A stretch of 64,000 bases of DNA, taken from assembly GCA_014360655.1 (NCBI GenBank), contig JACIXC010000001.1, positions 17,173-81,172 on the forward strand. The letters run 5' to 3'. The translations under genes were made by a program, and so were the position numbers. The DNA is from Actinomycetota bacterium. Its GTDB lineage: Bacteria; Actinomycetota; Geothermincolia; Geothermincolales; RBG-13-55-18. Shown here in pieces: positions 1 through 64,000 of this stretch (positions within the stretch are counted from its first letter, which is position 1; each line of letters starts with the position of its first letter). The notes beneath the pieces were generated by a model, which saw only the letters and a program-made list of their open reading frames with translations, made no database searches and was not told the DNA's origin.

Positions 1-1623
1 CGGCAGCGCCATGAAGGAGAGGGCCATGAAGGGGTCGCTCAACGCGCAACCCAGTCCCCGCACCGCCTCCCGCAGCTGCCGTACCCGTTCCGCCACCTTC
101 GCCAGTGGCAGGGTGGACATGAGGCCCGCCACGTCCAGGGGGAGCTCCGCGAGGACCTCCCCTCCCCTGACCGCCGCCTGGCCTCCTCCCATCTCCACCA
201 CCCTGCGTGCGGCCGCCAGGATATCGCCGTCCTCCACTCCCAGCACCACCAGGTTGTGGGAGTCGTGGGCCACGGTGGAAGCCATGGCCCCCTCGCGCAG
301 GCCGAAACCACGGATAAAGCCCACCCCCACGTTGCCCGTTCCCCGGTGCCTCTCGAATACGCATATCTTCAGGATGTCCCGTTGCGGGTCCGATACCACC
401 ATGCCCTTCTCCACGCGGGGCTTCTCCGCCAGCCTCTCCGTGACGATCTGGTCCGGGACGACCCCGATGACCAGGATGTCCCCCTTCTCCGCGGCGACGC
501 CAATTCCTGGTATTTTTTCCCAGGCCACGTTCATGGTCCCACGGGCGGCCTCACCCGGGCTCGCCTCCACCAGGAGTTCCCCTCCCGCGGCCACCCTGCG
601 CCCACGCTTGTAGACCTCCCTCACGGTGAAGTCCTCCAGATCCTCGAGCACCACCAGGTCCGCCTGCCATCCGGGGGCGATACCTCCCCTGCGGGGAAGC
701 CGGAAGCGCATCGCGGGATGCAGGGTGACCATGCGCAGCGCCTTCACGGGGTCCAGCCCCAACCCCACCGCCCGGCGCAGCACGTGGTCAAGGTGCCCCT
801 GCCTCATGAGGTCGTCGGGCTGCCGGTCGTCGGTGACCAGGAGCAGGCGGTGGGAGAAGGACTCCAGGGCGAGAGGCAGCAGAGCCTGCAGGTTCCTGGC
901 GGTGGAACCCTCGCGCACGTAGATGTACATGCCTCTTTCCAGTTTTTCCCATGCCTCCCCGCTCTCCACGCACTCGTGGTCCGACTCCACCCCCGCCGCG
1001 ATATAGGCATCGAGCCTCTCGCCCCCCAGGCCGGGCGCGTGTCCGTCAACGGGCAAGCCCCTGCATAACGCGATCTTGGCCATGACCGAAGCGTCGCCTG
1101 CGATCACGCCGGGGAAATTCATCACCTCGCCCAGGCCGACCACCGCCTCCTCCGCGAGGAGAGGAGCGAGGTCCTCCGCCTCCAGCACCGCCCCCGCCGT
1201 TTCCATGGGGGTGGCGGGCACGCAGGAGGGAAGCATGACGAAGACCTCCAGGGGGAGTCCCTCGGCCAGGCGCATCATGTAGCGCACGCCCTCCAACCCC
1301 ATCACGTTGGCTATCTCGTGGTAATCGGTGACCACCGCCGCGGTGCCGTGCGGGACCACGGCGCGGGCGTATTCCGGAAGGGAGACCAGGGAGGACTCGA
1401 TGTGCACGTGGCCGTCTATGAAGGCGGGGCAGAGGAAGGCACCGTCAAGCTCGACGCGCTCTCGCGCGCGCCTGCTCCCGAAACCGGCGATGCGCCCCCC
1501 GTGCACCGCCACCGCCTCCTCCCTGACCCTGCCGCTGAAGACATCCACCACGCGCGCCCCGGTGAAGACGAGATCGGCCTCGCCCTCTCCCCTTGCCACC
1601 GCCAGCCACGTATCGTTTTCCAT
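1..1623 (-). CDS. ade: Adenine deaminase (partial; C-terminus runs off the window start)
   Basis: Manual minus-strand translation from ATG at 1623 gives MENDTWLAVARGEGEADLVFTGARVVDVFSGRVREEAVAVHGGRIAGFGSRRARERVELDGAFLCPAFIDGHVHIESSLVS, the amidohydrolase/adenine-deaminase metal-binding signature. The ORF track omits it because there is no in-window stop. Frame verified for the first 80 codons only. Confidence 0.8.
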   Translation of the reverse strand, partial: MENDTWLAVARGEGEADLVFTGARVVDVFSGRVREEAVAVHGGRIAGFGSRRARERVELDGAFLCPAFIDGHVHIESSLVSLPEYARAVVPHGTAAVVTDYHEIANVMGLEGVRYMMRLAEGLPLEVFVMLPSCVPATPMETAGAVLEAEDLAPLLAEEAVVGLGEVMNFPGVIAGDASVMAKIALCRGLPVDGHAPGLGGERLDAYIAAGVESDHECVESGEAWEKLERGMYIYVREGSTARNLQALLPLALESFSHRLLLVTDDRQPDDLMRQGHLDHVLRRAVGLGLDPVKALRMVTLHPAMRFRLPRRGGIAPGWQADLVVLEDLEDFTVREVYKRGRRVAAGGELLVEASPGEAARGTMNVAWEKIPGIGVAAEKGDILVIGVVPDQIVTERLAEKPRVEKGMVVSDPQRDILKICVFERHRGTGNVGVGFIRGFGLREGAMASTVAHDSHNLVVLGVEDGDILAAARRVVEMGGGQAAVRGGEVLAELPLDVAGLMSTLPLAKVAERVRQLREAVRGLGCALSDPFMALSFMALP

Positions 1624-1802
1624 GCCTCCTCCCGCTCTCCGGCGCGTGCCCCGCTCCCCGCGAGGCTTCCCCTTCTCTTTATATCCCATATCATGGAAGC
1701 CGGCGCCGCCCTCGACCGGCGCTTCTCTCACTACGTGCGGGAATGACCTGCCGGTGCGGCGCCGCGCGGGCCGTGCGCGGCGGGACCGCGCGGGTAAGGC
1801 GG

Positions 1803-2816
1803 TCAGATCACCGGCTCCTCCTGCAGCTCACCCGGCTTGCGCAGGCCCTCGGCCGGATAGGCCCTCATCTCCAGGATGACCTTCAGCGCCTCTTCCTTCA
1901 TGGCGTAATCGAATGCCTGCAGCCCCATCTCCAGCGGGAACCTGCGGTCGATGAGCTCCTGCACGTTGACCAGCCCCCGCATGAGGGCGCGGATGGCGGG
2001 CTGGAAAGGCCCGCAGCGCGAGCCGATGACCTGCACTTCGTCCACCACCAGCCTGGAGACGTCCAGCAGGACGTTGTCCACGAAAGTGCTCTTCTGCACG
2101 ATGGTCCCCGCGGGCTTCACCAGGGCACGGGCCATCTCGAAGCCCTCCGGCCTTCCCGTGCACTCCACCACCACGTCAAAACGTTCTTCCCCTGCCCCAT
2201 CGCTCTCCAGGGCGGTCCTCACCCCCAGGCGATCGAGGATCTTAAGCTTGTGGGGATAGCGCCCCACGGCAAGCAAGGAACAACCCGAGAGCCGCATCAC
2301 CTGGGCCGCCAGCAGCCCCAGCTTGCCGTCTCCCAGAACCGCGACCCGCAAGCGCGGGCTCAGGTGCACCTGTTCGGCGATGCGGAAGCAGGCCGCCAGT
2401 GGCTCCACGAAAACGGCGGTGTAGGTGGGCATGGTGTCAGGGACCAGGTGGAGGTTGGAGACGGGGAGAACGGTGTACTCGGCGAAGGTGCCGTTCCTGC
2501 CGCTTATCCCCAGGGTGGTGCGCTGCGGGCAGTGGTTTCCTTTTCCCTCGATGCACATGGCGCAGACGCCGCAGGGGCAGTTTATCTCCCCCACCACCCT
2601 TTTCCCGACCCATTCGGGATTGTCGCAGCTCTCCACCACCCCCACGAACTCGTGACCCAGTATGCCCTTGAACTCCATGTAGCCATGGACCACCTCCAGG
2701 TCCGTGTGGCATATGCCCGCGGCGATGACCTTGATCAGGGCCTCGCCCGGTCCCGGTTCCGGCATGGGCAGGTCGTCGCGGAGCTGCAGTTCGCCGTCGA
2801 AATACAGGCCCAACAT
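1803..2816 (-). CDS. Zn-dependent alcohol dehydrogenase (MDR family, threonine/sorbitol DH-like)
   Basis: 337 aa. GICHTDL...GHEFVG zinc-binding motif, structural-Zn Cys cluster CPCGVCAMCIEGKGNHC, Rossmann VLGDGKLGL. Confidence 0.85.
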   Translation of the reverse strand: MLGLYFDGELQLRDDLPMPEPGPGEALIKVIAAGICHTDLEVVHGYMEFKGILGHEFVGVVESCDNPEWVGKRVVGEINCPCGVCAMCIEGKGNHCPQRTTLGISGRNGTFAEYTVLPVSNLHLVPDTMPTYTAVFVEPLAACFRIAEQVHLSPRLRVAVLGDGKLGLLAAQVMRLSGCSLLAVGRYPHKLKILDRLGVRTALESDGAGEERFDVVVECTGRPEGFEMARALVKPAGTIVQKSTFVDNVLLDVSRLVVDEVQVIGSRCGPFQPAIRALMRGLVNVQELIDRRFPLEMGLQAFDYAMKEEALKVILEMRAYPAEGLRKPGELQEEPVI

Positions 2817-3268
2817 CTCGCGCCACTCTCCTTTACTCCCTCAACAACGCCGGCGGAGCCTGAAAGCCGCTCGTATTCTATCTTACCTCATGCGCGGGCT
2901 TACTTCCCGCCCTTTCTCGATCCGGTTCCGGCGAGGAAAACCCCTTTTCCTCTTACGTCTTGGTTTGATCTACCATGGGTTCGCAGAGGCTTCTCCCCTC
3001 CCCGGACCCCATCGTGACCCTTCATGTCTCCCTGGGGCCCTTTACGCCTCTTCACGGAGATTCCCTCAAACCGACTTGTTTTTCGCGCATCTCGGAACCC
3101 TTTTTCACCATTCTGCAACACAACCCGTCTTCCCTTCCGAGAACAAGCGCGGCCCGTGCCCGGTCTGTCCACGCCCGCCACGGTAGCCCGAGAGGAAGCG
3201 AAAGGCGTCACACCCACACGACACGAGGCGCTTGCCCCGTTCATTCCAAGGAGCGGTGAGGAAGCGCT

Positions 3269-5821
3269 TCAGCTGGGAGCGTGGATTTCCGCCGGCTCCG
3301 GTCCGCCGGCCTCTTCGGATTCCCACTCCTCCCGCGGATGCGGCTTCCTGCGGGCGATGATGGTGATGATGGAGGGAAGCACCAGGAGGCTCGCCGCAAG
3401 GGAGACGGCCAGGGAAAGCGCGGTGATGAGCCCGAAACGGCGGATGGGGGCCATCTTGGAATAGGAGATGACCAGGAAGGCGCCGGCGGTGGAGGCCGCG
3501 CTGGCCAGGAGGGGTTTTCCCACGCGCATCACGGAGATGTCCAAGGCCTCCGCCACGCTAACCTCTTGCGGGGAGTATTCCTCCAGGAATCGGTGGGTCA
3601 CGTGGATGCCGTAGTCGATTCCCATGCCGATGATCATGGATGCCACCAGCACGGTCATCATGTCCAGTTCCCACCCCATGAGCGCCAGGAACCCCATCTC
3701 CACCGCCACCCCGGCCACCAGCACGGAGAGGGTGGCCAGCCCGTAGGTGACGGAACGGAAGATGAGGATGAGCACCAACCCGGAGAGCAGCAGAGCGAGG
3801 AGCGCCGTGCGCAACTGGGTGGGAACCAGGTTCCCCAGCAGATCGTAGGTGAGGGGGGTGATGCCTCCCACCTTGTATCCGATAGCGAGCGAGCCGAAGC
3901 AGTTCTCGGCCGCCTCCTTGAGGACGCGGTTCTTGTCTATGGCCTCCCGGTTGCTCCTGGCGCCCTCGCTGAACACGCTGATCAGGGCGGCCCGGTGATC
4001 GGCGGAGATCAGCTTGCCCTCCTGCGACCCGAAGAGCTCGCTGATGGTGGCGAGGTCCTCTTCCGCCTCCTTCGCCGTGGCCGGCAGGGAGGCGGCGTAA
4101 TCCGCTCCCGGCGCGGCCTTTCCCGTCTCCACGCGGAAATCCTGCAGCAGTTCCGCGAGGGTCGAGCTCCCGTTCTCCGTGAAATAGGGCGTGGATGCCA
4201 GTTCCTCCTGGAAGCGGCGCATGGCGGCCAGTACCTGGGGCTCCAGCACGTTTCCGGTCAGGAGCACCACGTCCTCCTGCTGTCCCCCGAAGATGCGCTC
4301 CTGCTCGTACTGGGCCTGCAGCGAGGGGATGTCCTGCGGGGCCAGGGCACGCAGGTCCGGGGTGGTGGTCAGGCGCAGGGAACCCAACACGCAGGCCAAG
4401 ACCACCAGAACATAGATGGCCACCACCGCGCGGGGGCGGTCCTGCGAAATGCCCGCGATCCTTCCCATGGCGCGGTCGATCCGCGAGCTTCCTCGCGACG
4501 AGAAGATGGCGACGCCGCGGGGAGCACGGCTTCCCTCCCGGCGCAACCTGCGGTCCTCGCGCAGGATCATGAGGGCGGGGAGGAAGGTCACGCTGAGCAG
4601 GAAACAGATGCCTATGCCCACCGCGCCCATGTAACCGAACTGCCGCATGACGTCGAAGTCGGAAAAATGAAAGCTCGCGAAACCGAAGAAGGTGGTGATG
4701 CAGGCCAGGAAGACGGCTACTCCGACGGTCACCACCGCGCGGTAAGCGGCGTCCCTCTGGTCCTTGCGCATGCCGAATTCCTCGTAAAAGCGGCTCATCA
4801 TGTAGACGAGGTTCCCCAGGCTGATCCCCAGCACCAGCGGCCCGATGACGGCGGAGAGCATGGTGTAGGGAACGTGCAGCCATCCCATGAGCCCGTATAT
4901 CCACATGGCGGACATGACGATCACCGCGAGGGGAAGGAAGATGTCTGTGAACCTCTGGAAGGTCATGTAAAGCAGGAGCATGAGCACCAGGACGGCGATA
5001 AGGGCCAGTACCCAGGTGCTCTCGAAGACGTAGTTCTCCAGGTCACGGTCTATGGAAGGGTCGCCGCTTATCATTACCCTTGCAGGTATCTCGCCGTCCT
5101 CGAAGTATCCGTGGAAGAAATCCTCGAACCTGCGGGCCGCCTCCCGCATCTCCTCCGTCTTCAGCATGGGGTTGACTTTGACCCAGATGGCGGCGTGCTT
5201 CCCGTCCGCGGAGAGGAGCGCGGAGCCCTCCTTCTCCACCGTCCACTTGCGTGCCACCGGGTTCGCCAAATACTGCGCGACCCCCTTCTCGATGGCCTCC
5301 TCAAAGGGGATGCTCCTCGCGGGGTCGTCGGGGTCGGGCACCGTGGTCCCCTCCGCGAAGCGCAGGATGGCGCCGATGTCGTTTATCAAAGGCCCGTAGG
5401 TCTTGCGCGCCTCGTTCAGGGCGTTCAGGGCGAACCCGGTGAGGAAATGCTCCATGTAGGTGTAATATTCCTCCCCCACCTCCGCTGCCATCTCCTTCTC
5501 GAGCAGGAGGAACTTCTTGATCATGGGGTAGGTGAGCAGGCGGTCGCTCTCCACCATGGGGATCTCGTAGACGGTGCCGCCGAAAAGCCGGTCCACTTCC
5601 TCGATGGTGCGCGAGGTCTCGAACTTGCTGGGGATGAGGTCCTTCTGGCCCGCCTTCACATCGATGAAGCCCATGCCCGCCGCCACCGGCAGGGTGAGGG
5701 CGATGCAGATAAGGACCACCGCGAGCGCATGATCGCGGCACAAGCGGGCGAAGAACTTCAACCTTCCATCCTCCTCCTGGCCTGTTCCCGTGCGGCGGGC
5801 AAATGCCTTGCCGCCATCCAC
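3269..5821 (-). CDS. MMPL/RND-superfamily membrane exporter (two 6-TM modules)
   Basis: 850 aa. Duplicated hydrophobic MMPL-type blocks separated by soluble loops; typical RND/MMPL length and topology. Confidence 0.85.
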   Translation of the reverse strand: MDGGKAFARRTGTGQEEDGRLKFFARLCRDHALAVVLICIALTLPVAAGMGFIDVKAGQKDLIPSKFETSRTIEEVDRLFGGTVYEIPMVESDRLLTYPMIKKFLLLEKEMAAEVGEEYYTYMEHFLTGFALNALNEARKTYGPLINDIGAILRFAEGTTVPDPDDPARSIPFEEAIEKGVAQYLANPVARKWTVEKEGSALLSADGKHAAIWVKVNPMLKTEEMREAARRFEDFFHGYFEDGEIPARVMISGDPSIDRDLENYVFESTWVLALIAVLVLMLLLYMTFQRFTDIFLPLAVIVMSAMWIYGLMGWLHVPYTMLSAVIGPLVLGISLGNLVYMMSRFYEEFGMRKDQRDAAYRAVVTVGVAVFLACITTFFGFASFHFSDFDVMRQFGYMGAVGIGICFLLSVTFLPALMILREDRRLRREGSRAPRGVAIFSSRGSSRIDRAMGRIAGISQDRPRAVVAIYVLVVLACVLGSLRLTTTPDLRALAPQDIPSLQAQYEQERIFGGQQEDVVLLTGNVLEPQVLAAMRRFQEELASTPYFTENGSSTLAELLQDFRVETGKAAPGADYAASLPATAKEAEEDLATISELFGSQEGKLISADHRAALISVFSEGARSNREAIDKNRVLKEAAENCFGSLAIGYKVGGITPLTYDLLGNLVPTQLRTALLALLLSGLVLILIFRSVTYGLATLSVLVAGVAVEMGFLALMGWELDMMTVLVASMIIGMGIDYGIHVTHRFLEEYSPQEVSVAEALDISVMRVGKPLLASAASTAGAFLVISYSKMAPIRRFGLITALSLAVSLAASLLVLPSIITIIARRKPHPREEWESEEAGGPEPAEIHAPS

Positions 5822-6148
5822 CCGCCGATATTCCTAACCATTATAATCATTTCGCCGGCATTTGGTTACCTACCTTGCGCCCCCATGCTCACACATACTT
5901 ACATTTTTGCCCGCCCTTGCCCTCCCGCTCCCGGCGGCCATGACTTCCGGCCGCCGCGCATTTCCGTTAGTTCACGGCTGGCAGGGTCTTTTTCCTGCCG
6001 ATGAGGGGGTGATATCCTCATGCGTATGGCGGCGCGGTTTCCACGGTAAGGACCGGGATCGCCGCGGCTTTCCGCAGTGCGCCCCACCCGGCGCCGAAGG
6101 TGAAGGTGGGCGAGGGGACTCGTTTCCCCTCAAGGTAAGGAGCTTACG

Positions 6149-7243
6149 TTGGCTTATCTTCTTGTAAGCAGGGTTTCCTCCTACCGCGAGGACGAGGTCC
6201 GTCCCGCCGTCTCCGATATGCTTGACAGAAGCGGGCTGGAGTGGCGGGGAAAAACGGTCCTGGTCAAACCCAACCTGCTGGGGCCCTTCACCCCGCAATC
6301 CGGGGTGGTGACGCATCCCTGCGTAATCCGCTCCCTGCGCGACGAGCTGCGCCGCAGGGGCTGCCGCGTGATGGTGGGGGATAACCCGGGCATACGCGGC
6401 TACGGCATGGTGGGCCGCATGGCCCGCGTGAGCGGCGCGGAGGAGGCTGCGGGAGAGGATCTCGTCAACCTCGGCCTGCGCCCGCGGCAGGTCGCGATAG
6501 ATTCGCGCCACGTGAGGCGCGTTTCCGTGTGCTCCGAGGTCTTCGAGGCGGACTTGTGGATATCCGTCCCCAAGTTCAAGACCCACATGACCACGGTCAT
6601 CACCGGCGCCGTGAAGAACAGCTACGGGCTCCTGGTGGGAGGGGAAAAAGCCCGTCTCCACGCCGCCGCCCCCCGTCCGTGGGACTTCGGCGAGCTGCTG
6701 GTGGACCTCTACGCGCTGCGCCCCCCCGACCTGGTGATCATGGACGCGGTGGTGGGCATGGAGGGGAACGGCCCCTCGGGTGGCAAGCTAAGGGACATCG
6801 GCGTCCTGCTGTCCTCGCGCAGCGGCGGCGTGATCGACCTGGCCATGTGCCGCATGGCCGGCATCGATCCCGCGCGCGTTCCCACCCAGGCCTGGGCGAC
6901 GAGGCGCGGCCTGGCACCGGACGACCTGGAGGCCGTGGAGGTGTTGGGGGAGTTACCGGTCATACCCCGCTTCAGGAAGCCCTCCACCATGGCGCGGCTC
7001 GATCCCGGCGGTGCGGTACAGAAGCTCATCTTCCGCAGTCTCTCGCGGCCGCGCCTGGGGGTGAACAGGAAGAGGTGCACCGGCTGCGGTTCCTGCGTGC
7101 GCGGATGCCCGGTGCAGGCCATCTCCCTGCACGGGTATCCCCGCTTCGACGCCGCGAAGTGCATAGCCTGCTACTGCTGCCACGAGCTGTGCCCCGAGGG
7201 AGCCGTAAAGGTCGGCGGGATGGTCGCCTTCCTGCGCGGCTAG
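6149..7243 (+). CDS. DUF362-domain protein with C-terminal 2x[4Fe-4S] ferredoxin domain
   Basis: 364 aa. LVKPNLL ... VPKFKTHMTTVITGAVKNSYGL DUF362 core. C-terminal CTGCGSCVRGCP and CIACYCCHELCP ferredoxin motifs. Confidence 0.75.
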   Translation: MAYLLVSRVSSYREDEVRPAVSDMLDRSGLEWRGKTVLVKPNLLGPFTPQSGVVTHPCVIRSLRDELRRRGCRVMVGDNPGIRGYGMVGRMARVSGAEEAAGEDLVNLGLRPRQVAIDSRHVRRVSVCSEVFEADLWISVPKFKTHMTTVITGAVKNSYGLLVGGEKARLHAAAPRPWDFGELLVDLYALRPPDLVIMDAVVGMEGNGPSGGKLRDIGVLLSSRSGGVIDLAMCRMAGIDPARVPTQAWATRRGLAPDDLEAVEVLGELPVIPRFRKPSTMARLDPGGAVQKLIFRSLSRPRLGVNRKRCTGCGSCVRGCPVQAISLHGYPRFDAAKCIACYCCHELCPEGAVKVGGMVAFLRG

Positions 7244-7280
7244 AGACTCGTTTTCAACGGATAGAAAAGCATCTTCCGTA

Positions 7281-8873
7281 TTGATAAGATGTTGTGAGGT
7301 CGCTACTGTTCATGCCGCTGTCAAGGACGGCCCGTCGGATGGAAAGGCACTGGAGATGACGCTTCTCACCGATTCCCTGGACCGGGACCTGGTCGGTTTT
7401 CCCGAGTTCAAACTCATGCATTTCGAGGGCCGCGATTACACCAACCTCCATATCTACAGCGAGTCCTGCCGCATAGGGAACGCCCTGCGCGAGCTCGGCC
7501 TGCAGGCCGGCGACGTGCTGCTCATCCACACCGAGAACATCCCCGAATTCATATTCTTGTTCGGCGCCTGCGCGAAAACGGGCGTCGTGTTCTGCCCCAC
7601 CCTCTTCCTCATCAGCGCCGAGGAGCTTTCCTGGATAGCCGAGCACTGCGAGGCCAAGTGGGTGGTGACCACGCCGAACCTGCTGCCGAAAGTGCGCACC
7701 GCATGCTCCCGACTGCTGGAAAAGGGCCGGGTGATCCTCTGCGAGGGGGAGGAGAGCGGCCTGGTCTCCCTCTCGGACCTCACCAGGGACCAGCCGGAGG
7801 AGCTACCAACCTCCCGCGAGATGGGCGAGGACGACACGGCGGCCCTCCTTTACACCTCGGGCACCACGGGGAAACCCAAGGGAGTCATGCTGACCCACCG
7901 CAACCTCGGAAGCAACGCGCGCTCGACAGCCGAGACCAACCGCATGACGCGGGGGGAAGTGGCCCTCTCCGCCCTTCCCCTCACCCATTCCTACGGGCTT
8001 ACCATGTCCCTGGTGCCGCCGCTCGTGGGCCTCTACTGCGTGCTGGTGCGCTGGTTCGACGCGGAGGATATCTTCGCCTACACCGAAAGCCACCACATAA
8101 CCACCATGACGGGAGTGCCGGCCATGTACATCCAGCTCCTCAACCACCCGCGCGCCCCCCAGTACAACGTGCGCAGCTGGAAACGGTTGCTGAGCGGAGC
8201 CGCTCCCCTTCCGGAGGAGGTGCTCCTCGCTTTCCGGGAAAAGTTCGGCGTCTATATCTACGAGGGTTACGGGCTTACGGAGGCTTCACCGGTGGTCTCC
8301 TGCCAGAGGCCGGACATCCCGTTAAAGCCCGGATCGGTAGGTCCCCCCATCAAGGGAGTGGAGGTGAGCATCCGCGACGAGTTCGAGCGCGTCCTTCCGG
8401 CCGGCAGCCCCGGCGAGATCTGCGTGCGCGGCCCGAACGTCATGAAGGGGTACTTCAAGGACCCGGAGGAAACGGAGAAGGCGCTGCGCGGGGGATGGCT
8501 GCACACCGGCGACATCGGCTATCTCGACGAGGACGGCTACCTCTACATCGTGGAGCGGAAGAAGGACCTCATCATATCGGGAGGTTTCAACCTCTACCCC
8601 TCCGAGGTGGAACAGGTGCTGGAAAGGCATCCCGCGGTACGGGAGGTCGCCGTGGTGGGAGAGCCCGACCCCATCAGGGGCGAGGTGGTGCACGCCTTCG
8701 TGGTCCTGGAGGAAGGCCTTGAGGCTTCGGAGGCGGAGCTCATCGAGTTCGCCCGCAATTCCCTCGTCTATTACAAGGTCCCGCACCGCGTGTCTTTCCT
8801 CGACGAGATGCCGCGTACCTTCCTGGGAAAAGCTTCCAAGAAAGAATTGCGGGAACGCCTGCTGCACCGGTAA
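7281..8873 (+). CDS. AMP-dependent acyl-CoA synthetase/ligase
   Basis: 530 aa. AMP-binding signature LYTSGTTGKPKGVMLTHRNL, GYGLTE, conserved C-terminal Lys. Real start may be internal (MTLLTD at about 7356). Confidence 0.85.
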   Translation: MIRCCEVATVHAAVKDGPSDGKALEMTLLTDSLDRDLVGFPEFKLMHFEGRDYTNLHIYSESCRIGNALRELGLQAGDVLLIHTENIPEFIFLFGACAKTGVVFCPTLFLISAEELSWIAEHCEAKWVVTTPNLLPKVRTACSRLLEKGRVILCEGEESGLVSLSDLTRDQPEELPTSREMGEDDTAALLYTSGTTGKPKGVMLTHRNLGSNARSTAETNRMTRGEVALSALPLTHSYGLTMSLVPPLVGLYCVLVRWFDAEDIFAYTESHHITTMTGVPAMYIQLLNHPRAPQYNVRSWKRLLSGAAPLPEEVLLAFREKFGVYIYEGYGLTEASPVVSCQRPDIPLKPGSVGPPIKGVEVSIRDEFERVLPAGSPGEICVRGPNVMKGYFKDPEETEKALRGGWLHTGDIGYLDEDGYLYIVERKKDLIISGGFNLYPSEVEQVLERHPAVREVAVVGEPDPIRGEVVHAFVVLEEGLEASEAELIEFARNSLVYYKVPHRVSFLDEMPRTFLGKASKKELRERLLHR

Positions 8874-8925
8874 GCCACGGCGGCGTCCGCGAGCGCTTGA
8901 CCGCCTCCGCACGGCCCGCGGCCGT

Positions 8926-9912
8926 TCACAAGAGCGACATGCCCCTCTCTTCCTCCACGCGCCTCCTCAGCTCGCGCAGGTTATGCGCGCCCGGTTCCCT
9001 CTGCCCCCTTTCCAGCTCCCTCACCAGGGAGAGCAAGGCACCCGTCACTGGTGCCTTCAGGCCATGCTCGCCTGCCCTTTCCAGCAACCTCCCGCACAGC
9101 CATTCCACCTCCGTGGCGGACCCACGCATGACGTCACGCAGCATGGGCGGTCGCACGCGCCGCCACACCGCCGCTTCCCAGGGCGAATCCTCGACCGGCA
9201 GCTCCACGCCGTGCAACGCGGCCACCCGCGCGCACTCCTCCGCCGCCTCGCGCGCATAGAAGGCCAGCTCCTCGCGCCACTCCTCGCGCGAGCGGAGGCT
9301 CTCGGGCGCTTCCCCGCACAGGCCGCAAAGGCAGCTCACGCCGGCCGCGTCACGGACCCTCCGCCACAGCTCCGGGCGTATGTCCTCCCGCAATCCGACC
9401 GCCGTCACCCCAGGGCCACCCAGGGTTTCCGAAAGCGCCGCCAGGCGCGAGGCGTTGCCGCCCTCCCGCATGCCGCCCAGGATCAGGGAGCGCACCTCCT
9501 CCACCCACACCTCGCCCTCCTCTCCCTCCTCCGCCGAGAACCAGGGCGCCGCCGCCACCGCCCTTTCCGCGCCCACCATGGCGGCGAGCTCCTCCGCCGC
9601 GAAACCTTCCTGCAGGGAGAGGTAGAGGGTGTCGCGGTGGACGAAGGGGCTCAGCGGCCGCAGCGCGTCCCCGGAATCTCCCGCCTTGACCGCAAGGACG
9701 ATGAGGTCGAAGGGGGCGTCCGCCTCCCCGGGCGAGTGTACCGGCAGCCCCTCCGCGACCTCGAGCGCCCCACGAAGGCGAATGCCCCGCGCCGCCAGTT
9801 GCTCCCTCCTGTCCTCCCTCCTCTCGTAGAGGTGCACCTCGCTTCCTCCCGCATGCAGCAGGTGGGCCACGAGGCTGCCCGCGGCTCCCGCTCCGATGAC
9901 GGCGATCCTCAT
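8926..9912 (-). CDS. 2-dehydropantoate 2-reductase family oxidoreductase (ApbA/PanE-like)
   Basis: 328 aa. N-terminal MRIAVIGAGAAGS Rossmann motif, ApbA-family length and C-terminal domain. Confidence 0.75.
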   Translation of the reverse strand: MRIAVIGAGAAGSLVAHLLHAGGSEVHLYERREDRREQLAARGIRLRGALEVAEGLPVHSPGEADAPFDLIVLAVKAGDSGDALRPLSPFVHRDTLYLSLQEGFAAEELAAMVGAERAVAAAPWFSAEEGEEGEVWVEEVRSLILGGMREGGNASRLAALSETLGGPGVTAVGLREDIRPELWRRVRDAAGVSCLCGLCGEAPESLRSREEWREELAFYAREAAEECARVAALHGVELPVEDSPWEAAVWRRVRPPMLRDVMRGSATEVEWLCGRLLERAGEHGLKAPVTGALLSLVRELERGQREPGAHNLRELRRRVEEERGMSLL

Positions 9913-10013
9913 TGCTCCTCCCGGGCCGTTTTTCTCATCCCTTCCCCAGCGCCTCCCGGAAACACGCGGCGCCGTGCCGCGCAGGATGACTTCGCGTCAT
10001 GCTCCCTGGCCCC

Positions 10014-11234
10014 TTACCGCCCGGCGGCGGGCTCCTGCGTGGTCGGCGCCTGCTCCTGCGTCCCGCCCAAGCCCGGGTCCTGCGGGCCCACGGGGGGTCC
10101 CTGCTCGGGCGGAGGTGGCGGCACCGGCTTGGAAGTCCAGATGAAGAGGGGGGTTCCCACTTTTACGTGGTCGAAGAGCTCGAGGATGGCCCAGTTGGCC
10201 ATCCTTATGCAGCCGTGCGAGTGGAGGCCCGGGACGAGGTTGCTGGTGCCGTGGATGAGCACCGTGCCGCCCGCGGCGCTGGTGACCAGGGCACGCACTC
10301 CCAGGGGGTTGTTCGGCCCCGGCTCGATGCGCGGCGGCATGTCCTTGGACCACTCCACGTTGGGGTTGATCCAGACCGGGTTCTCCTCCTTGCGGATGAT
10401 GTAATACTTTCCCAGGGGGGTTGGGTACTTGGGCTCTCCCGTCGCCACGTAATAGGTCTTCACCGGGGTGTCCTTGTTGTACCAGGTGAGGGTGTTGCCC
10501 ATGATGTCCACCACCAGCACCGTCTGCACGTCGTCGCTGGAAAGGGAGGGTGGCGTGACCACCACCACCGGCTCCACCACGCGGTTGCGTGAGAGCAACC
10601 CCTCCTCCACCGCCTTGAGCGTGGCCTCCACGTCCATCCACAGCCCGTCCCGAGAGGGGTGGAAGGTCAGCTTCCCGGTCTGAAAATCGAAGCTCAGCGA
10701 GGCGTTCACCACCTCGCAGTCGATGGCGGCGGCGATGTTGTTGAGCTTCTTCGCCAGCAGGTCCTTGTCGAGCGAGTACTCCAGGCCTATTTCGATGCTC
10801 AGTGGGCGGTTGAAGGCGCGGCGGAAGGCGCGCTCGAGCGCGGGCCGCTCCCATCCCTGGCGATAGGCCATGTCGACCAGGGATTCCACGTCCACGTTGA
10901 GGCCTATCTCCGCCGGGTTGATAACCCATTCCCGTTCCCGGTACCTGACGGTCAGCGGCGACATGAGGGGGGCCACGACCTCCTCCCGCACGCTCTCCAC
11001 CGCTTCATCCCGGGTCATTCCCGTCACGTCCACGCCCAGCACCACCGTCCTGGGGAACATCTCCCCGCGGTGGCGCGAGTCGGCGTACACGGACACGGCG
11101 GAAGCGAGGGCGAGGAAGGCCACCACCGCCAGGAGGACGATGAGCAGCCAGCGCACGACGCCGCTGCGCGGCTTCAGGAAGGATACCAGCTTCTTCCAGT
11201 TGCTCATCTTTCGGGCCATCATCTTCGGCATCAC
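10014..11234 (-). CDS. L,D-transpeptidase (YkuD domain), membrane-anchored, Pro-rich C-terminal tail
   Basis: 406 aa. N-terminal TM helix. YkuD catalytic motif LIHGTSNLVPGLHSHGCIRM. C-terminal PVPPPPPEQGPPVGPQDPG low-complexity tail. Confidence 0.8.
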   Translation of the reverse strand: MMPKMMARKMSNWKKLVSFLKPRSGVVRWLLIVLLAVVAFLALASAVSVYADSRHRGEMFPRTVVLGVDVTGMTRDEAVESVREEVVAPLMSPLTVRYREREWVINPAEIGLNVDVESLVDMAYRQGWERPALERAFRRAFNRPLSIEIGLEYSLDKDLLAKKLNNIAAAIDCEVVNASLSFDFQTGKLTFHPSRDGLWMDVEATLKAVEEGLLSRNRVVEPVVVVTPPSLSSDDVQTVLVVDIMGNTLTWYNKDTPVKTYYVATGEPKYPTPLGKYYIIRKEENPVWINPNVEWSKDMPPRIEPGPNNPLGVRALVTSAAGGTVLIHGTSNLVPGLHSHGCIRMANWAILELFDHVKVGTPLFIWTSKPVPPPPPEQGPPVGPQDPGLGGTQEQAPTTQEPAAGR

Positions 11235-11291
11235 TCCTTACCCGGTGCTCTTCCGGGGTTAGGACGCGCCGGGCCCCTTTTTCGTTCCACG

Positions 11292-11624
11292 CTACCACCT
11301 TTCCACGAACTGCTCGAAATAGCTGAGGAACGAGTATTCGGATAGGACCCGTTGCCGCTCCTCGTGCAGGGAGCGGATGTGCCTCATGTCGCGGGCGGCC
11401 CCCCTGCAGCCTTCTCCCTCGATGAGGGCGATCAGTTCGTTGTTGCGCCGCCTCAGCTCCTCCAGGCGCAGGTGAAAACCGGGGATGTGCATGGCCAGCA
11501 GCTCCTCGCCGCGGAAGCGCGCCATCGCGCGGCAGCGCGTGCACGCGAAGCACCCCGCTTCCTCCGTCTCCTCCGCCCAGGCGTCGCACAGGGGGCAACG
11601 ACGCCCGCTCTCCCCGTCCTGCAA
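11292..11624 (-). CDS. Hypothetical small zinc-ribbon protein
   Basis: 110 aa. CPLCDAW...CFACTRC paired CxxC. Clean intergenic placement. No family recognised. Confidence 0.4.
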   Translation of the reverse strand: MQDGESGRRCPLCDAWAEETEEAGCFACTRCRAMARFRGEELLAMHIPGFHLRLEELRRRNNELIALIEGEGCRGAARDMRHIRSLHEERQRVLSEYSFLSYFEQFVERW

Positions 11625-11873
11625 ATCTACCTCCCGTAAAACCGCCCACGTGCATTATCTCCCCTTGCACGCGGACATGCCATGACGCATCCCGCCCTGC
11701 CGCCACCGTAAAGCGCGGGCGGGAGGCTCGGCGCCCCCCGCCCCACGCGACGCTCTCCGCGGCCCCGCTTCCCCGCGCCCCTTACTCCTTTACTTGATCA
11801 CATCACTCCATATCGCTACACGGCGGCCACGGCGCCGTCCTACCCTTCCTCCTGTTCTTCCTCTAATGTTCTT

Positions 11874-13076
11874 CTATTCTTCCTCCGCCTGCTCGGGAAC
11901 GGGCCCTCCCCCCGCGAGCAACCCGACGATGAGCAGCAGGGCCCCGACGATGAGCAGCGCCCAGGGGATGTACACTTTGATGAGGTTGATCCTTCCCGCG
12001 CCCTCCCTAGCGTCTTCCGCGTTCGCCACGATGGAGTCCTGGATGGACGCATAGTCGTAGGAGAACACCTTGCTGGCCTTCCCCATCTGCGACTGCAATC
12101 CCGCCAGTTGCGCGATGACCGGCCCCAGCTGGGGATCGCTCGCATACTTGGCCAGCACACCCTGCAATTGGGACATGCCGCTGAGGTCGACCCTCATGGA
12201 GAGGGCCTCCGCGCTCTTGTACACGTCCACCGGTATGCCCGTCTTGGGGTCGACGGAAAGTTCCTGTTCCATGCTCCAGAGATACGTGATGGGTATCTTC
12301 GCCTGCAGCGCGGCGCCGAGAACCTGCCGGTCCTCGGCGGACATGACCCCCATCGCCAGGGAAACGAAGGCGTCCACGTCCAGACCCGCCGCCTTGAGGG
12401 TTTCCTTCATCTCCTCGATGGTGGTTTCACGGGGAAGACCCATGCTCTCGATGTACGCGTCCACCACCGGTTTTTCCTCGCAGGACATCTTGAAGTCATA
12501 GACGGTTACGTGTTCCTTCTCCTGCTCGTCCACGTATTCCGCCTCCAGGCCCTCGCCGATCTCGCTCTTCCAGAATGAATAGGTCTCGTCCTTGGAGGTA
12601 TCGAAGGTGAAGAAGGGGTAATACGAGCCCTCGCGATTCACCGTGTTGCGCGGATCCCAGGCATAGGCGCGGTCATCCTTGACGTTCTCCAACGTCTTGC
12701 GGTCGAGGGCGTAGACGAACTCCGCCGCGGGTTGTTTCATCCCTCCCATGCTGATGGTTATGGTCTCCTTTACCAGTCCGGTGGAGGAGTCGAACTCCTC
12801 CGCAAGGGTGGTGATCTTTTGTGTCACCTCGAGGGGCGCCTTTATCTCCTGGCCTTCCGGAAGCGGCTGGCGGCTGACCGGGTCTACGTACCAGGTGACC
12901 TCACCCTCGTACCGGTTCTCCACGTCCACGTCGCTGGGCAACTTCACCATGGCGTTTACGGCGATCGCCCACCAGAGTATGGAGGCCAGTATGAACAGTA
13001 TCCCCAGGACTATCAGGACCTTGCTTACCGCCCCTTTCATGACTACCTCCTTAAACACCGAAAACCCTCGCCGCAC
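11874..13076 (-). CDS. Membrane-anchored protein with N- and C-terminal TM helices (DUF3068-like topology, tentative)
   Basis: 400 aa. N-terminal TM VLIVLGILFILASILWWAIAV and C-terminal TM IPWALLIVGALLLIVGLLAG flank a large acidic extracytoplasmic domain. Family assignment is from memory of DUF3068 architecture only. Confidence 0.55.
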   Translation of the reverse strand: MRRGFSVFKEVVMKGAVSKVLIVLGILFILASILWWAIAVNAMVKLPSDVDVENRYEGEVTWYVDPVSRQPLPEGQEIKAPLEVTQKITTLAEEFDSSTGLVKETITISMGGMKQPAAEFVYALDRKTLENVKDDRAYAWDPRNTVNREGSYYPFFTFDTSKDETYSFWKSEIGEGLEAEYVDEQEKEHVTVYDFKMSCEEKPVVDAYIESMGLPRETTIEEMKETLKAAGLDVDAFVSLAMGVMSAEDRQVLGAALQAKIPITYLWSMEQELSVDPKTGIPVDVYKSAEALSMRVDLSGMSQLQGVLAKYASDPQLGPVIAQLAGLQSQMGKASKVFSYDYASIQDSIVANAEDAREGAGRINLIKVYIPWALLIVGALLLIVGLLAGGGPVPEQAEEE

Positions 13077-13335
13077 GTCTTGGCGGCGGTACGCTCCGCA
13101 ACTCCATTCTTACTCCTAGTCTATTTTCTATGCCGCAAGCGGACTTTCCTCCGCTTGCCCATCCTCTCTCACGCTCCCGTTTCCGCCGCTCCTGCCGTTT
13201 CGTTTCATGTAGCGTTAAAGACGCTTTGAAAAGACCGTAAAGACACGGCATTATTTTACCCAAAGCGCGGCCCGAATTCCTCCCCGACTGTCTTCACTCC
13301 GGCAACCTCCCCATATACCAAGGCGGGCGGCCCGG

Positions 13336-13590
13336 CTTCCGGAAGAAGCACATATACGCAACCACCAAGCCCGGGGAACTACAGGGTCGGTCGCAGCGAG
13401 CCTGCGAGCGAGACCGTTACCCTGAGGCCCCGGGCCGGAAGAAGGTACATATACGCAACCACCTAGCCCGGGGAACTACAGGGTCGGTCGCAGCGAGGAC
13501 GCCTTTCCCAAGGCCTCGGATCTACGAGAAAGGAACGCGGCGCCGAGCGAGACCGTTACCCTGAGGCCTGGCCGCTGGAAGAAGGAAAGG
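13336..13590. repeat. Two tandem copies of a ~100-bp intergenic repeat unit (family shared with 22914-23285); second copy carries a 45-bp insertion
   Basis: Unit about ggaagaagg-acatatacgcaaccacc(a/t)agcccggggaactacagggtcggtcgcagcgag-cctg-cgagcgagaccgttaccctgaggcc. Copy 1 at 13336-13429. Copy 2 at 13430-13568, with an insert between gcagcgag and cgagcgagaccg. Confidence 0.7.
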
Positions 13591-13601
13591 CCGCGCACCT
13601 T

Positions 13602-15833
13602 TCAGCGCGACATCCCCGGGGCGTATCCGCAATTCACGTGTCCCCCCACCCAGGAGCCGTTATAACGGAAGTAGATGGGCCGCTCCACCACGATTTCCCC
13701 CGTGGCGTGCACGGAAACGGACATGCCTTCCTGGTAGGGCGACATGCTGTTCAGGTAGAGGGTGGTGCGCGAGGAGGCGGGCAGCCGCACCCTCTCCATC
13801 ATCAGCTCGCCGCTCTCGAAGTGCAGCATGATCTCGGCCGAAAGCTCCACCGCGCCAGCATTCTGCAGGCACAGCCAGTCCTCGAAGCCGGGCCCGGTGT
13901 AACCCTCCGCCAAATACCAGTGGCGGGAGGGCGCCTTCACGCCCACGAGCACGTCGCCGCCCTTGCACCACTTACCGTAATCGTGGTAGATGCTCCTCTC
14001 GGCCACGAAGGGCCTCTCCCCCTCCATCTTGACGGAGACCTCCAGGTTAGCCCCCGCGCGCAGGTTGACGTTCACCGTGCGCCTGGAGAGAGGGGGCACG
14101 ACCTCCTCGTCAGCGATGTTGGCCCCGTTTCTGGTCTGGTACGTGATGCGCACGCGGTTGGGCGCCGTATCGGGGTTGAACAGGCACAGCCACTCCTCGA
14201 AGCCGGCTCCCGTGTATCCCTCGGCGAAGTACCAGGTGGTGGAGGGTTGATTGCTGCCGCCCGAGACGTGTCCCCCCGCCCACTGGTTGCGGTAGAGGAA
14301 ATACATGGGGCGCTCCGCGACCAGCGGGACGCCGTTCGTGGAGGTCACCCGCAGGGAGACATCCTTTCCCGGTCCCACCTTTCCGTTGACGAAGACGCTG
14401 TAGCGCCGCCTGGGCGCCAGGGACATGTCCTCCGAGAGGAGCAGGCCGGCCGGTGAGAGGTACTCGACCCTCGCCTTCGCCTCCGTATTCCCCGGGTTGA
14501 GCAGGCACAGCCATTCATCGAAACCGTCGCCGGTGTGCCCCTCGGCGAAGTACCAGGTGGTGGAGGGTTGATTGCTGCCGCCCGAGACGTGTCCCCCCGC
14601 CAACCGGTTGCGGTAGAGGAAATACATGGGGCGCTCCGCCACGATGGGGAGCGGGGAATCCACCACCAGGCTCACGTCCCGCCCCGCGCCCACCTGTCCC
14701 CCAACGTTGATGCTCAGCCGCGCCTCGGCCTCCACGCGGTAGGTGCGTGTGAGCGCCTCCCGGTCCTGGAAGAGGTACTGCACGCTGAAGTCCACGGGCG
14801 TGCCGTTGGGATTGAGCACGGTGAGCCACTCCTCGATCCCCGCCCAGGTGGCCCCCTCCGCGAAATACCATTTTCTGGCAGCAGAGGCCACGATGAGGTC
14901 CCGCTCCACCGCGGCGGTGCCGCCATCGCCGTAGTAGGCCACGGCCCGCAGGCGGTGTGTGCCGTCCCCCAGCGACGCGGTGTCCACATTGGTGCTGAAG
15001 GGGGGACCGCCGAAGCTCCGCAACAGCCCGCCGTCGAGGAAGAGGTCCATCCGGCTTACGGCCTCCGCTCCCAGCACCTGTAGGGAGACGTTGACGACAC
15101 CGCTCGATATGCGGTTCTCCTGCGGCTGGATAAAGCTTACGCGCGAGGGCATGCGTATGCCGCGCAGGATGGCCATGGCCTCCCGCGCCAGGTAGGCGTC
15201 ATCGCGCAGCAGTCGCTCCTGCGCGGGATTGGAGATAAAGGAGGCCTCGGTGAGTATGGCCGGCATGTTGGTGTTGTTGAGCACGCCGCAGTAGCCCACC
15301 TTTTTCACGCCGCGGTTGGGCAGCCCGAACTCCCCCACCAGCTCCGCCTGCACGGAGTTGGCCAGCTCCAGGGAGGCCTGGCTGGCGTATGTGGAAACCA
15401 GGGTCTCGGTTCCGTTGACGTTCGGGTCGTCCGGGTAGGCGTTGTGATGGATGCTGATGAAGCGGTCGGCCCCCCAGGAGTTGGCCATCTGCCAGCGCTG
15501 GGTGATGCTCACCGCGACGTCGCTCTCGCGCGTCATGAGCACCTGGGCGCCGTTGGCCAGGAGCAGGTCACGCAGCCTTAGGGCCACCTTGAGGTTGACT
15601 TCCTTCTCCTGCAGGCCCGTGGGGCCCACCGCTCCCGTCTCCGCCCCGCCGTGCCCGGCATCCACGCAGAATTTCCAGCCGCTCAGGGCGCCGGCGAGGG
15701 CGCGTTCTTCCCCGGCGGGCAGGCGGAGAGCGAGCGGGGAGAGCAACGCCAGGGAAGCGAGAAGGAGGCAGAGCGGGGCTGCCATGGCGCGGGACGCCGC
15801 TTCTCCGCGCGGACGGATTCCTTTACGGTGCAC
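13602..15833 (-). CDS. N-acetylmuramoyl-L-alanine amidase (Amidase_3) with four C-terminal tandem ~108-aa WYFAEG modules
   Basis: 743 aa. Signal peptide. Amidase_3 motifs CVDAGHGG...RFISIHHNA...TEASFISN. Then four repeats, each starting WY(F/L)AEG.TG.GFE.WL.L.NP (aa 321-743, nt 13602-14873). Confidence 0.85.
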   Translation of the reverse strand: MHRKGIRPRGEAASRAMAAPLCLLLASLALLSPLALRLPAGEERALAGALSGWKFCVDAGHGGAETGAVGPTGLQEKEVNLKVALRLRDLLLANGAQVLMTRESDVAVSITQRWQMANSWGADRFISIHHNAYPDDPNVNGTETLVSTYASQASLELANSVQAELVGEFGLPNRGVKKVGYCGVLNNTNMPAILTEASFISNPAQERLLRDDAYLAREAMAILRGIRMPSRVSFIQPQENRISSGVVNVSLQVLGAEAVSRMDLFLDGGLLRSFGGPPFSTNVDTASLGDGTHRLRAVAYYGDGGTAAVERDLIVASAARKWYFAEGATWAGIEEWLTVLNPNGTPVDFSVQYLFQDREALTRTYRVEAEARLSINVGGQVGAGRDVSLVVDSPLPIVAERPMYFLYRNRLAGGHVSGGSNQPSTTWYFAEGHTGDGFDEWLCLLNPGNTEAKARVEYLSPAGLLLSEDMSLAPRRRYSVFVNGKVGPGKDVSLRVTSTNGVPLVAERPMYFLYRNQWAGGHVSGGSNQPSTTWYFAEGYTGAGFEEWLCLFNPDTAPNRVRITYQTRNGANIADEEVVPPLSRRTVNVNLRAGANLEVSVKMEGERPFVAERSIYHDYGKWCKGGDVLVGVKAPSRHWYLAEGYTGPGFEDWLCLQNAGAVELSAEIMLHFESGELMMERVRLPASSRTTLYLNSMSPYQEGMSVSVHATGEIVVERPIYFRYNGSWVGGHVNCGYAPGMSR

Positions 15834-15984
15834 GCAAAATACCTCCCCACGGTCTCACTCACTGGGTTATTCGACGGCACGTGATGTAAACCTTTAGCAA
15901 CGCGCCACGCATGCCAACCCCACCACACGCTTGACGCCCGCCGGAGAAGCGCTCGCGCAAGCACCACGTGCACACCGGCCGCAG

Positions 15985-17301
15985 CTAACCGCCCAAGCCG
16001 GAAAGGAGGCGCAGGGCGTCGGGCTCATCCGGGTTTATGCGCAGGACCTCCCGGAAATCATCCAGAGCTCCCGCGATGTTGCCCCTCTTCTTCCTGCCGA
16101 GCCCGCGGGAAAGATAGGCGGGATAGTAGTCCGGGTTGAGGATGAGCGCCCGGTCCCAGTCGTCCACCGCCTCCCCCCAGGCGTTGAGCAGCGCATAACA
16201 CACGCCGCGCTCGTAGTAGGCCTCGGCCGACCCCGGGTTCATCCTTATCACCTGGTTGAAATCTCGTATGGCCCGGTTGTAGATGGGGTTGTCGTCGTAC
16301 TGTATCTTGCGCCGTAAGGCCTTGCCGCGCAGCATGTAAGCCTCCGGCAGGTCCTGCCGCACCTTCACCAGGCGGTCGAGGTCCTTGATGGCCGCCCGGT
16401 AATAGCCCCAGTCCATGAACAGCCTGGCGCGCCGCAGCAGGGCGCCATCGTCCCCGGGGTCCTCCGCGAGGACGCGGTTGAGTTCCTGCAGAAGCGCCCG
16501 GTCCTCCTCAGCCTTCAGGGTGTCGTTGGCCGTCCCCTCCTCCTCGCCCAGGAGCCCCACCAGCAACCCGACGACGGAGCGGGAACGCACCATGCCCATG
16601 TGGGTGCAGAGCCACCCGAGGCGGAGATTTTCCGCTCCCGGCAGGCAGCAATTGGTCCACGGCACCACGGCAAGATCCCAGGGCGTGCAGATGGAAACAT
16701 ACGGCAAGTCGTCCGCTCGAGGCCCTCCCCCTTCACGGGCGTTCAACTCCCCGAGGAAGGCGCTGCCCGGAAGGGCCTGCCGCGCGGCCTTGAACGGAAG
16801 GAAGAGGTAGAAGGTGTACGACCCGCCGTTGGGGGTTCCCAGCATGATCAACTTCTTCAGGTGATCCGCCCCGCCCATGCGCTCCACCGCGAACCTTGCC
16901 ACCAGTCCTCCCACGCCCTGCCCTATGATGGAGACCTTCTTTGCCCCGAGGAGGATGCGGAGCTCCTCCATCTTGTCAAGGAGTATGCGCGCCCCCCGGC
17001 GTATGTCACCGGCGCCGAAATTGGGAAGGCGCAGGGTGTAGATCTCGAAATCGAGGTTGCGCAGCCTGCGCCTGATGGCGGCGGAGAGGATGTAGAAGCG
17101 GAAGAACCCCGGAACGTAGAGGACGGGGTCCCTTCTCCTCGCCACAACGAGAGGCGCGGGAGACTCCTCCGCCGAATGCACCCGGCATTCCCCACGGGTC
17201 ACCGTCCTCCGCCGCAGGGGCTCCACTCGCTCCTCGTCTCTCTCGGCGCCCGAAGGAGTCGCGTATCCGTTCTCCCGCACGTCCTCACTTCTCTCCAACA
17301 T
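15985..17301 (-). CDS. Lipase-like alpha/beta-hydrolase fold protein (PGAP1/LipA-like) fused to C-terminal TPR repeats; nucleophile motif degenerate (GQGVG)
   Basis: Aligns to Bacillus LipA-type block AKKV.I..HSMGG...LGG as AKKVSIIGQGVGG...LGTPNGG, so the Ser and His of the AHSMGG motif are replaced. C-terminal about 180 aa form 4-5 TPR-like repeats. Start trimmed to ATG 17301 (SD AGGAG 9 nt upstream; the upstream part of the maximal ORF overlaps the neighbouring gene). Confidence 0.7.
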   Translation of the reverse strand: MLERSEDVRENGYATPSGAERDEERVEPLRRRTVTRGECRVHSAEESPAPLVVARRRDPVLYVPGFFRFYILSAAIRRRLRNLDFEIYTLRLPNFGAGDIRRGARILLDKMEELRILLGAKKVSIIGQGVGGLVARFAVERMGGADHLKKLIMLGTPNGGSYTFYLFLPFKAARQALPGSAFLGELNAREGGGPRADDLPYVSICTPWDLAVVPWTNCCLPGAENLRLGWLCTHMGMVRSRSVVGLLVGLLGEEEGTANDTLKAEEDRALLQELNRVLAEDPGDDGALLRRARLFMDWGYYRAAIKDLDRLVKVRQDLPEAYMLRGKALRRKIQYDDNPIYNRAIRDFNQVIRMNPGSAEAYYERGVCYALLNAWGEAVDDWDRALILNPDYYPAYLSRGLGRKKRGNIAGALDDFREVLRINPDEPDALRLLSGLGG

Positions 17302-17464
17302 CGGCCAGCTCCTGCTTCTACCGCATACACTCACGCCGAACGTTTCCACCGCATATATATATTCGGCGCGAGGGCCCCGTTGACATGAGCCCCGGAACCG
17401 CCGCAGGGCCGCCGGTGGGTGTGCCGGGTCCTGGCCGGAAAGGCCGGAAAGGATACCGGGGAGG

Positions 17465-18784
17465 TCAGCGGGCAAGCAGCGGGGGGATGCGGGCGGTGGT
17501 GCGCCGCAGGCGCGCCATGGCCAGCAATAGCGCGGACTCCCAGGGCGGCAGGGGCACCATGGAGATGGGGTTTATCCCCATGAGGGGCGTGAGCGAGGCC
17601 AGCACGTCCCGGAGGTTGTTGCAACCCCACGCCACCCGCAGCGCTTTCCTTCCCAGCCTGCGGAGCAACGCCGGGTAGGCCTCCTCGGCCGCGCAGTCCC
17701 CCACCACCAGCACCCTGCCCTCGATCCCTTCGAGGGTCTCCTCGCGCCATCCCTTTCCCATGCATATGGTGAAACCGCCCTTCCCCTTGAAATCGACGTA
17801 GAGCATCTGCAGTACCATACGCGTGTTCAGGGAACAACCCTCGCGGCAGCACCTCTCCTCCCCCTCGAGGATGCGCACGTCGGGAGGGTAGACGGGGAGC
17901 AGCTCCGGGGTGTAGCGGCGCCAAAAGGGCTCCCGGTCGCCTATGACCTCTATGTCCGCAAGGTCGATGCAACCCAGGCCCTCCGCGGCGGAAAGCCGGA
18001 GGTGCTCCACCCTGGCGGGATCTATGCCCAGGAGATCTGCCCCCACGGCATCCACCGCCAGCGTATCGTCCCCTCCCAGGAGCACGCCCAGCTCCTCCAC
18101 GCACTCCCCGGCCAGCCCCTGGGGCGCGTAGTGGCCGTGGTTCAGGGCGTGCAGGCCCTCGATGACCGTGAAGTCGGGCCGCACCAGCATGTAGATGTCC
18201 GCGAACTTGCGGTGCAGCATCCAGTTGTGGTCGCGGATGCGGTCCTCCTGCATGACCAGGCCGAACTGGTTCTTCACCCCCAGGGTGACGGTGGCCATGG
18301 AATGGGTCTTGAGCTTGGGAAGGGAGATGTATAGATTGTCATCCCTTTTCTCCATGAGCCTTTCCCTGACCCAGCGCGAAACGCGCACCCGGTAGCCGAG
18401 TGTGGGCAGGGTGACCTCCACCTGCTTCCCCTCGTCCAGGTAGAGGGGTATGCCGCCCGCCTCCCGGGTCGCCCGCGCCAGGCCGCTCACCCGGAACACC
18501 AGGCGTGTGAAGTTGCCCTGGGTGCAGTTGTCCATCACGTACACCCTGCGTGCCCCCGCCTCCAGCAGCAGCCTCACCAGGGCCGAGACCGCCCTCGGGT
18601 CGGTGTGACAATAGGGCTTGAAGTCTACGGCGTTGACCTTTATGAAGGCGTCGCGCCTGCCGCCCAGGAGCGACGAGAGGCCTCCGAAGTGACTGAATAT
18701 CTCGACCATGCCCTCCCGCAGATCATCCCCCGCGGCAGCGACAACCACCCTGGGCATCTTTCCTCCTTTCCCGGGAACCGTCAC
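17465..18784 (-). CDS. DUF362-domain protein (paralog of 6149-7243, no ferredoxin domain)
   Basis: 439 aa. FIKVNAVD ... LPKLKTHSMATVTLGVKNQFGL matches the other DUF362 copy motif-for-motif. C-terminal Cys-containing extension. Confidence 0.75.
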   Translation of the reverse strand: MTVPGKGGKMPRVVVAAAGDDLREGMVEIFSHFGGLSSLLGGRRDAFIKVNAVDFKPYCHTDPRAVSALVRLLLEAGARRVYVMDNCTQGNFTRLVFRVSGLARATREAGGIPLYLDEGKQVEVTLPTLGYRVRVSRWVRERLMEKRDDNLYISLPKLKTHSMATVTLGVKNQFGLVMQEDRIRDHNWMLHRKFADIYMLVRPDFTVIEGLHALNHGHYAPQGLAGECVEELGVLLGGDDTLAVDAVGADLLGIDPARVEHLRLSAAEGLGCIDLADIEVIGDREPFWRRYTPELLPVYPPDVRILEGEERCCREGCSLNTRMVLQMLYVDFKGKGGFTICMGKGWREETLEGIEGRVLVVGDCAAEEAYPALLRRLGRKALRVAWGCNNLRDVLASLTPLMGINPISMVPLPPWESALLLAMARLRRTTARIPPLLAR

Positions 18785-18831
18785 CCCCCACGCGCCGCGC
18801 GTGGGGGTCGCTGGGGAGCGGGAAGGTCCCG

Positions 18832-19221
18832 CTATTCCCGGCAGGCCACCGCCGCCAGTTCCACACGGAACCTCCCGGGCAGGGCCACGCCCACCGCCGA
18901 ACGCGCGGGATAGGGGGGCCGGAAGAATTCCTCGTAGACCTCGTTGAAGGCCGAGATCTCACCGATATCCGCGAGGAAGACGGTCACCGCGAGCACCTTG
19001 TCCATGCCGCTTCCCGCAGCCCGAAGAACCCTCTCCAGGTTGCGCAGCACCACCATGGCCTCTTCGCGCACGTCCCCCGTCACCTCGCCGCCTTCCTCTT
19101 TTACCGCGAGCAGGCCGGAGACGAAAACGAGCCCGTTCCACGCCACCGCGTGCGAATAAGGGCCGCGCGCGGGCGGCAGCCCCTCACCCGCGAAAGCCGT
19201 AATGCCGGACACCTGCGCCAT
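18832..19221 (-). CDS. ridA: RidA/YjgF/TdcF family reactive-intermediate deaminase
   Basis: 129 aa from ATG 19221: MAQVSGITAFAGEGLPPARGPYSHAVAWNGLVFVSG...PARSAVGVALP. The listed maximal ORF (to 19548) has a repeat-derived spurious N-terminus. Confidence 0.8.
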   Translation of the reverse strand: MAQVSGITAFAGEGLPPARGPYSHAVAWNGLVFVSGLLAVKEEGGEVTGDVREEAMVVLRNLERVLRAAGSGMDKVLAVTVFLADIGEISAFNEVYEEFFRPPYPARSAVGVALPGRFRVELAAVACRE

Positions 19222-19440
19222 CACCCCCCTCACGCAGTCTTTTCCCGCAGTATAACAAAAGCTTGTGCGCCGTATAACCCCCGCCCCCCACCGGCTTTCC
19301 CGCCTTCGGCACGAACATGCCTCCCGACGCCTGGTTCTTCGGGGACGGGAAGCGACCGCGGGCGGCGGGGTCGGCGGCCGCCCCGGAGGGAGGCGAGCAG
19401 ATGCGACACGGGTGTGGCCGCCGGGTGTGAAACGCAGGGC

Positions 19441-19555
19441 GGGTGCGTGCGAGGGAATCCACGGCAAACGCATGGATACGAGGAGGGAATTGCGGCAGTG
19501 GGCGCGGCTCTCCCAGGGTGCGTGCGAGGGAATCCATGGCAAACGCATGGATACG
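19441..19555. repeat. Two 40-bp direct repeats separated by a 35-bp spacer, each with an internal 7-bp-stem hairpin
   Basis: gggtgcgtgcgagggaatcca(c/t)ggcaaacgcatggatacg at 19441-19480 and 19516-19555 (1 mismatch). Embedded ATCCATG-GCAAACG-CATGGAT hairpin. A degenerate third half-copy lies upstream (gtgaaacgcagggc). Confidence 0.75.
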
Positions 19556-19578
19556 GCGGGAACCTCCGGGCACGAGGG

Positions 19579-20115
19579 TCAACGCAACACCCTTGTGATC
19601 ACCGGCCGGTAGGAGGAAGCCCCCCTGGTGCCGGGGGCGTACACGCGCGCCAGCAGGAGATAGGAGAGGACGAGGAAACCGAAGCCGAAGAACAGTCCAA
19701 GCGGCACGGCGAATGCGCCGTCGAAAAGCACGGCGGAGACGAGCGCCGCGACGCCCAGGCCCGCCAGGAAGGCGGCCAGTGGTAGCCCGTAGAGGATATA
19801 GGCGGCCTTGAGGGAGGTCCTGAAGGGGAGTTCCACCTCTACCCTGTCACCCACCCCGGCACCCGCCTCGTTCAGGGCCTCGGCCAGCATTTGTCCTTCA
19901 CCTGCAACCACGCAGCAGGACCCGCACCCCTCGCACTGCCTGCCACGTGGGATGAGCACCTCGGCCAGCTCCCCCCGCACGGCTATCACGGTGCCCTCCT
20001 CCCGCCTGCCGTGCCCGTCCCCTCCCGCAAGGCGCCTCCAGGACGCCTCCGTCGCGCCGTCCCTCTCCTCCACCTTCAACCTCTCCTCTTTACCGGCGGT
20101 CTCCACGCAACACAC
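19579..20115 (-). CDS. RseC/MucC-like (SoxR-reducing system type) membrane protein
   Basis: 178 aa. Cytoplasmic GTVIAVRGELAEVLIPRGRQCEGCGSCC Cys cluster followed by two TM helices, the RseC_MucC architecture. Starts 9 nt after the copA stop. Confidence 0.55.
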   Translation of the reverse strand: MCCVETAGKEERLKVEERDGATEASWRRLAGGDGHGRREEGTVIAVRGELAEVLIPRGRQCEGCGSCCVVAGEGQMLAEALNEAGAGVGDRVEVELPFRTSLKAAYILYGLPLAAFLAGLGVAALVSAVLFDGAFAVPLGLFFGFGFLVLSYLLLARVYAPGTRGASSYRPVITRVLR

Positions 20116-20124
20116 GGTATTATC

Positions 20125-22797
20125 TTACCCCGCTTCCGACCTCGCCTTCACGGCGCCCATTCTCCCCACCTCGCGGAACCGGCGCAGGCGCAACGAATTG
20201 CTCACCACCGAGACGGAGCTGAAGGCCATGGCCAACGCGGCGTAGACCGGGTTGAGCAGAACCCCCCACAGGGGATAGAGCACCCCCGCGGCCACGGGAA
20301 TGCCCACCACGTTGTAGAAGAAGGCCCAGAAGAGGTTCTGCCTGATGGTGCGCAGGGTGGCGCGGGAAAGGGTCACGGCGGCGGCTACCTTGCGCAGGTC
20401 GTCGGAGATAAGGGTGATGTCCGAGGCCTCCAGGGCCACGTCGGTGCCGCTCCCCACGGCTATGCCGATATCCGCCTGTGCCAGGGCGGGAGCGTCGTTG
20501 ATGCCGTCGCCCACCATGGCCACCACCCTGCCCTCGCCCTGCAGTCGCTCTATCTCCCGCGCCTTCTCCCCCGGAAGGACCTCCGCCAGGACCCGCTCCA
20601 CCCCCGCCCGGCGCGCAACCGCCTGCGCGGAGGAGAGCCGGTCCCCGCTGAGCATGGCCACCTCGATCCCCAGCGCGCGCAGGGCACGCACGGCCTCCAC
20701 AGCCGTGTCCTTGAGCGCATCGGTAACCGCCACCAGCCCCCAGAGTTCTCCGTCCAGGGACACGTAGACCACCGTCTTGCCCTCACGCGACAGCCTCTCC
20801 GCCTCTCCCTCGAGACCGCGCGTGTCCACGCCGTTTTCGGACAGGAAGGCGGAGTTGCCCAGCAAAGCCCTCGCGCCACGCCAGGCGGCAGCCACCCCCT
20901 TACCTGGAAACGCCTGGAAATCGGATGCCTCTCCCGGGGTTATCCCCCTCTCTTCGGCTTCCCGCACCATGGTCTCCGCCAGCGGGTGCTCACTCCCCCG
21001 CTCCACGGTGGCCGCCAGGAATAGCAGCTCCTCCTCGCTCCTCCCCTCCGCGGCGAGGAGGTCGCTCACCTCGGGCCTTCCCCGCGTTAGGGTCCCCGTC
21101 TTATCGAAGACCACGGTATCAAGCCTGCCGGCTCTCTCCAGCACCTCTCCTCCCCTGATGAGAATCCCCATCTCCGCGCCCTTCCCCGTGCCCACCATGA
21201 TGGCGGTAGGAGTGGCCAGCCCCAGGGCGCAGGGGCAGGCGATGACCAGTACGGCCACGAAGTTGAGGAGGGCGAAGTTGAAGGACGGCTCCGGTCCCGC
21301 CAGCAACCAGGCCAGGAAGGTCACCGCCGCCATACCCATGACCGCGGGGACGAAGACGGCGGCCACCCTGTCTGCCAGGCGCTGCACGGGCGCCTTGCTG
21401 CCCTGCGCCTCCTCCACCAGGCGTATGATCTGCGCCAGCACCGTGTCCCCTCCCACCCGCGTCGCCCGGAAGCGGAAGGAGCCGGTGCCGTTGATGGTAG
21501 CCCCGGTGACCTCGTCGCCGGGCCCCTTCTCCACCGGAAGCGGCTCGCCGCTCAGCATGGACTCGTCAACGCTGCTGCGGCCTTCCAGGACCACACCGTC
21601 CACGGGGATCTTCTCGCCGGGCCGCACCACCACGACATCCCCCACCTTTACCTCCTCCACCGGGATCTCGACCTCTCCATCGTCCCTGACCACCCTCGCG
21701 AGGCGGGCACGCAGGCCCATGAGGCGCCTTATGGCCTCCGAGGTGCGCCCCCTCGCCCTTGCCTCCAGGAAGCGCCCCAGCAGGATGAGGGCGATGATGG
21801 TGGCGGAGGCGTCGTAGTAGACCGCAAGCTCGAGACCGGTGCCGCTGATGAAAGAGGGGAAGAAGGTCGCCACCACGCTGTAGGCGTAGGCGGCGGTGGT
21901 CCCCACCGCTATGAGTGTGTTCATGTCCGTGGTCCCATGGCGCGCCGCCCGCAAGGCCGCGCGATAGAAGGTCAGGCCCGGCCCGAACTGCACCGGCGTG
22001 GCCAGGGCGAAGAGCAGGTAGAAGAGGGTCCGCTCGGGGATATCCCTCAGTCCCGGGAGGTGCATGCCGAGCATGGACAGGAACATGATCACCGCGGCCG
22101 ATGCCAGGCTGTAGATGAGCTTCGCCCGCAACACGCGGCCCTCCCTCTCGCGGCGCCGCCTCTCGCGGTCGAGGGGTTCCTCTCCCTCGCCGGGAGGCAG
22201 CAGCCTGTATCCCGCCGCCTCCACGGTGCGGGCCATCTTCTCGTAAGAAGCGATTGCGGGGTCGAAGACGACGGCAGCCCTCTCCGTGGCCAGGTTGACG
22301 TCCGCGCTCATCACCCCCTCCACCCCGCCGAGGGCCTTCTCCACGCGCGCCACGCAGGAGGCGCAGGTCATGCCCTCCACGCCGAAGACCGCCTTCTCCA
22401 GCCCTGCCCGGTAGCCCAGCTCCTCTATGACCTTCGCCATCCCTTCCGCGCTCACCTTGTTGGGCTGGTAGGATATGGTAGCTTTCTCGGAAGCCAGGTT
22501 CACGGACACCTCCTCCACCCCCGGCAGGTCCCTGAGGGCCTTCTCCACCCTGGCGGTGCAGGAGGCGCAGGTCATGCCGCCCACCCTGATGACCAACCGG
22601 GAGGCGTCACCACCGCTCCCGCTCTCTGCCTTCTCCCCGCCCGCGGCGACTTGCTCTTCTTGCTCCTCGCTCCCGACCCCTGTGCGCTTCATCTCCATCA
22701 TCTCCAGACCCGCTCGCGCCACGCCTCCGTGAGCCCCCGGAAGCAGACTCAGAATCCCTCTTCCGCTCAACTCCCGCTTTTCAAGCGCGACTTCCAA
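20125..22797 (-). CDS. copA: Copper-translocating P1B-type ATPase with two N-terminal HMA domains
   Basis: 890 aa. Two GMTCASC heavy-metal-associated motifs. TM CPC motif ([12 protein letters not shown]). DKTGTLT phosphorylation site. GDGINDAP hinge. Confidence 0.9.
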
Positions 22798-22913
22798 CTC
22801 GTGAAACGCGCTCTCGACGCATAAAGTCCTTCTTAATCCATTATGAATGCATCGTTTTCCTCAGTACATGAGCCATCCCATAAAGGTCCCTCCCCGTAGA
22901 AAGGCATGTGACG

Positions 22914-23285
22914 CCGGGCGGGACCGCTACCCTGAGACCTCGGCCCGGCCTCCTTATACGCTCCCACCAAGGCCGGGAACGACCGGGTCGGTCGCAGCGA
23001 GCCTCTACTGAACCACCCACACAGGCCGGGTCCGGGGGTCGGGTGAGCGACATCGCAAGCGGCCTCAGGACGAGGAAGGTAGATGATGAACCCTTGCATG
23101 GATGGAGCCCCTGCATGAAGAGGGGAGACCATCGTGAGGCCGCGCGTCGCGGAGCGAGCACGAAACCCCGGCCCGGCCTCCTTATACGCTCCCACCAAGG
23201 CCGGGAACGACCGGGTCGGTCGCAGCGAGCCTGCGAGCGAGACCGTTACCCGGCGGCCCGGCCGCCGGAAGAAGGACGGGCGTCA
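22914..23285. repeat. Second locus of the ~100-bp repeat family (two copies, first carries a ~150-bp insertion at the same internal site)
   Basis: tccttatacgctcccaccaaggccgggaacgaccgggtcggtcgcagcgagcc at 22951-23003 and 23178-23232. Copy 2 continues tgcgagcgagaccgttacccggcggcccggccgccggaagaagg. Copy 1 is interrupted after gcagcgagcc by 23004-23150. Lies in the divergent region between copA and the UPF0104 gene. Confidence 0.7.
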
Positions 23286-23341
23286 TGGAGCGATCACGCG
23301 CACCCGGCCCCATTTCATCGCGCTTCGGGTAAAATGCCCTT

Positions 23342-24460
23342 ATGGGCGAGGAACAACCCTGCGACACGGGCGGAAGCACCGGCCGCTCTCGGAGGCGGCG
23401 GGGCCTTATCATGGCCGTCTCCCTCTCCGCCGCCACCCTCATCGTCATCTCCCTGGTCACCCTGGACAGGGCGACGTTCAGCGCCCTCTCCAACCTCTCC
23501 CCCGGCTTCCTGCTCCTCGCCGTCGCCCTCTCCCTCGGGCGCTGGCTGTGGGCGGTGCTGCGCATGCGCCTGCTCATAAGCTGGGCGGGAAAGAGCGTGC
23601 CCGTACGGAACGTCGCAAAGACGGTGTACGCGGGCTATTTCACCGGCCTCATCACGCCCTGGAGGGCGGGCGGGGTAACGGGGGAGATGTTCTTCCTTTA
23701 CGTCTACGGGCTGGGGGCAGGGGAGGGGGTGGCCGTGGTCTCCTTCGGCGCCTGCGTATCCACCGTGCTGCTCATGCTCTTCTTCCCCTTCGCCATATGG
23801 ATAGCACGCAGCCACATCGCCCTCTCCGTGTCCGTGCAGGGGGTACTCTTCTCGGCCCTGGCCGTGGGGCTGCTTTACCTGGCCCTTGTGCTGTGGGCCC
23901 TGCTGCGGCCACAGAGCGCCTTGGACAAGACGCTCCTCGCGCACTCGCCCGCGTTCCTGCGCAGGCGGGAGCGGTACCGCCGCTTCCTGGAAAGGCTCGC
24001 TTGCGAGATCCAGTCCTTCACGCTGTCCCTGCGCCGCCTGGTCCGCCTGGGAAAAGCAAGGCTGTCGGCCGTGGTGCTCCTGACGGCGCTTTACTGGCTG
24101 ACGGGATTCCTGGCCGTCCCGGCGGCGGTGGTCGGCCTGGGCTATGCTTCCTATTTCTGGAAGGCGCTGGTGGCGCAGCTGGTGGTGCACATCCTCATGC
24201 CCTTCGTGCCCACCCCCGGCGGGAGCGGGATAGGCGAGATAGGGTTCCTCTACGTGTACAAGAGCGTTCTGCCCGACCTGGGCCTCGCCGCGCTGCTCAC
24301 CCTCATCTGGCGCTTCATAGACTTCTATCTCGGTCTGCTGGTGGGCGGCGGGGCCTTCCTGCTCGTCATGCGGGATTTCAACCGCTCTCCGAGCCGCGCC
24401 GCCGCGGACGCGCAGCTCGCGGCGCCGCGCGCCGGCGAGGAGACCTCCAAGGCGGGTTGA
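23342..24460 (+). CDS. UPF0104/LPG-synthase-TM (flippase-like) integral membrane protein
   Basis: 372 aa. About 8 TM helices. Motifs typical of the flippase-like TIGR00374 family (RWLWAVLRMRLL, GYFTGLITPWRAGG). Confidence 0.65.
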   Translation: MGEEQPCDTGGSTGRSRRRRGLIMAVSLSAATLIVISLVTLDRATFSALSNLSPGFLLLAVALSLGRWLWAVLRMRLLISWAGKSVPVRNVAKTVYAGYFTGLITPWRAGGVTGEMFFLYVYGLGAGEGVAVVSFGACVSTVLLMLFFPFAIWIARSHIALSVSVQGVLFSALAVGLLYLALVLWALLRPQSALDKTLLAHSPAFLRRRERYRRFLERLACEIQSFTLSLRRLVRLGKARLSAVVLLTALYWLTGFLAVPAAVVGLGYASYFWKALVAQLVVHILMPFVPTPGGSGIGEIGFLYVYKSVLPDLGLAALLTLIWRFIDFYLGLLVGGGAFLLVMRDFNRSPSRAAADAQLAAPRAGEETSKAG

Positions 24461-24690
24461 GGGCCATTCCCCGTTCCGCGCCCTTCACACGAGGGGCGGG
24501 GCACGCCGTGGGGGTGGCCCGGAAGCGGTAAAACACCGATCTCCACGGTCACCGAGCAGAGCGACCGGTTGACGGGCGAGCACGCGAGAGGATATGATTA
24601 CCCAGCGTTTACATACGGCTGCCGCAATGCTGTTCTTGCCCGCGGCCGTCACAACGGCATCCGCGGGGGAAAGGAAGGGGTGCCTCAAAG

Positions 24691-25536
24691 ATGAAGCTCG
24701 ATGGGAAAAGGGTGGTCATCACCGGCGCGGGGGCCGGCCTGGGAAGGGAGTTCGCCCTCGCGCTGGCCGCGAAGGGCTGCAGCATAGGGGTAACGGATAT
24801 AGAACTCGCGAGGGCGGAGGAGACCCTGCGCCTCGTGTTGGAAAGGGGCGGGAAGGGCGAGGCTCTGCGGGTGGACGTCACCGACCCATCCGCCGTGGAG
24901 GCCATGGCCGATCACTTCTTCGAAGCCTGGGGAGGGGTGGACCTCCTCGTCAACAACGCCGGCGTGGTGTCCGCGGGTTACGTGGGTGACATCCCCCTCG
25001 AGGACTGGCACTGGCAGTACGACGTTAACTTCTGGGGGGTCATCCACGGGTGTCATTTCTTCATCCCCAGGATGAAAAAGCAGGGTTTCGGCCATATCCT
25101 GAACGTCGCCTCATCCTTCGGCTTCCTAAGCTTTCTGGAGATAGCCCCCTACAACTCCACCAAGGCTGCCGTGATCTCAGTCTCGGAAACCCTCAGGACC
25201 GAGCTCGCCCCCTCGGGGATAGGCGTCACCGCCCTCTGCCCCATGTTCGTGCGCACCAGCCTCCTGGAGTCTCTGAGGTACACCGACGATTTCGAGAGCA
25301 ACCTGGCCCACACCGCCTTCGCGCATGCGCGCATGGGAGCCGACAGGGTGGCCGCGGCCGGCTTGAGGGCGGTGGAGAAGAACCGGCTCTACTGCGTGCC
25401 CCAGCTCTCCGGCCAGATCTTCTGGCACTTGAAGCGCTTCAACCCGGAGCTCTTCTACCGCACGCTGGCCTGGATAAACGGGCAAAAATGGGGCAGGGGC
25501 TTCATGCTGTGGATGGCCCGCAGGGGCTTCCTGTGA
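24691..25536 (+). CDS. Short-chain dehydrogenase/reductase (SDR)
   Basis: 281 aa. GKRVVITGAGAGLGRE cofactor motif, NNAG, S...YNSTKAA catalytic triad region. Confidence 0.85.
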   Translation: MKLDGKRVVITGAGAGLGREFALALAAKGCSIGVTDIELARAEETLRLVLERGGKGEALRVDVTDPSAVEAMADHFFEAWGGVDLLVNNAGVVSAGYVGDIPLEDWHWQYDVNFWGVIHGCHFFIPRMKKQGFGHILNVASSFGFLSFLEIAPYNSTKAAVISVSETLRTELAPSGIGVTALCPMFVRTSLLESLRYTDDFESNLAHTAFAHARMGADRVAAAGLRAVEKNRLYCVPQLSGQIFWHLKRFNPELFYRTLAWINGQKWGRGFMLWMARRGFL

Positions 25537-25635
25537 GCCCCGTGAGCCTCGACCAACCACCCGCCGCACGAGGGGCTCAGGCCGCGAGTCCCCGGCTGTC
25601 AGCCCGGCGGGTTCCCGCTCCCTGGCTCCCGGGCC

Positions 25636-26871
25636 CTATTCCTCGCCCACTATGGCCTCCCCGGCTACCAGTGCCAGGAAGTCGTTGGAACCGTCCTCGA
25701 TGAGGCCCGCCCGGGCGTCCCGGAAGAGCTTCTCTATGGTCGACTCCTTGGAAAGCCCGAAGCCCCCCATGAGCTGCACCGCCTCGTTGGCCACCTCGAA
25801 GGCCGCCTGGGTACAGAAGACCTTGGAGGCGATGGAGTACTGGGTGAGAGGCGGGTTGGTGTTGAAGTTGAACTCCATGACCGCGCGCGAGAAGGCGCGG
25901 CACGCCTCCACCAGCTTGAACATGTGGAAGAGCTTGTAGCGGACCAGCTGGTGCTCTATGAGCCTCTTCCCTCCCTGCACCCTCTGCTTGCAGTAGGCGA
26001 GCGCTTCCTCGTAGCAGGCCCGCGCGACGCCGGTGAAGAAGGCGCCCATGCTGGCGTTGGCCGTGGACAGGGTGACATCCAGCATGGCTTCGTAGGAGTC
26101 CTGTTCGATGAGCATGTACTCCCTGGGCACCCTCACGTTGTCGAAGTATATCTCCCCCTGGTTGAGGGCCCGCTGTCCCAGCTTGTTCCAGGGTTTCCCG
26201 CGCGAGACGCCCGGCAGGTCGAGGGGGACGATGCATATTCCTCCCCCGGCCATGCCCATCTCGGGGTCGATGGTCAGGTAAACGGTGGCGTGGGTGGCGA
26301 TGGTCCCGCAGGACACCCATGCGGCCTTGGTGCCGTTGATCACCCACTCGTCCCCGTCCAGGACGGCGCGGCAGGCGGTGCGGGCGATGTCCGGGTTGCA
26401 GAACTGCTCCGTGAAGGGGGCCAGGGTATCCGAGCCGTGGTCGGGCTCCGTGATGGCCCAGCAGCCGATCATCTTGGCCTCCTCGTCCTCGCAGTAGGGG
26501 ACGATGATGTTCTCGATGAGGAACTCCGTGGGCACCAGGCTGGCCAGGAAGGCCGGAAAGCAGGCCACCCCGAAGGCGATCATGAAGTCGATGGAGCCCC
26601 AGGATATCTCCTCGAAGAGCATGTGTACCTCGAGGGGCGAGAAGCCGCCTCCGCCGTAGATCTCGGGTATGAGTATCTTGTGCAGGCCGATCTTGTAGCC
26701 CTTGCGGAACACATCCCAGAAAACGGATTCCTTGGCGATGACGTCCTCGGGATCCAGCTTGTCCAGCTCCAGGCTGGCCGGGCGCAGCACCTCGCTCGCG
26801 AAGGTGTGCACCATGTCGCGGTTCATCTTCTGCACCTTGGTGATGTTCAGGTTCAGGTCGGTGTACGGCAT
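25636..26871 (-). CDS. Acyl-CoA dehydrogenase
   Basis: 411 aa. ACAD N/M/C domains. C-terminal RDARAGLIEDGSN carries the catalytic Glu in the IxEG position. Confidence 0.85.
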   Translation of the reverse strand: MPYTDLNLNITKVQKMNRDMVHTFASEVLRPASLELDKLDPEDVIAKESVFWDVFRKGYKIGLHKILIPEIYGGGGFSPLEVHMLFEEISWGSIDFMIAFGVACFPAFLASLVPTEFLIENIIVPYCEDEEAKMIGCWAITEPDHGSDTLAPFTEQFCNPDIARTACRAVLDGDEWVINGTKAAWVSCGTIATHATVYLTIDPEMGMAGGGICIVPLDLPGVSRGKPWNKLGQRALNQGEIYFDNVRVPREYMLIEQDSYEAMLDVTLSTANASMGAFFTGVARACYEEALAYCKQRVQGGKRLIEHQLVRYKLFHMFKLVEACRAFSRAVMEFNFNTNPPLTQYSIASKVFCTQAAFEVANEAVQLMGGFGLSKESTIEKLFRDARAGLIEDGSNDFLALVAGEAIVGEE

Positions 26872-26916
26872 GCTTACCCCCTCCCTTTCACGGCGCTCTT
26901 ACCCTTCCCTGCCTCT

Positions 26917-28527
26917 TCACAGGTAATCCTCGGCCCGGTAGACGTTTTCCGCCTGCGGCGAAAACTCCTCGCGCAGCACCCGGTCCAGGTACTTCTCCGA
27001 GGCGCTCTTGGGAATCTCTTCCACCACCTGCAGGTAACTCGGGACGGCGTTCTTCTCCAGGCCCTCGGCGGCCTTCCTGAACACGGAAGCGGGATCGATG
27101 GAGCGGCCCTCGAAGGGAGCCACCGCGGCGACCAGGTCGCTCTCCCCGGGAGCCCCGGAGGAGGCCGGTATGCCGTATACGCACACCTCGGACACGTCGG
27201 GGTGCTCCCCGATGACCTTCTCCACGTAGGAGGGGATGATGAACTCGCCCTGGCGCCGCAGCCCCCCTCCCTCCTTGCGGTAATCGAAGAAGAGCCAGCC
27301 TTCCTCGTCGCGGTGGACCATGTCGCCGGTGCGCAGCCAGCCCCCCCGCGTCTTCGCCGCAGAGTCCTCGGGTCTCCCGTGGTACTCCACCTCGGGCTTC
27401 TGAGTGACCGCCCGCATGAGCAGCTCACCGGTGACGAAGGGCGGCACCTCGTTGTCGTTCTCGTCCACGATCCTGTACTCCATGAGCCCTTCGATGGGCT
27501 TGCCGAAGGAGCCTACGGGGCCCTGGTCGATTGGCTTGTAGGCGAAGCCTCCCTCCACCGCCCCGTACCATTCCAGTATCTTCACGTTGAAGCGCTTCTC
27601 GAAGTCCTCCCAGATGGCCACGGGGGTGCCCGCGGAGATGACCACCTCCACGGGGTTGTCCGCGTCGTCCGGCCGCGGCGGCTCGTTGTAGATACCGGAC
27701 ATCATGCCCCCCAGGAGGGAAAAGGTGGTGCAACCGTAGCGCCGGCATATGTCCCAGATGCGGCTCTTGGTGAAGCGCTGGCTGATCACCGCCCGGATGC
27801 CCAGGGCCAGGGCGGACATCATGGTCACCGCCTGGGCATTGCCGTGGGTGAGGGAAAGGCCGGTGTAGAGGATGGAGTCCTCCGTGTATCCCCACACCAT
27901 CCTGGCGAGGGCGGTGTACATCAACGTGCGCGACGCCTTGATGACCACTCCCTTGGGGTTGCCGGTGACCCCCGAAGTGTAGATTATTTCCATGGGGAGG
28001 TTCGGGTCATCCACCCTGCCTTCAAGCTCGTAGATGTCCGGGCCGTCCACCAGCTCGTTCACGGTGGGATACTTCGTGGCCAAAGAAAGGTCGGCATCCG
28101 GTTTAAGGTTGAGCCAGATGCGCTCAATCCCCGGCAGGGTTCTCGCCTGCGCCTCCACCTCCGGCAACAGGTCGGCGGTGGTGATCACGGCCCTGGCCCT
28201 GCAGTCACCCAGCATGTAGGCGAGCTTCTCGCCCCGGGATCGAGGGTCTATGGGCACCGCCACGTAGCCGAGCAGGTTGGCGGCCGCCATGGCGTAGACC
28301 ATCTCAGGGTGGTTGCGCATGACCAGGGCCACGGCATCCCCCTTGCCTATGCCGCTCTCCCGCAGGCCCCTGGCCACCTTGAAGGTGTTGGCCACCAGCT
28401 GGCGGTAGGTCAGGGGCTCGTCACGGTAAAGCCCGCCGTTCTCGAAGACCAGCCCCACGAACTCGGGCTTCTCCTCCATGCGCATCTCCATCTGGTGAAA
28501 GATGAGCGCGGGGTTTTTCTCCTCCAT
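26917..28527 (-). CDS. AMP-dependent acyl-CoA synthetase (paralog A)
   Basis: 536 aa. YTSGVTGNPKGVV AMP-binding motif. About 75% aa identity to 31458-33197 with about 100-bp near-identical DNA blocks. Confidence 0.85.
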   Translation of the reverse strand: MEEKNPALIFHQMEMRMEEKPEFVGLVFENGGLYRDEPLTYRQLVANTFKVARGLRESGIGKGDAVALVMRNHPEMVYAMAAANLLGYVAVPIDPRSRGEKLAYMLGDCRARAVITTADLLPEVEAQARTLPGIERIWLNLKPDADLSLATKYPTVNELVDGPDIYELEGRVDDPNLPMEIIYTSGVTGNPKGVVIKASRTLMYTALARMVWGYTEDSILYTGLSLTHGNAQAVTMMSALALGIRAVISQRFTKSRIWDICRRYGCTTFSLLGGMMSGIYNEPPRPDDADNPVEVVISAGTPVAIWEDFEKRFNVKILEWYGAVEGGFAYKPIDQGPVGSFGKPIEGLMEYRIVDENDNEVPPFVTGELLMRAVTQKPEVEYHGRPEDSAAKTRGGWLRTGDMVHRDEEGWLFFDYRKEGGGLRRQGEFIIPSYVEKVIGEHPDVSEVCVYGIPASSGAPGESDLVAAVAPFEGRSIDPASVFRKAAEGLEKNAVPSYLQVVEEIPKSASEKYLDRVLREEFSPQAENVYRAEDYL

Positions 28528-28618
28528 CGCTGCGTCCCTCCTCTAAGCCCTGCCTCCTGCGCCAGCAGGCATCTCGCCCGCGGCGGCATGTCCAGCCTGT
28601 CTCGAACGCCGTTTACCC

Positions 28619-29269
28619 TCACTCAACCGCACCCATGAAACGACGGGTGAAGGAGGGGAACTCCCTGGCGAATATCTCCGCCCATTCCTCCTCCGTCCAG
28701 TACTTGTGACGGTCGAAGAAGGGGTCCCGCGGCTGGTAACTGACCGCCACCCCGATGCAGAAGTCCACGTCCTCTATGAACTCGCAGGCGGGCGCGGCGG
28801 CGCCTATGGTCTGGAAGACGCGGCAGTGCAGCCCCAGGCGCCAGGCCATGGCCGCCGCGGCGTTTGCCGCCATGTGCACGTCGTAGACAACGAAGTGGCA
28901 GCACGGGCCGTTTATGATAGACTCTACTTCATCCGCCTTGTTCAGCTCCTCGCAGGTGCGAAAACCGCAGGCCCCGCAGTCGAAGTTGTAGACGGATTTT
29001 CTCCTCGCCCCTATCAGCAGCGCACGGGCATCCTCCTTGGCCAAGTCCAGAAAGCTCCTGCCGTCCCGGTTGAAGAGGGGCGAGACCTCCGCCACGCCTT
29101 CGCAATATCCCGACAAGTCCTCGAATTCCTCCGGTCCTATGGCCGCCATCCTGATCCTGGGATGCCCGAATTTCAGGGCCGTGGAAGCCGCAACCGCCAT
29201 GAGCTCCACCGCCCGGTCGAGACCACCGCCCAAGAGCTCCTCAGCTTTTTTGACCGCCATGGCACGCAC
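28619..29269 (-). CDS. Cys-rich protein, DUF2148/COG4739-like ferredoxin-domain protein (tentative)
   Basis: 216 aa. DCGACGFRTC and GPCCHF motifs. Paralog of the adjacent gene. Confidence 0.45.
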   Translation of the reverse strand: MRAMAVKKAEELLGGGLDRAVELMAVAASTALKFGHPRIRMAAIGPEEFEDLSGYCEGVAEVSPLFNRDGRSFLDLAKEDARALLIGARRKSVYNFDCGACGFRTCEELNKADEVESIINGPCCHFVVYDVHMAANAAAAMAWRLGLHCRVFQTIGAAAPACEFIEDVDFCIGVAVSYQPRDPFFDRHKYWTEEEWAEIFAREFPSFTRRFMGAVE

Positions 29270-29273
29270 CCCC

Positions 29274-29933
29274 TCAACAGTAGATGGAACGGAAGGTGGG
29301 AAAGAGCCGGTGGATAAGCCTGTTGGAAAGGGTCGCGTCGTTGAACTCGTCCCAGCGGCGCGGCAGGTCGCGGTAGGGGCTCTTCTCCGTCACCGAGGCG
29401 AGGAAGCCCAGGGCGATGCCGCACCCGTGCGGGACCAGCCCCGTGCGCACCGCGGCCGCCCCCACCGACATCTTCACGGCATGATCGATGCCCAACTGCC
29501 GGGCCAGCGAAACCGCCCCGTTGAGCGCATAGGCCATGTTCATGGAGCGCAGCAGGCAGAAGGGCCCGCGAAAGGCCACCGAGGGCTCATCCGGGAGACG
29601 TTCCGCATCCCGCCAGTTGTCGCACAGGATGTTGCCGCACAGGTTGCAGTTGGAATCCATTGGATCGTGCCCGGCGCGCCTGTCGGCCATGATGAGGACG
29701 ACATCGGAGTCGCGCACCTGGACGGCATCGGAGCGGAAGAAATCCCAGCGGGGGTTGTCCGCCGCCATGCGCTCGACGGCGATCGCCAGGTCCTCGATGG
29801 CGTCCCGGTCGTCGAGGGCCACCACGCAGATCTCGTCTATGCCCCCCACGCGGGGGGAGGTGACGGCGGAAGCGAGGAGGAGCTTGCAGGCTTCCCTGGC
29901 GCTTTCCGCCCGCCTTTCCTCGTATTCCCTCAT
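29274..29933 (-). CDS. Cys-rich protein, paralog of 28619-29269 (DUF2148-like, tentative)
   Basis: 219 aa from ATG 29933 (SD GGAAAGGA 5 nt upstream). NCNLCGNILC and GPFCLL motifs in positions equivalent to the neighbour. Confidence 0.45.
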   Translation of the reverse strand: MREYEERRAESAREACKLLLASAVTSPRVGGIDEICVVALDDRDAIEDLAIAVERMAADNPRWDFFRSDAVQVRDSDVVLIMADRRAGHDPMDSNCNLCGNILCDNWRDAERLPDEPSVAFRGPFCLLRSMNMAYALNGAVSLARQLGIDHAVKMSVGAAAVRTGLVPHGCGIALGFLASVTEKSPYRDLPRRWDEFNDATLSNRLIHRLFPTFRSIYC

Positions 29934-30051
29934 TATCCTTTCCACGGAACATCCCTCCCTTGCAAGAATGCGCCTATACGAGCGGGAAAAACACGTCACG
30001 GAAAAAAGCGGCCCGGCCGTGACCGCGAGCGGCGGCGGCCGCGTGCGCCCG

Positions 30052-30453
30052 TCAGGTGGGCAGCCCCTTTTCCTCGCAGATCTTGGGATAGGCCTCGTAG
30101 GCTGGCTTGAGCAAGGGGAGCATGCCGAGGATCTTGCTCATGGGACCCTTGGCCTTCACCTTGCGCTTGGCCAAGGCCACGGGCAGCTTGAGCTTCTGCA
30201 GCCAGAAGTTGTGGCAGTCATCTCCGGCAAGCCACATGACCACGTCCGGCTCCGCCTCCGTCTCCCCCAGGGAGAGGGATGGCTTCTCGTCGCCGTGCAG
30301 CAGCCAGATCTCCCCGTCCGGATCGTTGATCACGAACTGCACGTTGATGTTCTCCTCGTTGAATTTCCTCGACACCGTCTCGTCCTCGAGCAGCTTGGTG
30401 AAAAGCTCGCCCAGGACCTCGTACATGTGAGCGGTATCCTTGAAGACAGCCAT
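30052..30453 (-). CDS. SCP2 sterol-carrier-like lipid-binding protein
   Basis: 133 aa from ATG 30453 (MAVFKDTAHMYEVLGELFTKL...). SCP2 fold sequence pattern. The maximal ORF N-terminus was discarded. Confidence 0.7.
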   Translation of the reverse strand: MAVFKDTAHMYEVLGELFTKLLEDETVSRKFNEENINVQFVINDPDGEIWLLHGDEKPSLSLGETEAEPDVVMWLAGDDCHNFWLQKLKLPVALAKRKVKAKGPMSKILGMLPLLKPAYEAYPKICEEKGLPT

Positions 30454-30629
30454 CGCGCACACCCCTTTCCCTCTCCTGCTAAACCGGTTGCCGGACATGC
30501 CGATACATACCAGAGTATGATACCATGGTATGTGATTGTCAAGGTCGCGCCGGAAAGCCCGGAGCGGCACAGGGAACAAAGGCGGCTGCCGTGCCGAAGG
30601 AGCCGCAAGCGTGACCGACGAGGTGCATC

Positions 30630-31301
30630 GTGCCCGAAAAGGCTCGCCTTTCGCGGAGGGAAAGAGGCTTGGCGACGAAGAAGGAGCTCTTCGAAGCCGC
30701 CATCTCGCTCTTCGCCAGGAAGGGCTACGACAAGGTCACCGTGGACGAGATCTGCGAGAAGGTGGGGGTGACCAAGGGCGCCTTCTACCACCACTACCGC
30801 TCCAAGGACCAGATCATCCTGGAGGAGTTCAAGCAGATGGACGAGCACTACGCGCGCGTGGCCGAGGAGATCTCCTCCCTCCCCGGCACCGTGGAAAAGC
30901 TCCGGGCCTTCAACCGCGCGGCCATCACCCTCATGGCGGAGCTGGGGGTGACCCTGATGAAGGTCCTCTACCACTCCCAGATCGCCCCCCACATGAGGAA
31001 ACCCTACCTCGCCGACGGCCGCCGCTCTCTCTACCGCATCACCGGCGAGCTCATCAGGGAGGGGCAGGAAAGGGGCGAGATCCGCGACGACCTGCCGAGC
31101 GAGGAACTGGCGGCGATGCTCATCGACTGTTTCCGCGGGCAGATCTACCACTGGTGCCTTTGCAACGGCGCCTTCGATCTCGTGGGCACCTGCGAGAGGC
31201 TCATGGACCTTCTCGTCGACAGCCTGAAGCCCCCGCAAAGCGCGCGCCAGCGCGGCGATTCCGGCAAGCTCCCCGGGCGGCGCCCTTCCCGACCCGCGTG
31301 A
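30630..31301 (+). CDS. TetR/AcrR-family transcriptional regulator
   Basis: 223 aa. N-terminal HTH RKGYDKVTVDEICEKVGVTKGAFYHHYRSKDQI. Confidence 0.85.
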   Translation: MPEKARLSRRERGLATKKELFEAAISLFARKGYDKVTVDEICEKVGVTKGAFYHHYRSKDQIILEEFKQMDEHYARVAEEISSLPGTVEKLRAFNRAAITLMAELGVTLMKVLYHSQIAPHMRKPYLADGRRSLYRITGELIREGQERGEIRDDLPSEELAAMLIDCFRGQIYHWCLCNGAFDLVGTCERLMDLLVDSLKPPQSARQRGDSGKLPGRRPSRPA

Positions 31302-31457
31302 CGGGCCGGTGCTCCTCCCCTTCGACAGGTCGTGACCGTAGGAGCTCCTCCCGCGTCTCCCGCGCATGCCGCCAGGGGTGGCAGGGGCCGGCCTCCCGCC
31401 TTGGGAACCCGCCTCCCGCTGGGAGGCTCTCGCCGGAGGTGCGGCGCGCTTTCCCCC

Positions 31458-33197
31458 TCAGGCGTAATCCTCCAGGCGGTAGACGTTTTCCGCGTCGGGA
31501 CGGAAAGCCTCGCGCAGGAGGCGGTCCAGGTGCTTCTCCGAGGGGCTCTTGGGAATATCTTCCACAACCTGCAGGTAACTGGGCACGGAGTTACGCTCCA
31601 GGCCGGCCAGGGCCGCCTTGAAGACGGAATCCGGGTCTATACTGCGGCCTTCGAAGGGGACCACCGCCGCCACCAGGTCACTCTCGCCCGGTGCGCCAGA
31701 GGCCGCCGGGATGCCGTAGACGCACACCTCTGAGACGTCGGGGTGTTCCCCGATGACCTTCTCCACCAGGTCGGGCTTGATGAAGTCGCCGGCCCGCCGC
31801 AGCGCTCCTCCCTTGCGGTAGTCGAAGAAGAACCACCCCTCCTCGTCACGGTGCACCATGTCCCCGGAGCGCAGCCAGCCGCCCCGCATCTTCTCCGCCG
31901 AGGCCTCCGGTTTCTTGTAGTAATCCACCTTGCTCTGCGTGAGCATGCGGCAGATGAGCTCGCCGGTCACGCCGGGAGGCACTTCGTTGTCCTCCTCGTC
32001 CACCACTTTCATCTCCACCAGCCCGGGAAGGGGCTTTCCGAAGGACCCTATTGGGCCCTTGCCGATGGGCCGGTAGGCGAAACCGCCCTCGATGGCCGCG
32101 TACCACTCGAGGATCTGGACGCCGAAGCGCCGCTCGAAATCCTCCCATATGGCCCGCGGGGTTCCCGCCGATACCACCATGCGTACCGGGTTGTCGGCGT
32201 CGTCCGGGCGCGGCGGCTCGTTGTAGATCCCGGACATCATGCCCCCCAGGAGGGAGAAGGTGGTGCATCCGTAGCGGCGGCACACATCCCATATGCGGCT
32301 CTTGGTGAAGCGCTGGCCTATCACCGCCGGGATGCCCATGGCCAGCGACGGGAAGAGGGTGACCGCCTGGGCGTTCCCGTGCGCCAGGGAAAGCCCGGTG
32401 TAGGGGATGTCGTCCTCCCGGTAGCCCCAGACTATGTACCCGAGCAGGCAGTACATGGCGTTGCGGCGCGAGTCCAGTGTGACCCCCTTGGGGTTGCCCG
32501 TCACCCCGGAGGTGTAGATGATCTGCACCGGGGCGGAGGGGTCACCGGCCGCCCCCTCCGGCTCCCGCGGCGGGTTCCCCTCCAGCATCTCGTTGAGCGT
32601 GGGGTAACGCGAGGCGAGGGAGGGGTCGGCATCCGGCTTCAGGTTCAGGTAGATCTTCGGCGAGGCCGAGACGCTCCTCGCCGCCGCCTCCACCTCCGGC
32701 AGGAGGTCAGCGGTGGTGACCACGGCCCTGGCGTCGGAGTCCGCCAGCTGGTAGGCGAGCTTCTCTCCCCTGGCGCGGGGGTCGATGGGCACCAGCACCG
32801 TGCCCAGCAGGCTGCAGGCGGCCAGCGCGTAGACGAACTCGGGGTGGTTGCGCATGACCAGGGCCAGTTTGTCCCCCTTCTCGAACCCCTCGCGCCGCAG
32901 CCCCTCCGCCAGACGCAGGGACCGGGAGTAGAGCTGCGCGTAGGTCAGCCTCTCGTCCTCGTAGAGACCTCCGTTCTCGAAGATGAGCCCGGTGCGGTTG
33001 GGGCTCTCCTCGGCGCGTTGCGCGAGGAGCCCGGAAAGCAGCCCCCTGTGCCGGGGCAGCCTGGTTTCCGCCACCCCGCGCACGGCGCGGGAGACCAGGT
33101 CGACGTGGGCCAGGAACTTGAGCGCCATGTATAGCCTGGGATTTTTTTCCTCCAGCTTTTTCAGGGCCGGCTTATCGAAGATCTTATCCAGATCCAT
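31458..33197 (-). CDS. AMP-dependent acyl-CoA synthetase (paralog B)
   Basis: 579 aa. YTSGVTGNPKGVT motif. Shares long identical peptide runs with paralog A (IYNEPPRPDDADNPV, KVIGEHPDVSEVCVYGIPA.SGAPGESDLVAAV). Confidence 0.85.
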   Translation of the reverse strand: MDLDKIFDKPALKKLEEKNPRLYMALKFLAHVDLVSRAVRGVAETRLPRHRGLLSGLLAQRAEESPNRTGLIFENGGLYEDERLTYAQLYSRSLRLAEGLRREGFEKGDKLALVMRNHPEFVYALAACSLLGTVLVPIDPRARGEKLAYQLADSDARAVVTTADLLPEVEAAARSVSASPKIYLNLKPDADPSLASRYPTLNEMLEGNPPREPEGAAGDPSAPVQIIYTSGVTGNPKGVTLDSRRNAMYCLLGYIVWGYREDDIPYTGLSLAHGNAQAVTLFPSLAMGIPAVIGQRFTKSRIWDVCRRYGCTTFSLLGGMMSGIYNEPPRPDDADNPVRMVVSAGTPRAIWEDFERRFGVQILEWYAAIEGGFAYRPIGKGPIGSFGKPLPGLVEMKVVDEEDNEVPPGVTGELICRMLTQSKVDYYKKPEASAEKMRGGWLRSGDMVHRDEEGWFFFDYRKGGALRRAGDFIKPDLVEKVIGEHPDVSEVCVYGIPAASGAPGESDLVAAVVPFEGRSIDPDSVFKAALAGLERNSVPSYLQVVEDIPKSPSEKHLDRLLREAFRPDAENVYRLEDYA

Positions 33198-33242
33198 GCC
33201 GCACCTACCTCCTTTCCGAAACTCCCCGCGTCCCGGGTGGTG

Positions 33243-34238
33243 TCAGGGCATCTCCTGCCAGGTCTTTCCCCCCTTGCGCCAGATGATGCGGGGCAGCTCG
33301 CGCTTGACCATGGTGTCGGCGTTCACCCGCGGGTAGCCCATGACCAGGGCCGTCACCGGGACGTAGGGCCACTTTATCCCCAGGTACCGCTTCACCCAGG
33401 GGAGCATCTTGGCTCCCACGGCCGCGAAGCTTAGGTAACAGGTGACCAGGCCCAGGGAGTGCGCGGCCAGTACCATGTTCTGGCCGCAGATCCCGATATC
33501 GACGTACATGTTGTTGATGCCCCGCTTGTCCCCCAGCAGATACACCAGGCAGGGAGCCCCCAGGAAGACGTCACGGGGCTTGAGGATGGCCTTCCCCCCC
33601 GTCATGGCCCTCTGGTCCATCAGGGGCGGGACGACGGCCGAGGAAAGGGCGAGGGCCCCCCTCAGGAGGACGTTGCGCTTCCCGGCGAAGTAGAAGGCGG
33701 TCAGGAAGCGGTAAAAGGGGTCCATCATGTCCGCGATCCTGTCCATCTCCTCGCGGTCGTTGACGATGATGAAGCTCCAGGGCTGGCAGTTGCCGTGGGA
33801 GGGCGCGAAGCGCCCCGCCTCCACAACGCGTCGCACTAACTCGTCGGGCACCGGTTTGCTGGAGAATATGCGGTTGCTGCGGCGCTTGTAGATGACCTCC
33901 TCCACAGGGGTCAGCCCCTGGATGCCCTCCACCTCCGGCACGCGGGGATAGCCGTCGTCGGGATGGAGGTGCAGAGTCCGGAAGAGGCCCTCCTCCACGT
34001 TGTAGAAGCCGCGCATGGAAACGGCGTCCTTCTCGCAGTGGGACACGCATGCCGAGCAGGACATGCAGACGACTCCCTCGATCATCCTCGCCTTTCCGCC
34101 CACCACCTCCAGGCAGGCGCACGGGCAGGCCTGCACGCAGTTTCCGCATCCCGTGCACCTCTCCTCGTCCACGACAATGGTGGAGTTGGACCAGGCTTCC
34201 GGATGGGCCGGCAGGTAAGTCTTGCTGAATTTTCCCAT
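33243..34238 (-). CDS. 4Fe-4S ferredoxin-nitroreductase fusion protein
   Basis: 331 aa. N-terminal CTGCGNCVQACP / CMSCSACVSHC ferredoxin motifs. C-terminal nitroreductase-family fold (RRSNRIFS..., HGNCQPWSFIIV). Confidence 0.75.
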   Translation of the reverse strand: MGKFSKTYLPAHPEAWSNSTIVVDEERCTGCGNCVQACPCACLEVVGGKARMIEGVVCMSCSACVSHCEKDAVSMRGFYNVEEGLFRTLHLHPDDGYPRVPEVEGIQGLTPVEEVIYKRRSNRIFSSKPVPDELVRRVVEAGRFAPSHGNCQPWSFIIVNDREEMDRIADMMDPFYRFLTAFYFAGKRNVLLRGALALSSAVVPPLMDQRAMTGGKAILKPRDVFLGAPCLVYLLGDKRGINNMYVDIGICGQNMVLAAHSLGLVTCYLSFAAVGAKMLPWVKRYLGIKWPYVPVTALVMGYPRVNADTMVKRELPRIIWRKGGKTWQEMP

Positions 34239-34283
34239 GAGAACCCCTACCTCCTTCTTCCATCTCGCCGTCGCACCCCGCGC

Positions 34284-35306
34284 TCAGCTTTCGACCCTCT
34301 CTTGCTTTTTCTCCACGTCGCCTTCCCCGCGCACCTCGACGGTCATCAGTATCTCCCCGCATGCCCCCAGGGGAAGGCCCGCGCCGTAACAGTTCATGGG
34401 AAGGTCGAAGAGCGCGCCGCGGAAATCCTCCTCGCCGTCGACCGCGGCGGCCATGCGGTCGAGGACCAGCATCACCCGCCACCAGATCTTGGCAAGGGCC
34501 ATGATGCAGGCGCCCTCCCCCTTGCCGCTCGCTAGGACCCTTCCCAGGGCATCCAGGTGGAATTCGTCGCCCTCCCCGTGGCCGGCCGGGCAGGCGTGCG
34601 CGGAGACCACCTTGACCACGATGCGGCGGTCCTTGTACTTTTCCGCGGCAAGCAGGCGCCGCACGCGCTTCGGTGATGCCAGGAAGGCCGCGAGCTCCTC
34701 CTCCCCGAGGGGCAATCCCCTCATGAACGCGTCCGGCTCGGGTCCCCCGGAAAGCGGCGCCTCCCTCACCGCCCGGCACTCCCCCCGCGCCCTGCGGTTC
34801 CTAACGAGAAGGTAGGGGGCCATGGTGAGCAGGAAGTACAGGATCTCCGGCAGGGGCATCTTCTCCCGCCGTATCCTGAAGAGGTTGTTCCCCAGGCCTC
34901 CCATCTCCAGGCCGGTATCCGTGCAGGTCACGTGGTCGAAGAGCATGCCGTTGGGGTCCTTCCCCCGCAGCATGTAGTCGTAGTAGGCGTAGATGACCGG
35001 GGAGAGCTGGGAAAGTCCGTGTATGCAGATGCCGGGCGGGCACCTGTGCCTGATGAGCATGCCCATGGGGTTGAAATAGAGCGGCCGCCCCTCGTTGTGG
35101 CATCCCGAGCAGTGGTTGGAGCACACCGGCTCCGCCACCAGCCAGTAGGTCATGGCCTCAACGTTCAGCGCCTCCAGCAGCCCCAGCCGCGACGCCTGTG
35201 CGAATTCCTCCTCCGTGTAGCCCCAGCGGTTCATGATGACCCTCTTGAGGACGGGCCTGGAGGCCCAGTTGAGAAAACCCCACACGCCTCGCATCGGCTT
35301 GTCCAT
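34284..35306 (-). CDS. Hypothetical Cys/His-rich protein (two putative metal-binding clusters)
   Basis: 341 aa from ATG 35306. CSNHCSGCH ... HRCPPGICIHG cluster and C-terminal HACPAGHGEGDEFH ... NCYGAGLPLGACGE cluster. The upstream 250 codons of the maximal ORF overlap the thiolase gene and are rejected. Confidence 0.5.
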   Translation of the reverse strand: MDKPMRGVWGFLNWASRPVLKRVIMNRWGYTEEEFAQASRLGLLEALNVEAMTYWLVAEPVCSNHCSGCHNEGRPLYFNPMGMLIRHRCPPGICIHGLSQLSPVIYAYYDYMLRGKDPNGMLFDHVTCTDTGLEMGGLGNNLFRIRREKMPLPEILYFLLTMAPYLLVRNRRARGECRAVREAPLSGGPEPDAFMRGLPLGEEELAAFLASPKRVRRLLAAEKYKDRRIVVKVVSAHACPAGHGEGDEFHLDALGRVLASGKGEGACIMALAKIWWRVMLVLDRMAAAVDGEEDFRGALFDLPMNCYGAGLPLGACGEILMTVEVRGEGDVEKKQERVES

Positions 35307-35524
35307 CCCATCACCCCCATCCTTGACCGCCCGCATCGGCGATGCGCGCACGCACCCGATAATCCGGCCCGTAACAAGCAATCCATGCCCCGCAAGCCCA
35401 CCCCGGGGCATCCCCCGCCCGTGCCCATGTGCTCGCTCAGCCCAGCCCGGAGAGACCCTCGCCTCGCCCAAGCCGGAAGCACGCGGCCCGCGCGCGGGCC
35501 GGGGAGCGGTCCCCCCGCAGCCCC

Positions 35525-36787
35525 TCAGGTCGCGACCTTTTCCAGTATATGGATGCACATGGCCGCTTCCCCGGTGCCGATGAAGCCGCCCCCGTTCTCG
35601 GAAAGGGCGATGCGAGCGCCCTCCACCTGGCGCCTTCCCGCCTCGCCGCGCAGCTGGGTCACCAGCTCGTGGATCTGGGCGATGCCGGATGCCCCTATGG
35701 GGTGTCCCCTGCACTCGAGGCCGCCGCTCGTGTTCACCGGAAGCTTTCCCCCCAGCCTGGTGGCGCCGGACTCCGCGAAGGGCCCTCCTTCCCCTTCCCC
35801 GCAGAAACCGAGCTCCTCCGTCTGCAGCAGTTCCCCGAAGGCGGTGGCGTCGTGCACCTCGGCCACGTCGACGTCCCCGGGGCCTACCCCGGCCACCTCG
35901 TAGGCCTTGGCGCTCAGCCTCTTCCCTATGAGGTCCATCTCCCCTCCCTCCGGCAGGGTCCCCGAGGTGAGCACGGAGGCCAGTATCTTCACCGGCCGGG
36001 CGCCGGGATAACGACGCAGTGCCCGCCCGGAGCAGAGAAGGGCGGCGGAGGCCCCGTCCCCCATGGGAGCGCACATGGCCCGCGTGAGCGGGTAGGCCAC
36101 CGGCCTGTCCGCGAGCACCTCTTCCACGCTCATGTCCACCTGGTACTGTGCCAGGGGGTTCAGCGAGGCATGGTAATGGTTCTTGGCGGCGATCACCGCG
36201 AGCTGGCGTTGTGTTGTGCCATATTTTTCCATATGCATGCGGGCGGCCATGGCGTAGATGTCCATGAAGGGCGAGCGCCCTCCCCCGCCTCCCCCGGACT
36301 TGGCCTCCCCCTTGGCCGACGCCTCCTCAGCCTTCCTGCGCTCGTCCGCCTGGAAGGCCTCGATGATGGCCCGTATGAATTCCACGTCCGCGTTGGACAT
36401 GAACATCTCGAACATGGCCTGCTTGTTCTCCGGGTTGTACATCTTCTCCACCCCCAGGGCCAGGGCCACGTCGTACTGGCCGGCCTTTATGCCCAGGTAA
36501 GCGCCGTGCAGGGCGCTGGTGGCCCCCGCGCAGGCGTTCTCCACGTTCATCACCGGTATCCCCTGGATGCCCAGCGGGGTAAGGGCCACCTGTCCCCGGA
36601 TGCTGTGCTGCCCCGTCACGATCCCCCAGAAGGAATTGGAGAACCAGGCGGCCTCGATCTCCTCCCTGCGCACCGGACAATCCCGCAAAAGGGCCTCCAG
36701 GACCTCGGCGGTCATCTGCTTGATGCTCTTTTCGGGGTACTTCCCGAAGCGGATCATTCCCACGCCGATGATGTAAACCTCATCCAT
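35525..36787 (-). CDS. SCPx-type (nonspecific lipid-transfer protein) thiolase
   Basis: 420 aa from ATG 36787 (SD AAGGAGG). N-terminal active-site Cys region (NACAGA), C-terminal GHPIGASG thiolase signature. Confidence 0.85.
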   Translation of the reverse strand: MDEVYIIGVGMIRFGKYPEKSIKQMTAEVLEALLRDCPVRREEIEAAWFSNSFWGIVTGQHSIRGQVALTPLGIQGIPVMNVENACAGATSALHGAYLGIKAGQYDVALALGVEKMYNPENKQAMFEMFMSNADVEFIRAIIEAFQADERRKAEEASAKGEAKSGGGGGGRSPFMDIYAMAARMHMEKYGTTQRQLAVIAAKNHYHASLNPLAQYQVDMSVEEVLADRPVAYPLTRAMCAPMGDGASAALLCSGRALRRYPGARPVKILASVLTSGTLPEGGEMDLIGKRLSAKAYEVAGVGPGDVDVAEVHDATAFGELLQTEELGFCGEGEGGPFAESGATRLGGKLPVNTSGGLECRGHPIGASGIAQIHELVTQLRGEAGRRQVEGARIALSENGGGFIGTGEAAMCIHILEKVAT

Positions 36788-36990
36788 CCCTGCCTCCTTG
36801 CAAAACCACGACACTTACCACGTCACCACCGCACCGGGCATCGGGGGCGGACAAGATCATGTTAAGCGCAACGGGGCGCGCGTCTCAAGGGCAAGGGCCA
36901 AGGGCAAGGGCCTCCCGGACCTCGGCGGCATGCCGTTTCTCACCCGCGACGCGCCGCTCTCGCCGAGCCATTTGCGCCTTCCCCTTCCCG

Positions 36991-38043
36991 TCAACCTTCG
37001 GAGAGGGCGAGCATGCGCAACAGTACCTCCTGCGGGGTGCGGGGGTACACCTGGCAGTACTTGGCATCGCGCATCAGGCGCTCCATGCCGTAATCGCGCA
37101 TGTACCCGTAACCCCCGTGTACCTGCACCCCGTCGGTGGCGGCCTGGAAGGCCCCCTGCGTGGCGCGAAGCCAAGCGGTCATGGCGGGGATCATCTCCCG
37201 GCTCTCGCAGGCGCGACGCACCAGCGTCCTGCCCTCCTCCACCACGGCCACCATCCCCGCCAGGAGGAGGCGTATCCCCTGGTGCTGGATGATCGTCTTT
37301 CCCGCCTGGTACCTCTCGCAGGCATAGGCGTGGGCCTTGTCCAGCGCCTTGCGCGCGATGCCCACCCCGATGGAGGCCAGGCCCACGTGGAGCAGCCTCT
37401 CCACGGCTTCCACCATACCCGCGCCCGTGACGGCATTGGCCGGGGATACGCCCTCGAGGCGCAAGGCCCCCGGACGCGCGGGCCGCAGCCCCAGCGGATA
37501 GGCCTCCGGCGTCACCCGCAAGCCTTCCGCCTCCCTGCCCAGGGCGAGGGCCGTGTCGTGGCCCTCCCCCCGCACCAGAACGACTATGGCCCCTTCCGCG
37601 GCGGCGTTCAGGGCGAAGGGCACGCTTCCGTTCACCCTGTCTCCCGCCATGGAGACCTCCCCGGGAAAGGCCAGGCACGCGGGGAAGGATGCGCCGCCGA
37701 TCCCGGTGATGAGCCCCTGCAGCTCGCCCAGCGCCGTCGGGTAAAGGGCGGCGTTATGGGCAAGGAGCGAGGCCGCCAGGCCGGCGCACTCCACGGCGAT
37801 CTCCTCCAGCGCCACGCAGAAGGCGTACTCGTCAAGCCCCCCTCCCCCCGCGTCCTCGGGGAGCAGCGCCGCGAAAAGGCCCAGGTCCCCGGCGCGGAGA
37901 AAGGCCTCGCGCACCCGCGGGGAGCCGGGTTCGAGGTCCGCCTCTTCCGCCAGGGGTGCCAGTTCCTTTGCCGCGTAGGAGGCGGCGGTCTCGCGCAGGA
38001 TCCCGTACTCCTGCTTCTCTTCCATGCCGGCAAGCCTCACCAT
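36991..38043 (-). CDS. Acyl-CoA dehydrogenase-like subunit lacking the canonical catalytic Glu (putative non-catalytic partner)
   Basis: 350 aa. ACAD fold throughout, but the catalytic-base region reads RDAKYCQVYPRTPQEV instead of RDARI..IYEGT. Start codon is 1 nt after the stop of the upstream ACAD. Confidence 0.65.
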   Translation of the reverse strand: MVRLAGMEEKQEYGILRETAASYAAKELAPLAEEADLEPGSPRVREAFLRAGDLGLFAALLPEDAGGGGLDEYAFCVALEEIAVECAGLAASLLAHNAALYPTALGELQGLITGIGGASFPACLAFPGEVSMAGDRVNGSVPFALNAAAEGAIVVLVRGEGHDTALALGREAEGLRVTPEAYPLGLRPARPGALRLEGVSPANAVTGAGMVEAVERLLHVGLASIGVGIARKALDKAHAYACERYQAGKTIIQHQGIRLLLAGMVAVVEEGRTLVRRACESREMIPAMTAWLRATQGAFQAATDGVQVHGGYGYMRDYGMERLMRDAKYCQVYPRTPQEVLLRMLALSEG

Positions 38044-38044
38044 A

Positions 38045-39520
38045 TCACCTCACCCCCTTCTTGAAGGGGCGCGGCACTTCCACCTTCAGCGACCCCTCCA
38101 CTTCCGTGTTGAAGACCACCAGGCGGTTGAGCTGGTTGGTCCCCTCGTAGATCTGGGTCAGCTTCGCGTCGCGCAGGGACTTTTCCACCCAGCGGCGGTG
38201 CGGGGTATCGTCCAGCCCCATGACCTCCAGCGCCCGCGAGATGATCTCCATGGCGTTGTCCGCGCAGCGGAACTTGGCCAGGGAAGCCTTGGCCAGGAGG
38301 TCCGTGACCTCCTCGTCCCCTATGAAATGGCGGAATAGGGTGTTCACAACCCCCTTGCCGTAATAGGAGTTGTAGAAGGCCGCCATGGGCTTCGCGGTGC
38401 GCAGGGCGCGCGGCATGCTGAAGGCCGCCTGGAAGACGGGATGGGTGAAGGCGCTGCGGAAGACGGCATCCCCCAGCAGGGCGTGGTTGAGGTACAGGCC
38501 CCGGTTCTCCTGGATCATGGCCAGCATGTCCGCCAGGGTCATGCGCACGCGGTCCTCGTCCGCGGGACGTTTGCCGTTACGCCTTTCCAGCGCCCAGGCC
38601 CGGAAGTGCTCGAAGGCCCCCCGGGCGATGCCCGTGGCTATGGCCCCCACGGGACCACGCGAGGAGGCCATGATGATGAGAATGCCGTTGGCCATGCCGT
38701 CGCCGGGATAGCCGAGCACGTGGGAATCGGGGACGAAAACGTCCTCGAAGAGCAACTCCGCCGCGTGGCAGGCGCGCTGTCCCATCTTCAGCTCCACGCG
38801 AGGTGTGGAAAATCCTTCCATGCCCCTCTCCACCAGGAAGGTGGTCCATGTTTCAAGGGGCCGGCTGCGGTCGATCGCCGCGCACACCGTTATGTACTTG
38901 GCCTCGCTGCCGCCGGATATGAAGCACTTGCGGCCGTTGAGGATGTAGCCTCCTTTCACCCTCCTGGCCTCCAGGCTGAGGCGGGCCACCTCCAGGAACT
39001 CCGGTTCCTCCACGTCGGTTCCCGCCGAAGGCTCGGTGATGGCATAGGCCATGACCACCGGGTTGCCCTTCTTCTCCTCCTCCGCTATCTCGTGCAGGAC
39101 GGTGTCCCAGTGGGCCAGGGCCCCGGAGGCGATCACCGGGGAGACCCCCAGGCTGTGGGCCCCTATGGCCAGCCCGATACCCCCGCAGCAGGAGCACAGC
39201 TCCTCCACCACCAGGGACATGCCGGAAACCAGGTACTCCTTGGCCAGCCCTCCCACCACCTCGGGGATGATCAGGGAGAAGAAACGGTACTTGCAGGCCT
39301 CCCGCATCATCTCCCAGTCGAAGTACTCCGGCTCGCGCTCCATGCGCTCGTCCAGGGCGAGGGCCCTCGGCTCCGCCACCGCGCGGTTATATTCCACGGC
39401 CCTCTCCACCAGCTCGATCAGCCAGTCGATCCCCTTGCGGTCATGCTCGCGCAGGGCGGCCAGGACGGGGAAATCGGTCAGCACCCTCTTTCCCACTTCG
39501 CTCACTCCGCGTCCTCTCAT
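38045..39520 (-). CDS. Acyl-CoA dehydrogenase (catalytic subunit)
   Basis: 491 aa from ATG 39520 (SD GGAGAGGGGGG). C-terminal LTQIYEGTNQLNRLVV carries the catalytic Glu. Confidence 0.8.
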   Translation of the reverse strand: MRGRGVSEVGKRVLTDFPVLAALREHDRKGIDWLIELVERAVEYNRAVAEPRALALDERMEREPEYFDWEMMREACKYRFFSLIIPEVVGGLAKEYLVSGMSLVVEELCSCCGGIGLAIGAHSLGVSPVIASGALAHWDTVLHEIAEEEKKGNPVVMAYAITEPSAGTDVEEPEFLEVARLSLEARRVKGGYILNGRKCFISGGSEAKYITVCAAIDRSRPLETWTTFLVERGMEGFSTPRVELKMGQRACHAAELLFEDVFVPDSHVLGYPGDGMANGILIIMASSRGPVGAIATGIARGAFEHFRAWALERRNGKRPADEDRVRMTLADMLAMIQENRGLYLNHALLGDAVFRSAFTHPVFQAAFSMPRALRTAKPMAAFYNSYYGKGVVNTLFRHFIGDEEVTDLLAKASLAKFRCADNAMEIISRALEVMGLDDTPHRRWVEKSLRDAKLTQIYEGTNQLNRLVVFNTEVEGSLKVEVPRPFKKGVR

Positions 39521-40346
39521 GATCCCCCCTCTCCGTAGACACCAAGAACCGTTCTCCCCTCCGCCGAAAAGCATGCGAAAACCTCCTCGCACCGCGTCAG
39601 GCCGGTGCAGTTCCCATGCTTTTCCTACTCCCCGCCGCTTCCGCCGGAATCGCAGCCCTTCACGTTCCCCGGGGTGGGCCGGCCCGGCCAGCCGGCGACC
39701 CCGCCCACACGCATACAAAAGGAACGCAACTGTACATACGTATAATACAATAAATCCTTTCACTGCAAAGACGGCGGTGGATTCTTCCCCTTGTAAAAAG
39801 AATCTCCCGTCATCAGGCCACCTGCCTCGCGCACGGGACGGGAACCCAGCGCTTGAAGCGAACTTGCGATCTCATCGACGTCGGGGGCTCCGGAGGCCGG
39901 CCGCTCCCCGGCGAGTTGCCGGTGCACTGTCCCGCACCGCCGGGCCGTTGTCTTTCGGCGCGCGTTCACTCCCGCAAGTCAAACCCACAGCCGCCTCCCT
40001 TGGGCGCATGCATGCCCGCGCACCCTGTCGAACGGTAGCTCTTGGTCAACGGTGACTTTAAACCGCCGGTGGAAAAATCCGATAGAATAGTAAGTGTCAG
40101 TTGCTGCGGCCGCCCGGGAAGGCCCGACAACACCGCGAAGGACGGGAGGCGGGGGGTGCCGCTTGCGCGGGGAGGACCAGGCAAGGGGGCATGTGCTCCC
40201 GGTAAGCATGGGAAGTCGATGTTTTTCAGTAATCCGCTTCCTTGGCATGGCGGAACGCCAAACGGGAAGGGGTGAAAGAATGCCCTGTCAGCACGGCCTC
40301 GCATGCCGCACCCAGGTGGCATTACGGAGTAAGAGAGTGAGGTATC

Positions 40347-42509
40347 GTGTTTAAGTTCGTCCTGACCGCCCTGGAGGCCGCCCTCCTGATGAGCATGGCC
40401 GTGGCGGTCCTGGCGGCGAAGCGAAGGGCGAGCCTCAACCGCCATTTTTCCCTTTTCCTGGCCCTGGTTTCTCTATGGCTCCTCTCGGGTTTCGTCGACC
40501 GCCTGGTGCCCCGGCCCTCAACTTTCTTCGTCACCATGCAATACCGCTCCTCCTACGCCGTGGCGTCGCTCGCCGTTCCCTCCTTCTTCCTCTTCGGCCT
40601 CGCCTTCCTGCGGGGGACCAGGCCGCCTTCCTGGCTGACCCGCGTCGTCTATGCCGCCGCCGCGCTCCTGGCCTTCATCTGCTTCACGGACATGGTCATC
40701 GGGGAAGCCTCCTACCGGGATGGCTACTACCTGGTGACCAACGGTCCGTTGTACGCCCTTTTCACGTTCTACTTCCTGCTGCTGGGCGGCGCGAGTTTCT
40801 TCTTCATATTCCTGAAATGGCGACATTCGCACAGCATCGACCGCTCGCGGGCGCTCTACATACTCATCGGTTTCGGCATCTTCTTCGTCCTCGCCTTCCT
40901 CCTCACCATCGTCATACCGGGGGTGATGAACCGCGACGTGACCTCGGACTACACCTTCCTCTCGGTGATAATCCCGGCCGCCTTCACCGCCTACGCCATC
41001 ATGCGCTACCAGTTGCTGGACGTGCGCATCGCCATGCGCCGCTCCTTCGCCTACCTGCTCAGCCTGGCGCTCTTCGTGACCCCCGTCATCCTCGCTTATG
41101 CCGTCCTGAACTCCATATGGGATCCCGACCCGGCCCTGGAGCGGGTTTTCTTCCTCGTCGCCCTGGCCCTTGCAGTGGCTTTCGCACCGGCGCTGCGTAA
41201 ACTGTGCTTCCGCTTCGCCTCCCGCTTTCTCTTCGCGAGCCTGTACGACGAGGTGGCATTGCTGCACGAGGTCTCCACCGTTCTTACCCGCAACCCCGAC
41301 ATCAGGGATGGGACGGCCGCTGCCGCGGCGCTGGTCAGCCGGCAACTCCATCTCGAGAAACTCGCCGTGGTCATACCGAGGGAGATCTTCTCGGGCAAGG
41401 GCGACTGGATCATGGGCGCGCGCAGGCAGGGAGAAACCTATGAGGACTTCCGGGATATGGATTACTCGGGCTCCCCCCTCCACCGCCTGCGGCAGCACCC
41501 GCTGGTGCTCGATGACATCGCCTTCGACACGCAGGCGGGCGATGGGGAAAGGCAGCTGCGCGACGAGATGCGGAGCCAGGGGCTGGTCGCGTGTCTACCC
41601 GTCAAAGGCACCCTGGGGGAGGTGGGGGTGCTGCTGGTGGGGAAAAAGACGGCTCCGGCCTCGCTGGATCCCGCGGACCTTGCTTTCCTGCGCCGGCTAA
41701 GCGAGAGCCTCGGCATCTTCATCGAGAACTACCTCCTCTCCACCTACCTCGCGGCACAGCTGGAGGAGGCCCGCGATTTCCAGAAAAAGGTGGAGGAGCT
41801 GGACCGCCTCAAAACGGACATCATCAACGTGACCTCCCATGAATTCCGCACCCCCATCACCATCCTCAACGGTTACGCCATATTGCTGCGCGACCACTAC
41901 CACGAGTTCAGCGAGGAGCAGAGGGAGGAATGCATCCGGCACATCACCAACTCCTGCCAGCGCCTCACGGCCCTCCTTAACCAGTTCATCACCATCTCGC
42001 GCTTCCAGAGAAAGGAAGCCTCATTGAGCACGGAGGTCATACCGGTGAGCGAGATCTTCGAGAGCCTGCGCTCCGGCCTGGAGCCGGAGGCGAGCAAACG
42101 CCTGGCCAGCGAGATCGCGGGAGGGGATATCCGCGTGGCCTCCGACCGCTCTTACCTCATGGTGCTCCTCAAGAACATCGTGGAGAACGCCATCCGCTTC
42201 AGCCCCCCGGAGAGCCCGGTGATAATGAGGGCCGAGGCGGAGGACGACCGGGTGTGTATCTCGGTGCGCGACTTCGGGACGGGCATGGACGCCTCCGAGG
42301 TGCGCAACATCTTCAATCCCTTCGACCGCCTGGAGGACGTGGACAAGCACCAGACGGGTATCGGCCTGGGTCTTTACATCGTGCGCCTCATCGCCGACTT
42401 CCTGAACACGGAGATCGAGGTGGACACCCGCCCGGGGGAGGGGACCAGGTTCTCCTTCCGCCTCCCCGCGAACGGCGGCGAACTGCCCGAACCGGAGGCA
42501 CGGGGCTGA
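40347..42509 (+). CDS. Membrane sensor histidine kinase (multi-TM sensor + HisKA + HATPase_c), orphan
   Basis: 720 aa. About 7 N-terminal TM helices. H-box VTSHEFRTPIT. G-boxes DFGTGMD and GIGLGL. No cognate regulator adjacent. Confidence 0.85.
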   Translation: MFKFVLTALEAALLMSMAVAVLAAKRRASLNRHFSLFLALVSLWLLSGFVDRLVPRPSTFFVTMQYRSSYAVASLAVPSFFLFGLAFLRGTRPPSWLTRVVYAAAALLAFICFTDMVIGEASYRDGYYLVTNGPLYALFTFYFLLLGGASFFFIFLKWRHSHSIDRSRALYILIGFGIFFVLAFLLTIVIPGVMNRDVTSDYTFLSVIIPAAFTAYAIMRYQLLDVRIAMRRSFAYLLSLALFVTPVILAYAVLNSIWDPDPALERVFFLVALALAVAFAPALRKLCFRFASRFLFASLYDEVALLHEVSTVLTRNPDIRDGTAAAAALVSRQLHLEKLAVVIPREIFSGKGDWIMGARRQGETYEDFRDMDYSGSPLHRLRQHPLVLDDIAFDTQAGDGERQLRDEMRSQGLVACLPVKGTLGEVGVLLVGKKTAPASLDPADLAFLRRLSESLGIFIENYLLSTYLAAQLEEARDFQKKVEELDRLKTDIINVTSHEFRTPITILNGYAILLRDHYHEFSEEQREECIRHITNSCQRLTALLNQFITISRFQRKEASLSTEVIPVSEIFESLRSGLEPEASKRLASEIAGGDIRVASDRSYLMVLLKNIVENAIRFSPPESPVIMRAEAEDDRVCISVRDFGTGMDASEVRNIFNPFDRLEDVDKHQTGIGLGLYIVRLIADFLNTEIEVDTRPGEGTRFSFRLPANGGELPEPEARG

Positions 42510-42533
42510 AGCGGCCCCCGCGAGAGAACGCGA

Positions 42534-43145
42534 TCAGCCGTCCACGAGCTCCAGGGAGTAGTAGACCTGGGCGTCCAGGCGGCGCGCGCGAACGGGTATC
42601 CCCACCTCCCCGTCGCGGCTCAGGTTCTCGATCACCGCGGCCAGGAATTCCTTGGCCTCGCTGAAATCGAAACCCGCGACCCGCCGCCCCTCCTTCATGA
42701 AGGAGAGCATGGCGCGCAGCAGCGACTTCACCTGTCCCATCCCCTGCGACTGCGGGTCGATGAAGATGGTGGTGACGTAGTAGAACCTGCCCTCCGCCAC
42801 CTCGCGCGGATACCTCCTGCGGAGGAAATCGGCGTTGATGTAGGCCACGGCCGCCTTATCCAGGTCGTTGACCGCCAGGGCAAGCCCGCTGGGACGGCCT
42901 TCCTCCACCACCACGAACTTCAGGTAGTCCGCGTCGCGGAGGGCCGCCAGGAAGCTCTCGCGGTCGTAGCACATCTGGTCCTGGTAGCTGTCAAGGGCGC
43001 CGAAACTCTCCTCGTACTTCCTCCAGAGGAGCTCCTCCCACTCGCGCGGGAGGTCGTCGCGGTAAATCCTGGTAACTGCGTGCCTGGTAACTGAGTGCTC
43101 TTCCGTCCTCTTCTCTGTGGTCGCCCTCATGTGCGCTCCTTTCAT
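42534..43145 (-). CDS. Hypothetical protein, possible GNAT-like acyltransferase
   Basis: 203 aa from ATG 43145, which overlaps the TGA of the upstream decarboxylase (ATGA). QSQGMGQ resembles GNAT motif A (Q/R-x-x-G-x-G/A). Weak assignment. Confidence 0.45.
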   Translation of the reverse strand: MKGAHMRATTEKRTEEHSVTRHAVTRIYRDDLPREWEELLWRKYEESFGALDSYQDQMCYDRESFLAALRDADYLKFVVVEEGRPSGLALAVNDLDKAAVAYINADFLRRRYPREVAEGRFYYVTTIFIDPQSQGMGQVKSLLRAMLSFMKEGRRVAGFDFSEAKEFLAAVIENLSRDGEVGIPVRARRLDAQVYYSLELVDG

Positions 43146-44635
43146 CCCTCGCTTGACATGAAATACACCGCGGGGGGCTCGAACCCGTTGAAGGCTGTGG
43201 AGCAGACATTGGTGTAAGCCCCGGTGCTCATGATGTAAACGCGATCGCCGCACTGCAACTCGGGAAGGGCGACGTCCCGCGCCACCACGTCCCCCGCGTC
43301 GCAGGTGGGCCCGCCCAGGCAGTACCTGCGCAGGGGGCCGTTGCCCTGCGCGTAAACCAGGTATGAGAAACGTTCCCTCTCCTGCACCGCTTCCACCAGT
43401 CCCTGGTAGATGCCGGCGTCCAGGTAGAGCCATTCCTGACCGTCGCGGCGCGCCTTGCCGATCACCGACGCCACCATGACCGCAGCGTCCCCCACGAGTG
43501 AGCGGCCCGGCTCGATGATCAGCCTGGGCCTGCGGTGAAAGTGCCCCCTCACCGCCAGGTTGAGGTTGCTGAGAAAGACCTCCTTGGCGAGGACCGAACC
43601 GGCATAGCGGATGGGGATGCCTCCCCCCACGTTCAGGAGGTGGAGGCATATGCCGGCCGCCTTCGCCCGGTTCCACACCCATGCCGCGGCGGCCACGGCG
43701 AGCCACCACGCGGAGGGTTCGAGGCATTGCGAGCCCACGTGAAAGGAAAGCCCCACGGGCCGCAAACCGGCCAGCTCCGCCGCGCCCATCAGGGCGACGG
43801 CTTCGCGGGGAGGGGCTCCGAACTTTTTCGAGAGGGGGAACACGCTCGCACCGCGGTCGGGCACCGCGAGCCGCAGGTAGACCCGGCATCCGGGCGCCGC
43901 CGCCGCCAGCTTGGCGATCTCCGCGTACGAATCGTAGGCGTAAAGGTCGACCCCCTCGCGGTACGCCCGCGCGATATGCTCCTCCACCTTCACCGGGGCG
44001 CCGAAGATGATCCTCTCCGGCTCCACCCCGATGTCCAGGAGCTTCCTCACCTCACCCCAGGACGCCGCCTCGAACCCCGAACCCCAGTCGCGCAGGAGCT
44101 CGAGTATGCCGCGGTGGTCATTGCACTTCACCGGATAGAATATCTCCGCCTGGCCCGGGAAACCGCTCAGGAGGCGGAAGTTGTCCAGGAGCCGGTCGAT
44201 GTCGAACACGATGAAGGGGGTCTTCGCGGACGCGTAATCCCTCTTGATCCTCTCGACCATGAGGCAGTCTCGCAAGTGCGGCAGGAGCGGCGAGTCGCGC
44301 CCCGGCACCCCCGGCACAAGAAGGTTCCTGCGTGCCGCGGCGTCTCCCACAGTGAGCAGCGCTTCTCCTGGCGCAAACCCCTCCTCGTGGTAATCGCCGC
44401 CGTCGTTTCCCACTGCGTGACCCGGGGTCAACCCGCAGCTCCGCGGGGAAGCGGGAAACCTTCCGTAGAGGCGAAAGAAGGAGCCCGCCAGCTCCTTCCA
44501 CCCGGAAGATCCGTCTCGCCCGCCCTTTTTCTCGTCTCGCGGGATCCAACCCGCACGCAGCGGTTGCTCCGCGGGCGAGCATCCCTCCCCTTCCGTCCGC
44601 ACCCGCCTCTCGACCGTGGCAACGTTCTCTTCCAT
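43142..44635 (-). CDS. Type-III-fold PLP-dependent decarboxylase (ornithine/lysine/arginine/DAP decarboxylase family)
   Basis: FYPVKCN PLP-lysine motif, GGG..IRY and CGPTCDAGD substrate-binding motifs. Start ambiguous: ATG 44635 (SD GGAAGGAAGG; adds a 125-aa N-terminal extension) or ATG 44260 (MVERIKRDYASAKTPFIVFDID, canonical ODC N-terminus). Confidence 0.8.
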   Translation of the reverse strand: MEENVATVERRVRTEGEGCSPAEQPLRAGWIPRDEKKGGRDGSSGWKELAGSFFRLYGRFPASPRSCGLTPGHAVGNDGGDYHEEGFAPGEALLTVGDAAARRNLLVPGVPGRDSPLLPHLRDCLMVERIKRDYASAKTPFIVFDIDRLLDNFRLLSGFPGQAEIFYPVKCNDHRGILELLRDWGSGFEAASWGEVRKLLDIGVEPERIIFGAPVKVEEHIARAYREGVDLYAYDSYAEIAKLAAAAPGCRVYLRLAVPDRGASVFPLSKKFGAPPREAVALMGAAELAGLRPVGLSFHVGSQCLEPSAWWLAVAAAAWVWNRAKAAGICLHLLNVGGGIPIRYAGSVLAKEVFLSNLNLAVRGHFHRRPRLIIEPGRSLVGDAAVMVASVIGKARRDGQEWLYLDAGIYQGLVEAVQERERFSYLVYAQGNGPLRRYCLGGPTCDAGDVVARDVALPELQCGDRVYIMSTGAYTNVCSTAFNGFEPPAVYFMSSEG

Positions 44636-44955
44636 CTGCCCCACCTTCCTTCCCGTGCCCTCTCGTCCCCTGCCTGCCGTACGGGGACCCTTGCCGTGCG
44701 TCGCGCCCTGACGGTCGCTCTCATGAAGCTTCGCCGGCAAACACGCCGGTGCCCGAGGGTTGCCCCCTGTGTTCCTTGCGCGCAAAAGCGACGCGGCTAG
44801 AGCCTTGCTCCCTGTCTGTTGGATTCCTTGCTTACGTGGGTGATCTGCGGGCTTCCACGCACATTATAGCGGAATGCCGCCATGCCGGGTCAACGGGCGG
44901 ACGGGCGTATCCCGCGGACAGAGGGCGCGGCGGCGGCAACCATGCGCGGCCGGGC

Positions 44956-45264
44956 TCAAGGCAGGAAACCGTAAGAGAGGCCGTCTCCCTCGCGGCGCAG
45001 GAAGAACCTCACCCTCTCCCCGCGCAGGAACCTCTCCTCGCAGAGGCCGCGCAGCGCCGCAAAATCGGCGCTCACGAGGAACTCGCGCAGCAGCTCGAGC
45101 CTCTCCCCGAGTTCCTCGTCGTCTCCCCCCTCCCGCAGGAGAGCGCGCATGATGCCGTCGTATTCCGTCCTTGCCGCCGTCTCCACGCAGTGGTCCGGGT
45201 CCACCTCGAGGACAATCTGCGGCGGTGGGGCCTCGTTCTCCCCTTTGCCCGTCCTTGCCGTCAT
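44956..45264 (-). CDS. Hypothetical small acidic protein
   Basis: 102 aa from ATG 45264 (SD GGAAAGGGG). No recognisable domain. Coding status uncertain. Confidence 0.3.
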   Translation of the reverse strand: MTARTGKGENEAPPPQIVLEVDPDHCVETAARTEYDGIMRALLREGGDDEELGERLELLREFLVSADFAALRGLCEERFLRGERVRFFLRREGDGLSYGFLP

Positions 45265-45610
45265 GCCGCGATCCCCTTTCCCCTGCCTTCCCCTGACCTT
45301 GCCCCGCCCAGGGACATCCCCTGGAGAAGCCGGGAACTGCCCTGATTTTACCACCAAGGACCGGCCTTCGTGCGCGCGGCAAAGTCGTCTACGCGAGAGG
45401 AGAAGCCTGGCCTGCCTGATCTTACCACCACGAACGCCGCTTTACCCATGGCATCGCGGTGTGAATCCCATATCGCCGTTGGCGCAAAAGGGACGCGCAT
45501 GCAGGAAGGTGCGCGTGGCAATGCGTATACCGCTCATCATGCCTCAGTGGACAATCCAGGAAGGTCCGGGGAGGGTCCAGGACCAGCGGCAAAGCCCGTG
45601 CTTCCCCGCG

Positions 45611-46258
45611 TTAACGCCCGGTTGCATCGGCTTCGTTGGAATAACCCCGGCTCTCCCAGTAACCACGGTATTCCCCGGAGGTCACCTCGATGCCGGTGAG
45701 CCACTTTATCCACTTGTAGCCCAGCTTTCCCGGGACCACCAGCCGCAGGGGGAATCCCTGCTCCCGCGGGAGCGTTTCCCCGTTGACGGCGTAGGCCAGA
45801 AGGGGGTCGCTCTCCCTTATGTCCTGCAGCGTGAGGGAGGTCGTGTAACCACCCGGGGAGGAGAAGACCACGCTATCGGCCTCCTCCCCGATGCCGGCCC
45901 TCTCCAGCAACGGCATGAGCCTCGTCCCCTTCCACAGGGCCCTCTCCGTCCATCCCTCCACGCAGGGGAGTTCGACCAACCTCTCCTCGGCGGGCAGGGC
46001 CGTGACTTCGGCGAGGCTAAGCGTGATCTCCTCTTCCACCAGGCCGGTGACCCGCAGGCGGTAGTCCGCTTCGTCGATGAAGGGCGCGGGCTCCGCGGTC
46101 CTCACCCGCATCTCGTCGACCGGCGTCACCTCGGCCCTGCTCCCGTCCGGGAGCAAAATCTCCGTCGAGGGCCCGTCTCCACGCGCAAGCGCCCACGCGA
46201 GACTCCCCACCAGGAGGGCAGCGATCACCACCCAGCCGTAACGCTTCAAGACATGCAT
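45611..46258 (-). CDS. Molybdopterin-dependent oxidoreductase domain protein (sulfite-oxidase/MsrP-like Moco domain), membrane-anchored
   Basis: 215 aa. N-terminal TM. Sequence pattern of the Oxidored_molyb domain (LPCVEGWTERALWKGTRL...PLRLVVPGKLGYKWIKW). Confidence 0.65.
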   Translation of the reverse strand: MHVLKRYGWVVIAALLVGSLAWALARGDGPSTEILLPDGSRAEVTPVDEMRVRTAEPAPFIDEADYRLRVTGLVEEEITLSLAEVTALPAEERLVELPCVEGWTERALWKGTRLMPLLERAGIGEEADSVVFSSPGGYTTSLTLQDIRESDPLLAYAVNGETLPREQGFPLRLVVPGKLGYKWIKWLTGIEVTSGEYRGYWESRGYSNEADATGR

Positions 46259-46598
46259 ATGCCTAGATTATCCGCCAGTCCATCCCGGCAGCCATGACGC
46301 CTCTCAACCCGCCCGGGCACTGCCTCCGTCCGGGTCGGAGAGCCCCCTTTCTCCCTCCCTCCCGCTGCAACCTTTCAATGGCGCAAGCGACCGGGGAAAC
46401 GGGTCGCCCCAATCCTGCGCCTGAAAAAGAGGAAAGGAGAGAAAGGCAGCGCCTCCCCTTTTTCCAATCATGCTGCCGGAAACGAGTGAAAGGCGCCTCC
46501 CTTCTTTGCTCGCCTTGCCTTACGCGCCCTCCTTCCCGGAAAGGCGATGGAGGAGAGTTTCCCCTCCTCCATCGCAGAGACTGATTACGGCTTACCTC

Positions 46599-48197
46599 TT
46601 AGCGCGCACGGATCATCCTCGCCGCCCCGAGGGAAGCAAGCAAGGCTCCCGCCGCGAACAACGATCCCATCATGATGAAGAGGTAGACTACGTCGAAGCC
46701 GGTGGCCGGCAGGGTCTGCTCCGCTCCCACCTGCACCTGCGGCTCCACCGGCGGCGTCACCACCTCTCCTCCCACCGGCACCCGGTTGAAGAAGTCCACC
46801 TTCTTTTTCTGCCCGGGAAGGAGGTCGAAGGTCACGGCCGTGGGCGCGGTGGCCTCGTAGCCGAAGGGAACGATCTCCTGCACGGTGTAACGGCCGGGCT
46901 TGAGGCCGCCGAAGGAATAAGCGCCACCGGCGGCGCTTTTCGTGCTGGCGACCGGCAGGCCGTCCGCGTCAAGGAGCTGGATGGTAACTTCATCCAAGCC
47001 GCTTTCTCCCTCGTCCGCCGTGCCGTTGCCGTTGGCATCCAGCCACTTGGTGCCCGCGATGGATGCGGGAAGAACTTCCTCCTGCTTGACCTCGATGTCC
47101 ACCTCCACCTCGTCCTCCAGCTCACCGATCCTGGCCTTGTTGTTCAGGGTGTAGGTCCCCGCGGCCTCGGCGGTGAGTTCCTTGGTAATGAGCAGGGTGT
47201 AGGGAGCGGTGGCCAGGTCAAGCGACCAGGGCCCGGTCAGGGATGCCGCCGGGGCTCCGTTGACGGTCACGGACTTGATCTCGTATCCCAGCCCCGTGGG
47301 CGGGTCCACGCTCTCGATGTCCTCCAGGGTAACCACCTGCGGTCCGCCCGCCGCCGGCTTGTCGAAATCCTGCCGGCTGTGGAAGGTCCAAGTCTGCATG
47401 CCCGGCTTGGGCGGATCGGGCTTGTTGCTGATGGTGATCTCGATGAGGTTGCTCATGGAGCTGACGCTGGAGAGCGCCACCGGCAGGGTGAAGGTTCCCT
47501 CGTAGGAATAGACGTGCGGCCCACCTGTAGGTATGGCGTTGTCTCCCAGGGGGACGGTGGTGGTGATGCTCGAGGGGGCGGCAATCCAGCTCGGACCTCC
47601 GGCCTTGTACTCCACGGTGTCCGAGACGGCGGTCACGTCCGCCGGCCAGTCGCCCTTGTTCTGTACGAAGATGTTGCCGGTGATGTGATAGGTATCCGGG
47701 CTCAGGCCGGCCGTCACCTCTATGGTGAAGGTGATCTCCTTCTTCTCGCCCACGGTCATCTCCAGGTAGTCCTCGGAAGCCGTCTTTTCCAGTCCTATCT
47801 CCGGGTCCACGGCCTCCACCAGGTCCACGTCCTTCCAGACGTCCAGGCTGGTGACCTCCCAGGGGTCAGGACCGTTCTCGATGGAGAGGGCAGCGGCCTT
47901 GAGATCAGAGGAAGGCGCCTGTTCCGCCTCCCCATCTTCCCCCGCTTCCGCCGCCGCGGCTTCCCCCGCGTAAGGCGTTTCCGCGGACGTTGCCTCCAAC
48001 CCCGGAGACTCGTCCTCCGCCTCTTCTCCTATTCCCGATTCCTCGCCGCGCTCTCCGGTGGACTGGACGATATCGCCCTTACCCGATGCCGCAACAGGCA
48101 TAAAGGGAGAGGCGAGGAAAAAGAGGAGCGCCGAGGCCAAGAGAATAATCGCTGATCTTCTCAACATCTCGTTCATTTTGTTCACTCCTTTCGCCAT
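46599..48197 (-). CDS. LPXTG-anchored cell-surface protein with SdrD-B/Cna-B-like domain
   Basis: 532 aa. Signal peptide. Acidic Glu/Ala-rich spacer. Cna-B-like GTKWLDANGNGTADEGESGLDEVTIQLLDADG...GRYTV. C-terminal LPATG + hydrophobic helix + ARMIRAR sorting signal. Confidence 0.8.
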   Translation of the reverse strand: MAKGVNKMNEMLRRSAIILLASALLFFLASPFMPVAASGKGDIVQSTGERGEESGIGEEAEDESPGLEATSAETPYAGEAAAAEAGEDGEAEQAPSSDLKAAALSIENGPDPWEVTSLDVWKDVDLVEAVDPEIGLEKTASEDYLEMTVGEKKEITFTIEVTAGLSPDTYHITGNIFVQNKGDWPADVTAVSDTVEYKAGGPSWIAAPSSITTTVPLGDNAIPTGGPHVYSYEGTFTLPVALSSVSSMSNLIEITISNKPDPPKPGMQTWTFHSRQDFDKPAAGGPQVVTLEDIESVDPPTGLGYEIKSVTVNGAPAASLTGPWSLDLATAPYTLLITKELTAEAAGTYTLNNKARIGELEDEVEVDIEVKQEEVLPASIAGTKWLDANGNGTADEGESGLDEVTIQLLDADGLPVASTKSAAGGAYSFGGLKPGRYTVQEIVPFGYEATAPTAVTFDLLPGQKKKVDFFNRVPVGGEVVTPPVEPQVQVGAEQTLPATGFDVVYLFIMMGSLFAAGALLASLGAARMIRAR

Positions 48198-48317
48198 ACA
48201 AGAAACCGACCTCTATGTGAAGAGGCCGGTTTCACTGTTAGCTCCCGGCGGCTCCCGAGTGACCAAACTACAAGCCGCCTTTCAAAGCTTCCTCTTGCTC
48301 TTTAGATAATTCTAACA

Positions 48318-48332
48318 AATCCTATTAGGATT
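48318..48332. promoter_or_regulatory. Perfect 15-bp palindrome AATCCTATTAGGATT in an AT-rich island upstream of the LPXTG gene
   Basis: 7-bp arms around a central T. An additional AATCCTAC half-site at 48343-48350. The local AT-rich stretch (48300-48360) contrasts with the about 70% GC background. Confidence 0.4.
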
Positions 48333-48485
48333 TACAATTCATAATCCTACGATTAATCTACATGTGTTCCACGCCCTTCGCCATGATCCCGGTCATGACC
48401 GGGAAGGCCGGGCGCGGCCCATGCGGCTTTTCGCAGATCCCCCGCCACCGCTCCCCGGCCGCCGCGGCAATGCCAACGCATTTCC

Positions 48486-49784
48486 CTACGGGCGACGAAG
48501 CTTCTCGTAGACGGGGTTGGGGTGGAAGGGGTCGAGGCGGTAGTAACCGCCCGCGATGTCCATCTTCAGCTGCTGGGGCACGGCGTCCAGGAGATGCAGG
48601 GTGCGCGCGTCCCTCCAGTACTTCTCCACGTGGTAATCGGTCACGTACCCGTAGGAGCCCATGAGCTCCATGGCCCGGTTGGTGACCTCCACCGCCGCAC
48701 GGCCGCAATGATGCCTCGCCATGGAGGCGCGGGAGAGCACCGCGGGAGAGGAGCGTAGGCCTTTCTCCGCCTGGTCGAAGACGCGCGCCGCGCAGGCGTA
48801 GGCATCCCTTCCCGTCTGGATGGCGGTGGCGATGTCCGCCAGTATGCAGGCGCAGACGCTGTGCTGGCGGATGGGCTTCCCGGCCGCCAGGCGCTCGCTG
48901 GTGAAGTCCAGCACCTCCTCGAAGGCACCCTGGGCCACGCCCACGCACGATGCCGCCCCCAGCAGGCGGGAAAAGGCCAGGTTGTCCAGGAGTATCTCGG
49001 CGTCCTCTTCCGGCCCAGCCGCCCTATCGGAAAGGGGAACCCTTACCCCCTCCAGCCGTATGTCCCCGAAGGACGCGGAGAGCAGTCCCGCTGTCTCCCG
49101 GCGGCCCAGGAAACGGAAACCCTCGTCCGTCGCCTCGCAGTAGACCAGGACCAGGCCTTCCCTCCCGCGGGAGGGGTCCTCGCCGGCTGTGACGCAATAG
49201 ATGCCCGCCTGGCCCGCGTTCGGGCACCAGACCTTGCCGCCGTGCAGCTTCCAGCCCCCCTTGGCCCGAACCGCCTTCGTTTCCAGGTTCGATCCCAGCA
49301 GCGCGACGTTCAGGACATCCCCGGTGGCGGGCTCTTCGTGGACGGCCAGGCAACCCTGGCGGATCTCCTCGCTGCGCGCAAAATGCGGGGAGAAGCGGCG
49401 CAGAAGCTCTTCGTTGCCGGCCAGAACGGCCGGCCGCAGGGCCAGTATCGTCCCCGCCACCACCTGGAAGAGGGAGGCGTCCCCGCGGCTCACCTCCTCC
49501 GCCGCCAGGGCCAGGGTGAGGGCCGACCCCAGGCCCGAGCCCCCGTACTCCTCGGGCAGCACCCCGCCGGGAAGGCCCAGCGGCTGAAGCTTGCGCAGCA
49601 GCCCGTTAAGGAGCGACCGCGATCCCGCCCTCGCCTCCCGGTCCAGCTCCCTCCTCACCGGCATGACCTCCCGGTCGACGAATTCCCTGAGGGATTCCAT
49701 GAGCATGTGGTCCTCTGGCCCCAGGAGATCCGCGACGAAACGTCCTGCGCCGTTTTCCGGTGATGTCCGGGCCATCCTGCTCAC
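48486..49784 (-). CDS. Acyl-CoA dehydrogenase-like protein, catalytic-base motif divergent (RDARTLHLLDAVPQQ)
   Basis: 432 aa. ACAD fold. Position of IYEGT reads LLDAV. Confidence 0.75.
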   Translation of the reverse strand: MSRMARTSPENGAGRFVADLLGPEDHMLMESLREFVDREVMPVRRELDREARAGSRSLLNGLLRKLQPLGLPGGVLPEEYGGSGLGSALTLALAAEEVSRGDASLFQVVAGTILALRPAVLAGNEELLRRFSPHFARSEEIRQGCLAVHEEPATGDVLNVALLGSNLETKAVRAKGGWKLHGGKVWCPNAGQAGIYCVTAGEDPSRGREGLVLVYCEATDEGFRFLGRRETAGLLSASFGDIRLEGVRVPLSDRAAGPEEDAEILLDNLAFSRLLGAASCVGVAQGAFEEVLDFTSERLAAGKPIRQHSVCACILADIATAIQTGRDAYACAARVFDQAEKGLRSSPAVLSRASMARHHCGRAAVEVTNRAMELMGSYGYVTDYHVEKYWRDARTLHLLDAVPQQLKMDIAGGYYRLDPFHPNPVYEKLRRP

Positions 49785-49842
49785 CCCCCGAGATGCCGCG
49801 GGCCGCCGCCCGTCATGTCATTCTTCCCATATATTTCCATGT

Positions 49843-51147
49843 CTACCCTCGCTTTCCTCGCCGGGACTGCGCCGCCTCGTAGAGATCGTTAGGGTAAAAC
49901 TGGTCGTAGGGGTAGTAGCCCCGGGCGACGTCCATGCGTCCCAGCTGGGCGCCGCCCTCCCAGAGCTGGATTATCTTGTTGTCCCGCCAGTACTTCTCCA
50001 CGTTGCGGGCGCGTTCCGCGCCGTACATGCCCATGAGCTCCATGGCCCTGTTGGTCACCTCCACCGCCATGTCGCAGCAGAAGACCTTGGCCAGCGTGGA
50101 GCGCGAGAGCATGTGCCGCGAGGTGCGCGAGCCGTAGGTCTCGGGATGGTCGAACATGTAGGCGGCGTTCACGTAGGAGTCCCTCCCCACCTGGATGCCG
50201 ATGGCCATGTCCGCCAGCAGGTTGGCCGCCTCGCTGTGCTGGCGGAGGGGCCTCCCGGCGAGCTTGTGGTCGCGGGCGAAGGCCAGGACCTCGTCGAAGG
50301 CCCCCTGCGCGATACCCACCGCCCACGAGGCGCTGAAAAGGCGGGCGAAGATGAGGTTGTCGTGCAGGAGCACGGCGTCCTTTCCCGGCCCCGCCGCCCG
50401 GTACGCCCGGGGCACGCGCACGGCGTCGAAGTAGAAATCCCCCTCGCGGCTGGCGCGGAATCCCGCCTTGTCCTCGAACCTCCCGAAGCTGAACCCTTCC
50501 GTGGGGACGGGCACGTAGATGAGGGCGATGCCCTCGTCCCCCAGCTCGGGATCGGTGTTGCACACCACGCAGTAGACGTCGGCGATGCCGGAGTTGGTGG
50601 GCCACACCTTGGCCCCGTCGATCACCCATTCGTCCCCGTCCAGCACCGCCCGGGTATGGATGCCCCTGCCGTGCATGTCCACGTTCTCGATGTTGCATCC
50701 CCCGGAGGGCTCGGTCATGGCGAAACAGGCCACGTAGGGTTCCCCGCTCGTGAAGCGGGGGGCGAAATCCTCCAGCAACGTGCGGTTGCAGGCTATCACC
50801 GCCGGCCGGAAGGCCCAGGCCCCGCCTCCCAGGGCGGCGATGCAGGCCGGCTCCCCGCGCCCGAACTCCTCCACGATCACGCAGTAGGTGAGGGCGGAGG
50901 TCAGGTTCCAGCCCCCGTACTCCGGGGGGAGGAAGGCGCCCTGGAAGCCCAGGCCGACCAGCTTCCTCTGCACCTCCTCCACCAGGGCGAAATCGCCGCG
51001 GGTGCTCGCCTCCATCTCCCTGCGGATGGGCATGATCTCCCGGTCGATGAAATCCCTTATCAGGTCGATGAGGAACGTGTCCCCGGGGCCCACCAGCTCC
51101 CGCATGAACCTGTTCTCGCGCCTCTCGATGGAGATGGGCTCATCCAT
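49843..51147 (-). CDS. Acyl-CoA dehydrogenase (catalytic Glu present: RDNKIIQLWEGGAQ)
   Basis: 434 aa. ACAD fold. Tandem with and upstream of 48486-49784. Confidence 0.8.
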   Translation of the reverse strand: MDEPISIERRENRFMRELVGPGDTFLIDLIRDFIDREIMPIRREMEASTRGDFALVEEVQRKLVGLGFQGAFLPPEYGGWNLTSALTYCVIVEEFGRGEPACIAALGGGAWAFRPAVIACNRTLLEDFAPRFTSGEPYVACFAMTEPSGGCNIENVDMHGRGIHTRAVLDGDEWVIDGAKVWPTNSGIADVYCVVCNTDPELGDEGIALIYVPVPTEGFSFGRFEDKAGFRASREGDFYFDAVRVPRAYRAAGPGKDAVLLHDNLIFARLFSASWAVGIAQGAFDEVLAFARDHKLAGRPLRQHSEAANLLADMAIGIQVGRDSYVNAAYMFDHPETYGSRTSRHMLSRSTLAKVFCCDMAVEVTNRAMELMGMYGAERARNVEKYWRDNKIIQLWEGGAQLGRMDVARGYYPYDQFYPNDLYEAAQSRRGKRG

Positions 51148-51300
51148 GTTTCCCTCCCTTCAGCCGGTCAGCTTCTACGCACGCGTGCCGCGAGCCGTAC
51201 CGCCGCGTTTCTCCGGCGTACGCTCCCTCTCCTGCACCCCGCAGGGCGTTTCCTTCCCACCGCGCATCTCCCTCCGGCGAGACGCTGCCCGGCTCCCTCC

Positions 51301-52383
51301 CTATTCCTCCTCGGGCGACAGCAGGTAGGAAACGGTGGAGGGGCCCTGGAAAGACCATTCCACCCTGGCCTTTCTTCCCTCCATGGCCTGGTAATAGGCG
51401 GCCATCCTTCCCGCCAGGAGGTATTCGTCGTATGGATTGTCTATCCATACCCGCAGTATGCCGCCGGAGGTGAACTCCACCTCGGTGGCCAGCCCGTACC
51501 CGTAGAGAGGTAGGATGGAGAGCATCTCCTGCAGCAGCTGTCCCCGCTCCTCCGCCACCCCGCGTATCCCCAGGTCCTCCAGCATGCGCAGGGTGTGTTC
51601 CCTCTCCGCATCCACGATGATGGGGATCACGGCCTCCCCCAGCTCCCTCACCAGCTCCCTGGTCACCAGGCGCACGGAATGCGCTTCCCAGTTGATCATG
51701 CGTATCCCCCGGCGCCTTTCCACGATGATCCCTTCCTCTTCCCTCCACTCCAGGTTCCTTAGCGGCAGGGGGAGACCGCAGCGGGGGCAGACGTGATGGC
51801 GGTGATCTCCTCCCTTCACCGGGGTGAAATCGACCTCGAGGCGCGCGGAGTGTTCCGGTTTCGACTCCACGACCTCGACGCGCAGCAGGTAGTCATCTTC
51901 CATTTCTTTCCATGTAGCGCGCAGGGGCCGCCTCTCCAGGGCCTCGAAGGCACCCACCACCACCGCGGCCATGAGATCGATGTCCCAGGGATTGCGCAGC
52001 AGCGCCTCCCCGAACCTGCCCGGCCTGTATCTCACGGTGCGCGAATGCGCCGTCCCGGTGAGCGCCGCGAGGTCATGAAAGAAATGCACGGCGCCGCGCC
52101 GGAAAGGGGGGATGCGCAGGGTGAGGCGCTTGGTGAACGTGTCGAGCAGGGCCTCCACCACCACGCGCACGGAGTTGCGTTCCGCCTCGTAGAAGATGCG
52201 GTTGACGGGAAAGCCAAGCCCTTCCGAAATGCGCTGCCTGATCTTCGGAAGAAGGTCCGCCTCGAAAAAAACCTGCCGGATGCGGGGATCTCCCACGCTC
52301 ACGATGGTGCCGTTGGGCATCCAGCGGTTGAGTCGGGCGACAATCCTGGGGCTGCCGCATACCTGGCAGCGCCTGTACCTCAC
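51301..52383 (-). CDS. Hypothetical protein with two zinc-ribbon-like CxxC pairs
   Basis: 360 aa. CQVCGSPRI at the N-terminus and HHVCPRCGLP mid-protein. No family recognised. Confidence 0.5.
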   Translation of the reverse strand: MRYRRCQVCGSPRIVARLNRWMPNGTIVSVGDPRIRQVFFEADLLPKIRQRISEGLGFPVNRIFYEAERNSVRVVVEALLDTFTKRLTLRIPPFRRGAVHFFHDLAALTGTAHSRTVRYRPGRFGEALLRNPWDIDLMAAVVVGAFEALERRPLRATWKEMEDDYLLRVEVVESKPEHSARLEVDFTPVKGGDHRHHVCPRCGLPLPLRNLEWREEEGIIVERRRGIRMINWEAHSVRLVTRELVRELGEAVIPIIVDAEREHTLRMLEDLGIRGVAEERGQLLQEMLSILPLYGYGLATEVEFTSGGILRVWIDNPYDEYLLAGRMAAYYQAMEGRKARVEWSFQGPSTVSYLLSPEEE

Positions 52384-52634
52384 TCGTTCCCCCTGCCGTC
52401 GGCTGTGTACCCTTTACCCGTCGAAACGCGGTGCCGCAACGACACGCGGAGACCCCGTTTCGCCGCTACAGAATATATACCCACTCGGGCGCGGTGGTAA
52501 AATGCGGGGCGCCGACGGCGTCCCTCGAAACAGGAAAAACCGGAAGGGTGAGGGGTGGCGCGGGAAAAGTCGCCGCGTTCCCTTGCCGGGATGATACCGG
52601 GCATACGAAAAGAGGTGCCGACGGCAGGAACTTG

Positions 52635-52719
52635 TGGTGCCCGGGGCGGGAGTCGAACCCGCACGGGATAACCCGAGGGAGTTTAAGTCCCTTGTGTCTA
52701 CCGGTTCCACCACCCGGGC
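52635..52719 (-). tRNA. tRNA-Leu (anticodon UAA), type II with long variable arm
   Basis: Minus-strand sequence GCCCGGGTGGTGGAACCGGTAGACACAAGGGACTTAAACTCCCTCGGGTTATCCCGTGCGGGTTCGACTCCCGCCCCGGGCACCA. 7-bp acceptor stem. Anticodon loop CTTAAAC. GGTTCGACTCC T-arm. Encoded CCA. Closely resembles E. coli leuZ. Confidence 0.85.
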
Positions 52720-53012
52720 GCCTGACGATACCTTCGGGATGCGGCCATGCGAGATGCCTGCGCAGTGCCTTGCGCTTCCCCACACCGGCACTCCATGCAT
52801 CACGGCGTTACCGCGACACGGATAACATGAATATGATACGACCTTTCCGCCCGCCCGCTCAACATGCGCGTTATGTCATCCCCGCCTGCTCGACATCATC
52901 GGGAAGCGCTCACGAAACCATGAAGGCATGAAGGCGTGACCTGGCGTGTTCATGTTTCCGGGTATGCGCCCAGGGCACGCGGCGAGCGGGCCCCCGGCGC
53001 GACTGGCGGCCG

Positions 53013-53390
53013 CTAACAGGCGGAGGGACCCGCCAGGGACCTCACCGCCTCCACCAGTTGCGACGGCTCGAAGGGCTTCGTCATGTAGAGGTCGGCGCCC
53101 ATTGACAGGGCCTTCTCCCTGTCCTCGCTGAGGATGCGCACGGTGAGGATGATGACGGGGATCTCCCTCGTCTCGTCGTCCTCCTTGAGCATCTTGAGTA
53201 TCTCGAAGCCGTCCACCTCCGGCATCATGAGGTCGAGGATGATCACGTCGGGCTTCCCCAGCTTCACCGACCGCCGGGCCTCCGCCCTCTCCTCCATGCC
53301 CTCCACCTGGAATCCCTCCTGTTCCAGGATGATCTTCACCAAGCGGTGGATTGCCGGCTCGTCATCTATCACAAGAATCCTTTTCCCCAT
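53013..53390 (-). CDS. Single-domain response regulator (CheY-like receiver)
   Basis: 125 aa from ATG 53390 (SD GGAGAGAGGG). MGKRILVIDDE...DVIILDLMMP...TVRILSE...K receiver signature. Confidence 0.8.
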   Translation of the reverse strand: MGKRILVIDDEPAIHRLVKIILEQEGFQVEGMEERAEARRSVKLGKPDVIILDLMMPEVDGFEILKMLKEDDETREIPVIILTVRILSEDREKALSMGADLYMTKPFEPSQLVEAVRSLAGPSAC

Positions 53391-53467
53391 ATTCCCTCTC
53401 TCCGGCGTGGATGAACCTCGCTTCCCGTCTTTGCTTGCGCACATTGTATAATGGAAGCGATTCCCGT

Positions 53468-54502
53468 TCAAGTTCCGTGTGAGCCAGGTGCTTCGGGACG
53501 CGCCCTCCCGCCACGGGCTGCGTGCGAGCATCCGGCCGCCTCCAGCGCCAGGCCGTCGAGGATGTCCTTCTCGCTCACCAGCAGGCTGTCCAGGGCGAGC
53601 TCACGCATGAACACCGCCAGCACGCCGCAACCGCCAACTATCACGTCCGCCCGCCCCGGCTCCAGGCGCATGAGGTCGCGCCTCGCGGCGCAGGGGAGAG
53701 CGGAGAGCGTCGCGTAGAGTTCCTCCACGTCCCCTCGGGTCAGGCGGGTGTGGTGTATGGCATCGCCGTCGTACTCGCTCAGCCCCTGCCTCAAACCCGA
53801 GAGGGTGGTGACGGTCCCCGCCAGCCCCACGGCGAGCGAGGGCTCGTACGGCCCGATCTCCCGCGCGAGCGGCGCCATGCGCCCGCGCAGGAAGGCTTCC
53901 ATCTCCTCCCTCTCCCGCGGGGTGGGAGGATCCGTCTTGAGGAACCTCTCGCTCATGCGCACGCAGCCCACGTCCAGGCTCCAATCCCTTATCACCTCGC
54001 CGCCACGCCCCAGGATTATCTCGGTGGAACCGCCCCCGATGTCCACCACCAGCAACGCCCTGCCGACCGGCTCGAGCTCGCCCAGGTCGTAGGTGGCGCC
54101 GACATAGGACAGGAAGGCCTCCTCCCTCCCCGTCAGCACCCGGGCGCCGGCGCCCATGACCCCCTTCACCATGGCCTGAAAGGCGGATGCGTTCGCCGCG
54201 TCGCGCACGGCGCTGGTGGCGGCTACCAGCAGGGCCGTGACTCCCTCCTCGCGCAGCAGTTCCCGGTACTCCTCCAGGACGCGCCCGGTGCGCTGCAGGG
54301 CTTCCCGCCGCAGCAACCCCGATTCGTCCACGCCCTCTCCCAACCGCGTTATGCGCATGCGCCGGTGCAGGGTACGCAGGGTCGGCGCCCCGCCACCTTC
54401 CGCCACCTCGGCGATGAGCAGGCGCACCGAGTTGGTCCCGATATCCACGGCGGCCGCCTTCACCGCTTCCTCCCCATGAAGCCAGCGCATTCCCCGCCAC
54501 AT
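53468..54502 (-). CDS. ppx: Exopolyphosphatase / guanosine pentaphosphate phosphohydrolase (Ppx/GppA)
   Basis: 344 aa. AAVDIGTNSVRLLIAEV N-terminal ASKHA motif and VVDIGGGSTE second phosphate motif. Confidence 0.85.
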   Translation of the reverse strand: MWRGMRWLHGEEAVKAAAVDIGTNSVRLLIAEVAEGGGAPTLRTLHRRMRITRLGEGVDESGLLRREALQRTGRVLEEYRELLREEGVTALLVAATSAVRDAANASAFQAMVKGVMGAGARVLTGREEAFLSYVGATYDLGELEPVGRALLVVDIGGGSTEIILGRGGEVIRDWSLDVGCVRMSERFLKTDPPTPREREEMEAFLRGRMAPLAREIGPYEPSLAVGLAGTVTTLSGLRQGLSEYDGDAIHHTRLTRGDVEELYATLSALPCAARRDLMRLEPGRADVIVGGCGVLAVFMRELALDSLLVSEKDILDGLALEAAGCSHAARGGRARPEAPGSHGT

Positions 54503-55044
54503 TCATCGCGCTGCACGTCGCCCAGCTCCGCGCATATCTCGGCTCCCACCGGGTTGGCGCCGCCTGCCAGGTAGTGGGCAAGGTGGGCGTGCAGGCACTT
54601 CAAGCCCCCAGCGACCGTCCCCCCGATGCCCTCCCTGTCGCCGTAGAGCGCCTCCACCCTCTCCGCGACTCCCAGCCGCCGCGCCCAGGCCGACCTCGCC
54701 TCGCGGTAGCCCTCCTCGGCCCTGCGCAACGCCGCGGCGAAATCCTCGTCGCCCTCCAGCCTGCGACGCAGTTCCTCCCTGAACCCGCTTCCCTCCAGAC
54801 GAGAAACGGCACGCTGCAACAGGGGACAGGTAAGCCAGAAGAGGGTGGGGAAGGGCGTGCCGTCCTCGAGAAGGGGCGAGGTGGCGATCACCTGCACCCT
54901 GCCGTGGGGGCAGCGCGAGGCGACCGCCACCTCGCCCCGCAACGGACGGCCGAGCTGCCTTTCCACCAGCAAGCGGTCCTCCTGCCGCATCTCTTCGCAA
55001 TGCACGGCTCCTCCAGCCATCTTCCCGCCCCGCGCACGGGGCAT
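54460..55044 (-). CDS. DUF501-domain protein
   Basis: 194 aa. CPHGRVQV and PFPTLFWLTCP motifs characteristic of DUF501. Immediately upstream of ppx, as in mycobacterial genomes. Confidence 0.6.
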   Translation of the reverse strand: MPRARGGKMAGGAVHCEEMRQEDRLLVERQLGRPLRGEVAVASRCPHGRVQVIATSPLLEDGTPFPTLFWLTCPLLQRAVSRLEGSGFREELRRRLEGDEDFAAALRRAEEGYREARSAWARRLGVAERVEALYGDREGIGGTVAGGLKCLHAHLAHYLAGGANPVGAEICAELGDVQRDECGGECAGFMGRKR

Positions 55045-55071
55045 CCGGGAGGAAACGCGCCGCGGCCCCGT

Positions 55072-55500
55072 TCACCGGCGCGACGCTATGAACACCTTGA
55101 AGTCGGCGACCGCCATGCTCTCGCCCTTCTGGTTCTTCACCTCCATGAGGAAGGAGACCACGCCTCCGCGCTCGTCCTTCTCCCGCTTGTCGACCACCTC
55201 CGCCTCCACGTGCAAGGTGTCTCCTATCTTCGTGGGGTTCACGAAGCGCACGCGATCCATGCCGTAGAAAGCGATGAGGGCCCACTCCGTGAGCGGCATG
55301 AGCCCCGTCGCCACCGAGAGCACCAGCATGCCGTGGGCTATCCTCTCCCCGAAGGGGCTCCTCGCCGCGTACTCCCGGTCCACGTGCAGGGGATACCAGT
55401 CGCCGCTGAAGGCCGCGAACATGACTATGTCCGCCTCGGTCACGGTACGTCCGCGGGTCACGAGCTTCTCCCCCACCTTGAAATCCTGGTAGTACAACAT
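55072..55500 (-). CDS. MaoC-like (R)-specific enoyl-CoA hydratase (hot-dog fold)
   Basis: 142 aa. DWYPLHVDREYA...GERIAHGML hydratase-2 motif. Confidence 0.8.
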   Translation of the reverse strand: MLYYQDFKVGEKLVTRGRTVTEADIVMFAAFSGDWYPLHVDREYAARSPFGERIAHGMLVLSVATGLMPLTEWALIAFYGMDRVRFVNPTKIGDTLHVEAEVVDKREKDERGGVVSFLMEVKNQKGESMAVADFKVFIASRR

Positions 55501-55660
55501 GGGCTTTCACTCCTTCCTCGCCTCTTCTTCCTCGCCGCTCGCCGGCTTTGCCTCATGCCTGAGTATACCCCATCTGCGCACCTTCCACGGAAGGGTTGAC
55601 CCCCCGCGCCCTGGGGACTATCTTAAGGGCATGGTTATGTTAAGTGGAGATTAATACATC

Positions 55661-56833
55661 GTGGAAAGGAGCGCTGGCATGGCCCTCAGTCCCTTTTTCA
55701 CCGAGGAGCACGAGATGCTCCGCCAGAGCATCCGCGAGTTCACCGAGAAGGAGCTCGCGCCGCACGCCGACGAATGGGAGGAACAGGGAAGTTTCCCCGA
55801 CTGGGTCTTCACGCGCCTGGGCGAGCTTGGCTTCCTCGGCCTCCACTACCCCGAGGAGTACGGGGGCGGCGGGGGCGATTACTTCACCAACATAGTCCTG
55901 GCGGAGGAGCTCAGCCGCTGCGGCAGCGGCAGCGTCAACATGGCCGTGGCCGTGCAGGTGGGCATGGCCACCCCTCCCATCCTGGCCTTCGGCACGGAGG
56001 AGCAGAAACAGAAATACCTGGTGCCCGCCATCAAGGGCGAGAAGATAGCGTGCCTGGGCATCACCGAGCCCAACGCCGGTTCCGACGTGGCCGGCATACA
56101 GACCTACGCCGAGAAGGTCCCGGGGGGCTGGAGGGTCAACGGCAACAAGATCTTCATCACCAACGGCGCCCGGGCCCACTTCATGACCCTCCTGGCACGC
56201 ACCGAGAAGCGCAAGGGCTACAAGGGCATGAGCGTCTTCCTGGTGGACACGGACACCCCGGGCTTCGTCGTCAACCGCAAGCTGGACAAGGTGGGCATGC
56301 GCGCTTCGGACACGGCGGAGATATTCTTCGAGGACATGTTCATCCCCGAGGACGCCCTGCTGGGCGAGGAGGGACGCGGTTTCTACAACATCATGTGGGA
56401 GCTGCAGGGGGAAAGGCTCATCGGCGCCGCGGCGGCCATCGGCGGCGCGCGCCTGACCCTGGAGAGCGTGGTGGAATACACCAAGGAGAGGGTGCAGTTC
56501 GGCAAGCCCATCTGCAAGAACCAGGCCATCGCCCACCGCATCGCCGACCTGGCCACCAAGATAGAGGCCGCGCAGTCGCTGGTATATCTCTGCGCCTGGA
56601 AATACGACCGCGGCGAATACCCGGTGAAGGAGATATCCATGGCCAAGCTCATCGCCGCCCAGGTGGCCTGCGAGGTGGCCGACGAGGCCCTGCAGTTCAT
56701 GGGGGGCTACGGTTACATGATGGAGTACCCGGTGCAGAGGGCCTGGCGCGACGCCCGCCTGGGGCGCATCGGCGGCGGCACGGACGAGATCATGCGGGAG
56801 ATCATCGCCACCACCATGGGCCTCTACGCCTGA
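55661..56833 (+). CDS. Acyl-CoA dehydrogenase (IVD/LCAD-type, Gly at the canonical Glu position: RIGGGTDEIMR)
   Basis: 390 aa. ACAD N/M/C domains. The IGGGT motif is as in isovaleryl/long-chain ACADs, where the catalytic base sits on helix G. Confidence 0.85.
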   Translation: MERSAGMALSPFFTEEHEMLRQSIREFTEKELAPHADEWEEQGSFPDWVFTRLGELGFLGLHYPEEYGGGGGDYFTNIVLAEELSRCGSGSVNMAVAVQVGMATPPILAFGTEEQKQKYLVPAIKGEKIACLGITEPNAGSDVAGIQTYAEKVPGGWRVNGNKIFITNGARAHFMTLLARTEKRKGYKGMSVFLVDTDTPGFVVNRKLDKVGMRASDTAEIFFEDMFIPEDALLGEEGRGFYNIMWELQGERLIGAAAAIGGARLTLESVVEYTKERVQFGKPICKNQAIAHRIADLATKIEAAQSLVYLCAWKYDRGEYPVKEISMAKLIAAQVACEVADEALQFMGGYGYMMEYPVQRAWRDARLGRIGGGTDEIMREIIATTMGLYA

Positions 56834-56836
56834 GGC

Positions 56837-57262
56837 TCAGGGAAGGTAGACCACGGCCTCGCCGCCCTTGAGGACGTCGCTCCCGTCCCCCTTCTCCGCC
56901 CAGACGTCCAGCACCACCAGGTTGCCCTCCAGTTTCTCGCGCACCCTGCCCCTGAAGGTGACCGTCTCCCCCGGGATGACCATGCCCCGGAACTGGCAGG
57001 ACAGCTTCTTCAGGTACCCGGGGTCGCCGATCCAGTCCATGACCGTCTTGCCCAGCAGGGCCATGTTGAAGAGCCCGTGTGCGATGACGTCGGGGAGCAT
57101 GGCCACGTCCCTTGCGAAGAAAGGGTTGGTGTGGATGGGGTTGAAGTCCCCGCTGGCCCCGGCGTAGACCACGGCGTCCATGCGGTCGAACGTATGGGAA
57201 AAACTGGGGATCTCCTGGCCCACCTGCACGTCCCCGTATCTCAAGTCGCAGAGCTCGGCCAT
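56837..57262 (-). CDS. MaoC-like hot-dog dehydratase/hydratase, catalytic subunit (HadB/ChsH2-like)
   Basis: 141 aa from ATG 57262, overlapping the TGA of the upstream partner (ATGA). DFNPIHTNPFFARDVAMLPDVIAHG motif. Confidence 0.75.
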   Translation of the reverse strand: MAELCDLRYGDVQVGQEIPSFSHTFDRMDAVVYAGASGDFNPIHTNPFFARDVAMLPDVIAHGLFNMALLGKTVMDWIGDPGYLKKLSCQFRGMVIPGETVTFRGRVREKLEGNLVVLDVWAEKGDGSDVLKGGEAVVYLP

Positions 57263-57705
57263 CACGCGCCACCTCCCCGGATGATGAAGGTGGCCCGCGA
57301 GCGGCACACCAGCTCGCCCCGCTGGTTGCGCGCCTCGCCCTCGTAGACGATGAAATCCAGGTTGCCTTTTTCGTAGATGTCCGCCACCTTGCCCGTTTCG
57401 GTGATGACATCGTTGGGCTTGACCACCGTGAACCACTCGAACTCCTGCGCGCCGTGCACCAGCATGGCCAGGTTCAGCTTGATCTCCTGGTCCAGGAGGA
57501 GCATTCCCGCCCCCCGCAGCGCGTACACCGCGGCGAAGTTGGGCATGGCGATTATATCGCCGTACGCGGTACCCGCGGCGAACTCCTCGTCGTGGAAGAT
57601 GGGACGGTAGTCCTTGGCGGCGGCGGCGTACTCCCGCATCTTCTCCCGGCCCACCTCGTACTTGATGGGGCCGTAGGCCTTGCCTATCCAGCGGTGATCT
57701 ATCAT
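57262..57705 (-). CDS. Hot-dog-fold partner subunit (MaoC_dehydrat_N-type, HadA/ChsH1-like)
   Basis: 147 aa from ATG 57705 (SD AAGGAGGGAGG). MIDHRWIGKAYGPIKYEVGREKMREYAAAAKD... Translationally coupled to the downstream MaoC gene. Confidence 0.65.
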   Translation of the reverse strand: MIDHRWIGKAYGPIKYEVGREKMREYAAAAKDYRPIFHDEEFAAGTAYGDIIAMPNFAAVYALRGAGMLLLDQEIKLNLAMLVHGAQEFEWFTVVKPNDVITETGKVADIYEKGNLDFIVYEGEARNQRGELVCRSRATFIIRGGGA

Positions 57706-57763
57706 GTACCTCCCTCCTTTTTGCTTTCCGCCGAGCGACGCGAAGCAAGGAAATTCTAACACC

Positions 57764-57945
57764 CGCCTCGCCGCGCGGACAATGCCGCGCGCGGCCCCGC
57801 TCCGTCGGAAGCGCCATGCAGGGGCTTCTTGGTACCGTGTGCGGTGCATTCGCATTATGGTACGGCGCGCAAGACATCCCCTTTTCTCAAACAGCGGCCC
57901 CGCCGCGCGGACAACACCGCCGCGCGCGGCCCCGCTCCGTGGGAA
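57764..57945. repeat. Two copies of a ~45-bp GC-rich stem-loop element (REP-like or terminator-like)
   Basis: cgccgcgcggacaatgccgcgcgcggccccgctccgtcgga at 57770-57810 and cgccgcgcggacaacaccgccgcgcgcggccccgctccgtggga at 57901-57944. Each contains a GCCGCGCGG/CCGCGCGGC inverted repeat. Confidence 0.65.
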
Positions 57946-58150
57946 ACACCTATCGAAACGTGCGGCATGGCGCAAAGCTCGCTCCCTGCAAGAGCGCCGT
58001 GCGGAATGCGTCACGGCGGGTTATGCGATGTTCTTCTTCCTGCGCGTAAGAAAAGGCGCTTGCCCGAGCCGGCGGGCGGCGACTTCGCGCCTCCTCCCTG
58101 GTCCGGGCAAGAACCGTTGGCAAGGCCTGTCAGGTCCCGGAGGGAACGGC

Positions 58151-58633
58151 TCATGCGCCCCCGGAGCCGTCGCGCGCGCAATCGCGGGCGCGGTCACGTT
58201 CGCGCAGGCAGTCGCCGGCGCAATCCCCGTCGCCGCTTCCCCCGGCAACGTATCCGCTACCGTACCGCCGCACGGCTCCCTCGGCTCCGGGCACTTCTTC
58301 CCCCGCGGGAGTCCCGTTGCCCTTGCGGAACTGCTCGCCGGTACCGTCGCACGGGCACTCTCCGTCCCTCTCGCGCAACTGCTCACGCAGGCGTTCACAA
58401 TCACCGGCGCATGCGCCGTTCTCCACCTGCTCGCAATGCTCGCTTCGGGACCTGCATTCGCCTCCAGGGTTACAGCCTGCCGGCTCTTTCGCCAGCCCGC
58501 TCCGCGGCACCATCCCGCAACCCGGTGCATCGGATGACCCGCCTACTCCGTCGGCCGCCGCCACGGCAAGGCCCGCCGCAAGCAGAACGGCCACTCCCGT
58601 GATCACGGCGATCATGATCGCTCTTCTGGACAT
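58151..58633 (-). CDS. Hypothetical secreted/membrane-anchored Cys-rich protein with internal CAGDC...RERD...C repeats
   Basis: 160 aa from ATG 58633 (SD AAGGAGGTGAG). Signal/TM segment IMIAVITGVAVLLAAGLAVAAA. Repeats CAGDCERLREQLRERDGECPCDG / CAGDCLRERDRARDCARDG. Confidence 0.45.
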   Translation of the reverse strand: MSRRAIMIAVITGVAVLLAAGLAVAAADGVGGSSDAPGCGMVPRSGLAKEPAGCNPGGECRSRSEHCEQVENGACAGDCERLREQLRERDGECPCDGTGEQFRKGNGTPAGEEVPGAEGAVRRYGSGYVAGGSGDGDCAGDCLRERDRARDCARDGSGGA

Positions 58634-58866
58634 ATTCTCACCTCCTTTTCCGTTTCTGAGCCTATATACGCATGCGCCTCCCCCCATATACGCCCCGTCC
58701 GAAAAGAAGGCGGGCGCGGGCCGCCGCAAGCGTTTCGTCATACCGGCCGGCGCGGAGATGTTGTTTAATCATATCGCAAGCGCGGAGGCGGCCCGGTTCC
58801 CCCCTTTCCGCGGAGATGGGACCACGATGCCCCTCCGCGTGGAGGCGGCCAAGCAAGGCGGGGCCG

Positions 58867-58892
58867 GGAAAAGCCCGCGGGGGCCTTGCGTT
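58867..58892 (+). promoter_or_regulatory. Candidate ECF-type promoter (GGAAA-N17-CGTT) upstream of the ECF sigma gene
   Basis: GGAAA at 58867-58871, 17-nt spacer, CGTT at 58889-58892, about 47 nt upstream of the proposed TTG start. ECF sigma factors are commonly autoregulated from GGAAC-N16-17-CGTT-like promoters. Confidence 0.3.
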
Positions 58893-58938
58893 CATTTCTC
58901 GCGCGGGGGACGTATATAAGGACAGAAAGGAATATCGC

Positions 58939-59475
58939 TTGAGCACCTTGGAGGAACTGGCGGAAAGCGCCGCCGGCGGCGATAAGGAGGCGTTCGCCGC
59001 GCTGTACGAGCGATTGCTTGAGCCGGTCTACCGTTACCTTTACTGGAGCCTTTCCTCGCCGGAGGAAGCGGAAGACCTGGCGCAGGAGGCCTTCGTGCGG
59101 TGTCTCGCCAATATCGCCGCCTTTGACGCCCGCAAGGCGTCCTTCAAATCCTGGGTCTTCCGTATCGCCCATAACCTGCTGGTCGATCACCTGAGGCGCG
59201 GGAGAAGGACGCAGGAGCTCCCCGCAGAGCTGGAGTCGGGGCAGGAACCGCCGTCGGAGGCGGTGGAGGAAGAGGAGCGGAGGCGCGCTGTATACAGCGT
59301 GCTGAAGGAGCTTCCCGAGGCGCAGAGGCAGGTCATCGTGATGAAATATTTCACCGAGATGAGCAACGAGGAGGTGGGCGCGGTCCTGGGCCGCAGCCCG
59401 GGAGCCGTCAATGCCCTGCAGCACAGGGCGCTCAGGAAGTTGGGCAGATTGCTGGAGAAGAGGGGTTGGCACTGA
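58939..59475 (+). CDS. ECF-subfamily RNA polymerase sigma factor
   Basis: 178 aa from TTG 58939 (AAAGGAA SD). Region-2 motifs (LYERLLEPVYRYL, DLAQEAFVR) and region-4 HTH (MSNEEVGAVLGRSPGAVNALQHRALRKL). The maximal ORF N-terminus (from 58672) is rejected. Confidence 0.8.
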   Translation: MSTLEELAESAAGGDKEAFAALYERLLEPVYRYLYWSLSSPEEAEDLAQEAFVRCLANIAAFDARKASFKSWVFRIAHNLLVDHLRRGRRTQELPAELESGQEPPSEAVEEEERRRAVYSVLKELPEAQRQVIVMKYFTEMSNEEVGAVLGRSPGAVNALQHRALRKLGRLLEKRGWH

Positions 59476-60428
59476 TGATGAGACGGAGAGAGAGGAGTGA
59501 AACGGCGCTGGAGATGAAGGCGGACGCCTTCCTGCGGGAAATCCCGCAGCCGCGCGTGCCGCGCGCGCTGGTGCATCACGGTGCGCAGCGCGCCGCCGCC
59601 ATCGCCTCCGCCCGGCAGGCGGCGACGGGCAGACGCGTTTACCGCAGGCCGCTTCCCGCCCACCGTGCCGTCCTGGCCACGCTGCTCGCCGTCGTTCTCC
59701 TCGCGGGCACAACCTCGGCCACCTACGCCGCATCCATGGACGCCGCGCCCGGGTCCCTGCTCTACGGGAGCAAGATCTTCTTCGAGAGGACCCGCGTGTT
59801 CTTCACCGTCTCCCGCGCCGAGGATGCCAAGCTGGAGATGGAGTACAGCGAGCGGCGCATGCGAGAGCTCTCGCACATGATGGCCGGCGCTTCGGAGCCC
59901 GCGGCAGAGCGCTGGCTGCGGGAATACCGGCGCAACGTGGAGGGCGCCGAAGCCCTGCTTGACGGCCTTTCCGGACAGGAGGCTTCCCTGCTGGCCGCCC
60001 GCTTGCTGGAAACGCTGGAGGAGCAGGCGGCCGCGCTCGAGAGCATGCCGCGCTTTCCCGCGACCACTCCCGCCATGTCGTCCTGCCTGGAGGAGGCTTA
60101 CAGGATCTGCGACGGGAGCAGGGCGCGCATGCGCAGGCGCTGCGGTGAAGGCTGCGATCACGAGGGAAAGCCGGGCTTACCCGGCAACGGTGAGGACAAG
60201 GGCGAAAGGGGCGGCGGAGCTGCCGTTGATGCGCCGGGCGACGCTACCTCCTTCTCCTGCCAGGAACAGGAAGCCATTACGACCTGCACCGCAACGTATC
60301 CCGGGGAAGGTGGGGTCTCACGCGGGGGCGTGACAACGGAGGGGGAGGCAAGCGGGGGCGGTACGCACGGGCAGGCGACCACGGGAGCGCGCGGCGACTT
60401 CCGTTCCGGAAATCACCGGGAAGATTGA
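59475..60428 (+). CDS. Putative anti-sigma factor (single-pass membrane protein, DUF5667-like extracytoplasmic domain, Gly/Cys-rich C-terminus)
   Basis: ATG 59475 overlaps the sigma TGA (TGATG). One TM AVLATLLAVVLLAGTTSA. Positioned immediately downstream of the ECF sigma gene. Confidence 0.55.
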   Translation: MMRRRERSETALEMKADAFLREIPQPRVPRALVHHGAQRAAAIASARQAATGRRVYRRPLPAHRAVLATLLAVVLLAGTTSATYAASMDAAPGSLLYGSKIFFERTRVFFTVSRAEDAKLEMEYSERRMRELSHMMAGASEPAAERWLREYRRNVEGAEALLDGLSGQEASLLAARLLETLEEQAAALESMPRFPATTPAMSSCLEEAYRICDGSRARMRRRCGEGCDHEGKPGLPGNGEDKGERGGGAAVDAPGDATSFSCQEQEAITTCTATYPGEGGVSRGGVTTEGEASGGGTHGQATTGARGDFRSGNHRED

Positions 60429-60706
60429 GCCCTTTCCGGCCCGCGGAGACGGCCCCTCGACCCTTTTTCCCGACATGGGCGGCGCGGAGGGGGAGATGGA
60501 CCGGGTCGCCTCCCGGCCCGGGGAACCGGACTTTCATCCGGCCCCCTATCCTCTATCTTCGCGCGGACGGTGCTGTGGGAAAATATTCCAGAGATGACCA
60601 TGCAGGGTGCGCTCGACGCGGGCGCGGTCCGTTCCCGGGATGCGCGTTGCGGCGAAAAACCGGGGCCCATGAGCCCCTTGTGCTTTTTCCCCGGTTCACC
60701 CGCGGC

Positions 60707-61246
60707 TCAAGGCGAAGCCTCAACGGAAGCGGCGTTTTCCTCCCCTTCCGCCCCTTCCTCCGTGTTGCCATCCCCCGAAGCGCGATCCTTATCGTCCAGG
60801 ACGATGAGTGGTATCTCCCCGGGTTTCACGTAACCCATCCTGCGCGCTTCGCCCTCGACGTATTCCTCGCTGAGGTCGCGTTCCAGCCTCTCCTCCAGCT
60901 CCCGCGTCTTCGCCTTCTCCTCGGCCAGCCTTTCCTCCGCCCGTAGCAGCGACCTCCTGCTCTCGACGACCCGCGTGACCGGGCGGTAGAGCACCGCGGC
61001 GATCAGTCCGAGGGCGATGAGAACAGCGACGAGCACCACCGCACGACGCTTTTTTCTCCTCACCGGCGAGACCTGCCGCCGGGATTGCGATGCGGCCGTG
61101 CGCGTTTCCTTCCTGCCGCTCTCCCGCCTGATCCCATGGGCATCGGAAATGCCGGCGCGCGTGCGCTCCTCCGCCCTTCCTCGGCGGACCCGTACGGTCG
61201 CAGAGCACGACCCCCTCGCCCCTTCAACTCTTGCCGTCCCGCTCAT
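60707..61246 (-). CDS. Septum formation initiator family protein (FtsB/DivIC-like)
   Basis: 179 aa. Basic N-terminus, one TM (AVVLVAVLIALGLIAAVLY), coiled coil LLRAEERLAEEKAKTRELEERLE and the family C-terminal motif MGYVKPGEIPLIVLD. Confidence 0.7.
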   Translation of the reverse strand: MSGTARVEGARGSCSATVRVRRGRAEERTRAGISDAHGIRRESGRKETRTAASQSRRQVSPVRRKKRRAVVLVAVLIALGLIAAVLYRPVTRVVESRRSLLRAEERLAEEKAKTRELEERLERDLSEEYVEGEARRMGYVKPGEIPLIVLDDKDRASGDGNTEEGAEGEENAASVEASP

Positions 61247-61482
61247 ATCCTCACATTTTCACCAATAATGAGATTACACCACTTTTATTATCATTAATAT
61301 CATAATATAACTTTAATTTACAAGCCCAACGGGTACAGGGGCCGGGCACGGGGTCGTCCGGAGATCGTTCTATGCCCGAGGGGACGCGTGGCTCTTTCCC
61401 GGGGTCAACACGGAAACACGCATCGCCTTAGGCACCCCGAACGCAAGCGACCTACCCTTACGTACGAGACGGGCCCTGAACC

Positions 61483-62910
61483 CTACGCGGTTATGCAGTG
61501 GATGGTGTTGGTGGTGGGCATTCCCGTCTGGCCCGGCGCCTTCAGCCCGGCGGTTATTACCAGCGTCTGCCCGGGCGCGAAGAGCCCCTCCTCGCGCGCC
61601 ACTTGCTTCGCAGCGTCCAGCGTCTCCTCCACGCCGCCGTGCACCTCCACCAGGAGGGGACGCACGCCCCAGTAGAGGTTCAGGCGCCTGGCGACGGCAG
61701 GGTCGGGTGTGGGGGCCAGGATGGGCTGGCGCGGCCGCAGACGGCTCACCTGCCGCGCGGTGAACCCGGTTTCCGTGGGGGTCACTATGGCGCTGGCCTC
61801 CGTCTGGAGCGCGAGCTCGCATGCCGCCATGCACACCGCCTCCACGGCGCCTTTCCCGATCCAGCGGCGGCGTTCCTCCAGCCATGCGGCGTAATCGAGC
61901 GCGCCCTCCGCCGTGCGCACTATGCGCCGCATGGTCTCCACAGCCTCCACCGGGAAGGCGCCCACCGCCGTCTCCCCCGAGAGCATCACCGCGTCGCTGC
62001 CGTCCAGCACCGCGTTGGCCACGTCGGTGACCTCCGCGCGTGTCGGTGTAGGACTCTCCATCATGCTCTGCAGCATCTGGGTGGCGGTGATGGCAGGCTT
62101 CCCACGCCTGGCCGCCGCGGCGATTATCCTCTTCTGCAGGAGGGGTATCTCCTCCAGGGGCATCTCCACCCCGAGGTCCCCACGCGCCACCATCACCGCG
62201 TCGGCCGCTTCCACCACCGCCTCCAGTTCCTGCACCGCTTCCCGCTTCTCGACCTTGGCGATGAGCGGCAGTTCCCAGCCGTTCTCCCGCAGCACCCCGC
62301 GCAGGGCCTCAAGGTCATCCGGCGAGCGCACGAAGGAGAGCGCCACCCAGTCCACGCCGGCCCGCACTCCCGCCTCCAGGTCCGAGAGGTCCTTCTCCGT
62401 AAGGGAAGGGAGCGGCAGTCGCCTGCCGGGCAGGTTGATTCCCTTGCGCGAACGCAGCACGCCCCCGCTCACCACGCGGCATACCACCTCGGAACCCCGC
62501 ACCCCCTCCACGGCGAGGACGATGGCCCCGTCGTCCAGGAGCAAGGTATCGCCCACGCTAACCAGCGTCGGGAACGCGGGCAGGTTGACGCTCACCCTCC
62601 GGGCGTCGCCCGCGACGGGCTCCCCGCAGAGGGAAAGCAGGCTGCCCTCCGCGAGTAACACTTCTCCTCCCGCGATCTCCCCCACCCGCAATTTCGGCCC
62701 CATGAGGTCCAGGATGATGCCCACCTCCCTGCCCGCGCGGCGCGCGGCCTCGCGTACCGCCTCCACCTCGGACCGGATGATGTCCGTGTCGGCATGCGAA
62801 GCGTTGATGCGCGCGACATCCATCCCCCCGCGTATCATGGCCTCAAGGGTCCCCACTTCCCTGCAGGCCGGACCGAGAGTGGCGACTATCTTGGCCTTGC
62901 CCGTTTCCAT
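61483..62910 (-). CDS. pyk: Pyruvate kinase
   Basis: 475 aa. KIVATLGPA, MVARGDLGVE and other pyruvate kinase signatures. Full barrel + C-terminal domain. Confidence 0.9.
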   Translation of the reverse strand: METGKAKIVATLGPACREVGTLEAMIRGGMDVARINASHADTDIIRSEVEAVREAARRAGREVGIILDLMGPKLRVGEIAGGEVLLAEGSLLSLCGEPVAGDARRVSVNLPAFPTLVSVGDTLLLDDGAIVLAVEGVRGSEVVCRVVSGGVLRSRKGINLPGRRLPLPSLTEKDLSDLEAGVRAGVDWVALSFVRSPDDLEALRGVLRENGWELPLIAKVEKREAVQELEAVVEAADAVMVARGDLGVEMPLEEIPLLQKRIIAAAARRGKPAITATQMLQSMMESPTPTRAEVTDVANAVLDGSDAVMLSGETAVGAFPVEAVETMRRIVRTAEGALDYAAWLEERRRWIGKGAVEAVCMAACELALQTEASAIVTPTETGFTARQVSRLRPRQPILAPTPDPAVARRLNLYWGVRPLLVEVHGGVEETLDAAKQVAREEGLFAPGQTLVITAGLKAPGQTGMPTTNTIHCITA

Positions 62911-62971
62911 GATCCCTCCTCACCGCCGGGGAAGCGCGTCCTCGCCGACCGCCTCCCCTTGCGACCTCCCC

Positions 62972-63997
62972 TCACCGCAGGGCGAGCCGGTAGATGCCCC
63001 CCGCTCCCGCGTAGAGCAACGCGTTTTCCGTTCCCTTCCAGGCTACTATCTTCGGCGAAGCCTGCACCGCGGGGTAGCGGTGAATCGCCTCCCGTACCAG
63101 GTCCAGCACCTCCAGGCCCTTCTCGCCCGCATAGGCGACCCTCTCCCCTTCCCTGTCGGGATAGAACACGTAAGACGCCGCGTCCTCCCCCAGGCCGTCC
63201 GTGGACGCCTCCCTGAGCACGCGCCCGGAAGGCTCGACCTTGAACCACACCGCCCGCACCCCCTCTTCCTCCAGCCGGCGCGGGGCCACGAAGAAAAGTC
63301 CCGCAGGGCACCACCACAGGAAGCGCACCTCCTCGTCGCTGCGCAGGTAGTAATTCCATCCCGTGCCTCCCACCCTCGCCTCCTGCAAAAGGTAGCCCGC
63401 CCCGTCGTGCGCGTCCCGGGAAACGGTACGGCTCACCGACATGACGCGGTCGCCCGCCGGGCTCCAGGCTACCATTTCCTGCCAGGGCGCGAGGTAGGCC
63501 TTCTCCCTGCCGTTGCTCAACATGCACCAGAACTCCTTCTCCACCGTACCGGGAGGGGAAGCGGTCCACAGGATATAGTCACCGTGCGGGGAGGGCAGGG
63601 GATCCTCGTCGAAGGCTTCGCTCTCGGTGAGGTTAAGGGCAGCCGGCTCGGGCGCGGAGAGATCGAGCAACCATATATCCCCCCCGTCCTCGAAGGACAG
63701 CCTGTTCCCTTGCCCCACCCAGCGCGCCCTGAAGCCCTTCACTTCGCGCTGCCACAACGGTTCCCCCGCCGTGCCCTCTCCCAGGCGGTACACCGCGAGC
63801 AGGTTGCCGCCCCGCCCGCCTCCGGAGACGATCACGGAGAGCAACCCCCCGTCAGCGGACACCTGCATGGAAAGTACTTCCCGCTCCAGCGGCAGCAGGA
63901 GCTCGCCATCGCCGCCGACCTCCTCCACCCTGGTTCGCGGTATCATGACCATCCCGGAGAAAAGGCTCGCGATGTAATAGCTGAGCCCCACCAGCAC
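62972..63997 (-). CDS. Hypothetical protein (possibly beta-propeller-like; N-terminus may extend beyond the window end)
   Basis: 341+ aa ORF on the minus strand reaching the window edge. Repeated W/G-rich strands but no recognised family. Confidence 0.35.
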   Translation of the reverse strand: MLVGLSYYIASLFSGMVMIPRTRVEEVGGDGELLLPLEREVLSMQVSADGGLLSVIVSGGGRGGNLLAVYRLGEGTAGEPLWQREVKGFRARWVGQGNRLSFEDGGDIWLLDLSAPEPAALNLTESEAFDEDPLPSPHGDYILWTASPPGTVEKEFWCMLSNGREKAYLAPWQEMVAWSPAGDRVMSVSRTVSRDAHDGAGYLLQEARVGGTGWNYYLRSDEEVRFLWWCPAGLFFVAPRRLEEEGVRAVWFKVEPSGRVLREASTDGLGEDAASYVFYPDREGERVAYAGEKGLEVLDLVREAIHRYPAVQASPKIVAWKGTENALLYAGAGGIYRLALR

Positions 63998-64000
63998 GGC

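Follow-up and report, generated by a model that had tools for sequence, protein, structure and literature searches.

Correia elements exist in a long and a short size class, which differ by an internal segment, and ERIC copies with internal insertions at fixed sites exist, as do shorter deletion forms. Correia elements measure about 104-157 bp, ERIC, an imperfect palindrome of about 127 bp located between genes, is transcribed and influences the fate of the mRNA, and SPRITE is a repeat resembling a Rho-independent terminator; many small repeats of this kind are co-transcribed and affect mRNA stability (PMC3184786). Most REPs are located downstream of ORFs, in spacers whose genes are unidirectional or convergent, and their transcription is plausible (PMC3733652). 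They are clustered in mosaics, are conserved across species, and have been proposed to act as RNA hairpins, as terminators or as stabilisers; their superfamilies are defined by GTAG and CGTC tags, which are unpaired at one end of the palindrome (PMC3733652).

Here, we describe two intergenic loci in a 64-kb stretch of DNA (the window, i.e. the whole stretch that was analysed). According to our analysis, with a probability of roughly 55%, both loci are arrays of an undescribed family of modular, rod-forming palindromic repeats, probably mobile and similar to REP, Correia and ERIC elements. The repeats have a conserved fold, are dispersed beside unrelated genes, are gained and lost between relatives, and are mostly positioned just past stop codons. 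Each unit starts with a short linker, followed by a hairpin of three covarying helices (P1, P2 and P3), an invariant purine-rich core of tandem G·A pairs and an optional apical hairpin, P4. The rods are 67-110 nt long and the units 97-144 nt. A second, paralogous type of unit (type II) has the same outer frame as type I, and units are found singly, in head-to-tail series or inside the apex of another unit. The features in the window are the following.

11874-13076, minus strand: PorA/DUF3068 gene, flanking locus A.
13321-13332, plus strand: 5' strand of a predicted outer helix, AGGCGGGCGGCC, pairing with 13589-13600 in both the RNAfold MFE and centroid structures.
13352-13448, plus strand: short-form unit A1 of type I (92.6 bits with covariance model R1, E 5.6e-28; rod also predicted by folding), with linker ACATATACGCAACCACC, rod 13369-13435, apex CCTG and tail CCGGAAGAAGG.
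13449-13592, plus strand: unit A2 of type I, in the standard long form (110.2 bits with covariance model R1, E 1.1e-33; rod also predicted by folding); the 3' strand of P1 is partly degenerate.
13498-13544, plus strand: apical hairpin P4 of unit A2; 50 of 61 members have a segment of 43-50 nt here.
13589-13611, minus strand: small hairpin over the amidase stop codon (13602-13604), then CTTTCCTTCT; a terminator-like match.
13602-15833, minus strand: Amidase_3 gene, flanking locus A, with its stop codon at 13602-13604.
20125-22797, minus strand: copper P-type ATPase gene, flanking locus B.
22916-22950, plus strand: degenerate type I 3' half, GGGCGGGACCGCTACCCTGAGACCTCGGCCCGGCC, carrying the 3' core with 3 mismatches; left edge of locus B.
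22954-23004, plus strand: orphan type I 5' half with an exact 5' core, then linker CTACTGAACCACCCACAC; part of repeat D17.
23024-23178, plus strand: type II unit ("big element"), with P1 GGCCGGG/CCCGGCC, core GGGGGTCGGGTGAGCGACATCGCAAGCGGCCTC ... GAGGCCGCGCGTCGCGGAGCGAGCAC and a variable apex of about 70 nt; it has homologues elsewhere and folds as its own rod, with the outer helices kept.
23182-23282, plus strand: short-form unit B2 of type I (83.4 bits with covariance model R1, E 5.3e-25), with rod 23199-23263, apex CCTG and tail CCGGAAGAAGG.
23342-24460, plus strand: LPG_synthase_TM gene, flanking locus B.

Among the known elements, the Correia elements of Neisseria (NEMIS/CREE) resemble the new family. 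They are also intergenic imperfect palindromes of about 100-155 bp with a long and a short class, they are often located at the 3' ends of genes, where they are co-transcribed into long RNA hairpins, and their presence varies among close strains. However, Correia elements end in defined inverted repeats and duplicate a TA target, features that are not demonstrated for our family. They are not known to be arranged as direct tandem arrays or to nest inside the apex of another copy, and they belong to one genus, while the core described here is invariant across much deeper divergence. ERIC/IRU of enterobacteria is likewise an intergenic imperfect palindrome but has no sequence relation to the units described here, and ERICs are mostly solitary, unlike the present arrays with their second, paralogous unit type. 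The BOX elements of Streptococcus pneumoniae resemble the family in being modular, with a variable number of tandem internal modules, and SPRITE, from the same species, in that the rod of several of our lineages is followed by a U tract when read on the strand of the upstream gene. Both differ in sequence and host, and the copies in the window lack a clear U tract.

The sequence-only reading had described two head-to-tail units between the amidase and a DUF3068-like gene, and a recurrence of the family at 22914-23285; we find the former at 13352-13592 and the latter at 22916-23282. The 17-nt 5' core, GGGTCGGTCGCAGCGAG, has four exact occurrences in the window (0.8 expected from shuffles at up to 3 mismatches), and the 3' core, GAGCGAGACCGTTACCC, has three exact occurrences and a degenerate one, compared with 0.27 expected. 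With the filters off, the covariance model retrieves only the known copies from the 64 kb, at 110, 93, 83 and 23 bits, and the next match has 13 bits. The 23-bit match (22954-23087) is the orphan half, which scores this low because no 3' half follows it. A repeat finder recovers the same repeat pairs (D13, D17, D19). The outer helix formed by 13321-13332 and 13589-13600 is predicted, by folding only, to close the entire array of locus A; its 3' strand is also contained in the small minus-strand hairpin at 13589-13611.

Locus B contains two copies of a 71-nt segment, 97% identical and spaced by 228 nt (D17): the orphan 5' half is 97% identical to the 5' half of unit B2, and the end of the degenerate 3' half is found again at 23162. 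Local duplication therefore does add to the growth of the arrays, and it is the point in favour of a mere duplication remnant, or a chance resemblance, at these two loci. The sequence-only reading had named two loci without conserved structure as the case against its own proposal. This account is refuted, and hardly any weight can be given to it: there are at least about 70 further copies, found in at least seven species-level MAGs of uncultured Actinomycetota and in 31 metagenome contigs, and they share a conserved fold.

These copies were found in two ways. A scan of species-representative genomes with the 17-mer gave at least 120 matches, most of them by chance; among the matches listed there are at least 20 loci with both halves, in at least seven MAGs labelled uncultured Actinomycetota or actinobacterium. 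A more specific pattern retrieved the 31 metagenome contigs. The copy numbers are underestimates, because the arrays break assemblies. Orthologues of the flanking PorA are labelled Candidatus Geothermincolales or Solincola in the source records, and the family is, as far as sampled, limited to a clade of uncultured Actinomycetota around these two groups.

No match to the repeats was found in Rfam 15 at the gathering score, where the window gives only a tRNA and a c-di-GMP-II riboswitch, both located elsewhere; at E-values up to 10 the two loci gave only noise of at most 23 bits, far below the gathering scores. Four chance matches to the 17-mer were seen in viral contigs, none of them matched by the covariance model, and blastn against plasmid and phage collections gave no match. 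In the literature we found no paper with the core sequences and none combining Geothermincolia with "intergenic". The family itself appears to be undescribed; the kind of element is well known.

When the copies are folded one by one with RNAfold, nearly all of them give this rod, with a stability of about -40 to -65 kcal/mol on either strand. From the base upwards, it consists of P1 (GCCCGRG/CYCGGGC), a small internal loop with AA..A opposite G, P2 (YRGGGT/ACCCYR), a TT bulge, P3 (CGGTC/GRCCG), the core, with GC-AGC-GA-G opposite C-GA-GC-GA, and P4. In a model-based alignment of 68 matches, which was fitted to the model so that its pairing figures are inflated somewhat, 89% of the cells are paired, compared with 37-42% when the partners are slid by 1-3 columns. 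Changes on both sides are seen in 19 of the 29 pairs of this alignment (one pair, for example, is CG in 25 copies, GC in 23, UA in 8 and AU in 6), and none of 500 shuffles reaches any of the observed pairing measures. The register of P2 and P3 is independent of the model, since the invariant cores fix it directly. The fold is thus conserved and its apical domain variable, which supports this part of the sequence-only reading.

The bulges (TT and A) and the core are asymmetric between the two arms, and this asymmetry is conserved, which argues for selection on a folded single strand and not on equivalent double-stranded terminal repeats. The core has 34 nucleotides that are invariant across deep divergence, including genomes whose PorA orthologues are only 44% identical. 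A k-turn consists of a C stem, a 3-nt bulge, tandem sheared G·A and A·G pairs, and an NC stem. On the plus strand only, the sequence of the core fits this pattern, with G43-C105 and C44-G104 (columns of alignment A1) as a GC/GC C stem, an AGC bulge, G·A and A·G pairs, a G-C pair and P4 as the NC stem. Unlike in a k-turn, the C stem would have only 2 bp before a GA bulge, and no L7Ae-type partner is known in these genomes. RNAfold offers an alternative with two tandem G·A internal loops at a similar predicted energy, and covariation cannot choose between the two, because all positions of the core are invariant.

To describe the apex, we extracted 61 distinct units from the MAGs and metagenome contigs and measured the distance between the two cores. 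It is 43-50 nt in 50 of them (mode 46), 5-9 nt in nine and longer in two. The long form with P4 is the standard, and the short form with CCTG is a minority variant. Unit A2 is indeed longer than unit A1, as had been noted (47 vs 5 nt between the cores), but the 45 bp by which it was said to differ are not an insertion; the polarity is reversed, given that most units carry a segment of this size. Close homologues of the P4 of unit A2 are present in L134 and L144. Short and long forms are found in one and the same genome in the case of the window, L134, L119 and L137, and in L104 (position 5321) one copy has both cores fused at a shared GCGAG.

A copy in locus B had been described as interrupted at the same position by a different insert of about 150 bp. 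This "insert" is a paralogous type II unit and not foreign DNA at a target site. The locus starts with the degenerate 3' half, followed by the orphan 5' half, a complete type II unit with its own closing helix, and a complete short unit. The composite of an orphan type I 5' half, CTNACTGAAC and a type II unit is common to the window, L132 and L156. Close homologues of the type II unit are located at the plus-strand 5' start of arrays in L056, L058, L132, L145, L156 and L158/L159, and distant ones are found in L075, L023, L090 and L146; the lineages with distant homologues include CAYWXM, CAZGWK and Ga0272444. In the alignment of type II units across lineages the apex aligns poorly, and the support is for the outer helices only. 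In L014 the nesting is reversed, with a type I unit inside a type II apex. The apex varies by loss of P4 and by nesting of family members, for which the direct GCGAG repeats flanking the apex are a plausible cause. Nothing suggests that foreign DNA has been inserted there at a target site. An alternative register, 3' half, linker and 5' half, which gives "spacers" of 4, 45 and 150 nt, was rejected, as isolated single units have the 5' half first.

Head-to-tail units with a variable segment between conserved parts could also suggest repeat-spacer arrays, either CRISPR-like or ToxI-like. However, P4 is identical or near-identical within arrays and across the loci of one genome, the units are 97-144 nt long, while CRISPR repeats are short (23-55 bp), have unique spacers and are usually near cas genes, and no cas or toxin gene was seen beside any array. 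The earlier exclusion of CRISPR is therefore upheld, and repeat-spacer arrays of either kind are extremely improbable.

The genes beside the arrays were called by a GC3-based script, which reproduces the genes of the window and is heuristic outside it unless checked with Pfam; 22 flanking ORFs were scanned with Pfam. The flanking genes are unrelated to each other, including GYD, GMP synthase, an Mtr4-like helicase, GAF-HD, metallo-beta-lactamase, hydrolases and TadE, and no neighbouring gene is conserved among the arrays. A link to envelope genes, proposed earlier, is not supported, as these flanking genes are diverse housekeeping genes.

The placement relative to these genes follows a rule. 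About 16 arrays have their plus-strand 3' end next to the stop of an oppositely oriented gene, compared with two co-directional cases, and for four cases the genes are verified with Pfam. The gap between stop codon and array is usually 4-20 nt, adjoining modules counted. Locus A obeys the rule, with the amidase stop codon at 13602-13604, and locus B breaks it, being located between divergent genes. About 12 of the spacers are between co-directional genes with the array antisense, three between co-directional genes with the array sense, two are convergent and six divergent. The reverse complement of the arrays is almost certainly transcribed as 3' UTR, judging from their start just past stop codons. 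For the same reason, most copies would be co-transcribed, and their stable hairpins may act as terminator-like barriers at 3' ends or between cistrons, as REP, Correia, ERIC and SPRITE do. A counterpoint to a role in 3' UTRs is that about a quarter of the arrays, including locus B, have divergent genes on their two sides, so that transcription reading through from a gene would not be expected. A coding function was rejected by inspection: the periods of 97, 137 and 139 nt are not multiples of 3, and the ATG found in some lineages is not conserved.

The evidence on the strand conflicts, as folding favours the plus strand and placement the reverse complement. The plus strand folds better in 51 of 57 units, by a mean of 3.6 kcal/mol, and P4 alone does so in 40 of 46. 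P4 has 1-5 G·U pairs on the plus strand and 0-1 on the reverse complement, while in P1-P3 the counts of G·U and A·C (31 vs 26) are uninformative. The G·A core is a known stable motif on the plus strand only; G·T and tandem G·A pairs are stable in DNA too.

A Rho-independent terminator is a G+C-rich stem with a U tract directly behind it on the transcribed strand. In five lineages (CAYWXM, CAYPZH, CAYHAT, Ga0315277 and Ga0272444) the plus strand has an A tract, TATAAAAAA, just before the rod begins, so that the reverse complement has a U4-U7 tract 2-6 nt after the base of a G+C-rich rod. Read on the strand of the gene with the stop codon, the rod base is followed by a U6 tract in several lineages. 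There is no clear U tract after the rods in the window, where only the minus-strand hairpin at 13611-13590 scores as terminator-like. We rejected TATAAAAAA as a promoter, since there is no hexamer with a conserved final T and no -35 element, and the U tract of the opposite strand fits better. Pairing between the pyrimidine tract of P4 and the tail GGAAGAAGG as a loop-tail kissing interaction was also rejected as a general feature: the native energy is -8.1 kcal/mol, compared with -8.4 for cross-genome pairs and -7.9 for shuffled tails. This interaction is strong in one lineage.

A possible, though unlikely, alternative to mobile palindromic repeats is that the arrays encode a true structured non-coding RNA, read from the plus strand, with type I domains in tandem behind a type II domain. 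Such an RNA would agree with the strong covariation, with the asymmetric core that is invariant over deep divergence, with the better folding of the plus strand and the concentration of G·U pairs of P4 on it, and with the k-turn pattern, read from the sequence, on this strand only. In addition, distant lineages have kept both of the paralogous unit types, and the type II unit is located at the plus-strand 5' end of the array, 110-250 nt from a divergent gene, which leaves space for a promoter. However, no promoter or terminator is conserved on the plus strand; a single promoter-like match (9/12) is located 100 nt upstream of locus A, and there is none at locus B. Further, the positions are non-syntenic between relatives, copies within a genome are near-identical, as in recently spread repeats, and short forms without P4, orphan halves and degenerate copies are common. 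Most arrays are also antisense to a gene and abut its 3' end, and there is no relative in Rfam. If the arrays were such RNAs, which we doubt, the k-turn-compatible G·A core would tentatively be a repeated site for an RNA-binding protein, and the RNA a scaffold, a sponge or a source of processed unit RNAs. It is a rather doubtful extension of this idea that the family is a new class of multi-domain RNA, in which each domain offers a k-turn-like G·A module to a putative conserved protein and the apparent mobility is rapid birth and death of RNA genes or RNA-mediated copying, not the work of a DNA transposon.

The gain and loss of arrays can be followed at syntenic sites. The spacer between the amidase and PorA is occupied in the window and in relatives at 88% and 81%, with different composition, and it is empty in a relative at 68%. 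In the 88% and 81% relatives it contains a type II unit and arrays, and the contigs break inside the arrays. The spacer between the copper ATPase and the LPG synthase, 544 nt in the window, is also occupied in relatives at 99% and 89%, and in the 81% relative it is 131 nt long and empty. The site of locus A is empty in L160/L161 and that of locus B in L164/L165 and L166. Conversely, L090 is syntenic with 14.6-22.3 kb of the window and has units between the TPR and amidase genes, in a spacer that is empty in the window. This presence and absence at syntenic sites implies that the arrays turn over. In metagenome Ga0078972 six units on three long contigs have an identical P4, which implies recent spread. 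Turnover and identical P4s are what characterises a repeat with gains, losses and recent copying. The MITE- or REP-like behaviour that the sequence-only reading had listed among its options is thus borne out by repeats that are dispersed between genes, beside unrelated neighbours, and present or absent at syntenic sites.

It is rather improbable that the units are sites of folded single-stranded DNA moved by a hairpin-specific recombinase, comparable to REP/RAYT, the ends of IS200/IS605 or attC, with any effect on RNA being incidental. The imperfect hairpin, with its conserved extrahelical bases and variable terminal structure, would suit such an enzyme. The same is true of the motif CTAC (GTAG on the opposite strand), found beside P2 in the P1-P2 internal loop of most lineages (CGAC in locus B of the window), and of CGTC, which begins the 5' linker in the CAYWXM, CAYPZH and CAZGWK lineages and is absent there in the window. 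The arrays tend to be on the strand opposite to the flanking genes, which fits a bias tied to the direction of replication. However, no Y1 transposase or integrase was found near any array. Among the 22 flanking ORFs, Pfam identified no transposase, integrase or other candidate mobilising gene, and a tblastn search with two Y1 transposases over 438 kb gave no match; both are weak tests. The GC skew is negative on the plus strand throughout the window, so the plus strand carries lagging-strand sequence. Enzymes of the IS200/IS605 type use the lagging-strand template, and this is not the better-folding strand in the window. The units are also 3-5 times longer than REPs. As for integrons, attC sites have the cores RYYYAAC (R'') and GTTRRRY (R'), gene cassettes between them and intI nearby; GTTACCC differs at two positions from the R' core, and the units adjoin each other with no cassettes or ORFs between them.

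In our preferred reading as mobile palindromic repeats, the units would be non-autonomous elements when they spread, or would use recombination between their own repeats. Their asymmetric and invariant core may be the recognition site of a putative conserved protein that acts on the folded single strand, and loss of P4 and nesting could occur by illegitimate recombination between the direct GCGAG repeats flanking the apex. The 34 invariant nucleotides of the core, the two unit types, the nesting in the apex and the placement at stop codons together point to this putative protein partner. The invariant core and the retention of two paralogous unit types exceed what is usual in decaying selfish DNA, a counterpoint to this reading. 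Further counterpoints are that the Pfam and tblastn searches gave no mobilising gene, that no clear target-site duplication was seen, and that the strand evidence conflicts.

If this reading is right, a poorly known class of uncultured actinobacteria gains a well-defined repeat family with a covariance model, which would account for the assembly breaks at particular spacers in these organisms and could serve as a marker for strain typing and for tracing genome rearrangements. It would also mean that long-hairpin repeats of the Correia and ERIC kind exist beyond Proteobacteria and Firmicutes. The partner protein could reveal a new route of mobilisation for hairpin repeats, or a new RNA-protein module.

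The assignment to a known class can be examined for REPs and MITEs. The family resembles REP/BIME in its placement downstream of ORFs (about 16 arrays abut a stop codon), its clustering and its CTAC/GTAG and CGTC motifs. However, a REP is one short palindrome, of 20-40 bp, whose tag is terminal, and REPs are often in alternating orientation and are linked to RAYT, while the present units are 97-144 nt long, always direct within an array and have tag-like motifs that are internal, never at the end of a short palindrome; no RAYT was found in the 438 kb and the 22 flanking ORFs searched. The family is thus outside the strict definition of REPs by its size, and probably also by the position of the tag-like motifs. 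As for MITEs, the whole unit is an imperfect palindrome, and presence and absence at orthologous sites is seen; no clear case of a target-site duplication was observed, and at the loci examined there is no autonomous parent insertion sequence with the same ends. When the empty site of L164 is compared with the filled one in the window, GCGCYGG is possible at both junctions of locus B, in spacers too diverged to align. The outer ends CACTTCCCGAGACCCGG and CCCCGGTCTCGGGAAC, which occur in some lineages, each belong to a type II unit as one of its halves, and the A-rich flanks in CAYWXM may belong to the element.

A conserved motif, CCCGGGTGTCGCC-TATAAAAAA-CAC, is found within the arrays of repeat units or on their 5' side in several lineages. 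The sites, in the stretches of other genomes and metagenome contigs that we compared with the window, are:

L075, 4400-4420 and 4745-4765: CCCGGGTGTCGCC-TATAAAAAA-CAC
L090, 1525-1550: CCCGGGTGTCGCC-TATAAAAAA-CAC
L119, L104, L024, L027, L038, L140 and L150: CCCGGGTGTCGCC-TATAAAAAA-CAC

Read on the other strand, the motif is a U tract located 2-6 nt past the base of the rod, the hairpin formed by the unit, and it is therefore terminator-like in that orientation. After the motif comes a strand, CACTTCCCGAGACCCGGTAACGG, with perfect complementarity to the following unit's 3' half, so that two mutually exclusive pairings are possible.

In one lineage (L125, L132, L135, L136, L145) the arrays are closed by a distinct conserved hairpin module, CTTGCGGGGGATGGGTGCGGCGAAGGCCCGTCCAGAGGGCCGAGATGCCCTCCATCCCCAGGAACGA, which occupies the place of a further unit, for example on the minus strand of L145 at about 9300-9400. 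In L014, a nested unit has on its upstream side an A+T-rich island, ATTATATATAACTTATTACTAGTTAATTAATTACTATAATT (4640-4720, about 80 nt), while the rest of the genome has 62-65% G+C. In L075, a convergent ORF of 369 aa, called heuristically, has its stop codon inside the 3' half of a type II unit, CCGCTACCCC (about 4905-4912), i.e. the repeat appears to supply the end of the coding sequence.

In close relatives (L156, L157, L158, L159, L162, L163) contig ends fall inside the arrays, at locus A as well as at locus B. Short-read assemblies are interrupted by the repeats, whose copy number is consequently underestimated in MAGs.

The window also contains other repeated sequences. The Amidase_3 gene next to locus A (13602-15833, minus strand) harbours a 315/321-nt repeat in three to four tandem copies (13857-14870), which probably encodes a repeated DUF5719/Big_7-like domain. 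Two gene-sized paralogous pairs are present, 26912-28476 with 31453-33011 (offset 4535 nt, 71-82% identity) and 48764-49731 with 50139-51100 (offset about 1370 nt, about 70% identity); this suggests that they are duplicated genes in tandem clusters.

Two RNA features were identified in the window, the first with 49.2 bits (gathering score 40) and the second found by both ARAGORN and Rfam:

48215-48301, minus strand: c-di-GMP-II riboswitch aptamer, GAG variant (RF03169)
52635-52719, minus strand: tRNA-Leu(TAA)

Follow-up and report, generated by a model that had tools for sequence, protein, structure and literature searches.

Neuroligins carry a glycine at the nucleophile position of the α/β-hydrolase fold, plants also have non-catalytic proteins of this fold, and the plant proteins EDS1, PAD4 and SAG101 function without the need for lipase catalysis, with SAG101 lacking the catalytic triad. 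Animal examples are well documented: in neuroligins, glutactin, gliotactin and the ChEL domain of thyroglobulin, a hydrolase fold devoid of a functional triad has been kept as a binding module (PMC5943944). The protein described here is encoded in the window (the whole stretch of 64,000 nucleotides analysed, from an Actinomycetota bacterium) and shares this principle with the neuroligin-type proteins, which, however, are eukaryotic, extracellular members of the type-B carboxylesterase family without TPRs and are unrelated to it beyond the fold. The architecture of EDS1, PAD4 and SAG101, an N-terminal lipase-like domain followed by an all-helical C-terminal part, is analogous, but these proteins belong to lipase class 3, contain an EP domain instead of TPRs, serve in eukaryotic immune signalling, and show no homology beyond the fold. 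Among structurally characterized lipases, Streptomyces MAS1 (5h6g/5h6b), Lip_vut1 (6nkc) and Bacillus subtilis LipA (1i6w) have in common with the present protein the x-x-G-x-x-x-G-G-L strand–elbow–helix segment, the GTP(N/H)xGS loop, and the positions of the triad Asp and His. In clear contrast to all three, it has Gly for the nucleophilic Ser, Gln for the preceding His, and PG for the oxyanion HG motif, bears a C-terminal TPR domain, and lacks a signal peptide. No described bacterial example of a non-catalytic protein of this lipase-fold/TPR type was found in the literature. Escherichia coli NlpI, whose TPRs belong to a protein with a functional connection to peptidoglycan hydrolases (PMC7049810), may serve by analogy as a model only for the possible mode of action, being a periplasmic outer-membrane lipoprotein without a lipase-like domain.

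The coordinates of the gene, its landmarks and its conserved neighbours are collected in Table 1. The ATG at 17299–17301 was taken as the start codon; a longer reading frame beginning at TTG 17475 was rejected because it would run into the DUF362 gene upstream and no orthologue supports it. The AT-rich box noted about 50 nt upstream of the start in the preliminary description is indeed present, and TATAcT/TATAAT-like hexamers occur 45–90 nt upstream in the orthologous loci L003–L006, L008 and L011; the box in the window was not called by a scan for sigma-70 consensus promoters. No terminator was predicted on the minus strand between the fusion gene and the following amidase gene. An Rfam scan of positions 9500–20500 gave a single sub-threshold match (ASdes, E 0.39), located inside the PorA gene, and hence no riboswitch or leader is indicated.

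Table 1. Features of the lipase-fold/TPR fusion gene and its conserved downstream neighbours (window coordinates).
Feature	Coordinates	Strand	Basis
Lipase-fold/TPR fusion CDS, 438 aa + stop	15985..17301	-	ORF list, sequence; 52 orthologues, 50-94% identity
AT-rich run AATATATATAT (coding strand), likely -10 element, 52-62 nt upstream of ATG	17353..17363	-	Sequence
Shine-Dalgarno-like AGGAG, 7 nt ahead of ATG	17309..17313	-	Read from sequence
N-terminal tail, residues 1-50, largely disordered, poorly conserved	17152..17301	-	pLDDT <50 for residues 1-25; conservation profile
Predicted alpha/beta-hydrolase domain (lipase class 2 / LipA / MAS1-like), residues 55-255, without Ser nucleophile	16537..17139	-	
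Oxyanion-loop V-P-G-F-F, residues 63-67; HG-motif His replaced by Pro	17101..17115	-	P64 in 94% of family vs H in 88% of active-type relatives
Nucleophile elbow G-Q-G-V-G-G, residues 127-132; Gly129 for Ser, Gln128 for His	16906..16923	-	Codons GGG CAG GGC GTG GGA GGA
Asp209, triad-acid position	16675..16677	-	Aligned to Asp of Lip_vut1/LipA; D 46/50, E 3/50
Cys218, clade-typical cysteine, 47/50	16648..16650	-	
C232-T233-H234; His234 at triad His position	16600..16608	-	H234 50/50; Cys232 clade-typical
Linker helix (258-280), four TPRs (285-422), capping helix (427-435)	15994..16530	-	Pfam, AlphaFold2, Foldseek
Y-D-D-N-P-I-Y-N loop inserted in TPR2, residues 335-342	16276..16299	-	Conservation profile
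Downstream neighbour, exported N-acetylmuramoyl-L-alanine amidase (Amidase_3 + Big_7 + DUF5719-like repeats)	13602..15833	-	Pfam
DUF3068/PorA-family membrane protein	11874..13076	-	Pfam, synteny
110-aa zinc-ribbon + coiled-coil protein, without membrane segment	11292..11624	-	ORF; seven orthologues aligned incl. L008, L010
L,D-transpeptidase (PG_binding_4 + YkuD), N-terminal membrane anchor	10014..11234	-	Pfam, synteny

The lipase-type resemblance of the N-terminal domain, pointed out in the preliminary description, is borne out by the fold model and the sequence landmarks, although the sequence similarity to lipases is weak. The AlphaFold2 model of the fusion protein (pLDDT 86, pTM 0.84) contains a central parallel β-sheet flanked by helices that can be superposed on known proteins of the α/β-hydrolase fold, and on this modelled evidence the domain is a genuine lipase-type fold. 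The strings quoted earlier all occur in the translation (GQGVGG, LIMLGTPNGG and VPGFF among them, with the elbow GQGVGG lying within AKKVSIIGQGVGG). All Pfam α/β-hydrolase matches fall below their cut-offs, the best being Palm_thioest with 19.8 bits (cut-off 26.8), beside Abhydrolase_1 with 15.7 (25.8) and PGAP1 with 12.8 (24.3); Lipase_2 was not reported in the Pfam search of the fusion protein, NCBIfam gave nothing specific, and no curated family of these collections covers the domain. Since sequence searches of the PDB and Foldseek searches with the full-length protein were swamped by generic TPR matches, searches with the N-terminal domain only and a second structure model were used; phmmer against the PDB gave E values of 1e-5 for lipase 5h6b and 0.03 for B. 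subtilis LipA. The domain search returned 29,876 matches at E <1e-3, the closest being TPR-less actinobacterial hydrolases resembling PGAP1, Palm_thioest and DUF7379 (P0053, P0063 and P0066; 33–39% identity), which share with the fusion family an RRRL helix, a GDIR loop, a GGLVAR segment, and the Asp and His positions. These relatives, however, keep the HG motif and a [GA]-H-S-x-G-G elbow with Ser in 100%, many of them have a membrane segment at the N-terminus, and none has a TPR tail or an amidase in its gene context.

The replacement of the catalytic Ser by Gly and of the preceding His by Gln proved to be a property of the family as a whole. Gly129 is present in 50 of 50 aligned orthologues and Gln128 in 48, whereas the 147 closest relatives without TPRs, which are of the active type, have Ser in the nucleophile column in 100%, His just ahead of it in 95%, and the oxyanion His in 88%. 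A GHSMG elbow, for which the orthologues were searched as the alternative to GQGVG, is absent from them, and two deeper subfamilies likewise have Gly at the nucleophile position, in C[YF]GAGG (the second subfamily) and in CLGEGG (P0178). The alteration of the oxyanion HG motif, also remarked on before, holds for nearly the whole family, but it is not diagnostic by itself because an active-looking relative with a GHSLGG elbow (P0065) has PGF as well. As for the presumed loss of the triad, the Ser is gone, but by alignment the acid and His positions are retained; the domain thus shows neither the Sm-x-Ser-x-Sm elbow nor the HG(G) motif of serine hydrolases, while it aligns at the Asp and His positions. 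Three other serines were considered as replacement nucleophiles. Ser161 and Ser240 were rejected because the active outgroup, which has the canonical elbow Ser, also has Ser240 and Ser/Thr at position 161, and Ser73, although clade-specific, lies in helix A, outside the active-site loops.

Could the missing Ser reflect a decaying pseudogene, or a sequencing or assembly error in the gene of an active lipase? The Gly codon GGC is only one base away from the Ser codon AGC. The reading frame, however, is intact, more than 60 full-length homologues from independent assemblies have the same architecture and the same Gly, many residues are invariant at pairwise identities of ~50–60%, and the TPR fusion is conserved; Gly fixed across orthologues and subfamilies, together with the conservation of the domain, rules out this explanation for all practical purposes. 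About 48 residues of the N-terminal domain are conserved in at least 48 of the 50 sequences, though pairwise identity ranges from 94% down to 51%, and the best-conserved parts are the former active-site loops, namely the elbow, the GTPNxGS loop, Asp209, and W230-x-C232-x-H234. The family combines the fixed loss of a catalytic residue across orthologues with purifying selection, as expected of a pseudoenzyme. All three subfamilies have the derived residues P64, S73, G129, L117/L118 and W230 in common; W230 and the clade-typical Cys218 and Cys232 lie near the Asp209 and His234 positions. The aligned sequences indicate that the loss of the Ser is ancient, a single event that preceded the divergence of the known members. 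Because the domain has lost its nucleophile and purifying selection has maintained it ever since, it is very probably not a serine hydrolase; the loss of catalysis is what we infer from these sequence features.

The retention of the other triad positions nevertheless requires consideration, since an invariant His234 and a retained Asp209 are unneeded in a pure scaffold and leave room for residual or altered chemistry. The protein might still be an enzyme with a relocated or non-canonical centre, in which Cys232 would act as the nucleophile with His234 and Asp209, or in which a His234/Asp209 dyad would activate water or a substrate as in the cofactor-independent oxygenases of the α/β fold. Cys232 is found in 49 of 50 orthologues, the lone exception having Ser, the four residues Cys232, His234, Asp209 and W230 are retained in the second subfamily (P0209–P0216), and the Ser-to-Gly change may open room at the elbow beside His234. 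Nucleophile-independent chemistry is moreover documented for the α/β-hydrolase fold (PMC10548524). Yet two deep members have given up some of these residues while keeping the architecture and the gene context (P0178, with Lys for the triad His and His for the Asp, and P0130, with His at position 232), Cys232 also occurs in ~6% of the relatives that still have the Ser (e.g., P0063) and may just line the pocket, and the oxyanion-loop His is gone. We know of no described α/β hydrolase with an off-elbow nucleophile, which counts further against the thiol version, and we regard retained catalysis of either kind as unlikely.

Alternatively, the former active site might have become a metal-binding or redox-sensing site composed of Cys218, Cys232, His234 and Asp209, with the sensor coupled through the TPRs. 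Two clade-typical cysteines with a His and an Asp constitute a classical ligand set, and in several genomes the fusion gene lies beside or near a gene for a heavy-metal P-type ATPase (HMA + E1-E2_ATPase). The residues, however, do not co-vary, as C218 is replaced by Ala or Ser in three members that retain Cys232 and P0130 is without both cysteines, and the ATPase neighbour is missing in L008 and L010; we therefore hold such a site to be improbable.

The fusion to TPRs, put at 4–5 repeats in the preliminary description, is well borne out, as Pfam TPR families (TPR_11, TPR_1, TPR_2 and others) match residues ~265–435 with E values of 1e-18 to 1e-15 and with scores far above the cut-offs (TPR_11 66.9 bits against 26.8, TPR_1 63.5 against 27.8, TPR_2 55.3 against 27), and the AlphaFold2 model comprises four helix-hairpin repeats and a capping helix. 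Foldseek matches of this region include MamA, CTPR and the TPRs of OGT. Identity to P0130 and P0178, both deep members, amounts to 51–55% in the TPR domain and just 34–39% in the lipase-like domain; the loop inserted in the second repeat is among the best-conserved stretches and is retained in both of these members. A STAND/NLR-like defence protein (effector–NTPase–TPR) was also considered and dropped, as Pfam found no NTPase domain and only a single linker helix connects the two domains; the PADLOC defence-system models gave no match for the fusion protein.

No signal peptide, lipobox or membrane segment was found in any of the 52 members, the maximal hydropathy over 19 residues (Kyte–Doolittle) being 1.3–1.6 and falling on a core β-strand, whereas several active relatives carry N-terminal membrane segments. 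The N-terminus is charged and disordered, with a weakly conserved (E)R-x-L-x-R-K stretch at about residues 31–37. Since these export signals are missing, the fusion protein is predicted to be cytoplasmic and soluble, while the amidase and the L,D-transpeptidase encoded nearby are exported. These features speak strongly against an exported envelope protein that would work beside the amidase as a periplasmic-type TPR adaptor resembling NlpI. The gene does adjoin those of exported cell-wall enzymes, and the TPR region is weakly NlpI-like in NCBIfam; yet the score for NF008391 is only 34.1 bits, far below the cut-off of 250, and neither a lipobox nor a hydrophobic N-terminus is present, which makes an exported adaptor very improbable.

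The gene neighbourhood was described earlier as an envelope-gene neighbourhood with an amidase, an L,D-transpeptidase and DUF362, and Pfam confirms that Amidase_3, YkuD and DUF362 are all present. DUF362, however, is neither an envelope gene nor a conserved neighbour; the upstream gene varies among DUF362, a P-type ATPase, the trp operon and a small ORF, and the conserved partners lie downstream. Wherever a locus was read far enough downstream, the fusion gene is followed by a same-strand amidase gene, directly in seven loci and after two inserted genes in L005. The order fusion gene, Amidase_3/DUF5719, PorA, 110-aa protein and YkuD is found in the window, in L001–L005 and in L008, and in L010 it can be followed through PorA to a small ORF, where the contig ends. 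DUF3068/PorA is the family of mycobacterial PgfA (PMC9678360). The downstream syntenic block also holds unrelated genes, for ApbA and an AMP-binding enzyme. Because such genes are included and every member belongs to a single class, the linkage may in part reflect an inherited order of genes instead of a functional coupling. Judging from the source names, the family occurs solely in Candidatus Geothermincolia (Actinomycetota). A scan of contigs with the pattern G[QH][GS][LM]GGL[VI]AR was dominated by active GHSxGG hydrolases of Streptomyces and similar genera, yielded one true family member (L011), and added no taxonomic breadth. A word-index search with the N-terminal domain of P0178 gave no match, P0178 itself included.

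We consider it probable that the protein is a non-catalytic lipase-fold/TPR adaptor tied to an envelope-remodelling module; its role as a scaffold, its use of the old active site for binding and its connection with cell-wall remodelling are what we infer from the evidence above. The lipase-like domain lost the nucleophilic Ser, the oxyanion-loop His and the pre-nucleophile His once, before the known members diverged. Because the loops of the former active site remain the best-conserved part of the domain, this old face most likely now serves to bind either a partner protein or a small ligand, possibly a lipid, and the four-repeat TPR domain, even better conserved than the lipase-like domain, would provide a second, peptide-binding surface. 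We propose that the fusion protein acts as a cytoplasmic adaptor or regulator of the module composed of the amidase, the PorA-family protein, the cytoplasmic zinc-ribbon protein and the L,D-transpeptidase, because its gene invariably precedes the genes for these four proteins. As a cytoplasmic protein cannot itself reach the exported amidase, this proposal presupposes an intermediary that spans the membrane. A bolder version, which we deem rather unlikely, is that the active-site face has been rebuilt as a Cys232/His234/Asp209 centre, with or without Cys218, serving as a thiol nucleophile or as a metal, redox or lipid sensor, the state of which would be relayed via the TPRs, for example if these bound the conserved C-terminal tail of the zinc-ribbon protein, which ends in F-V-E-R-W, and would thereby control the exported amidase/L,D-transpeptidase module from the cytoplasm. 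Were this true, the protein would represent a novel type of regulator that governs peptidoglycan remodelling from the inside out, in a class that branches deeply within the actinobacteria.

Altogether, the Ser-less lipase fold fused to TPRs constitutes a well-supported new pseudoenzyme family, a solid but modest finding that introduces no new principle. Automatic annotation of the family is misleading, some members being labelled at the source as 'triacylglycerol esterase/lipase EstA' or 'pimeloyl-ACP methyl ester carboxylesterase'. The family offers a clean bacterial case in which one ancient loss of the nucleophile was followed by strong conservation, with a fixed TPR fusion and a stable association with a cluster of cell-wall genes. 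It also draws attention to an envelope module of five genes, as yet uncharacterised, in the uncultured class Candidatus Geothermincolia; among the products of this module is a relative of PgfA, the polar-growth factor of mycobacteria. If the adaptor reading is true, the family would illustrate how a protein of the cytoplasm contributes to controlling an amidase exported by a Gram-positive lineage.

The 438-aa translation of the gene contains all the strings quoted in the preliminary description, namely VPGFF (residues 63–67), LIMLGTPNGG, and AKKVSIIGQGVGG, which carries the nucleophile elbow G127-Q-G-V-G-G132 (codons GGG CAG GGC GTG GGA GGA, window 16906–16923). The Pfam matches above threshold are TPR families alone (residues ~265–435), with the alpha/beta-hydrolase families all sub-threshold (Palm_thioest at 19.8 versus 26.8 bits, then Abhydrolase_1, DUF676, and PGAP1), and none of the curated models in Pfam, NCBIfam, and PADLOC covers the N-terminal lipase-like domain (N-domain). 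In phmmer comparison with PDB sequences, the N-domain matches the Streptomyces lipase MAS1 (5h6b/5h6g; E 1e-5) and LipA-type and Pseudomonas/Burkholderia lipases (E 1e-3 to 3e-2). The AlphaFold2 model (57-sequence alignment; pLDDT 86, pTM 0.84), together with the Pfam matches, bears out the proposed fusion to 4–5 TPR repeats, modeled as four hairpins plus a cap. Residues 31–40 (window 17182–17211) form a short strand and helix with pLDDT 89 in the full-length model, and residues 36–54 fall below pLDDT 50 in a model of the N-domain only, starting at residue 36; the 31–40 stretch may dock onto the TPR domain.

Features of the gene, its protein, and its surroundings (window coordinates unless given as residues; family, 50 members; active-type, 147 relatives)
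Feature	Position	Strand	Remarks
PG_binding_4/YkuD L,D-transpeptidase	10014–11234	-	
110-aa protein gene	11292–11624	-	
DUF3068/PorA membrane protein	11874–13076	-	
Amidase_3/Big_7/DUF5719 amidase	13602–15833	-	N-terminal signal-like segment
Lipase-fold/TPR gene, ORF	15985–17301	-	ORF list and sequence; 438 aa
ATG start of the gene	17299–17301	-	AGGAG at 17309–17313, seven bases upstream
AT-rich run	17353–17363		52–62 nt upstream of gene start
DUF362 gene	17465–18784	-	439 aa, full length
RidA-like gene	within 18832–19548	-	
RseC-like gene	19579–20115	-	
Heavy-metal P-type ATPase	20125–22797	-	
Disordered tail	residues 1–25		pLDDT below 50, AlphaFold2
Beta/alpha domain	residues ~55–255		AlphaFold2
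Long linker helix	residues 258–280		AlphaFold2
Four TPR hairpins	residues 285–422		AlphaFold2; 12-residue insertion in the second
Capping helix	residues 427–435		AlphaFold2
Oxyanion loop	residue 64		active-type His 88%; family Pro 94%
Position 84	residue 84		active-type Gly 91%; family Asp 100%
Position 128	residue 128		active-type His 95%; family Gln 96%
Nucleophile	residue 129		active-type Ser 100%; family Gly 100%
Position 233	residue 233		active-type Gly 81%; family Thr 86%

A word-index search with the N-domain retrieved two groups: 52 orthologues, all TPR-tailed, mostly ~410 aa and 52–92% identical in the N-domain, found in MAGs of Actinomycetota, several of which bear the name Candidatus Solincola; and a handful of TPR-less proteins of 270–310 aa with a [GA]-H-S-[ML]-G-G elbow and the HG oxyanion motif. 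Among 50 aligned full-length family members, the elbow is G-Q-G-x-G-G in 48 and G-M-G-L-G-G in two. When 1.84 billion representatives were searched exhaustively with a profile, 29,876 relatives had E values under 1e-3; in the best 153 domains of these, the nucleophile column holds Ser in 146 and Gly in seven, the latter being the family's own fragments or representatives, the TPR-fused proteins P0130 (source name 'Candidatus Geothermincolia bacterium'; elbow L-C-Y-G-A-G-G) and P0178 (I-C-L-G-E-G-G), and two membrane-anchored TPR-less proteins. A search seeded with P0130 uncovered a second subfamily, P0209–P0216, with a C-[YF]-G-A-G-G elbow. The column comparison with active-type relatives (see table) thus substantiates the claimed replacement of the elbow Ser and His, and a sequencing error, raised earlier as the alternative to conservation, or a pseudogene is excluded by Gly129 being invariant in the family and present in the deeper TPR-fused subfamilies. 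The alteration of the oxyanion HG motif likewise holds for most of the family, but the change to PG is not diagnostic by itself, since the homologue P0065 combines PGF with GHSLGG. P64, S73, G129, L117/L118, and W230 are common to all three TPR-fused subfamilies, which argues for a single ancient loss of the nucleophile rather than repeated decay. The two membrane-anchored, TPR-less homologues (P0134 and P0165) have A-H-G-[ML]-G-G with the HG motif, Asp, and His kept, their Ser-to-Gly loss being apparently independent of that in the gene family. Another homologue, P0061 (1476 aa), has this minimal hydrolase domain in three copies, all of them active-looking ([AC]-H-S-E-G-G), with repeated beta-rich modules in between.

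The triad acid and base positions, Asp209 and His234 by phmmer alignment to Lip_vut1, are retained in 46/50 (3 Glu) and 50/50 members, respectively, and ~48 residues of the N-domain show conservation across 48 or more of the 50 sequences, at pairwise identities down to 51%. These cluster at G65, G127–G132, G155–S161, D209 and P214, and W230–G236 and, judged from canonical topology and the modeled secondary structure, would lie on loops at the C-terminal strand ends, that is, on the former active-site face. Clade-typical residues lie near His234 (W230 in 50/50, C232 in 49/50 with Ser as the exception, and C218 in 47/50) and are kept in P0209–P0216; Cys232 is also present in a few active-type relatives, e.g., P0063. 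Such residues could be taken for a relocated Cys232-His234-Asp209 center or for His/Asp-only chemistry, a reading weakened by P0130, with His at 232, and by P0178, in which Lys replaces the triad His and His replaces the Asp; a Cys/His metal or redox site at the old active site is weakened by the same two proteins, P0130 also having Ala at 218. We favor the non-catalytic reading of the N-domain. In the TPR domain, P0130 and P0178 are 51% and 55% identical to the protein, versus 39% and 34% in the lipase-like domain, for which active TPR-less relatives are equally close (33–39%). Since the insertion in the second TPR, Y-D-(D/E)-N-P-I-Y-N, also ranks with the most conserved segments of the protein, the TPR surface matters no less than the lipase-like domain.

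A start at TTG 17475, given by mechanical ORF calling, was rejected, as it overlaps the upstream DUF362 gene and has no orthologue support. The AT-rich run agrees with the TATA-like box noted earlier ~50 nt upstream, and a TATAcT/TATAAT-like hexamer, likely a conserved −10 element, lies 45–90 nt upstream in the window and in most orthologous loci, namely L003–L006, L008 (where it falls within the 3′ end of trpA), and L011; its recurrence suggests that the gene has its own promoter. Neither run nor hexamer was called by a consensus promoter scan, and the stretch separating the gene from the amidase gene contains no predicted terminator. None of the members has a hydrophobic segment (peak 19-residue Kyte–Doolittle values of 1.3–1.6, in the core strand that precedes the elbow), and the protein is thus predicted to be cytoplasmic; several active relatives reach 2.1–3.2 at the N-terminus.

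Downstream, the series amidase/PorA/110-aa protein/L,D-transpeptidase recurs after the gene in L001–L005 (two genes inserted before the amidase in L005) and, at loci of deep members, is complete in L008, whereas L010 shows it as far as PorA plus a small ORF, where the contig ends. Upstream, the neighbor is DUF362 in some genomes of the main family and the ATPase directly in others, and the trp operon (L008) or a small ORF (L010) in deep members. The DUF362 gene is full length in the window and L003, truncated to 187–197 aa in L001/L002 (7024–7617), and absent in L004, L005, and L006, and hence is a variable neighbor outside the conserved module; of the envelope neighborhood proposed at first, the amidase and L,D-transpeptidase stand and DUF362 does not. 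The conserved downstream linkage supports a putative role in an envelope module, with the caveats that the block also holds unrelated genes (ApbA, an AMP-binding enzyme) and that the genomes are all from one class. Mycobacterial PgfA (MSMEG_0317) is a member of the DUF3068/PorA family; it is periplasmic and essential, coordinates the trafficking of lipids, and is needed for polar growth (PMC9678360). A Corynebacterium envelope screen also found a DUF3068 gene (PMC7775120). The conserved 110-aa protein, whose gene always comes after DUF3068/PorA and before the L,D-transpeptidase (copies at L001 13429–13761, L008 12433–12771, and L010 7228–7512, there at the contig end), comprises a zinc ribbon (CPxC...CxRC) and a coiled coil with the C-terminus F-[VI]-[ED]-[RK]-W, without a membrane segment, and is a candidate ligand of the TPR domain. 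The amidase carries, after its Amidase_3 and Big_7 domains, four or five internal repeats of ~95–115 aa (WYFAEG-x-T-x-x-GF-x-(E/D)-WL-x-L-x-NP), DUF5719 being recognized in one only. A 40-nt direct repeat (98% identical, 75-nt spacing) occupies 19441–19480 and 19516–19555 in the RseC-like/RidA-like intergenic region.

The N-domain resembles LipA/MAS1-type lipases in structure but lacks their defining catalytic features, and the source annotations of family members, 'triacylglycerol esterase/lipase EstA' or 'pimeloyl-ACP methyl ester carboxylesterase', probably misstate their activity. In architecture, the protein resembles the plant EDS1 family, in which a lipase-like domain is joined to a helical domain. 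In concept, it is akin to neuroligins and the thyroglobulin ChEL domain, non-catalytic proteins of the alpha/beta fold (PMC5943944). The analogy with NlpI, a TPR protein that scaffolds peptidoglycan hydrolases (PMC7049810), is functional alone, as compartment and domain content differ. The initial reading of a Ser-less lipase fold joined to TPRs, likely for binding or scaffolding, is essentially right. The data establish the fold, the lost residues, their conservation, the fusion, the missing export signals, and the gene linkage; the lack of catalysis, the kind of ligand bound, and the tie to cell-wall remodeling are inferential. The best-supported interpretation is a cytoplasmic, non-catalytic adaptor or regulator tied to the amidase/DUF3068/zinc-ribbon/L,D-transpeptidase cluster, in which the old active-site face would be reused for binding and the fused TPR domain would serve as the peptide-binding part. 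The protein and its orthologues constitute a new, lineage-restricted family of pseudoenzymes, for which we infer such a function.

Follow-up and report, generated by a model that had tools for sequence, protein, structure and literature searches.

A probable family of small interspersed hairpin repeats with an exchangeable apex in an uncultured lineage of Actinomycetota

The 64-kb stretch of DNA analysed here (hereafter, the window) contains, at two loci, three intact units and one cut unit of a repeat that probably represents a lineage-specific family of small interspersed hairpin repeats resembling REPINs, BIMEs and BOX elements, that is, non-autonomous elements propagating selfishly at the DNA level. 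We assign this reading a probability of roughly 60%, and favor it because the copies are extragenic and numerous, form tandem arrays, include orphan halves, chimeras and nested units, are present at some sites and absent from others, and lie among unrelated neighbors. The repeats themselves are real and far beyond chance: in searches with the covariance model R1, the intact window units reached E-values of 1e-18 to 1e-23, and the cut copy (B1, from 22949 onward) scored 27 bits. With the filters off, the R1 search detected no further convincing copies in the window.

The first of the two loci considered here, locus B, lies in a 544-nt spacer (22798–23341) that separates the gene for a copper-type P-type ATPase from a gene for an LPG_synthase_TM/UPF0104 protein, and includes a 71-nt direct repeat (22934–23004 and 23162–23232) with 97% identity between the two copies. 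The features of the locus and its flanks are as follows:

20125–22797, minus strand: gene for the copper-type P-type ATPase (copA; Pfam domains HMA, E1-E2_ATPase and Hydrolase).
About 22912–22950, plus strand: B0, an orphan 3' arm (..GGGCGGGACCGCTACCCTGAGACCTCGGCCCGGCC) with no 5' partner; 22916–22950 differs by at most 3 mismatches from the 3'-arm consensus GAGCGAGACCGTTACCC.
22951–23004, plus strand: B1, a short-type unit consisting of the leader and 5' arm only, cut in the apical loop after GCAGCGAGCCT; 97% identical to 23179–23232.
23005–23178, plus strand: a complete type-2a unit, aligning end to end with units at loci L136, L058 and L128 in other genomes or metagenomes and folding as one long hairpin.
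23005–23023, 23024–23051, about 23052–23150 and 23151–23178, plus strand: respectively the leader, 5' arm, apical domain and 3' arm of the type-2a unit.
23179–23283, plus strand: B2, a complete, folded short-type unit (R1 match 23177–23277, 88.4 bits, E=2e-18), composed of a leader, P1 (GGCCGGG/CCCGGCC), P2 (CCGGGT/ACCCGG), P3 (CGGTC/GACCG), the apical slot CCTG and the tail GGAAGAAGG.
23342–24460, plus strand: gene for the LPG_synthase_TM/UPF0104 membrane protein (Pfam), with TAAAAT at 23330–23335, 6 nt before the ATG.

As a whole, locus B forms a mosaic cluster: after the orphan 3' arm comes a composite, made beforehand, of a cut short unit and a type-2 unit, and the last member is a single intact short unit. 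Orphan 3' arms ahead of units are found in other genomes as well (L078, L104, L075). The original prediction, made from the letters of the window alone, had placed repeat copies at 22951–23003 and 23178–23283 and united them in one family with those of locus A, as the 97% identity of the 71-nt repeat and R1 scores of 88–110 bits bear out; the upstream fragment at 22921–22949, which it took for the 3' end of yet another unit, is indeed one, namely B0.

At locus A, the repeat tract spans 13329–13590 and belongs to the same family:

13347–13445, plus strand: unit A1, short form, with the apical slot CCTG (R1 match 13347–13443, 93.6 bits, E=1.5e-19).
13446–13590, plus strand: unit A2, long form, with the apical module P4 at 13498–13543 (R1 match 13444–13587, 109.8 bits, E=3e-23).
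13602–15833, minus strand: amidase (amidase_3) gene, convergent with A2, the end of which lies 15 nt from the amidase stop codon.

Each unit is a rod-like hairpin of 100–140 nt, in which two conserved inverted arms surround an apical slot. A semi-conserved leader (..TCTGCGC..CCACC, in the window version ATATACGC..CCACC) precedes the hairpin on the 5' side, and the purine-rich tail GGAAGAAGG follows it on the 3' side. The rod begins with P1 (GCCCGGGG/CCCCGGGC at locus A, GGCCGGG/CCCGGCC at locus B), followed by an AACTA bulge, and proceeds through P2 (CAGGGT/ACCCTG at locus A, CCGGGT/ACCCGG at locus B) and P3 (CGGTC/GACCG, with a TT bulge) to a closing internal loop, GCAGCGAG/GAGCGAG, with the apical slot at the tip. 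Compensatory changes in P1 and P2 are already apparent when locus A is compared with locus B. The bulge between P1 and P2 contains CTAC (GTAG on the other strand) in many copies, and CGAC, CTAT or CTGC in other sub-families. When A1 (13349–13445) was folded, it was more stable than its shuffles both as RNA (z=-4.1) and as DNA (z=-5.4), and the arms of the window units, tried in isolation in a DNA fold, did no better than shuffles (z=+0.24, +0.92, -0.98 and -1.83, compared with -5.4 for the whole unit).

The hairpin is supported by covariation. In the two alignment sets, one from metagenome-assembled genomes (MAGs) and the other from metagenomes, 97.0% and 97.4% of the cells formed standard pairs, compared with about 91% in shuffles, and the numbers of compensatory pairs, in which both sides had changed, were 9 and 10, with none of 500 shuffles reaching the observed values. 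As a control, sliding the 3' partners by 1–3 columns reduced pairing to 32–53%. The unpaired nucleotides, that is, the AACUA bulge, the UU bulge and the GCAGCGAG/GAGCGAG loop, are also strongly conserved, in surroundings of unalignable intergenic DNA, and the bulges and internal loops are retained between genomes whose orthologous protein is 74–81% identical. The written strand and its reverse complement fold about equally well. Wobble pairs, in contrast, are distributed unequally between the strands, with 17 G·T versus 3 A·C cells in the MAG set (the 3 belonging to a single doubtful match), 10 versus 4 in the metagenome set, and 27 versus 7 in both sets together, counts that come from a model-guided alignment which itself prefers G·U over A·C. 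The U·G pair in P3 arose in at least four lineages. Judging from these counts, the bias is modest evidence that it is the written strand which needs to fold.

The family is abundant, and it is conserved from genome to genome. A first scan with an exact 17-mer, covering one genome per species, returned 120 loci, mostly chance matches in GC-rich genomes, with true copies in the uncultured Actinomycetota MAGs CAYWXM01, CAKZMC01, CAZGWK01, CAYPZH01, JAQVFR01, CAZQFX01 and CAYHAT01; a second scan of metagenomes with a more specific 25-mer yielded 28 further loci. With R1, the first set yielded 32 copies and the second 42; together these are about 75 copies, drawn from about 10 metagenomes and no fewer than 7 Actinomycetota MAGs. 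The homologues of the window LPG synthase carry the label "MAG: Actinomycetota"; the nearest to bear an organism name, at 68% identity, comes from Candidatus Solincola (class Ca. Geothermincolia). The local density reaches 2 loci in 64 kb in the window and 3 in 15 kb at L133; head-to-tail arrays of identical units are found at four loci (L056, L106, L143 and L150), and four contigs terminate inside the element (L155, L016, L056 and L104). Blastn searches of phage and plasmid collections produced no match to the element. Four 17-mer matches in viral contigs, on inspection, were not the element. In a literature search for the conserved sequence strings, no published occurrence was found.

The conserved bulges and the one-strand wobble bias would also fit a functional RNA and, to that extent, count against the interpretation of the family as selfish repeats. 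The units would then be structured non-coding RNAs made from the written (plus) strand, most of them in convergent or antisense arrangement relative to the neighboring gene, with an exchangeable apical domain, and the arrays would be multi-copy RNA genes or precursors that are processed. Such RNAs would be consistent with the excess of wobble pairs on the written strand in both sets, with the strong conservation of unpaired nucleotides, with an apical module of constant length (about 45 nt) and a pyrimidine-rich loop (UUUCUUC or CCUUUCC), and with the AT-rich TATATAAAAA module found ahead of some units. However, the preference of the alignment model for G·U lessens the weight of the wobble counts, both strands fold about equally, the copies have no promoter-like or terminator-like signal in common, and the units abut directly in arrays; moreover, halves, chimeras, nesting and presence/absence variation are typical of repeats. 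No Rfam 15 family corresponds to the element: at the gathering threshold, the whole window yielded only tRNA and a c-di-GMP-II riboswitch, both located elsewhere, whereas at E<=10 the two window loci produced only chance-level matches far under the gathering scores, and the array at L135 produced none. A consistent partner gene is lacking as well. All-against-all comparison of 158 proteins encoded within 2.5 kb of arrays revealed small clusters of ordinary genes with no dominant family, and the ten neighbor proteins that were scanned against Pfam were all housekeeping, including an amidase, a PorA-like protein, ABC ATPases, MscL, a HEPN protein, a DUF72 protein and a flavoprotein, with no transposase or other candidate enzyme among them. 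We therefore consider an RNA gene family a doubtful explanation of the repeats.

The arrays are strongly biased in orientation relative to genes, which were called by third-position GC content. The 3' end of the element usually faces the stop codon of a convergent gene (24 versus 7 within 300 nt, and 15 versus 0 within 50 nt). In 30 of the 37 locus/orientation pairs, the written strand is the C-rich one, a count in which gene orientation and replication orientation are confounded, as local GC skew cannot separate the two. The placement of locus B between two gene starts is atypical for the family. IS200/605-type and REP enzymes are thought to act on the lagging-strand template. On the usual reading of GC skew, the C-rich strand, which is the one favored by the wobble pairs, is not the lagging-strand template, and this counts against the interpretation as REPIN-like repeats.

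The proximity of many arrays to stop codons suggests a role in cis, in which the reverse complement of the unit would form a 3'-terminal structure in the upstream gene's mRNA, acting as a U-tract-independent terminator or as a barrier to 3' exonucleases, as described for REP. The 15 arrays, versus none, within 50 nt of a convergent stop codon fit this possibility, as do the 15-nt distance of locus A from the amidase stop, the occurrence of an element also after the stop codon of an orthologue of the window amidase (L130, at a distance of 6), and the fact that the reverse complement is as stable as the written strand. In the mRNA, however, the observed wobble pairs would become C·A mismatches, the bias being on the opposite strand; a scan for intrinsic terminators flagged no unit on either strand, and no U-tract follows the hairpin. 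The sole match of that scan was a separate small hairpin (13611–13590, minus strand) that overlaps the amidase stop codon. At locus B, which is situated between divergent starts, there is no gene end on which the hairpins could act; termination would require neither tandem multiplication nor orphan halves, and three orthologous loci (L156, L158 and L160) manage without the element. A function as a 3'-end structure thus seems rather unlikely to us. Neither this role nor that of an RNA is incompatible with a selfish origin, the possibilities not being mutually exclusive.

A bolder interpretation can be drawn from the same observations: instead of passive junk, the family could be either a new class of modular, rod-shaped antisense RNA with an exchangeable apical module, expressed from the written strand toward the 3' end of the neighboring gene, or the substrate of a mobilization system, as yet undescribed in Actinomycetota, that targets hairpin apices and acts on the strand opposite to that used by IS200/605 and RAYT enzymes. 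The wobble bias, the conserved unpaired nucleotides, the presence of units in each other's apex and the placement after stop codons are all compatible with this proposal, which we nevertheless regard as speculative and quite improbable.

The family varies in its apical slot. Across the copies, slot length is bimodal, either 4–6 nt or 42–49 nt, the longer class peaking sharply at 45. When long, the filler forms a hairpin that prolongs the rod; it exists in at least four sequence sub-families, each folding as an extension of the rod; in a consensus fold across the sub-families, only a basal GCGC stem was common, the cross-sub-family alignment not being structural. The filler of A2 (13498–13543; 45/46 nt) belongs to a sub-family common to L137, L146, L149 and L147. 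The locus A "insert" is, to judge from these relatives, the standard long form of the family, an inherited sub-family trait, with no local insertion implied.

The supposed insert at locus B has a different nature. The original prediction described 23004–23150 as a unique insert, after which the first unit resumes at cgagcacgaaaccccggcccggcc; this segment is actually part of the complete type-2 unit at 23005–23178, and the apparent resumption is that unit's own 3' arm. The unit starts with the leader CTACTGAACCACCCAC and has the 5' arm GGCCGGGTCCGGGGGTCGGG (23024–23051; GGCCGGG-T-CCGGGGGT-CGGG), the 3' arm GGAGCGAGCACGAAACCCCGGCCCGGCC, and an apical domain of about 100 nt with a conserved base, GCGAC ATCGCAAGC GGCCTC ... 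GAGGCC GCGC GTCGC. Its end-to-end identity is 82% with the unit at L136, 79% with that at L058 and 77% with that at L128, and the 30-mer at 23037–23066 recurs exactly there, at 4 loci. A mini-ORF in the apical domain (ATGATGAACCCTTGCATGGATGGAGCCCCTGCATGA after GAGGAAGG) is not conserved in the L058, L136 and L128 units and was discarded for that reason.

The junction between the cut short unit and the type-2 unit is itself shared. A short-unit 5' arm, CT[A/T]ACTGAACC and a type-2 unit follow one another at L136:535–690 with an identical breakpoint, at a non-orthologous position that is beside neither copA nor the LPG-synthase gene; hence the composite arose a single time and has been propagated as one piece since. 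Nesting in the opposite sense is found at L014:4787–5008, where a whole type-1 unit, with leader and tail, is enclosed between the 5' and 3' arms of a type-2 unit. At L104:5286, a deletion has removed all that lay between the AGCGAG direct repeats on the two sides of the slot. The slot can accordingly be seen to hold 4–6 nt, a hairpin of about 45 nt, a type-2 domain of 60–100 nt or a whole other unit, in agreement with the suggestion, made in the original prediction, of a loop that tolerates variable sequence, which holds at the level of the family. The apex is the family's point of variation and nesting.

The same prediction had also proposed that independent copies were interrupted at the same nucleotide, at a possible insertion hotspot. 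The two breaks differ in position by 3 nt, locus A diverging after GCAGCGAG (13497) and locus B after GCAGCGAGCCT (23004), and both "inserts", when searched for elsewhere, recur, that of locus A in L137, L146, L149 and L147, and that of locus B in L136, L058 and L128. Since the filler, the junction and the insert are all shared with other genomes, neither event happened in place at the window loci, and the notion of separately interrupted copies fails, the filler of locus A being inherited and the junction of locus B being shared with L136. What survives of the hotspot is a family-wide preference for insertion or recombination at the apex. That two independent window copies were each struck by an unrelated insertion at a site-specific hotspot is, in spite of both breaks lying in the apical loop only 3 nt apart and of a foreign unit in the slot of L014, very improbable, given that the filler of locus A is a standard long module common to other genomes, and that the junction of locus B recurs at another locus, the "insert" being a family member.

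Returning to the interpretation as small interspersed repeats, the orthologous copA/LPG-synthase site offers one opportunity to follow gain or loss. The contigs that carry LPG-synthase orthologues retain the divergent copA neighbor, and compare with the window as follows:

L156: protein identity 81%, spacer 131 nt, no element.
L158/L159: protein identity 77%, spacer 428 nt, no element.
L160 (GCA_040757835.1): protein identity 77%, spacer 210 nt, no element.
L155: protein identity 89%, element present; the contig starts within a 3' arm (CCATTACGCGGCGGCCCGGCCGCGGGAAGATG), some 190 nt ahead of the ATG.

The array is found only in the window and its closest relative, which would most simply be explained by a recent gain in the lineage of the window organism, in a comparison where the filled and empty sites are too diverged to be aligned at the junction. 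The flanks of single-copy elements (L153, L148, L002 and L008) have no common direct repeat, so that no target-site duplication can be defined. The sequence TAAAAT-N6-ATG at the start of the LPG-synthase gene (23330–23344 in the window) is retained at the orthologous loci L155, L156 and L160, and presumably represents a leaderless-type promoter, which it resembles from what is generally known of Actinomycetota. The 370-bp array of locus B ends about 45 nt upstream of this motif and leaves the putative promoter intact. For the copA/LPG-synthase pair, the array would thus most simply be a recent addition between promoters and not a conserved regulatory element, and its effect on the flanking genes, if any, may be secondary.

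This orthologous comparison, together with the chimeras, is the ground on which we infer that the units are mobile. Units and composites might be copied to new intergenic sites and amplified into tandem arrays, possibly by way of a single-strand hairpin intermediate handled by an enzyme acting in trans, or else by recombination or slippage at the AGCGAG direct repeats on either side of the slot. Among the 160 loci, none has a 5' arm parted from its 3' arm by a gene-sized gap or a cargo gene.

To our knowledge, small interspersed repeats, although well described in Proteobacteria and Firmicutes, have hardly been described in deep uncultured Actinomycetota. The abundance of the present family, along with the contigs that end inside it, bears on the quality of MAG assembly, on strain typing and on annotation, where the element might be misread as an sRNA, terminator or regulatory site. 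At the same time, the discrete slot and the nested copies provide a clean system for studying how hairpin repeats diversify.

Among known systems, integron attC sites were considered and rejected: GGGGAAC and GTTACCC do not fit the R''/R' consensus (RYYYAAC ... GTTRRRY), nor do the two pair together in the supported fold, and the units adjoin each other or housekeeping genes, not gene cassettes. MITEs such as Correia, ERIC and RUP are closer. ERIC elements are known to form size variants by internal insertions and deletions at fixed points. Like the units described here, these elements are 100–200 nt long, intergenic and of variable size at fixed points, and have terminal inverted repeats that fold the whole element into a hairpin; in the present family, however, no target-site duplication or related insertion sequence was found at the loci covered, and the units are GC-rich and strongly biased in orientation.

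A judgment slightly better than even, and comparable to that on the main reading, is that the family itself is new, and that its general kind, a REPIN/BOX-like interspersed repeat, is already known. The pneumococcal BOX elements (boxA-boxB(n)-boxC) are modular, with an optional center between pairing outer modules (PMC3049150). In both cases, the outer modules are paired, the center can be present or absent without disturbing the outer fold, there is no proven autonomous partner, and clusters with other repeat families are formed. The differences are that BOX varies the copy number of one central module, whereas here the class of module and the nesting vary, and that the sequences of the hosts are unrelated, with an AT-rich base composition for BOX compared with 65% GC here.

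The BIMEs of E. coli, composed of a REP and an inverted REP, carry linkers of a short (S) or a long (L) type, occur in tandem and form chimeras, and in their linkers the enzyme cleaves at C↓T (PMC3333891). The family described here is not related to them by sequence similarity, and each half of a BIME forms its own hairpin, whereas here only the whole unit folds. The resemblance in organization comprises inverted halves, a short or long linker, tandem multiplication of the short forms, chimeric "atypical" combinations and a mosaic of motifs. The breaks at C↓T (GAGCC↓TCTAC in the window and GACAC↓TTAAC at L136), of which there are two junctions only, also recall the TnpA-REP cleavage consensus.

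A further close parallel is provided by the REPINs, doublets of REP sequences in Pseudomonas and enterobacteria that are mobilized by RAYT transposases (PMC3116915). A REP of the E. coli type is in itself an imperfect palindrome of 30–40 nt, with a conserved GTAG 5' of the hairpin foot. The present units are not REP sequences in the strict sense, because the arms alone are not palindromes and the REP-type GTAG is absent from the hairpin foot, which reads CCACCAAG or CCACCAG; furthermore, no RAYT (a Y1 HUH transposase) is linked to the family at the neighbors scanned, the host is an uncultured anaerobic lineage of Actinomycetota, and the spacer belongs to either a short or a long class, each of them discrete. 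In REPINs, the hairpin shows compensatory changes and its spacer keeps a conserved length; the tandem arrays are oriented according to the replichore, and clusters arise by insertion into or beside existing copies (PMC3116915). Correspondingly, the units described here have two inverted regions and a spacer of conserved length (4–6 or about 45 nt), and fold into a hairpin with compensatory changes. Thus, as in REPINs, hairpins of about 100 nt with inverted arms, in which both spacer length and pairing matter, are dispersed extragenically in many copies and assembled into oriented tandem arrays and nested clusters.

Several features of the window lie beside the hairpin repeat family or apart from it.

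Features within the window
13590-13611, minus strand: small GC-rich hairpin overlapping the amidase stop codon
13857-14870, minus strand: four tandem 315/321-bp repeats inside the amidase_3 / Big_7 / DUF5719 gene
23330-23344: TAAAAT-N6-ATG where the LPG_synthase_TM gene begins
26912-28476 and 31453-33011: a pair of paralogous genes, ~4.5 kb apart
48215-48301, minus strand: c-di-GMP-II-GAG riboswitch aptamer
55015-55100, minus strand: weak match to the repeat covariance model

At locus A, the small hairpin at the end of the amidase gene was the sole terminator-like site returned by the terminator scan. Immediately after this hairpin comes CTTTCCTTCT, which is reverse-complementary to the last repeat unit's purine-rich tail. 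The tandem repeats within this gene share 62-90% identity, indicating repeated protein domains. Beyond locus B, TAAAAT-N6-ATG is kept in four orthologous LPG-synthase loci (the window, L155, L156 and L160), the remaining spacer being unalignable; the motif resembles a leaderless-type promoter. The two paralogues show 71-82% DNA identity across ~1.6 kb. The riboswitch aptamer, which scored 49 bits, above the gathering score, is directly followed downstream by a gene on the same strand (46599-48212). The weak match (16 bits, E ~0.07) is confined to the outer stem and the tail and is probably a GC-rich hairpin at a gene boundary, unrelated to the repeat family.

In other genomes and metagenomes, the family is accompanied by additional elements.

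Accompanying elements, by locus
Outer inverted repeat of ~11 bp: L153, 2440-2650; L148, 1190-1380; L002, 1930-2130
Two-hairpin repeat of ~125 nt: L129, 1346; L133, 5206 and 8765; L135, 8091; L138, 786; L139, 3829 and 7887; L147, 573; L154, 2403
AT-rich module: L075, 4340-4420 and 4680-4750; L024; L110; L119

The outer inverted repeat (e.g. AGTGTTCGGGC ... GCCCGAACACT) encloses leader, hairpin and tail in some sub-families, extending the rod to ~190 nt; no window copy of the family carries it. The two-hairpin repeat (CTTGCGGGGGATGGGTGCGGCGAAGGCCCGTCC...ATGTCTGGGGAGG), unrelated to the hairpin family, sits 3' of the arrays in one group of genomes; it has no Rfam match, and the window lacks it. 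The AT-rich module, CCCGGGTGTCGACTATATAAAAACCACTTCCCGAG, lies between orphan 5' arms and the unit that comes after them, and within it TATATAAAAA, conspicuous against genomes of 65% GC, could be a promoter.

The cut short unit of locus B meets the type-2 unit at C|T (window 23003-23006, GAGCC|TCTAC), as do their counterparts in L136 (588-592, GACAC|TTAAC). E. coli TnpA-REP cleaves BIME linkers at C|T (PMC3333891), the same dinucleotide; with two junctions only, we treat this coincidence as a lead rather than as evidence.

Follow-up and report, generated by a model that had tools for sequence, protein, structure and literature searches.

What do two tandem cysteine-rich proteins do in an operon of the β-oxidation type? 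The pair, here named DUF2148-A and DUF2148-B (A and B), lies in a stretch of 64,000 nucleotides from an Actinomycetota bacterium, subsequently called the window. The original prediction, made from the letters alone, had suggested a heterodimeric Fe-S component that acts on a CoA thioester, either as a reductase or as a dehydratase accessory. Carbon turnover in sediments, aquifers, digesters and oil reservoirs is driven by the degradation of fatty, branched and polycyclic carboxylic acids without oxygen, a process in which analogy to aerobic pathways is the sole basis for assigning many steps. Literature searches yielded no paper on DUF2148, COG4739 or PF09918, none on the combination of nitroreductase superfamily, 4Fe-4S and acyl-CoA, and only unrelated papers for SCP2, thiolase, acyl-CoA dehydrogenase and anaerobic. 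With a probability of about three in four we conclude that A and B are an Fe-S enzyme pair of nitroreductase fold working on CoA thioesters.

The gene pair and its operon

The two neighboring reading frames of ∼215 aa that had been described as homologous are real and share the minus strand (Table 1). The frame of B covers positions 28619-29269; the ATG at 29260 is its most likely start, because the resulting 213 aa match the closest homologs (P0001 and P0002) in length, and an SD sequence (GAGGGGG) is located upstream, overlapping the stop codon of A. The frame of A covers 29274-29999, with a likely start at the GTG at 29945, because all homologs begin with MER or MEK; AAGGGAGGG precedes this codon, which lies 12 nt upstream of the end coordinate first given (29933). 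Both proteins exceed the gathering score of Pfam family PF09918 (DUF2148; 25 bits), B with 64.3 bits (E = 1e-17) and A with 56.6 bits (E = 2.5e-15), which bears out the proposed likeness to DUF2148/COG4739. A and B are paralogs with 25% identity across ∼200 residues (E = 2e-10). Their nearest relatives are found in MAGs of Actinomycetota (Geothermincolia-type), in agreement with the anaerobic and actinobacterial origin that had been assumed. The DUF2148 family comprises 551 representatives at 50% identity. None of the NCBIfam models covers A, B or the SCP2-like protein, and a search of all PDB chains with A, B and a B-type profile gave nothing meaningful and no solved structure of the family.

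Table 1. Features of the DUF2148 locus (positions refer to the window)
Feature	Position	Strand	Remarks
SDR	24691..25536	plus	convergent with ACAD; Pfam adh_short, E 3e-47
Acyl-CoA dehydrogenase-family flavoprotein (ACAD)	25636..26871	minus	last gene of the local operon; three ACAD Pfam domains
Acyl-CoA synthetase ACS1	26917..28527	minus	directly downstream of B; Pfam AMP-binding
DUF2148-B	28619..29260	minus	213 aa; 216 aa from the alternative start GTG at 29269
DUF2148-A	29274..29945	minus	223 aa; nitroreductase-fold subunit (predicted model) with Cys4 loop C100, C103, C108, C130
SCP2-like lipid-binding protein	30052..30453	minus	133 aa; first cassette gene; invariant SGDxCHxFW motif
Double palindrome ATACCAGAGTAT-G-ATACCATGGTAT	30507..30531	.	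divergent TetR/SCP2 intergenic region
Putative TetR operator, pattern form			ATACCNNGGTAT-N-ATACCNNGGTAT
TetR-family regulator	30630..31301	plus	divergent; Pfam TetR_N, E 3e-17
Acyl-CoA synthetase ACS2	31458..33197	minus	ACS1 paralog; Pfam AMP-binding; kept in Actinomycetota loci
Ferredoxin-nitroreductase fusion	33243..34238	minus	2x[4Fe-4S] Fer4 domain and classical nitroreductase domain, E 1e-30
SCP2-type (type-1) thiolase	35525..36814	minus	nucleophilic Cys motif NACAG; Pfam Thiolase_C_1/Thiolase_N

Pfam searches located the two acyl-CoA synthetases, the SCP2 protein and the TetR regulator in the neighborhood where they had been reported. The SCP2-like protein scores 25.2 bits against Pfam SCP2 (cutoff 21.3) and its profile finds Yarrowia SCP2 (4jgx) as best PDB match (E = 0.007); together with a GK(I/L)K(V/A)KG segment of the SCP2 type, these matches led us to reject a hot-dog hydratase for this 133-aa protein. 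The nearest solved homologs of ACS1 are FATP2/very-long-chain ACS (1e-39) and FadD5. Among NCBIfam models, the acryloyl-CoA reductase AcrC ranks first for the ACAD, though with a score far under the cutoff, and the best PDB matches of the thiolase are the SCP2-thiolase type-1 6hsj and BbsB. An OleABCD-like biosynthetic cluster was rejected, as the ligase resembles FadD/FATP and the thiolase is of the SCP2 type, with NACAG as its nucleophile motif. The window also holds a MaoC hydratase, 26 kb from the pair.

The double palindrome between the divergent TetR and SCP2 genes overlaps promoter-like hexamers, occupies the same position in Actinomycetota loci and had no match in any of 100 shuffles. 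Judged from these letters and their location, it is probably the operator of the TetR regulator.

Conserved cysteines and predicted fold

The motifs CxxCGx3C and GP(C/F)C are as first described: B carries C98-x2-C101-G-x3-C106 and G121-P-C-C124 (216-aa numbering), A carries C100-x2-C103-G-x3-C108 and G127-P-F-C130. These four cysteines are kept in all homologs aligned, namely 41 B-type, 39 A-type and 60 canonical DUF2148 sequences. Their spacing (CxxCx4Cx17-21C) differs from that of Fer4-type proteins (CxxCxxCxxxCP). PF04060, the RnfB/CFeSP-type [4Fe-4S] family, weakly matches B (E = 0.004) and passes its cutoff with some relatives. Each subunit would hold a single [4Fe-4S] cluster, ligated by cysteines alone and placed on a loop that follows the second strand as an insertion.

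The predicted monomer structures of A and B adopt the nitroreductase α+β fold with the four cysteines on an inserted loop, and they match only the FMN nitroreductase/NADH oxidase superfamily (for example 3pxv, 3e39, iodotyrosine deiodinase 5ko7 and CLA-ER 4qlx). The ferredoxin domain suggested earlier is therefore ruled out as the fold of either protein; a Pfam scan of A and B also gave no match to any Fer4 family. The likeness to the superfamily is one of fold and not of sequence: A and B have no match to PF00881 (nitroreductase) at E ≤ 0.01, and an hhalign comparison of canonical DUF2148 with SagB-type nitroreductases was not significant (probability 0.9%). No flavin-binding signature is evident in the A/B alignments, where the RRSxR-type N-terminal segment that contacts the FMN phosphate has no counterpart. 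A and B further differ from the superfamily in the Cys4 loop, in conserved C-terminal tails (pLDDT <50 in the monomer predictions) and in being a putative heterodimer of 25%-identical paralogs encoded in CoA-thioester operons. Pfam matches to ECH or MaoC, to ETF and to HgdA/B-type subunits are likewise missing, and the nitroreductase-like fold also sets A and B apart from crotonase and hot-dog hydratases.

Canonical DUF2148/COG4739 members belong to the same Pfam family and have the same four cysteines, but are encoded by single genes of 175-190 aa in varied contexts: some stand alone, others adjoin ChrB (chromate resistance), a SagB-type nitroreductase or a 3-hydroxyacyl-CoA dehydrogenase. 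A and B are longer (213-223 aa), always in tandem and extended by the C-terminal tails. Each paralog retains a part of the canonical polar motifs TAPK, RDA, DNR, GK and FDR. A shares TxP(K/R)xGG (as TSPR), D, GK/EK and FxD motifs, with DA, D154, E-K188 and D193, whereas B keeps RDG, R150 and FDRH, lacks TAPK and D145 and replaces D-N-R with H-C-R, a motif that contains an additional invariant cysteine (C149). Many Arg, Lys and Asp residues besides the Cys ligands are invariant in both. Together with these different subsets, they suggest that A and B have a site for binding a cofactor or substrate and are more than simple carriers.

A cassette shared by at least five phyla

The neighborhood, whose conservation had been proposed as a check, is kept across Actinomycetota and beyond. 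We found a colinear cassette in the order SCP2-A-B-acyl-CoA synthetase-acyl-CoA dehydrogenase-(SCP2-type thiolase-SDR) in 87 loci, from MAGs of Actinomycetota, Desulfobacterota, Chloroflexota, Spirochaetota and Bacillota. Gene counts over the 73 long loci gave SCP2 in 72/73, ACAD in 71/73, ACS after B in 70/73, thiolase in 59/73 and SDR in 48/73. The thiolase gene of the window lies 6 kb upstream of the pair, whereas in most other loci it follows the ACAD; the SDR of the window shares ∼30% identity (tblastn) with the SDR encoded in the cassettes of other phyla, so orthology is uncertain. Wherever a locus spans both positions, the genes of A and B are direct neighbors, with a gap of ∼10-20 nt (median ∼10 nt). 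This constant adjacency, the overlap of the B SD sequence with the A stop codon and the C-terminal tails support the heterodimer of the original prediction. The constancy of the pair in an acyl-CoA operon shared by at least five phyla probably marks an unrecognised step on CoA-bound lipids.

Hydratases are rare near the cassette, with crotonase in 2/87 and MaoC in 1-2/87 loci, all more than 7 kb away, and no ETF cluster was found in its neighborhood. An HgdC-type activator-like gene (BcrAD_BadFG) occurs in 1/87 cassette loci and in 1/81 loci of the second subfamily described below; with a single locus per set, a general dependence on such an activator was rejected. In 38 loci the cassette is bordered by a TetR gene. 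The ferredoxin-nitroreductase fusion gene is present in 7 loci of the cassette set (set 1), linked in Actinomycetota loci only; its product is a possible electron partner of A/B.

A second paired subfamily

A second, deeply diverged subfamily of paired DUF2148 proteins also adjoins CoA ligases. It comprises 81 loci, 40 of them long. PaaK-like ligases are found in 19 and ACS in 11 of the long loci, which amounts to 30/40 if the counts do not overlap. The ligase is the most constant neighbor in the two diverged subfamilies, and this supports an Fe-S component acting on a CoA thioester. Other neighbors are thiolase/DUF35, acyl-CoA dehydrogenases (11/40), OYE-type reductases (FadH-like, 11/40), a crotonase beside the pair (8/40), and ETF or GlcDEF-like genes, with ETF genes accompanying the pair in 7-8 long loci. 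In one locus (L157) the pair is joined by EtfA, EtfB and a CCG Fe-S oxidoreductase, with no hydratase; in another (L088) it occurs together with a ligase and an NAD(P)H module, with no ACAD. A metagenome scan with the B-like protein of L088 gave no match for the single sequence, while the alignment-based scan gave matches.

One member (P0250) is a fusion of an A-like domain with Fer4_20 and Pyr_redox_2, a GltD-like NAD(P)H-FAD-FeS module; downstream of its gene lie a B-like gene and an ACS 36% identical to ACS1. It stands as one example from the 150 representatives listed, of which ten of the longest were scanned for domains.

Possible reactions

The reaction itself can be proposed only tentatively. 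Among the candidates we favor, at odds well below even, an ene-reductase that acts on the acyl-CoA supplied by the adjacent ligase. Known enzymes offer a functional parallel: FadH (2,4-dienoyl-CoA reductase of E. coli) and BaiCD/BaiH are OYE-type Fe-S flavoproteins that act on CoA thioesters. They resemble the proposed Fe-S-wired ene-reductase in working on CoA lipids in a ligase/SDR context, but differ in fold (TIM barrel plus Rossmann), in a proven flavin and in having their own NAD(P)H domain. The pair also recalls HgdAB (2-hydroxyacyl-CoA dehydratase) and BcrBC (benzoyl-CoA reductase), heterodimers of paralogous subunits with one [4Fe-4S] cluster each that act on CoA thioesters in anaerobes, as A/B may do; however, A and B lack the HGD-D fold and Pfam match and have four Cys ligands instead of the three of HgdAB clusters. 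UbiT-UbiU-UbiV, which carry out O2-independent ubiquinone hydroxylation, likewise combine an SCP2-type carrier, a paralogous [4Fe-4S] heterodimer, a hydrophobic substrate and anaerobiosis, but UbiU and UbiV belong to the peptidase U32 family with an unrelated fold, and their substrate is a polyprenyl phenol and not a CoA ester.

A point against the ene-reductase is that the cassette already has an ACAD for C=C chemistry and is short of a hydratase only, so that a replacement of enoyl-CoA hydratase would fit the gene content equally well. A/B, maybe with the SCP2-like protein, would then convert the ACAD product to (3R)-hydroxyacyl-CoA for the MFE-2-like SDR, with Fe-S clusters that are structural or support a radical-assisted hydration. 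The cassette supplies every β-oxidation function except hydration, and even the additional redox genes of L157 come without a hydratase. Its partner genes have the peroxisomal branched/very-long-chain set (FATP2/VLCS, MFE-2, SCPx/SCP2) as nearest solved homologs, and both systems include an SCP2 carrier; the cassette differs by lacking hydratase 2, by the DUF2148 pair, by an ACAD in place of an oxidase and by its anaerobic bacterial hosts. Fe-S (de)hydratases of CoA esters are known, namely 2-hydroxyacyl-CoA and 4-hydroxybutyryl-CoA dehydratases. Yet β-hydration of enoyl-CoA is cofactor-free, all four Cys ligands are invariant, so that A/B have no open iron site, and to our knowledge the nitroreductase fold has no hydratase member. 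Fusions and contexts of the family are those of redox proteins, and hydratases do occur, as a crotonase beside second-subfamily pairs and as the distant MaoC of the window. We regard hydratase replacement as rather unlikely. Unlikely, too, is the wider form of this idea, in which the pair would found a class of its own: an Fe-S protein on a nitroreductase scaffold that acts as a cofactor-dependent enoyl-CoA hydratase or a water-dependent hydroxylase. It would take the place of crotonase/MaoC in an anaerobic, peroxisome-like β-oxidation of lipids that are bulky or branched, and the SCP2-like protein would serve it as a third subunit that presents the substrate. For the dehydratase accessory of the original prediction the missing hydratase is a contextual point in favor; fold, fusions and family neighborhoods point to redox chemistry instead.

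A dedicated electron shuttle that exchanges electrons with the adjacent ACAD, either in place of ETF or as a link from ETF to ferredoxin, would explain why ACAD so regularly accompanies the pair in the long cassette loci with no ETF cluster found nearby. The ETF-dependent AcrC as top model of the ACAD and the suitability of all-Cys clusters for electron transfer agree with it, and an ACS-ACAD-EtfAB layout is known from the caffeate (Car), acryloyl-CoA (Acr) and crotonobetaine (Cai/Fix) systems. We consider it quite improbable: the co-occurrence of ETF genes with second-subfamily pairs means that pair and ETF are not exclusive, ACAD is far less frequent than ligase there (11/40 versus ∼30/40) and absent from L088 despite its pair, ligase and NAD(P)H module, and the large number of invariant polar residues besides the Cys ligands points to a binding site. 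Reductive dehalogenases, QueG and CblC are nitroreductase-fold variants that use a corrinoid and are served by Fe-S clusters, and A/B might by analogy use a non-flavin cofactor such as a corrinoid to strip a halogen, hydroxyl or methyl group from a CoA-bound substrate; this we judge highly improbable.

For the ene-reductase reading, A and B would pair into a heterodimer with the architecture of a nitroreductase dimer, the redox-catalytic part of a mobile acyl-CoA degradation cassette. The TetR repressor would leave its double-palindrome operator when lipid or acyl-CoA is present, the SCP2-like protein would hold the hydrophobic acid, and the adjacent FATP2/FadD-like ligase would form the CoA thioester. 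At a composite site in the interface, A/B would reduce or desaturate a C=C bond of this thioester in ene-reductase-type chemistry, as in CLA-ER, FadH or BaiCD, perhaps with a flavin; the missing flavin-binding signature and the missing sequence match to nitroreductases speak against this reading. The clusters would pass single electrons between this site and ferredoxin, flavodoxin, ETF or another external carrier, a part that the GltD-like NAD(P)H module may play in the one fused relative. ACAD, a hydratase, the MFE-2-like SDR and the SCP2-type thiolase would then shorten the chain.

A seven-gene cassette in at least five phyla of anaerobes keeps this uncharacterised, putative Fe-S pair where a known enzyme is missing, and a second, diverged family of pairs shows the same attachment to CoA ligases. 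Working out the reaction would provide a function for a whole DUF family, add an Fe-S-bearing branch to the nitroreductase superfamily and possibly reveal a new O2-free hydration or reduction of CoA-bound lipids. It would also improve pathway calls in genomes of Smithella, Syntrophaceae, Desulfomonilia, Dehalococcoidia and Geothermincolia.

Two diverged DUF2148 paralogs

Genes A and B form a head-to-tail couple on the minus strand, with A upstream. The 38/38 aligned homologs of A have their MER/MEK start at the position of GTG 29945 and AAGGGAGGG precedes this codon, so that A most likely comprises 223 aa. The closest homologs of B are 213 aa long; ahead of its ATG 29260 lies GAGGGGG, whose overlap with the TGA stop of A suggests translational coupling of the two genes. 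The original prediction of two adjacent, homologous DUF2148-like proteins was confirmed: both exceed the cutoff of 25 bits for Pfam PF09918 (DUF2148; 64.3 bits for B, 56.6 bits for A) and share 25% identity over about 200 residues (E 2e-10). The predicted Cys motifs were exact in both, with C98-x2-C101-G-x3-C106 and G-P-C-C124 in B and C100-x2-C103-G-x3-C108 and G-P-F-C130 in A, and all four Cys proved invariant in 41 B-type and 39 A-type sequences as well as in 60 canonical (single-gene) DUF2148 members. The label of a ferredoxin domain had to be dropped, as no Fer4-type ferredoxin model matches A or B. The sole Fe-S model responding was PF04060, a [4Fe-4S] motif (CxxCx4Cx16C) known from RnfB and from the corrinoid Fe-S protein; its match was weak in B (E 0.004) and above cutoff in several relatives.

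The kinship of DUF2148 to nitroreductases, seen in predicted models, is at the level of the fold only. No solved structure was detectable for A or B in PDB searches with single sequences or profiles, and hhalign comparison of canonical DUF2148 with SagB-type nitroreductases was not significant. In the secondary-structure order of the models the Cys loop follows the second strand and precedes the long central helix, a region that in nitroreductases is variable and lies over the active site. Neither A nor B shows a visible equivalent of the N-terminal RRSxR segment for the FMN phosphate. The C-terminal tails are strongly conserved (RLWPQFRSIYS in A, EFPTFxRGFIGAVE in B) and unplaced in the monomer models (pLDDT <50), as expected if each were wrapped around the other subunit, the way it is in nitroreductase dimers. 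Of the polar motifs that never vary among canonical members, A has kept one subset and B another, which would fit a heterodimer with two interface sites that are no longer equivalent.

The operon and its surroundings

In the window the order of the operon is SCP2, A, B, acyl-CoA synthetase (ACS1) and acyl-CoA dehydrogenase (ACAD). A second ACS and the displaced thiolase enclose two genes, one for a fusion of ferredoxin and nitroreductase and one for a Cys-rich TIGR04076-like protein; only Actinomycetota loci keep them together with the cassette, and their products may pass electrons to or from the pair. The intergenic region from which TetR and SCP2 diverge contains the double palindrome ATACCAGAGTAT-G-ATACCATGGTAT, which overlaps -35/-10-like promoter hexamers on both strands. 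It is kept at the equivalent site in related Actinomycetota loci, several of which have a second site, and probably serves TetR as operator in a small regulon. In the SCP2-like protein S-G-D-x-C-H-x-F-W (D77, C79, H80) is invariant across 31 homologs (alignment A4); this motif is unusual for a passive lipid carrier and may point to catalysis, metal binding or an interaction with A/B.

The 106-nt gap between SCP2 and A contains a terminator-like GC hairpin with a T-run; the count of such hairpins in the surrounding region was not above chance. The window is also rich in ACADs, among them an IpdE2-like short form and a longer one beside the thiolase, which look like the alpha/beta pairs used for bulky substrates. 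Two DUF362 proteins belong to another uncharacterised Fe-S family.

Features of the window around the A/B pair
Feature	Position	Strand	Remark
SCP2	30052-30453	minus	operon
A	29274-29945	minus	ORF 29274-29999
B	28619-29260	minus	ORF 28619-29269
ACS1	26917-28527	minus	operon
ACAD	25636-26871	minus	operon
Thiolase	35525-36814		displaced from operon
Second ACS	31458-33197
Ferredoxin-nitroreductase fusion	33243-34238		2x[4Fe-4S] ferredoxin and classical nitroreductase domains
TIGR04076-like	34284-35366		start tentative; adjoins fusion
Double palindrome	30507-30531		putative TetR operator
Terminator-like hairpin	30008-30026	minus
IpdE2-like ACAD and adjoining ACAD	36991-39763		350 aa and 572 aa
Two further tandem ACADs	48486-51147
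MaoC hydratase divergent from ACAD	55072-56833		26 kb from pair
DUF362 proteins	6149-7243; 17465-18784		one with C-terminal 2x[4Fe-4S] domain

A hydratase-less cassette in five phyla

The best matches were found in Geothermincolia-type Actinomycetota MAGs (Solincola, Geothermincola, Anoxymicrobiaceae; identity 77% to 95%). We mapped the window's proteins onto 87 loci, 80 kept of 281 from a one-genome-per-species scan and seven obtained by exact protein look-up. The genes for SCP2-like protein, A, B, ACS, ACAD, SCP2-type thiolase and SDR are colinear in essentially all of them, and the hosts belong to Actinomycetota and four further phyla: Desulfobacterota (Smithella, Syntrophaceae, Desulfomonilia, Desulfobacterales), Chloroflexota/Dehalococcoidia, Spirochaetota/Leptospiraceae and Bacillota/Syntrophomonadaceae. 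Every host genome is a MAG recovered from an anoxic habitat. Of the loci, 73 reach at least 9 kb; in these, SCP2 is present in 72, ACAD in 71, ACS in 70, thiolase in 59, SDR in 48 and a 3-beta-HSD/epimerase-like gene in 29. The cassette has a TetR gene at its flank in 38/87 loci. A crotonase HMM matched in only 2/87 loci and the window's MaoC, used as query, in 1-2/87, each >7 kb from the pair. Chloroflexota loci have two further genes at the flanks of the cassette, one of the acetoacetate-decarboxylase family (L004:15761-16561), reminiscent of how CLA-DC and CLA-ER are arranged for the saturation of fatty acids, and one for an AMACR-like CoA-transferase of family III (L004:7319-8485); such flanking genes were seen in few loci.

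The closest solved homologs of the partners are parts of a peroxisomal-type beta-oxidation system: FATP2/very-long-chain ACS for ACS1 (1e-39), SCP2-thiolase type-1 and BbsB for the thiolase, the (3R)-hydroxyacyl-CoA dehydrogenase domain of MFE-2 for the SDR of cassette L002 (8e-28), Yarrowia SCP2 for the small SCP2-like protein, and short- and branched-chain ACADs for the ACAD. Compared with that system, the cassette lacks one part, the hydratase, and has one added, the DUF2148 pair.

The wider family and a second paired subfamily

When 1.84 billion representative proteins were scored, the A + B profile yielded no more than 551 members at E<=1e-3. Full-length A is reduced to about one representative among them, as is B, while most of the remainder are single proteins with a length of 175-190 aa. 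In P0250 (747 aa) a representative was found that carries an A-like DUF2148 domain fused to Fer4_20 and Pyr_redox_2, by its domains a GltD/NfnB-type NAD(P)H-FAD-2x[4Fe-4S] module. Its locus (L088:1197-6557), with the order BcrAD_BadFG fragment, P0250, B-like DUF2148 (279 aa) and an ACS 36% identical to ACS1, resembles a pared-down form of the system, complete in itself.

A second, deeply diverged subfamily, with members of about 265 and about 290 aa, is always tandem; its 80 metagenome loci (L093-L172) were analysed jointly with L088 (81 in total). It occurs in at least four operon types (e.g. L157, L106, L150, L099): ACAD-SCP2-pair-thiolase-PaaK-like ligase-SDR; GlcDEF-like-pair-SCP2-ligase-DUF35-thiolase; pair-OYE/FadH-like-EtfA-EtfB, downstream of MMPL/DUF1302/BNR uptake genes; and, in L157, ACS-pair-ACAD-thiolase-EtfA-CCG-EtfB-SDR, a locus without hydratase. 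Among 40 long loci a ligase was found in about 30 (PaaK-like 19 and ACS 11, if non-overlapping), thiolase in 20, ACAD in 11, crotonase in 8 and ETF in 7-8; AFOR is also among the neighbours. Canonical members occur in varied contexts and some stand alone. On an archaeal-type contig (L092:1240-2435) the gene for a SagB/ThcOx-type nitroreductase precedes one of them by 18 nt; in another lineage (L173:1284-2803) one overlaps the end of the gene for the chromate-resistance regulator ChrB, with an MFS transporter next in order; and one adjoins a 3-hydroxyacyl-CoA dehydrogenase gene.

Proposed function

A redox enzyme is indicated by four features: the fold, the predicted all-Cys clusters, the fusion to an NAD(P)H module and the reductase-like settings in which canonical members lie. 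Apart from the Cys ligands, Arg, Lys and Asp residues are also invariant, which speaks for a binding site and against a mere carrier. In both paired subfamilies no neighbour is as constant as a CoA ligase, which in L088 is also the sole catalytic one; this argues that the substrate is the CoA thioester made by this ligase. We therefore favour a heterodimeric oxidoreductase on acyl-CoA. That A/B is an Fe-S enzyme pair of nitroreductase fold working on CoA thioesters is likely (probability of about 0.75); that it acts on a C=C bond of a hydrophobic acyl-CoA, by reduction or desaturation, is a tentative proposal at clearly less than even odds. The Fe-S-wired heterodimer would be auxiliary to the ACAD-SDR-thiolase cycle, a role like that of FadH and BaiCD/BaiH in other systems.

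The strongest rival, replacement of the hydratase by the pair, draws on a striking gene context, a cassette without this enzyme, sharpened by L157. We consider it unlikely, as beta-hydration has no chemical need for a cofactor, the four Cys ligands are invariant, a redox fusion is known in the family, and crotonase sits beside the pair in some second-subfamily loci. An ETF-like shuttle for the ACAD would agree with the cassette but is quite improbable: true EtfAB genes co-occur with the pair, and some pair loci are without ACAD. Low-Z matches to PceA/CblC and the CFeSP-type Cys motif would allow a corrinoid-type reductive enzyme, which we regard as very improbable.

A full-text literature search returned no paper mentioning DUF2148, COG4739 or PF09918, and NCBIfam contains no model for A or B. 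As far as our searches go, three points are new: the assignment of DUF2148 to the nitroreductase fold, with a putative Fe-S loop set into it; two diverged paralogs that occur only as a pair; and the fixed place of this pair in a widely shared hydratase-less acyl-CoA cassette. By its putative function the pair would belong among the oxidoreductases of the nitroreductase superfamily, with a modest chance of something more unusual.
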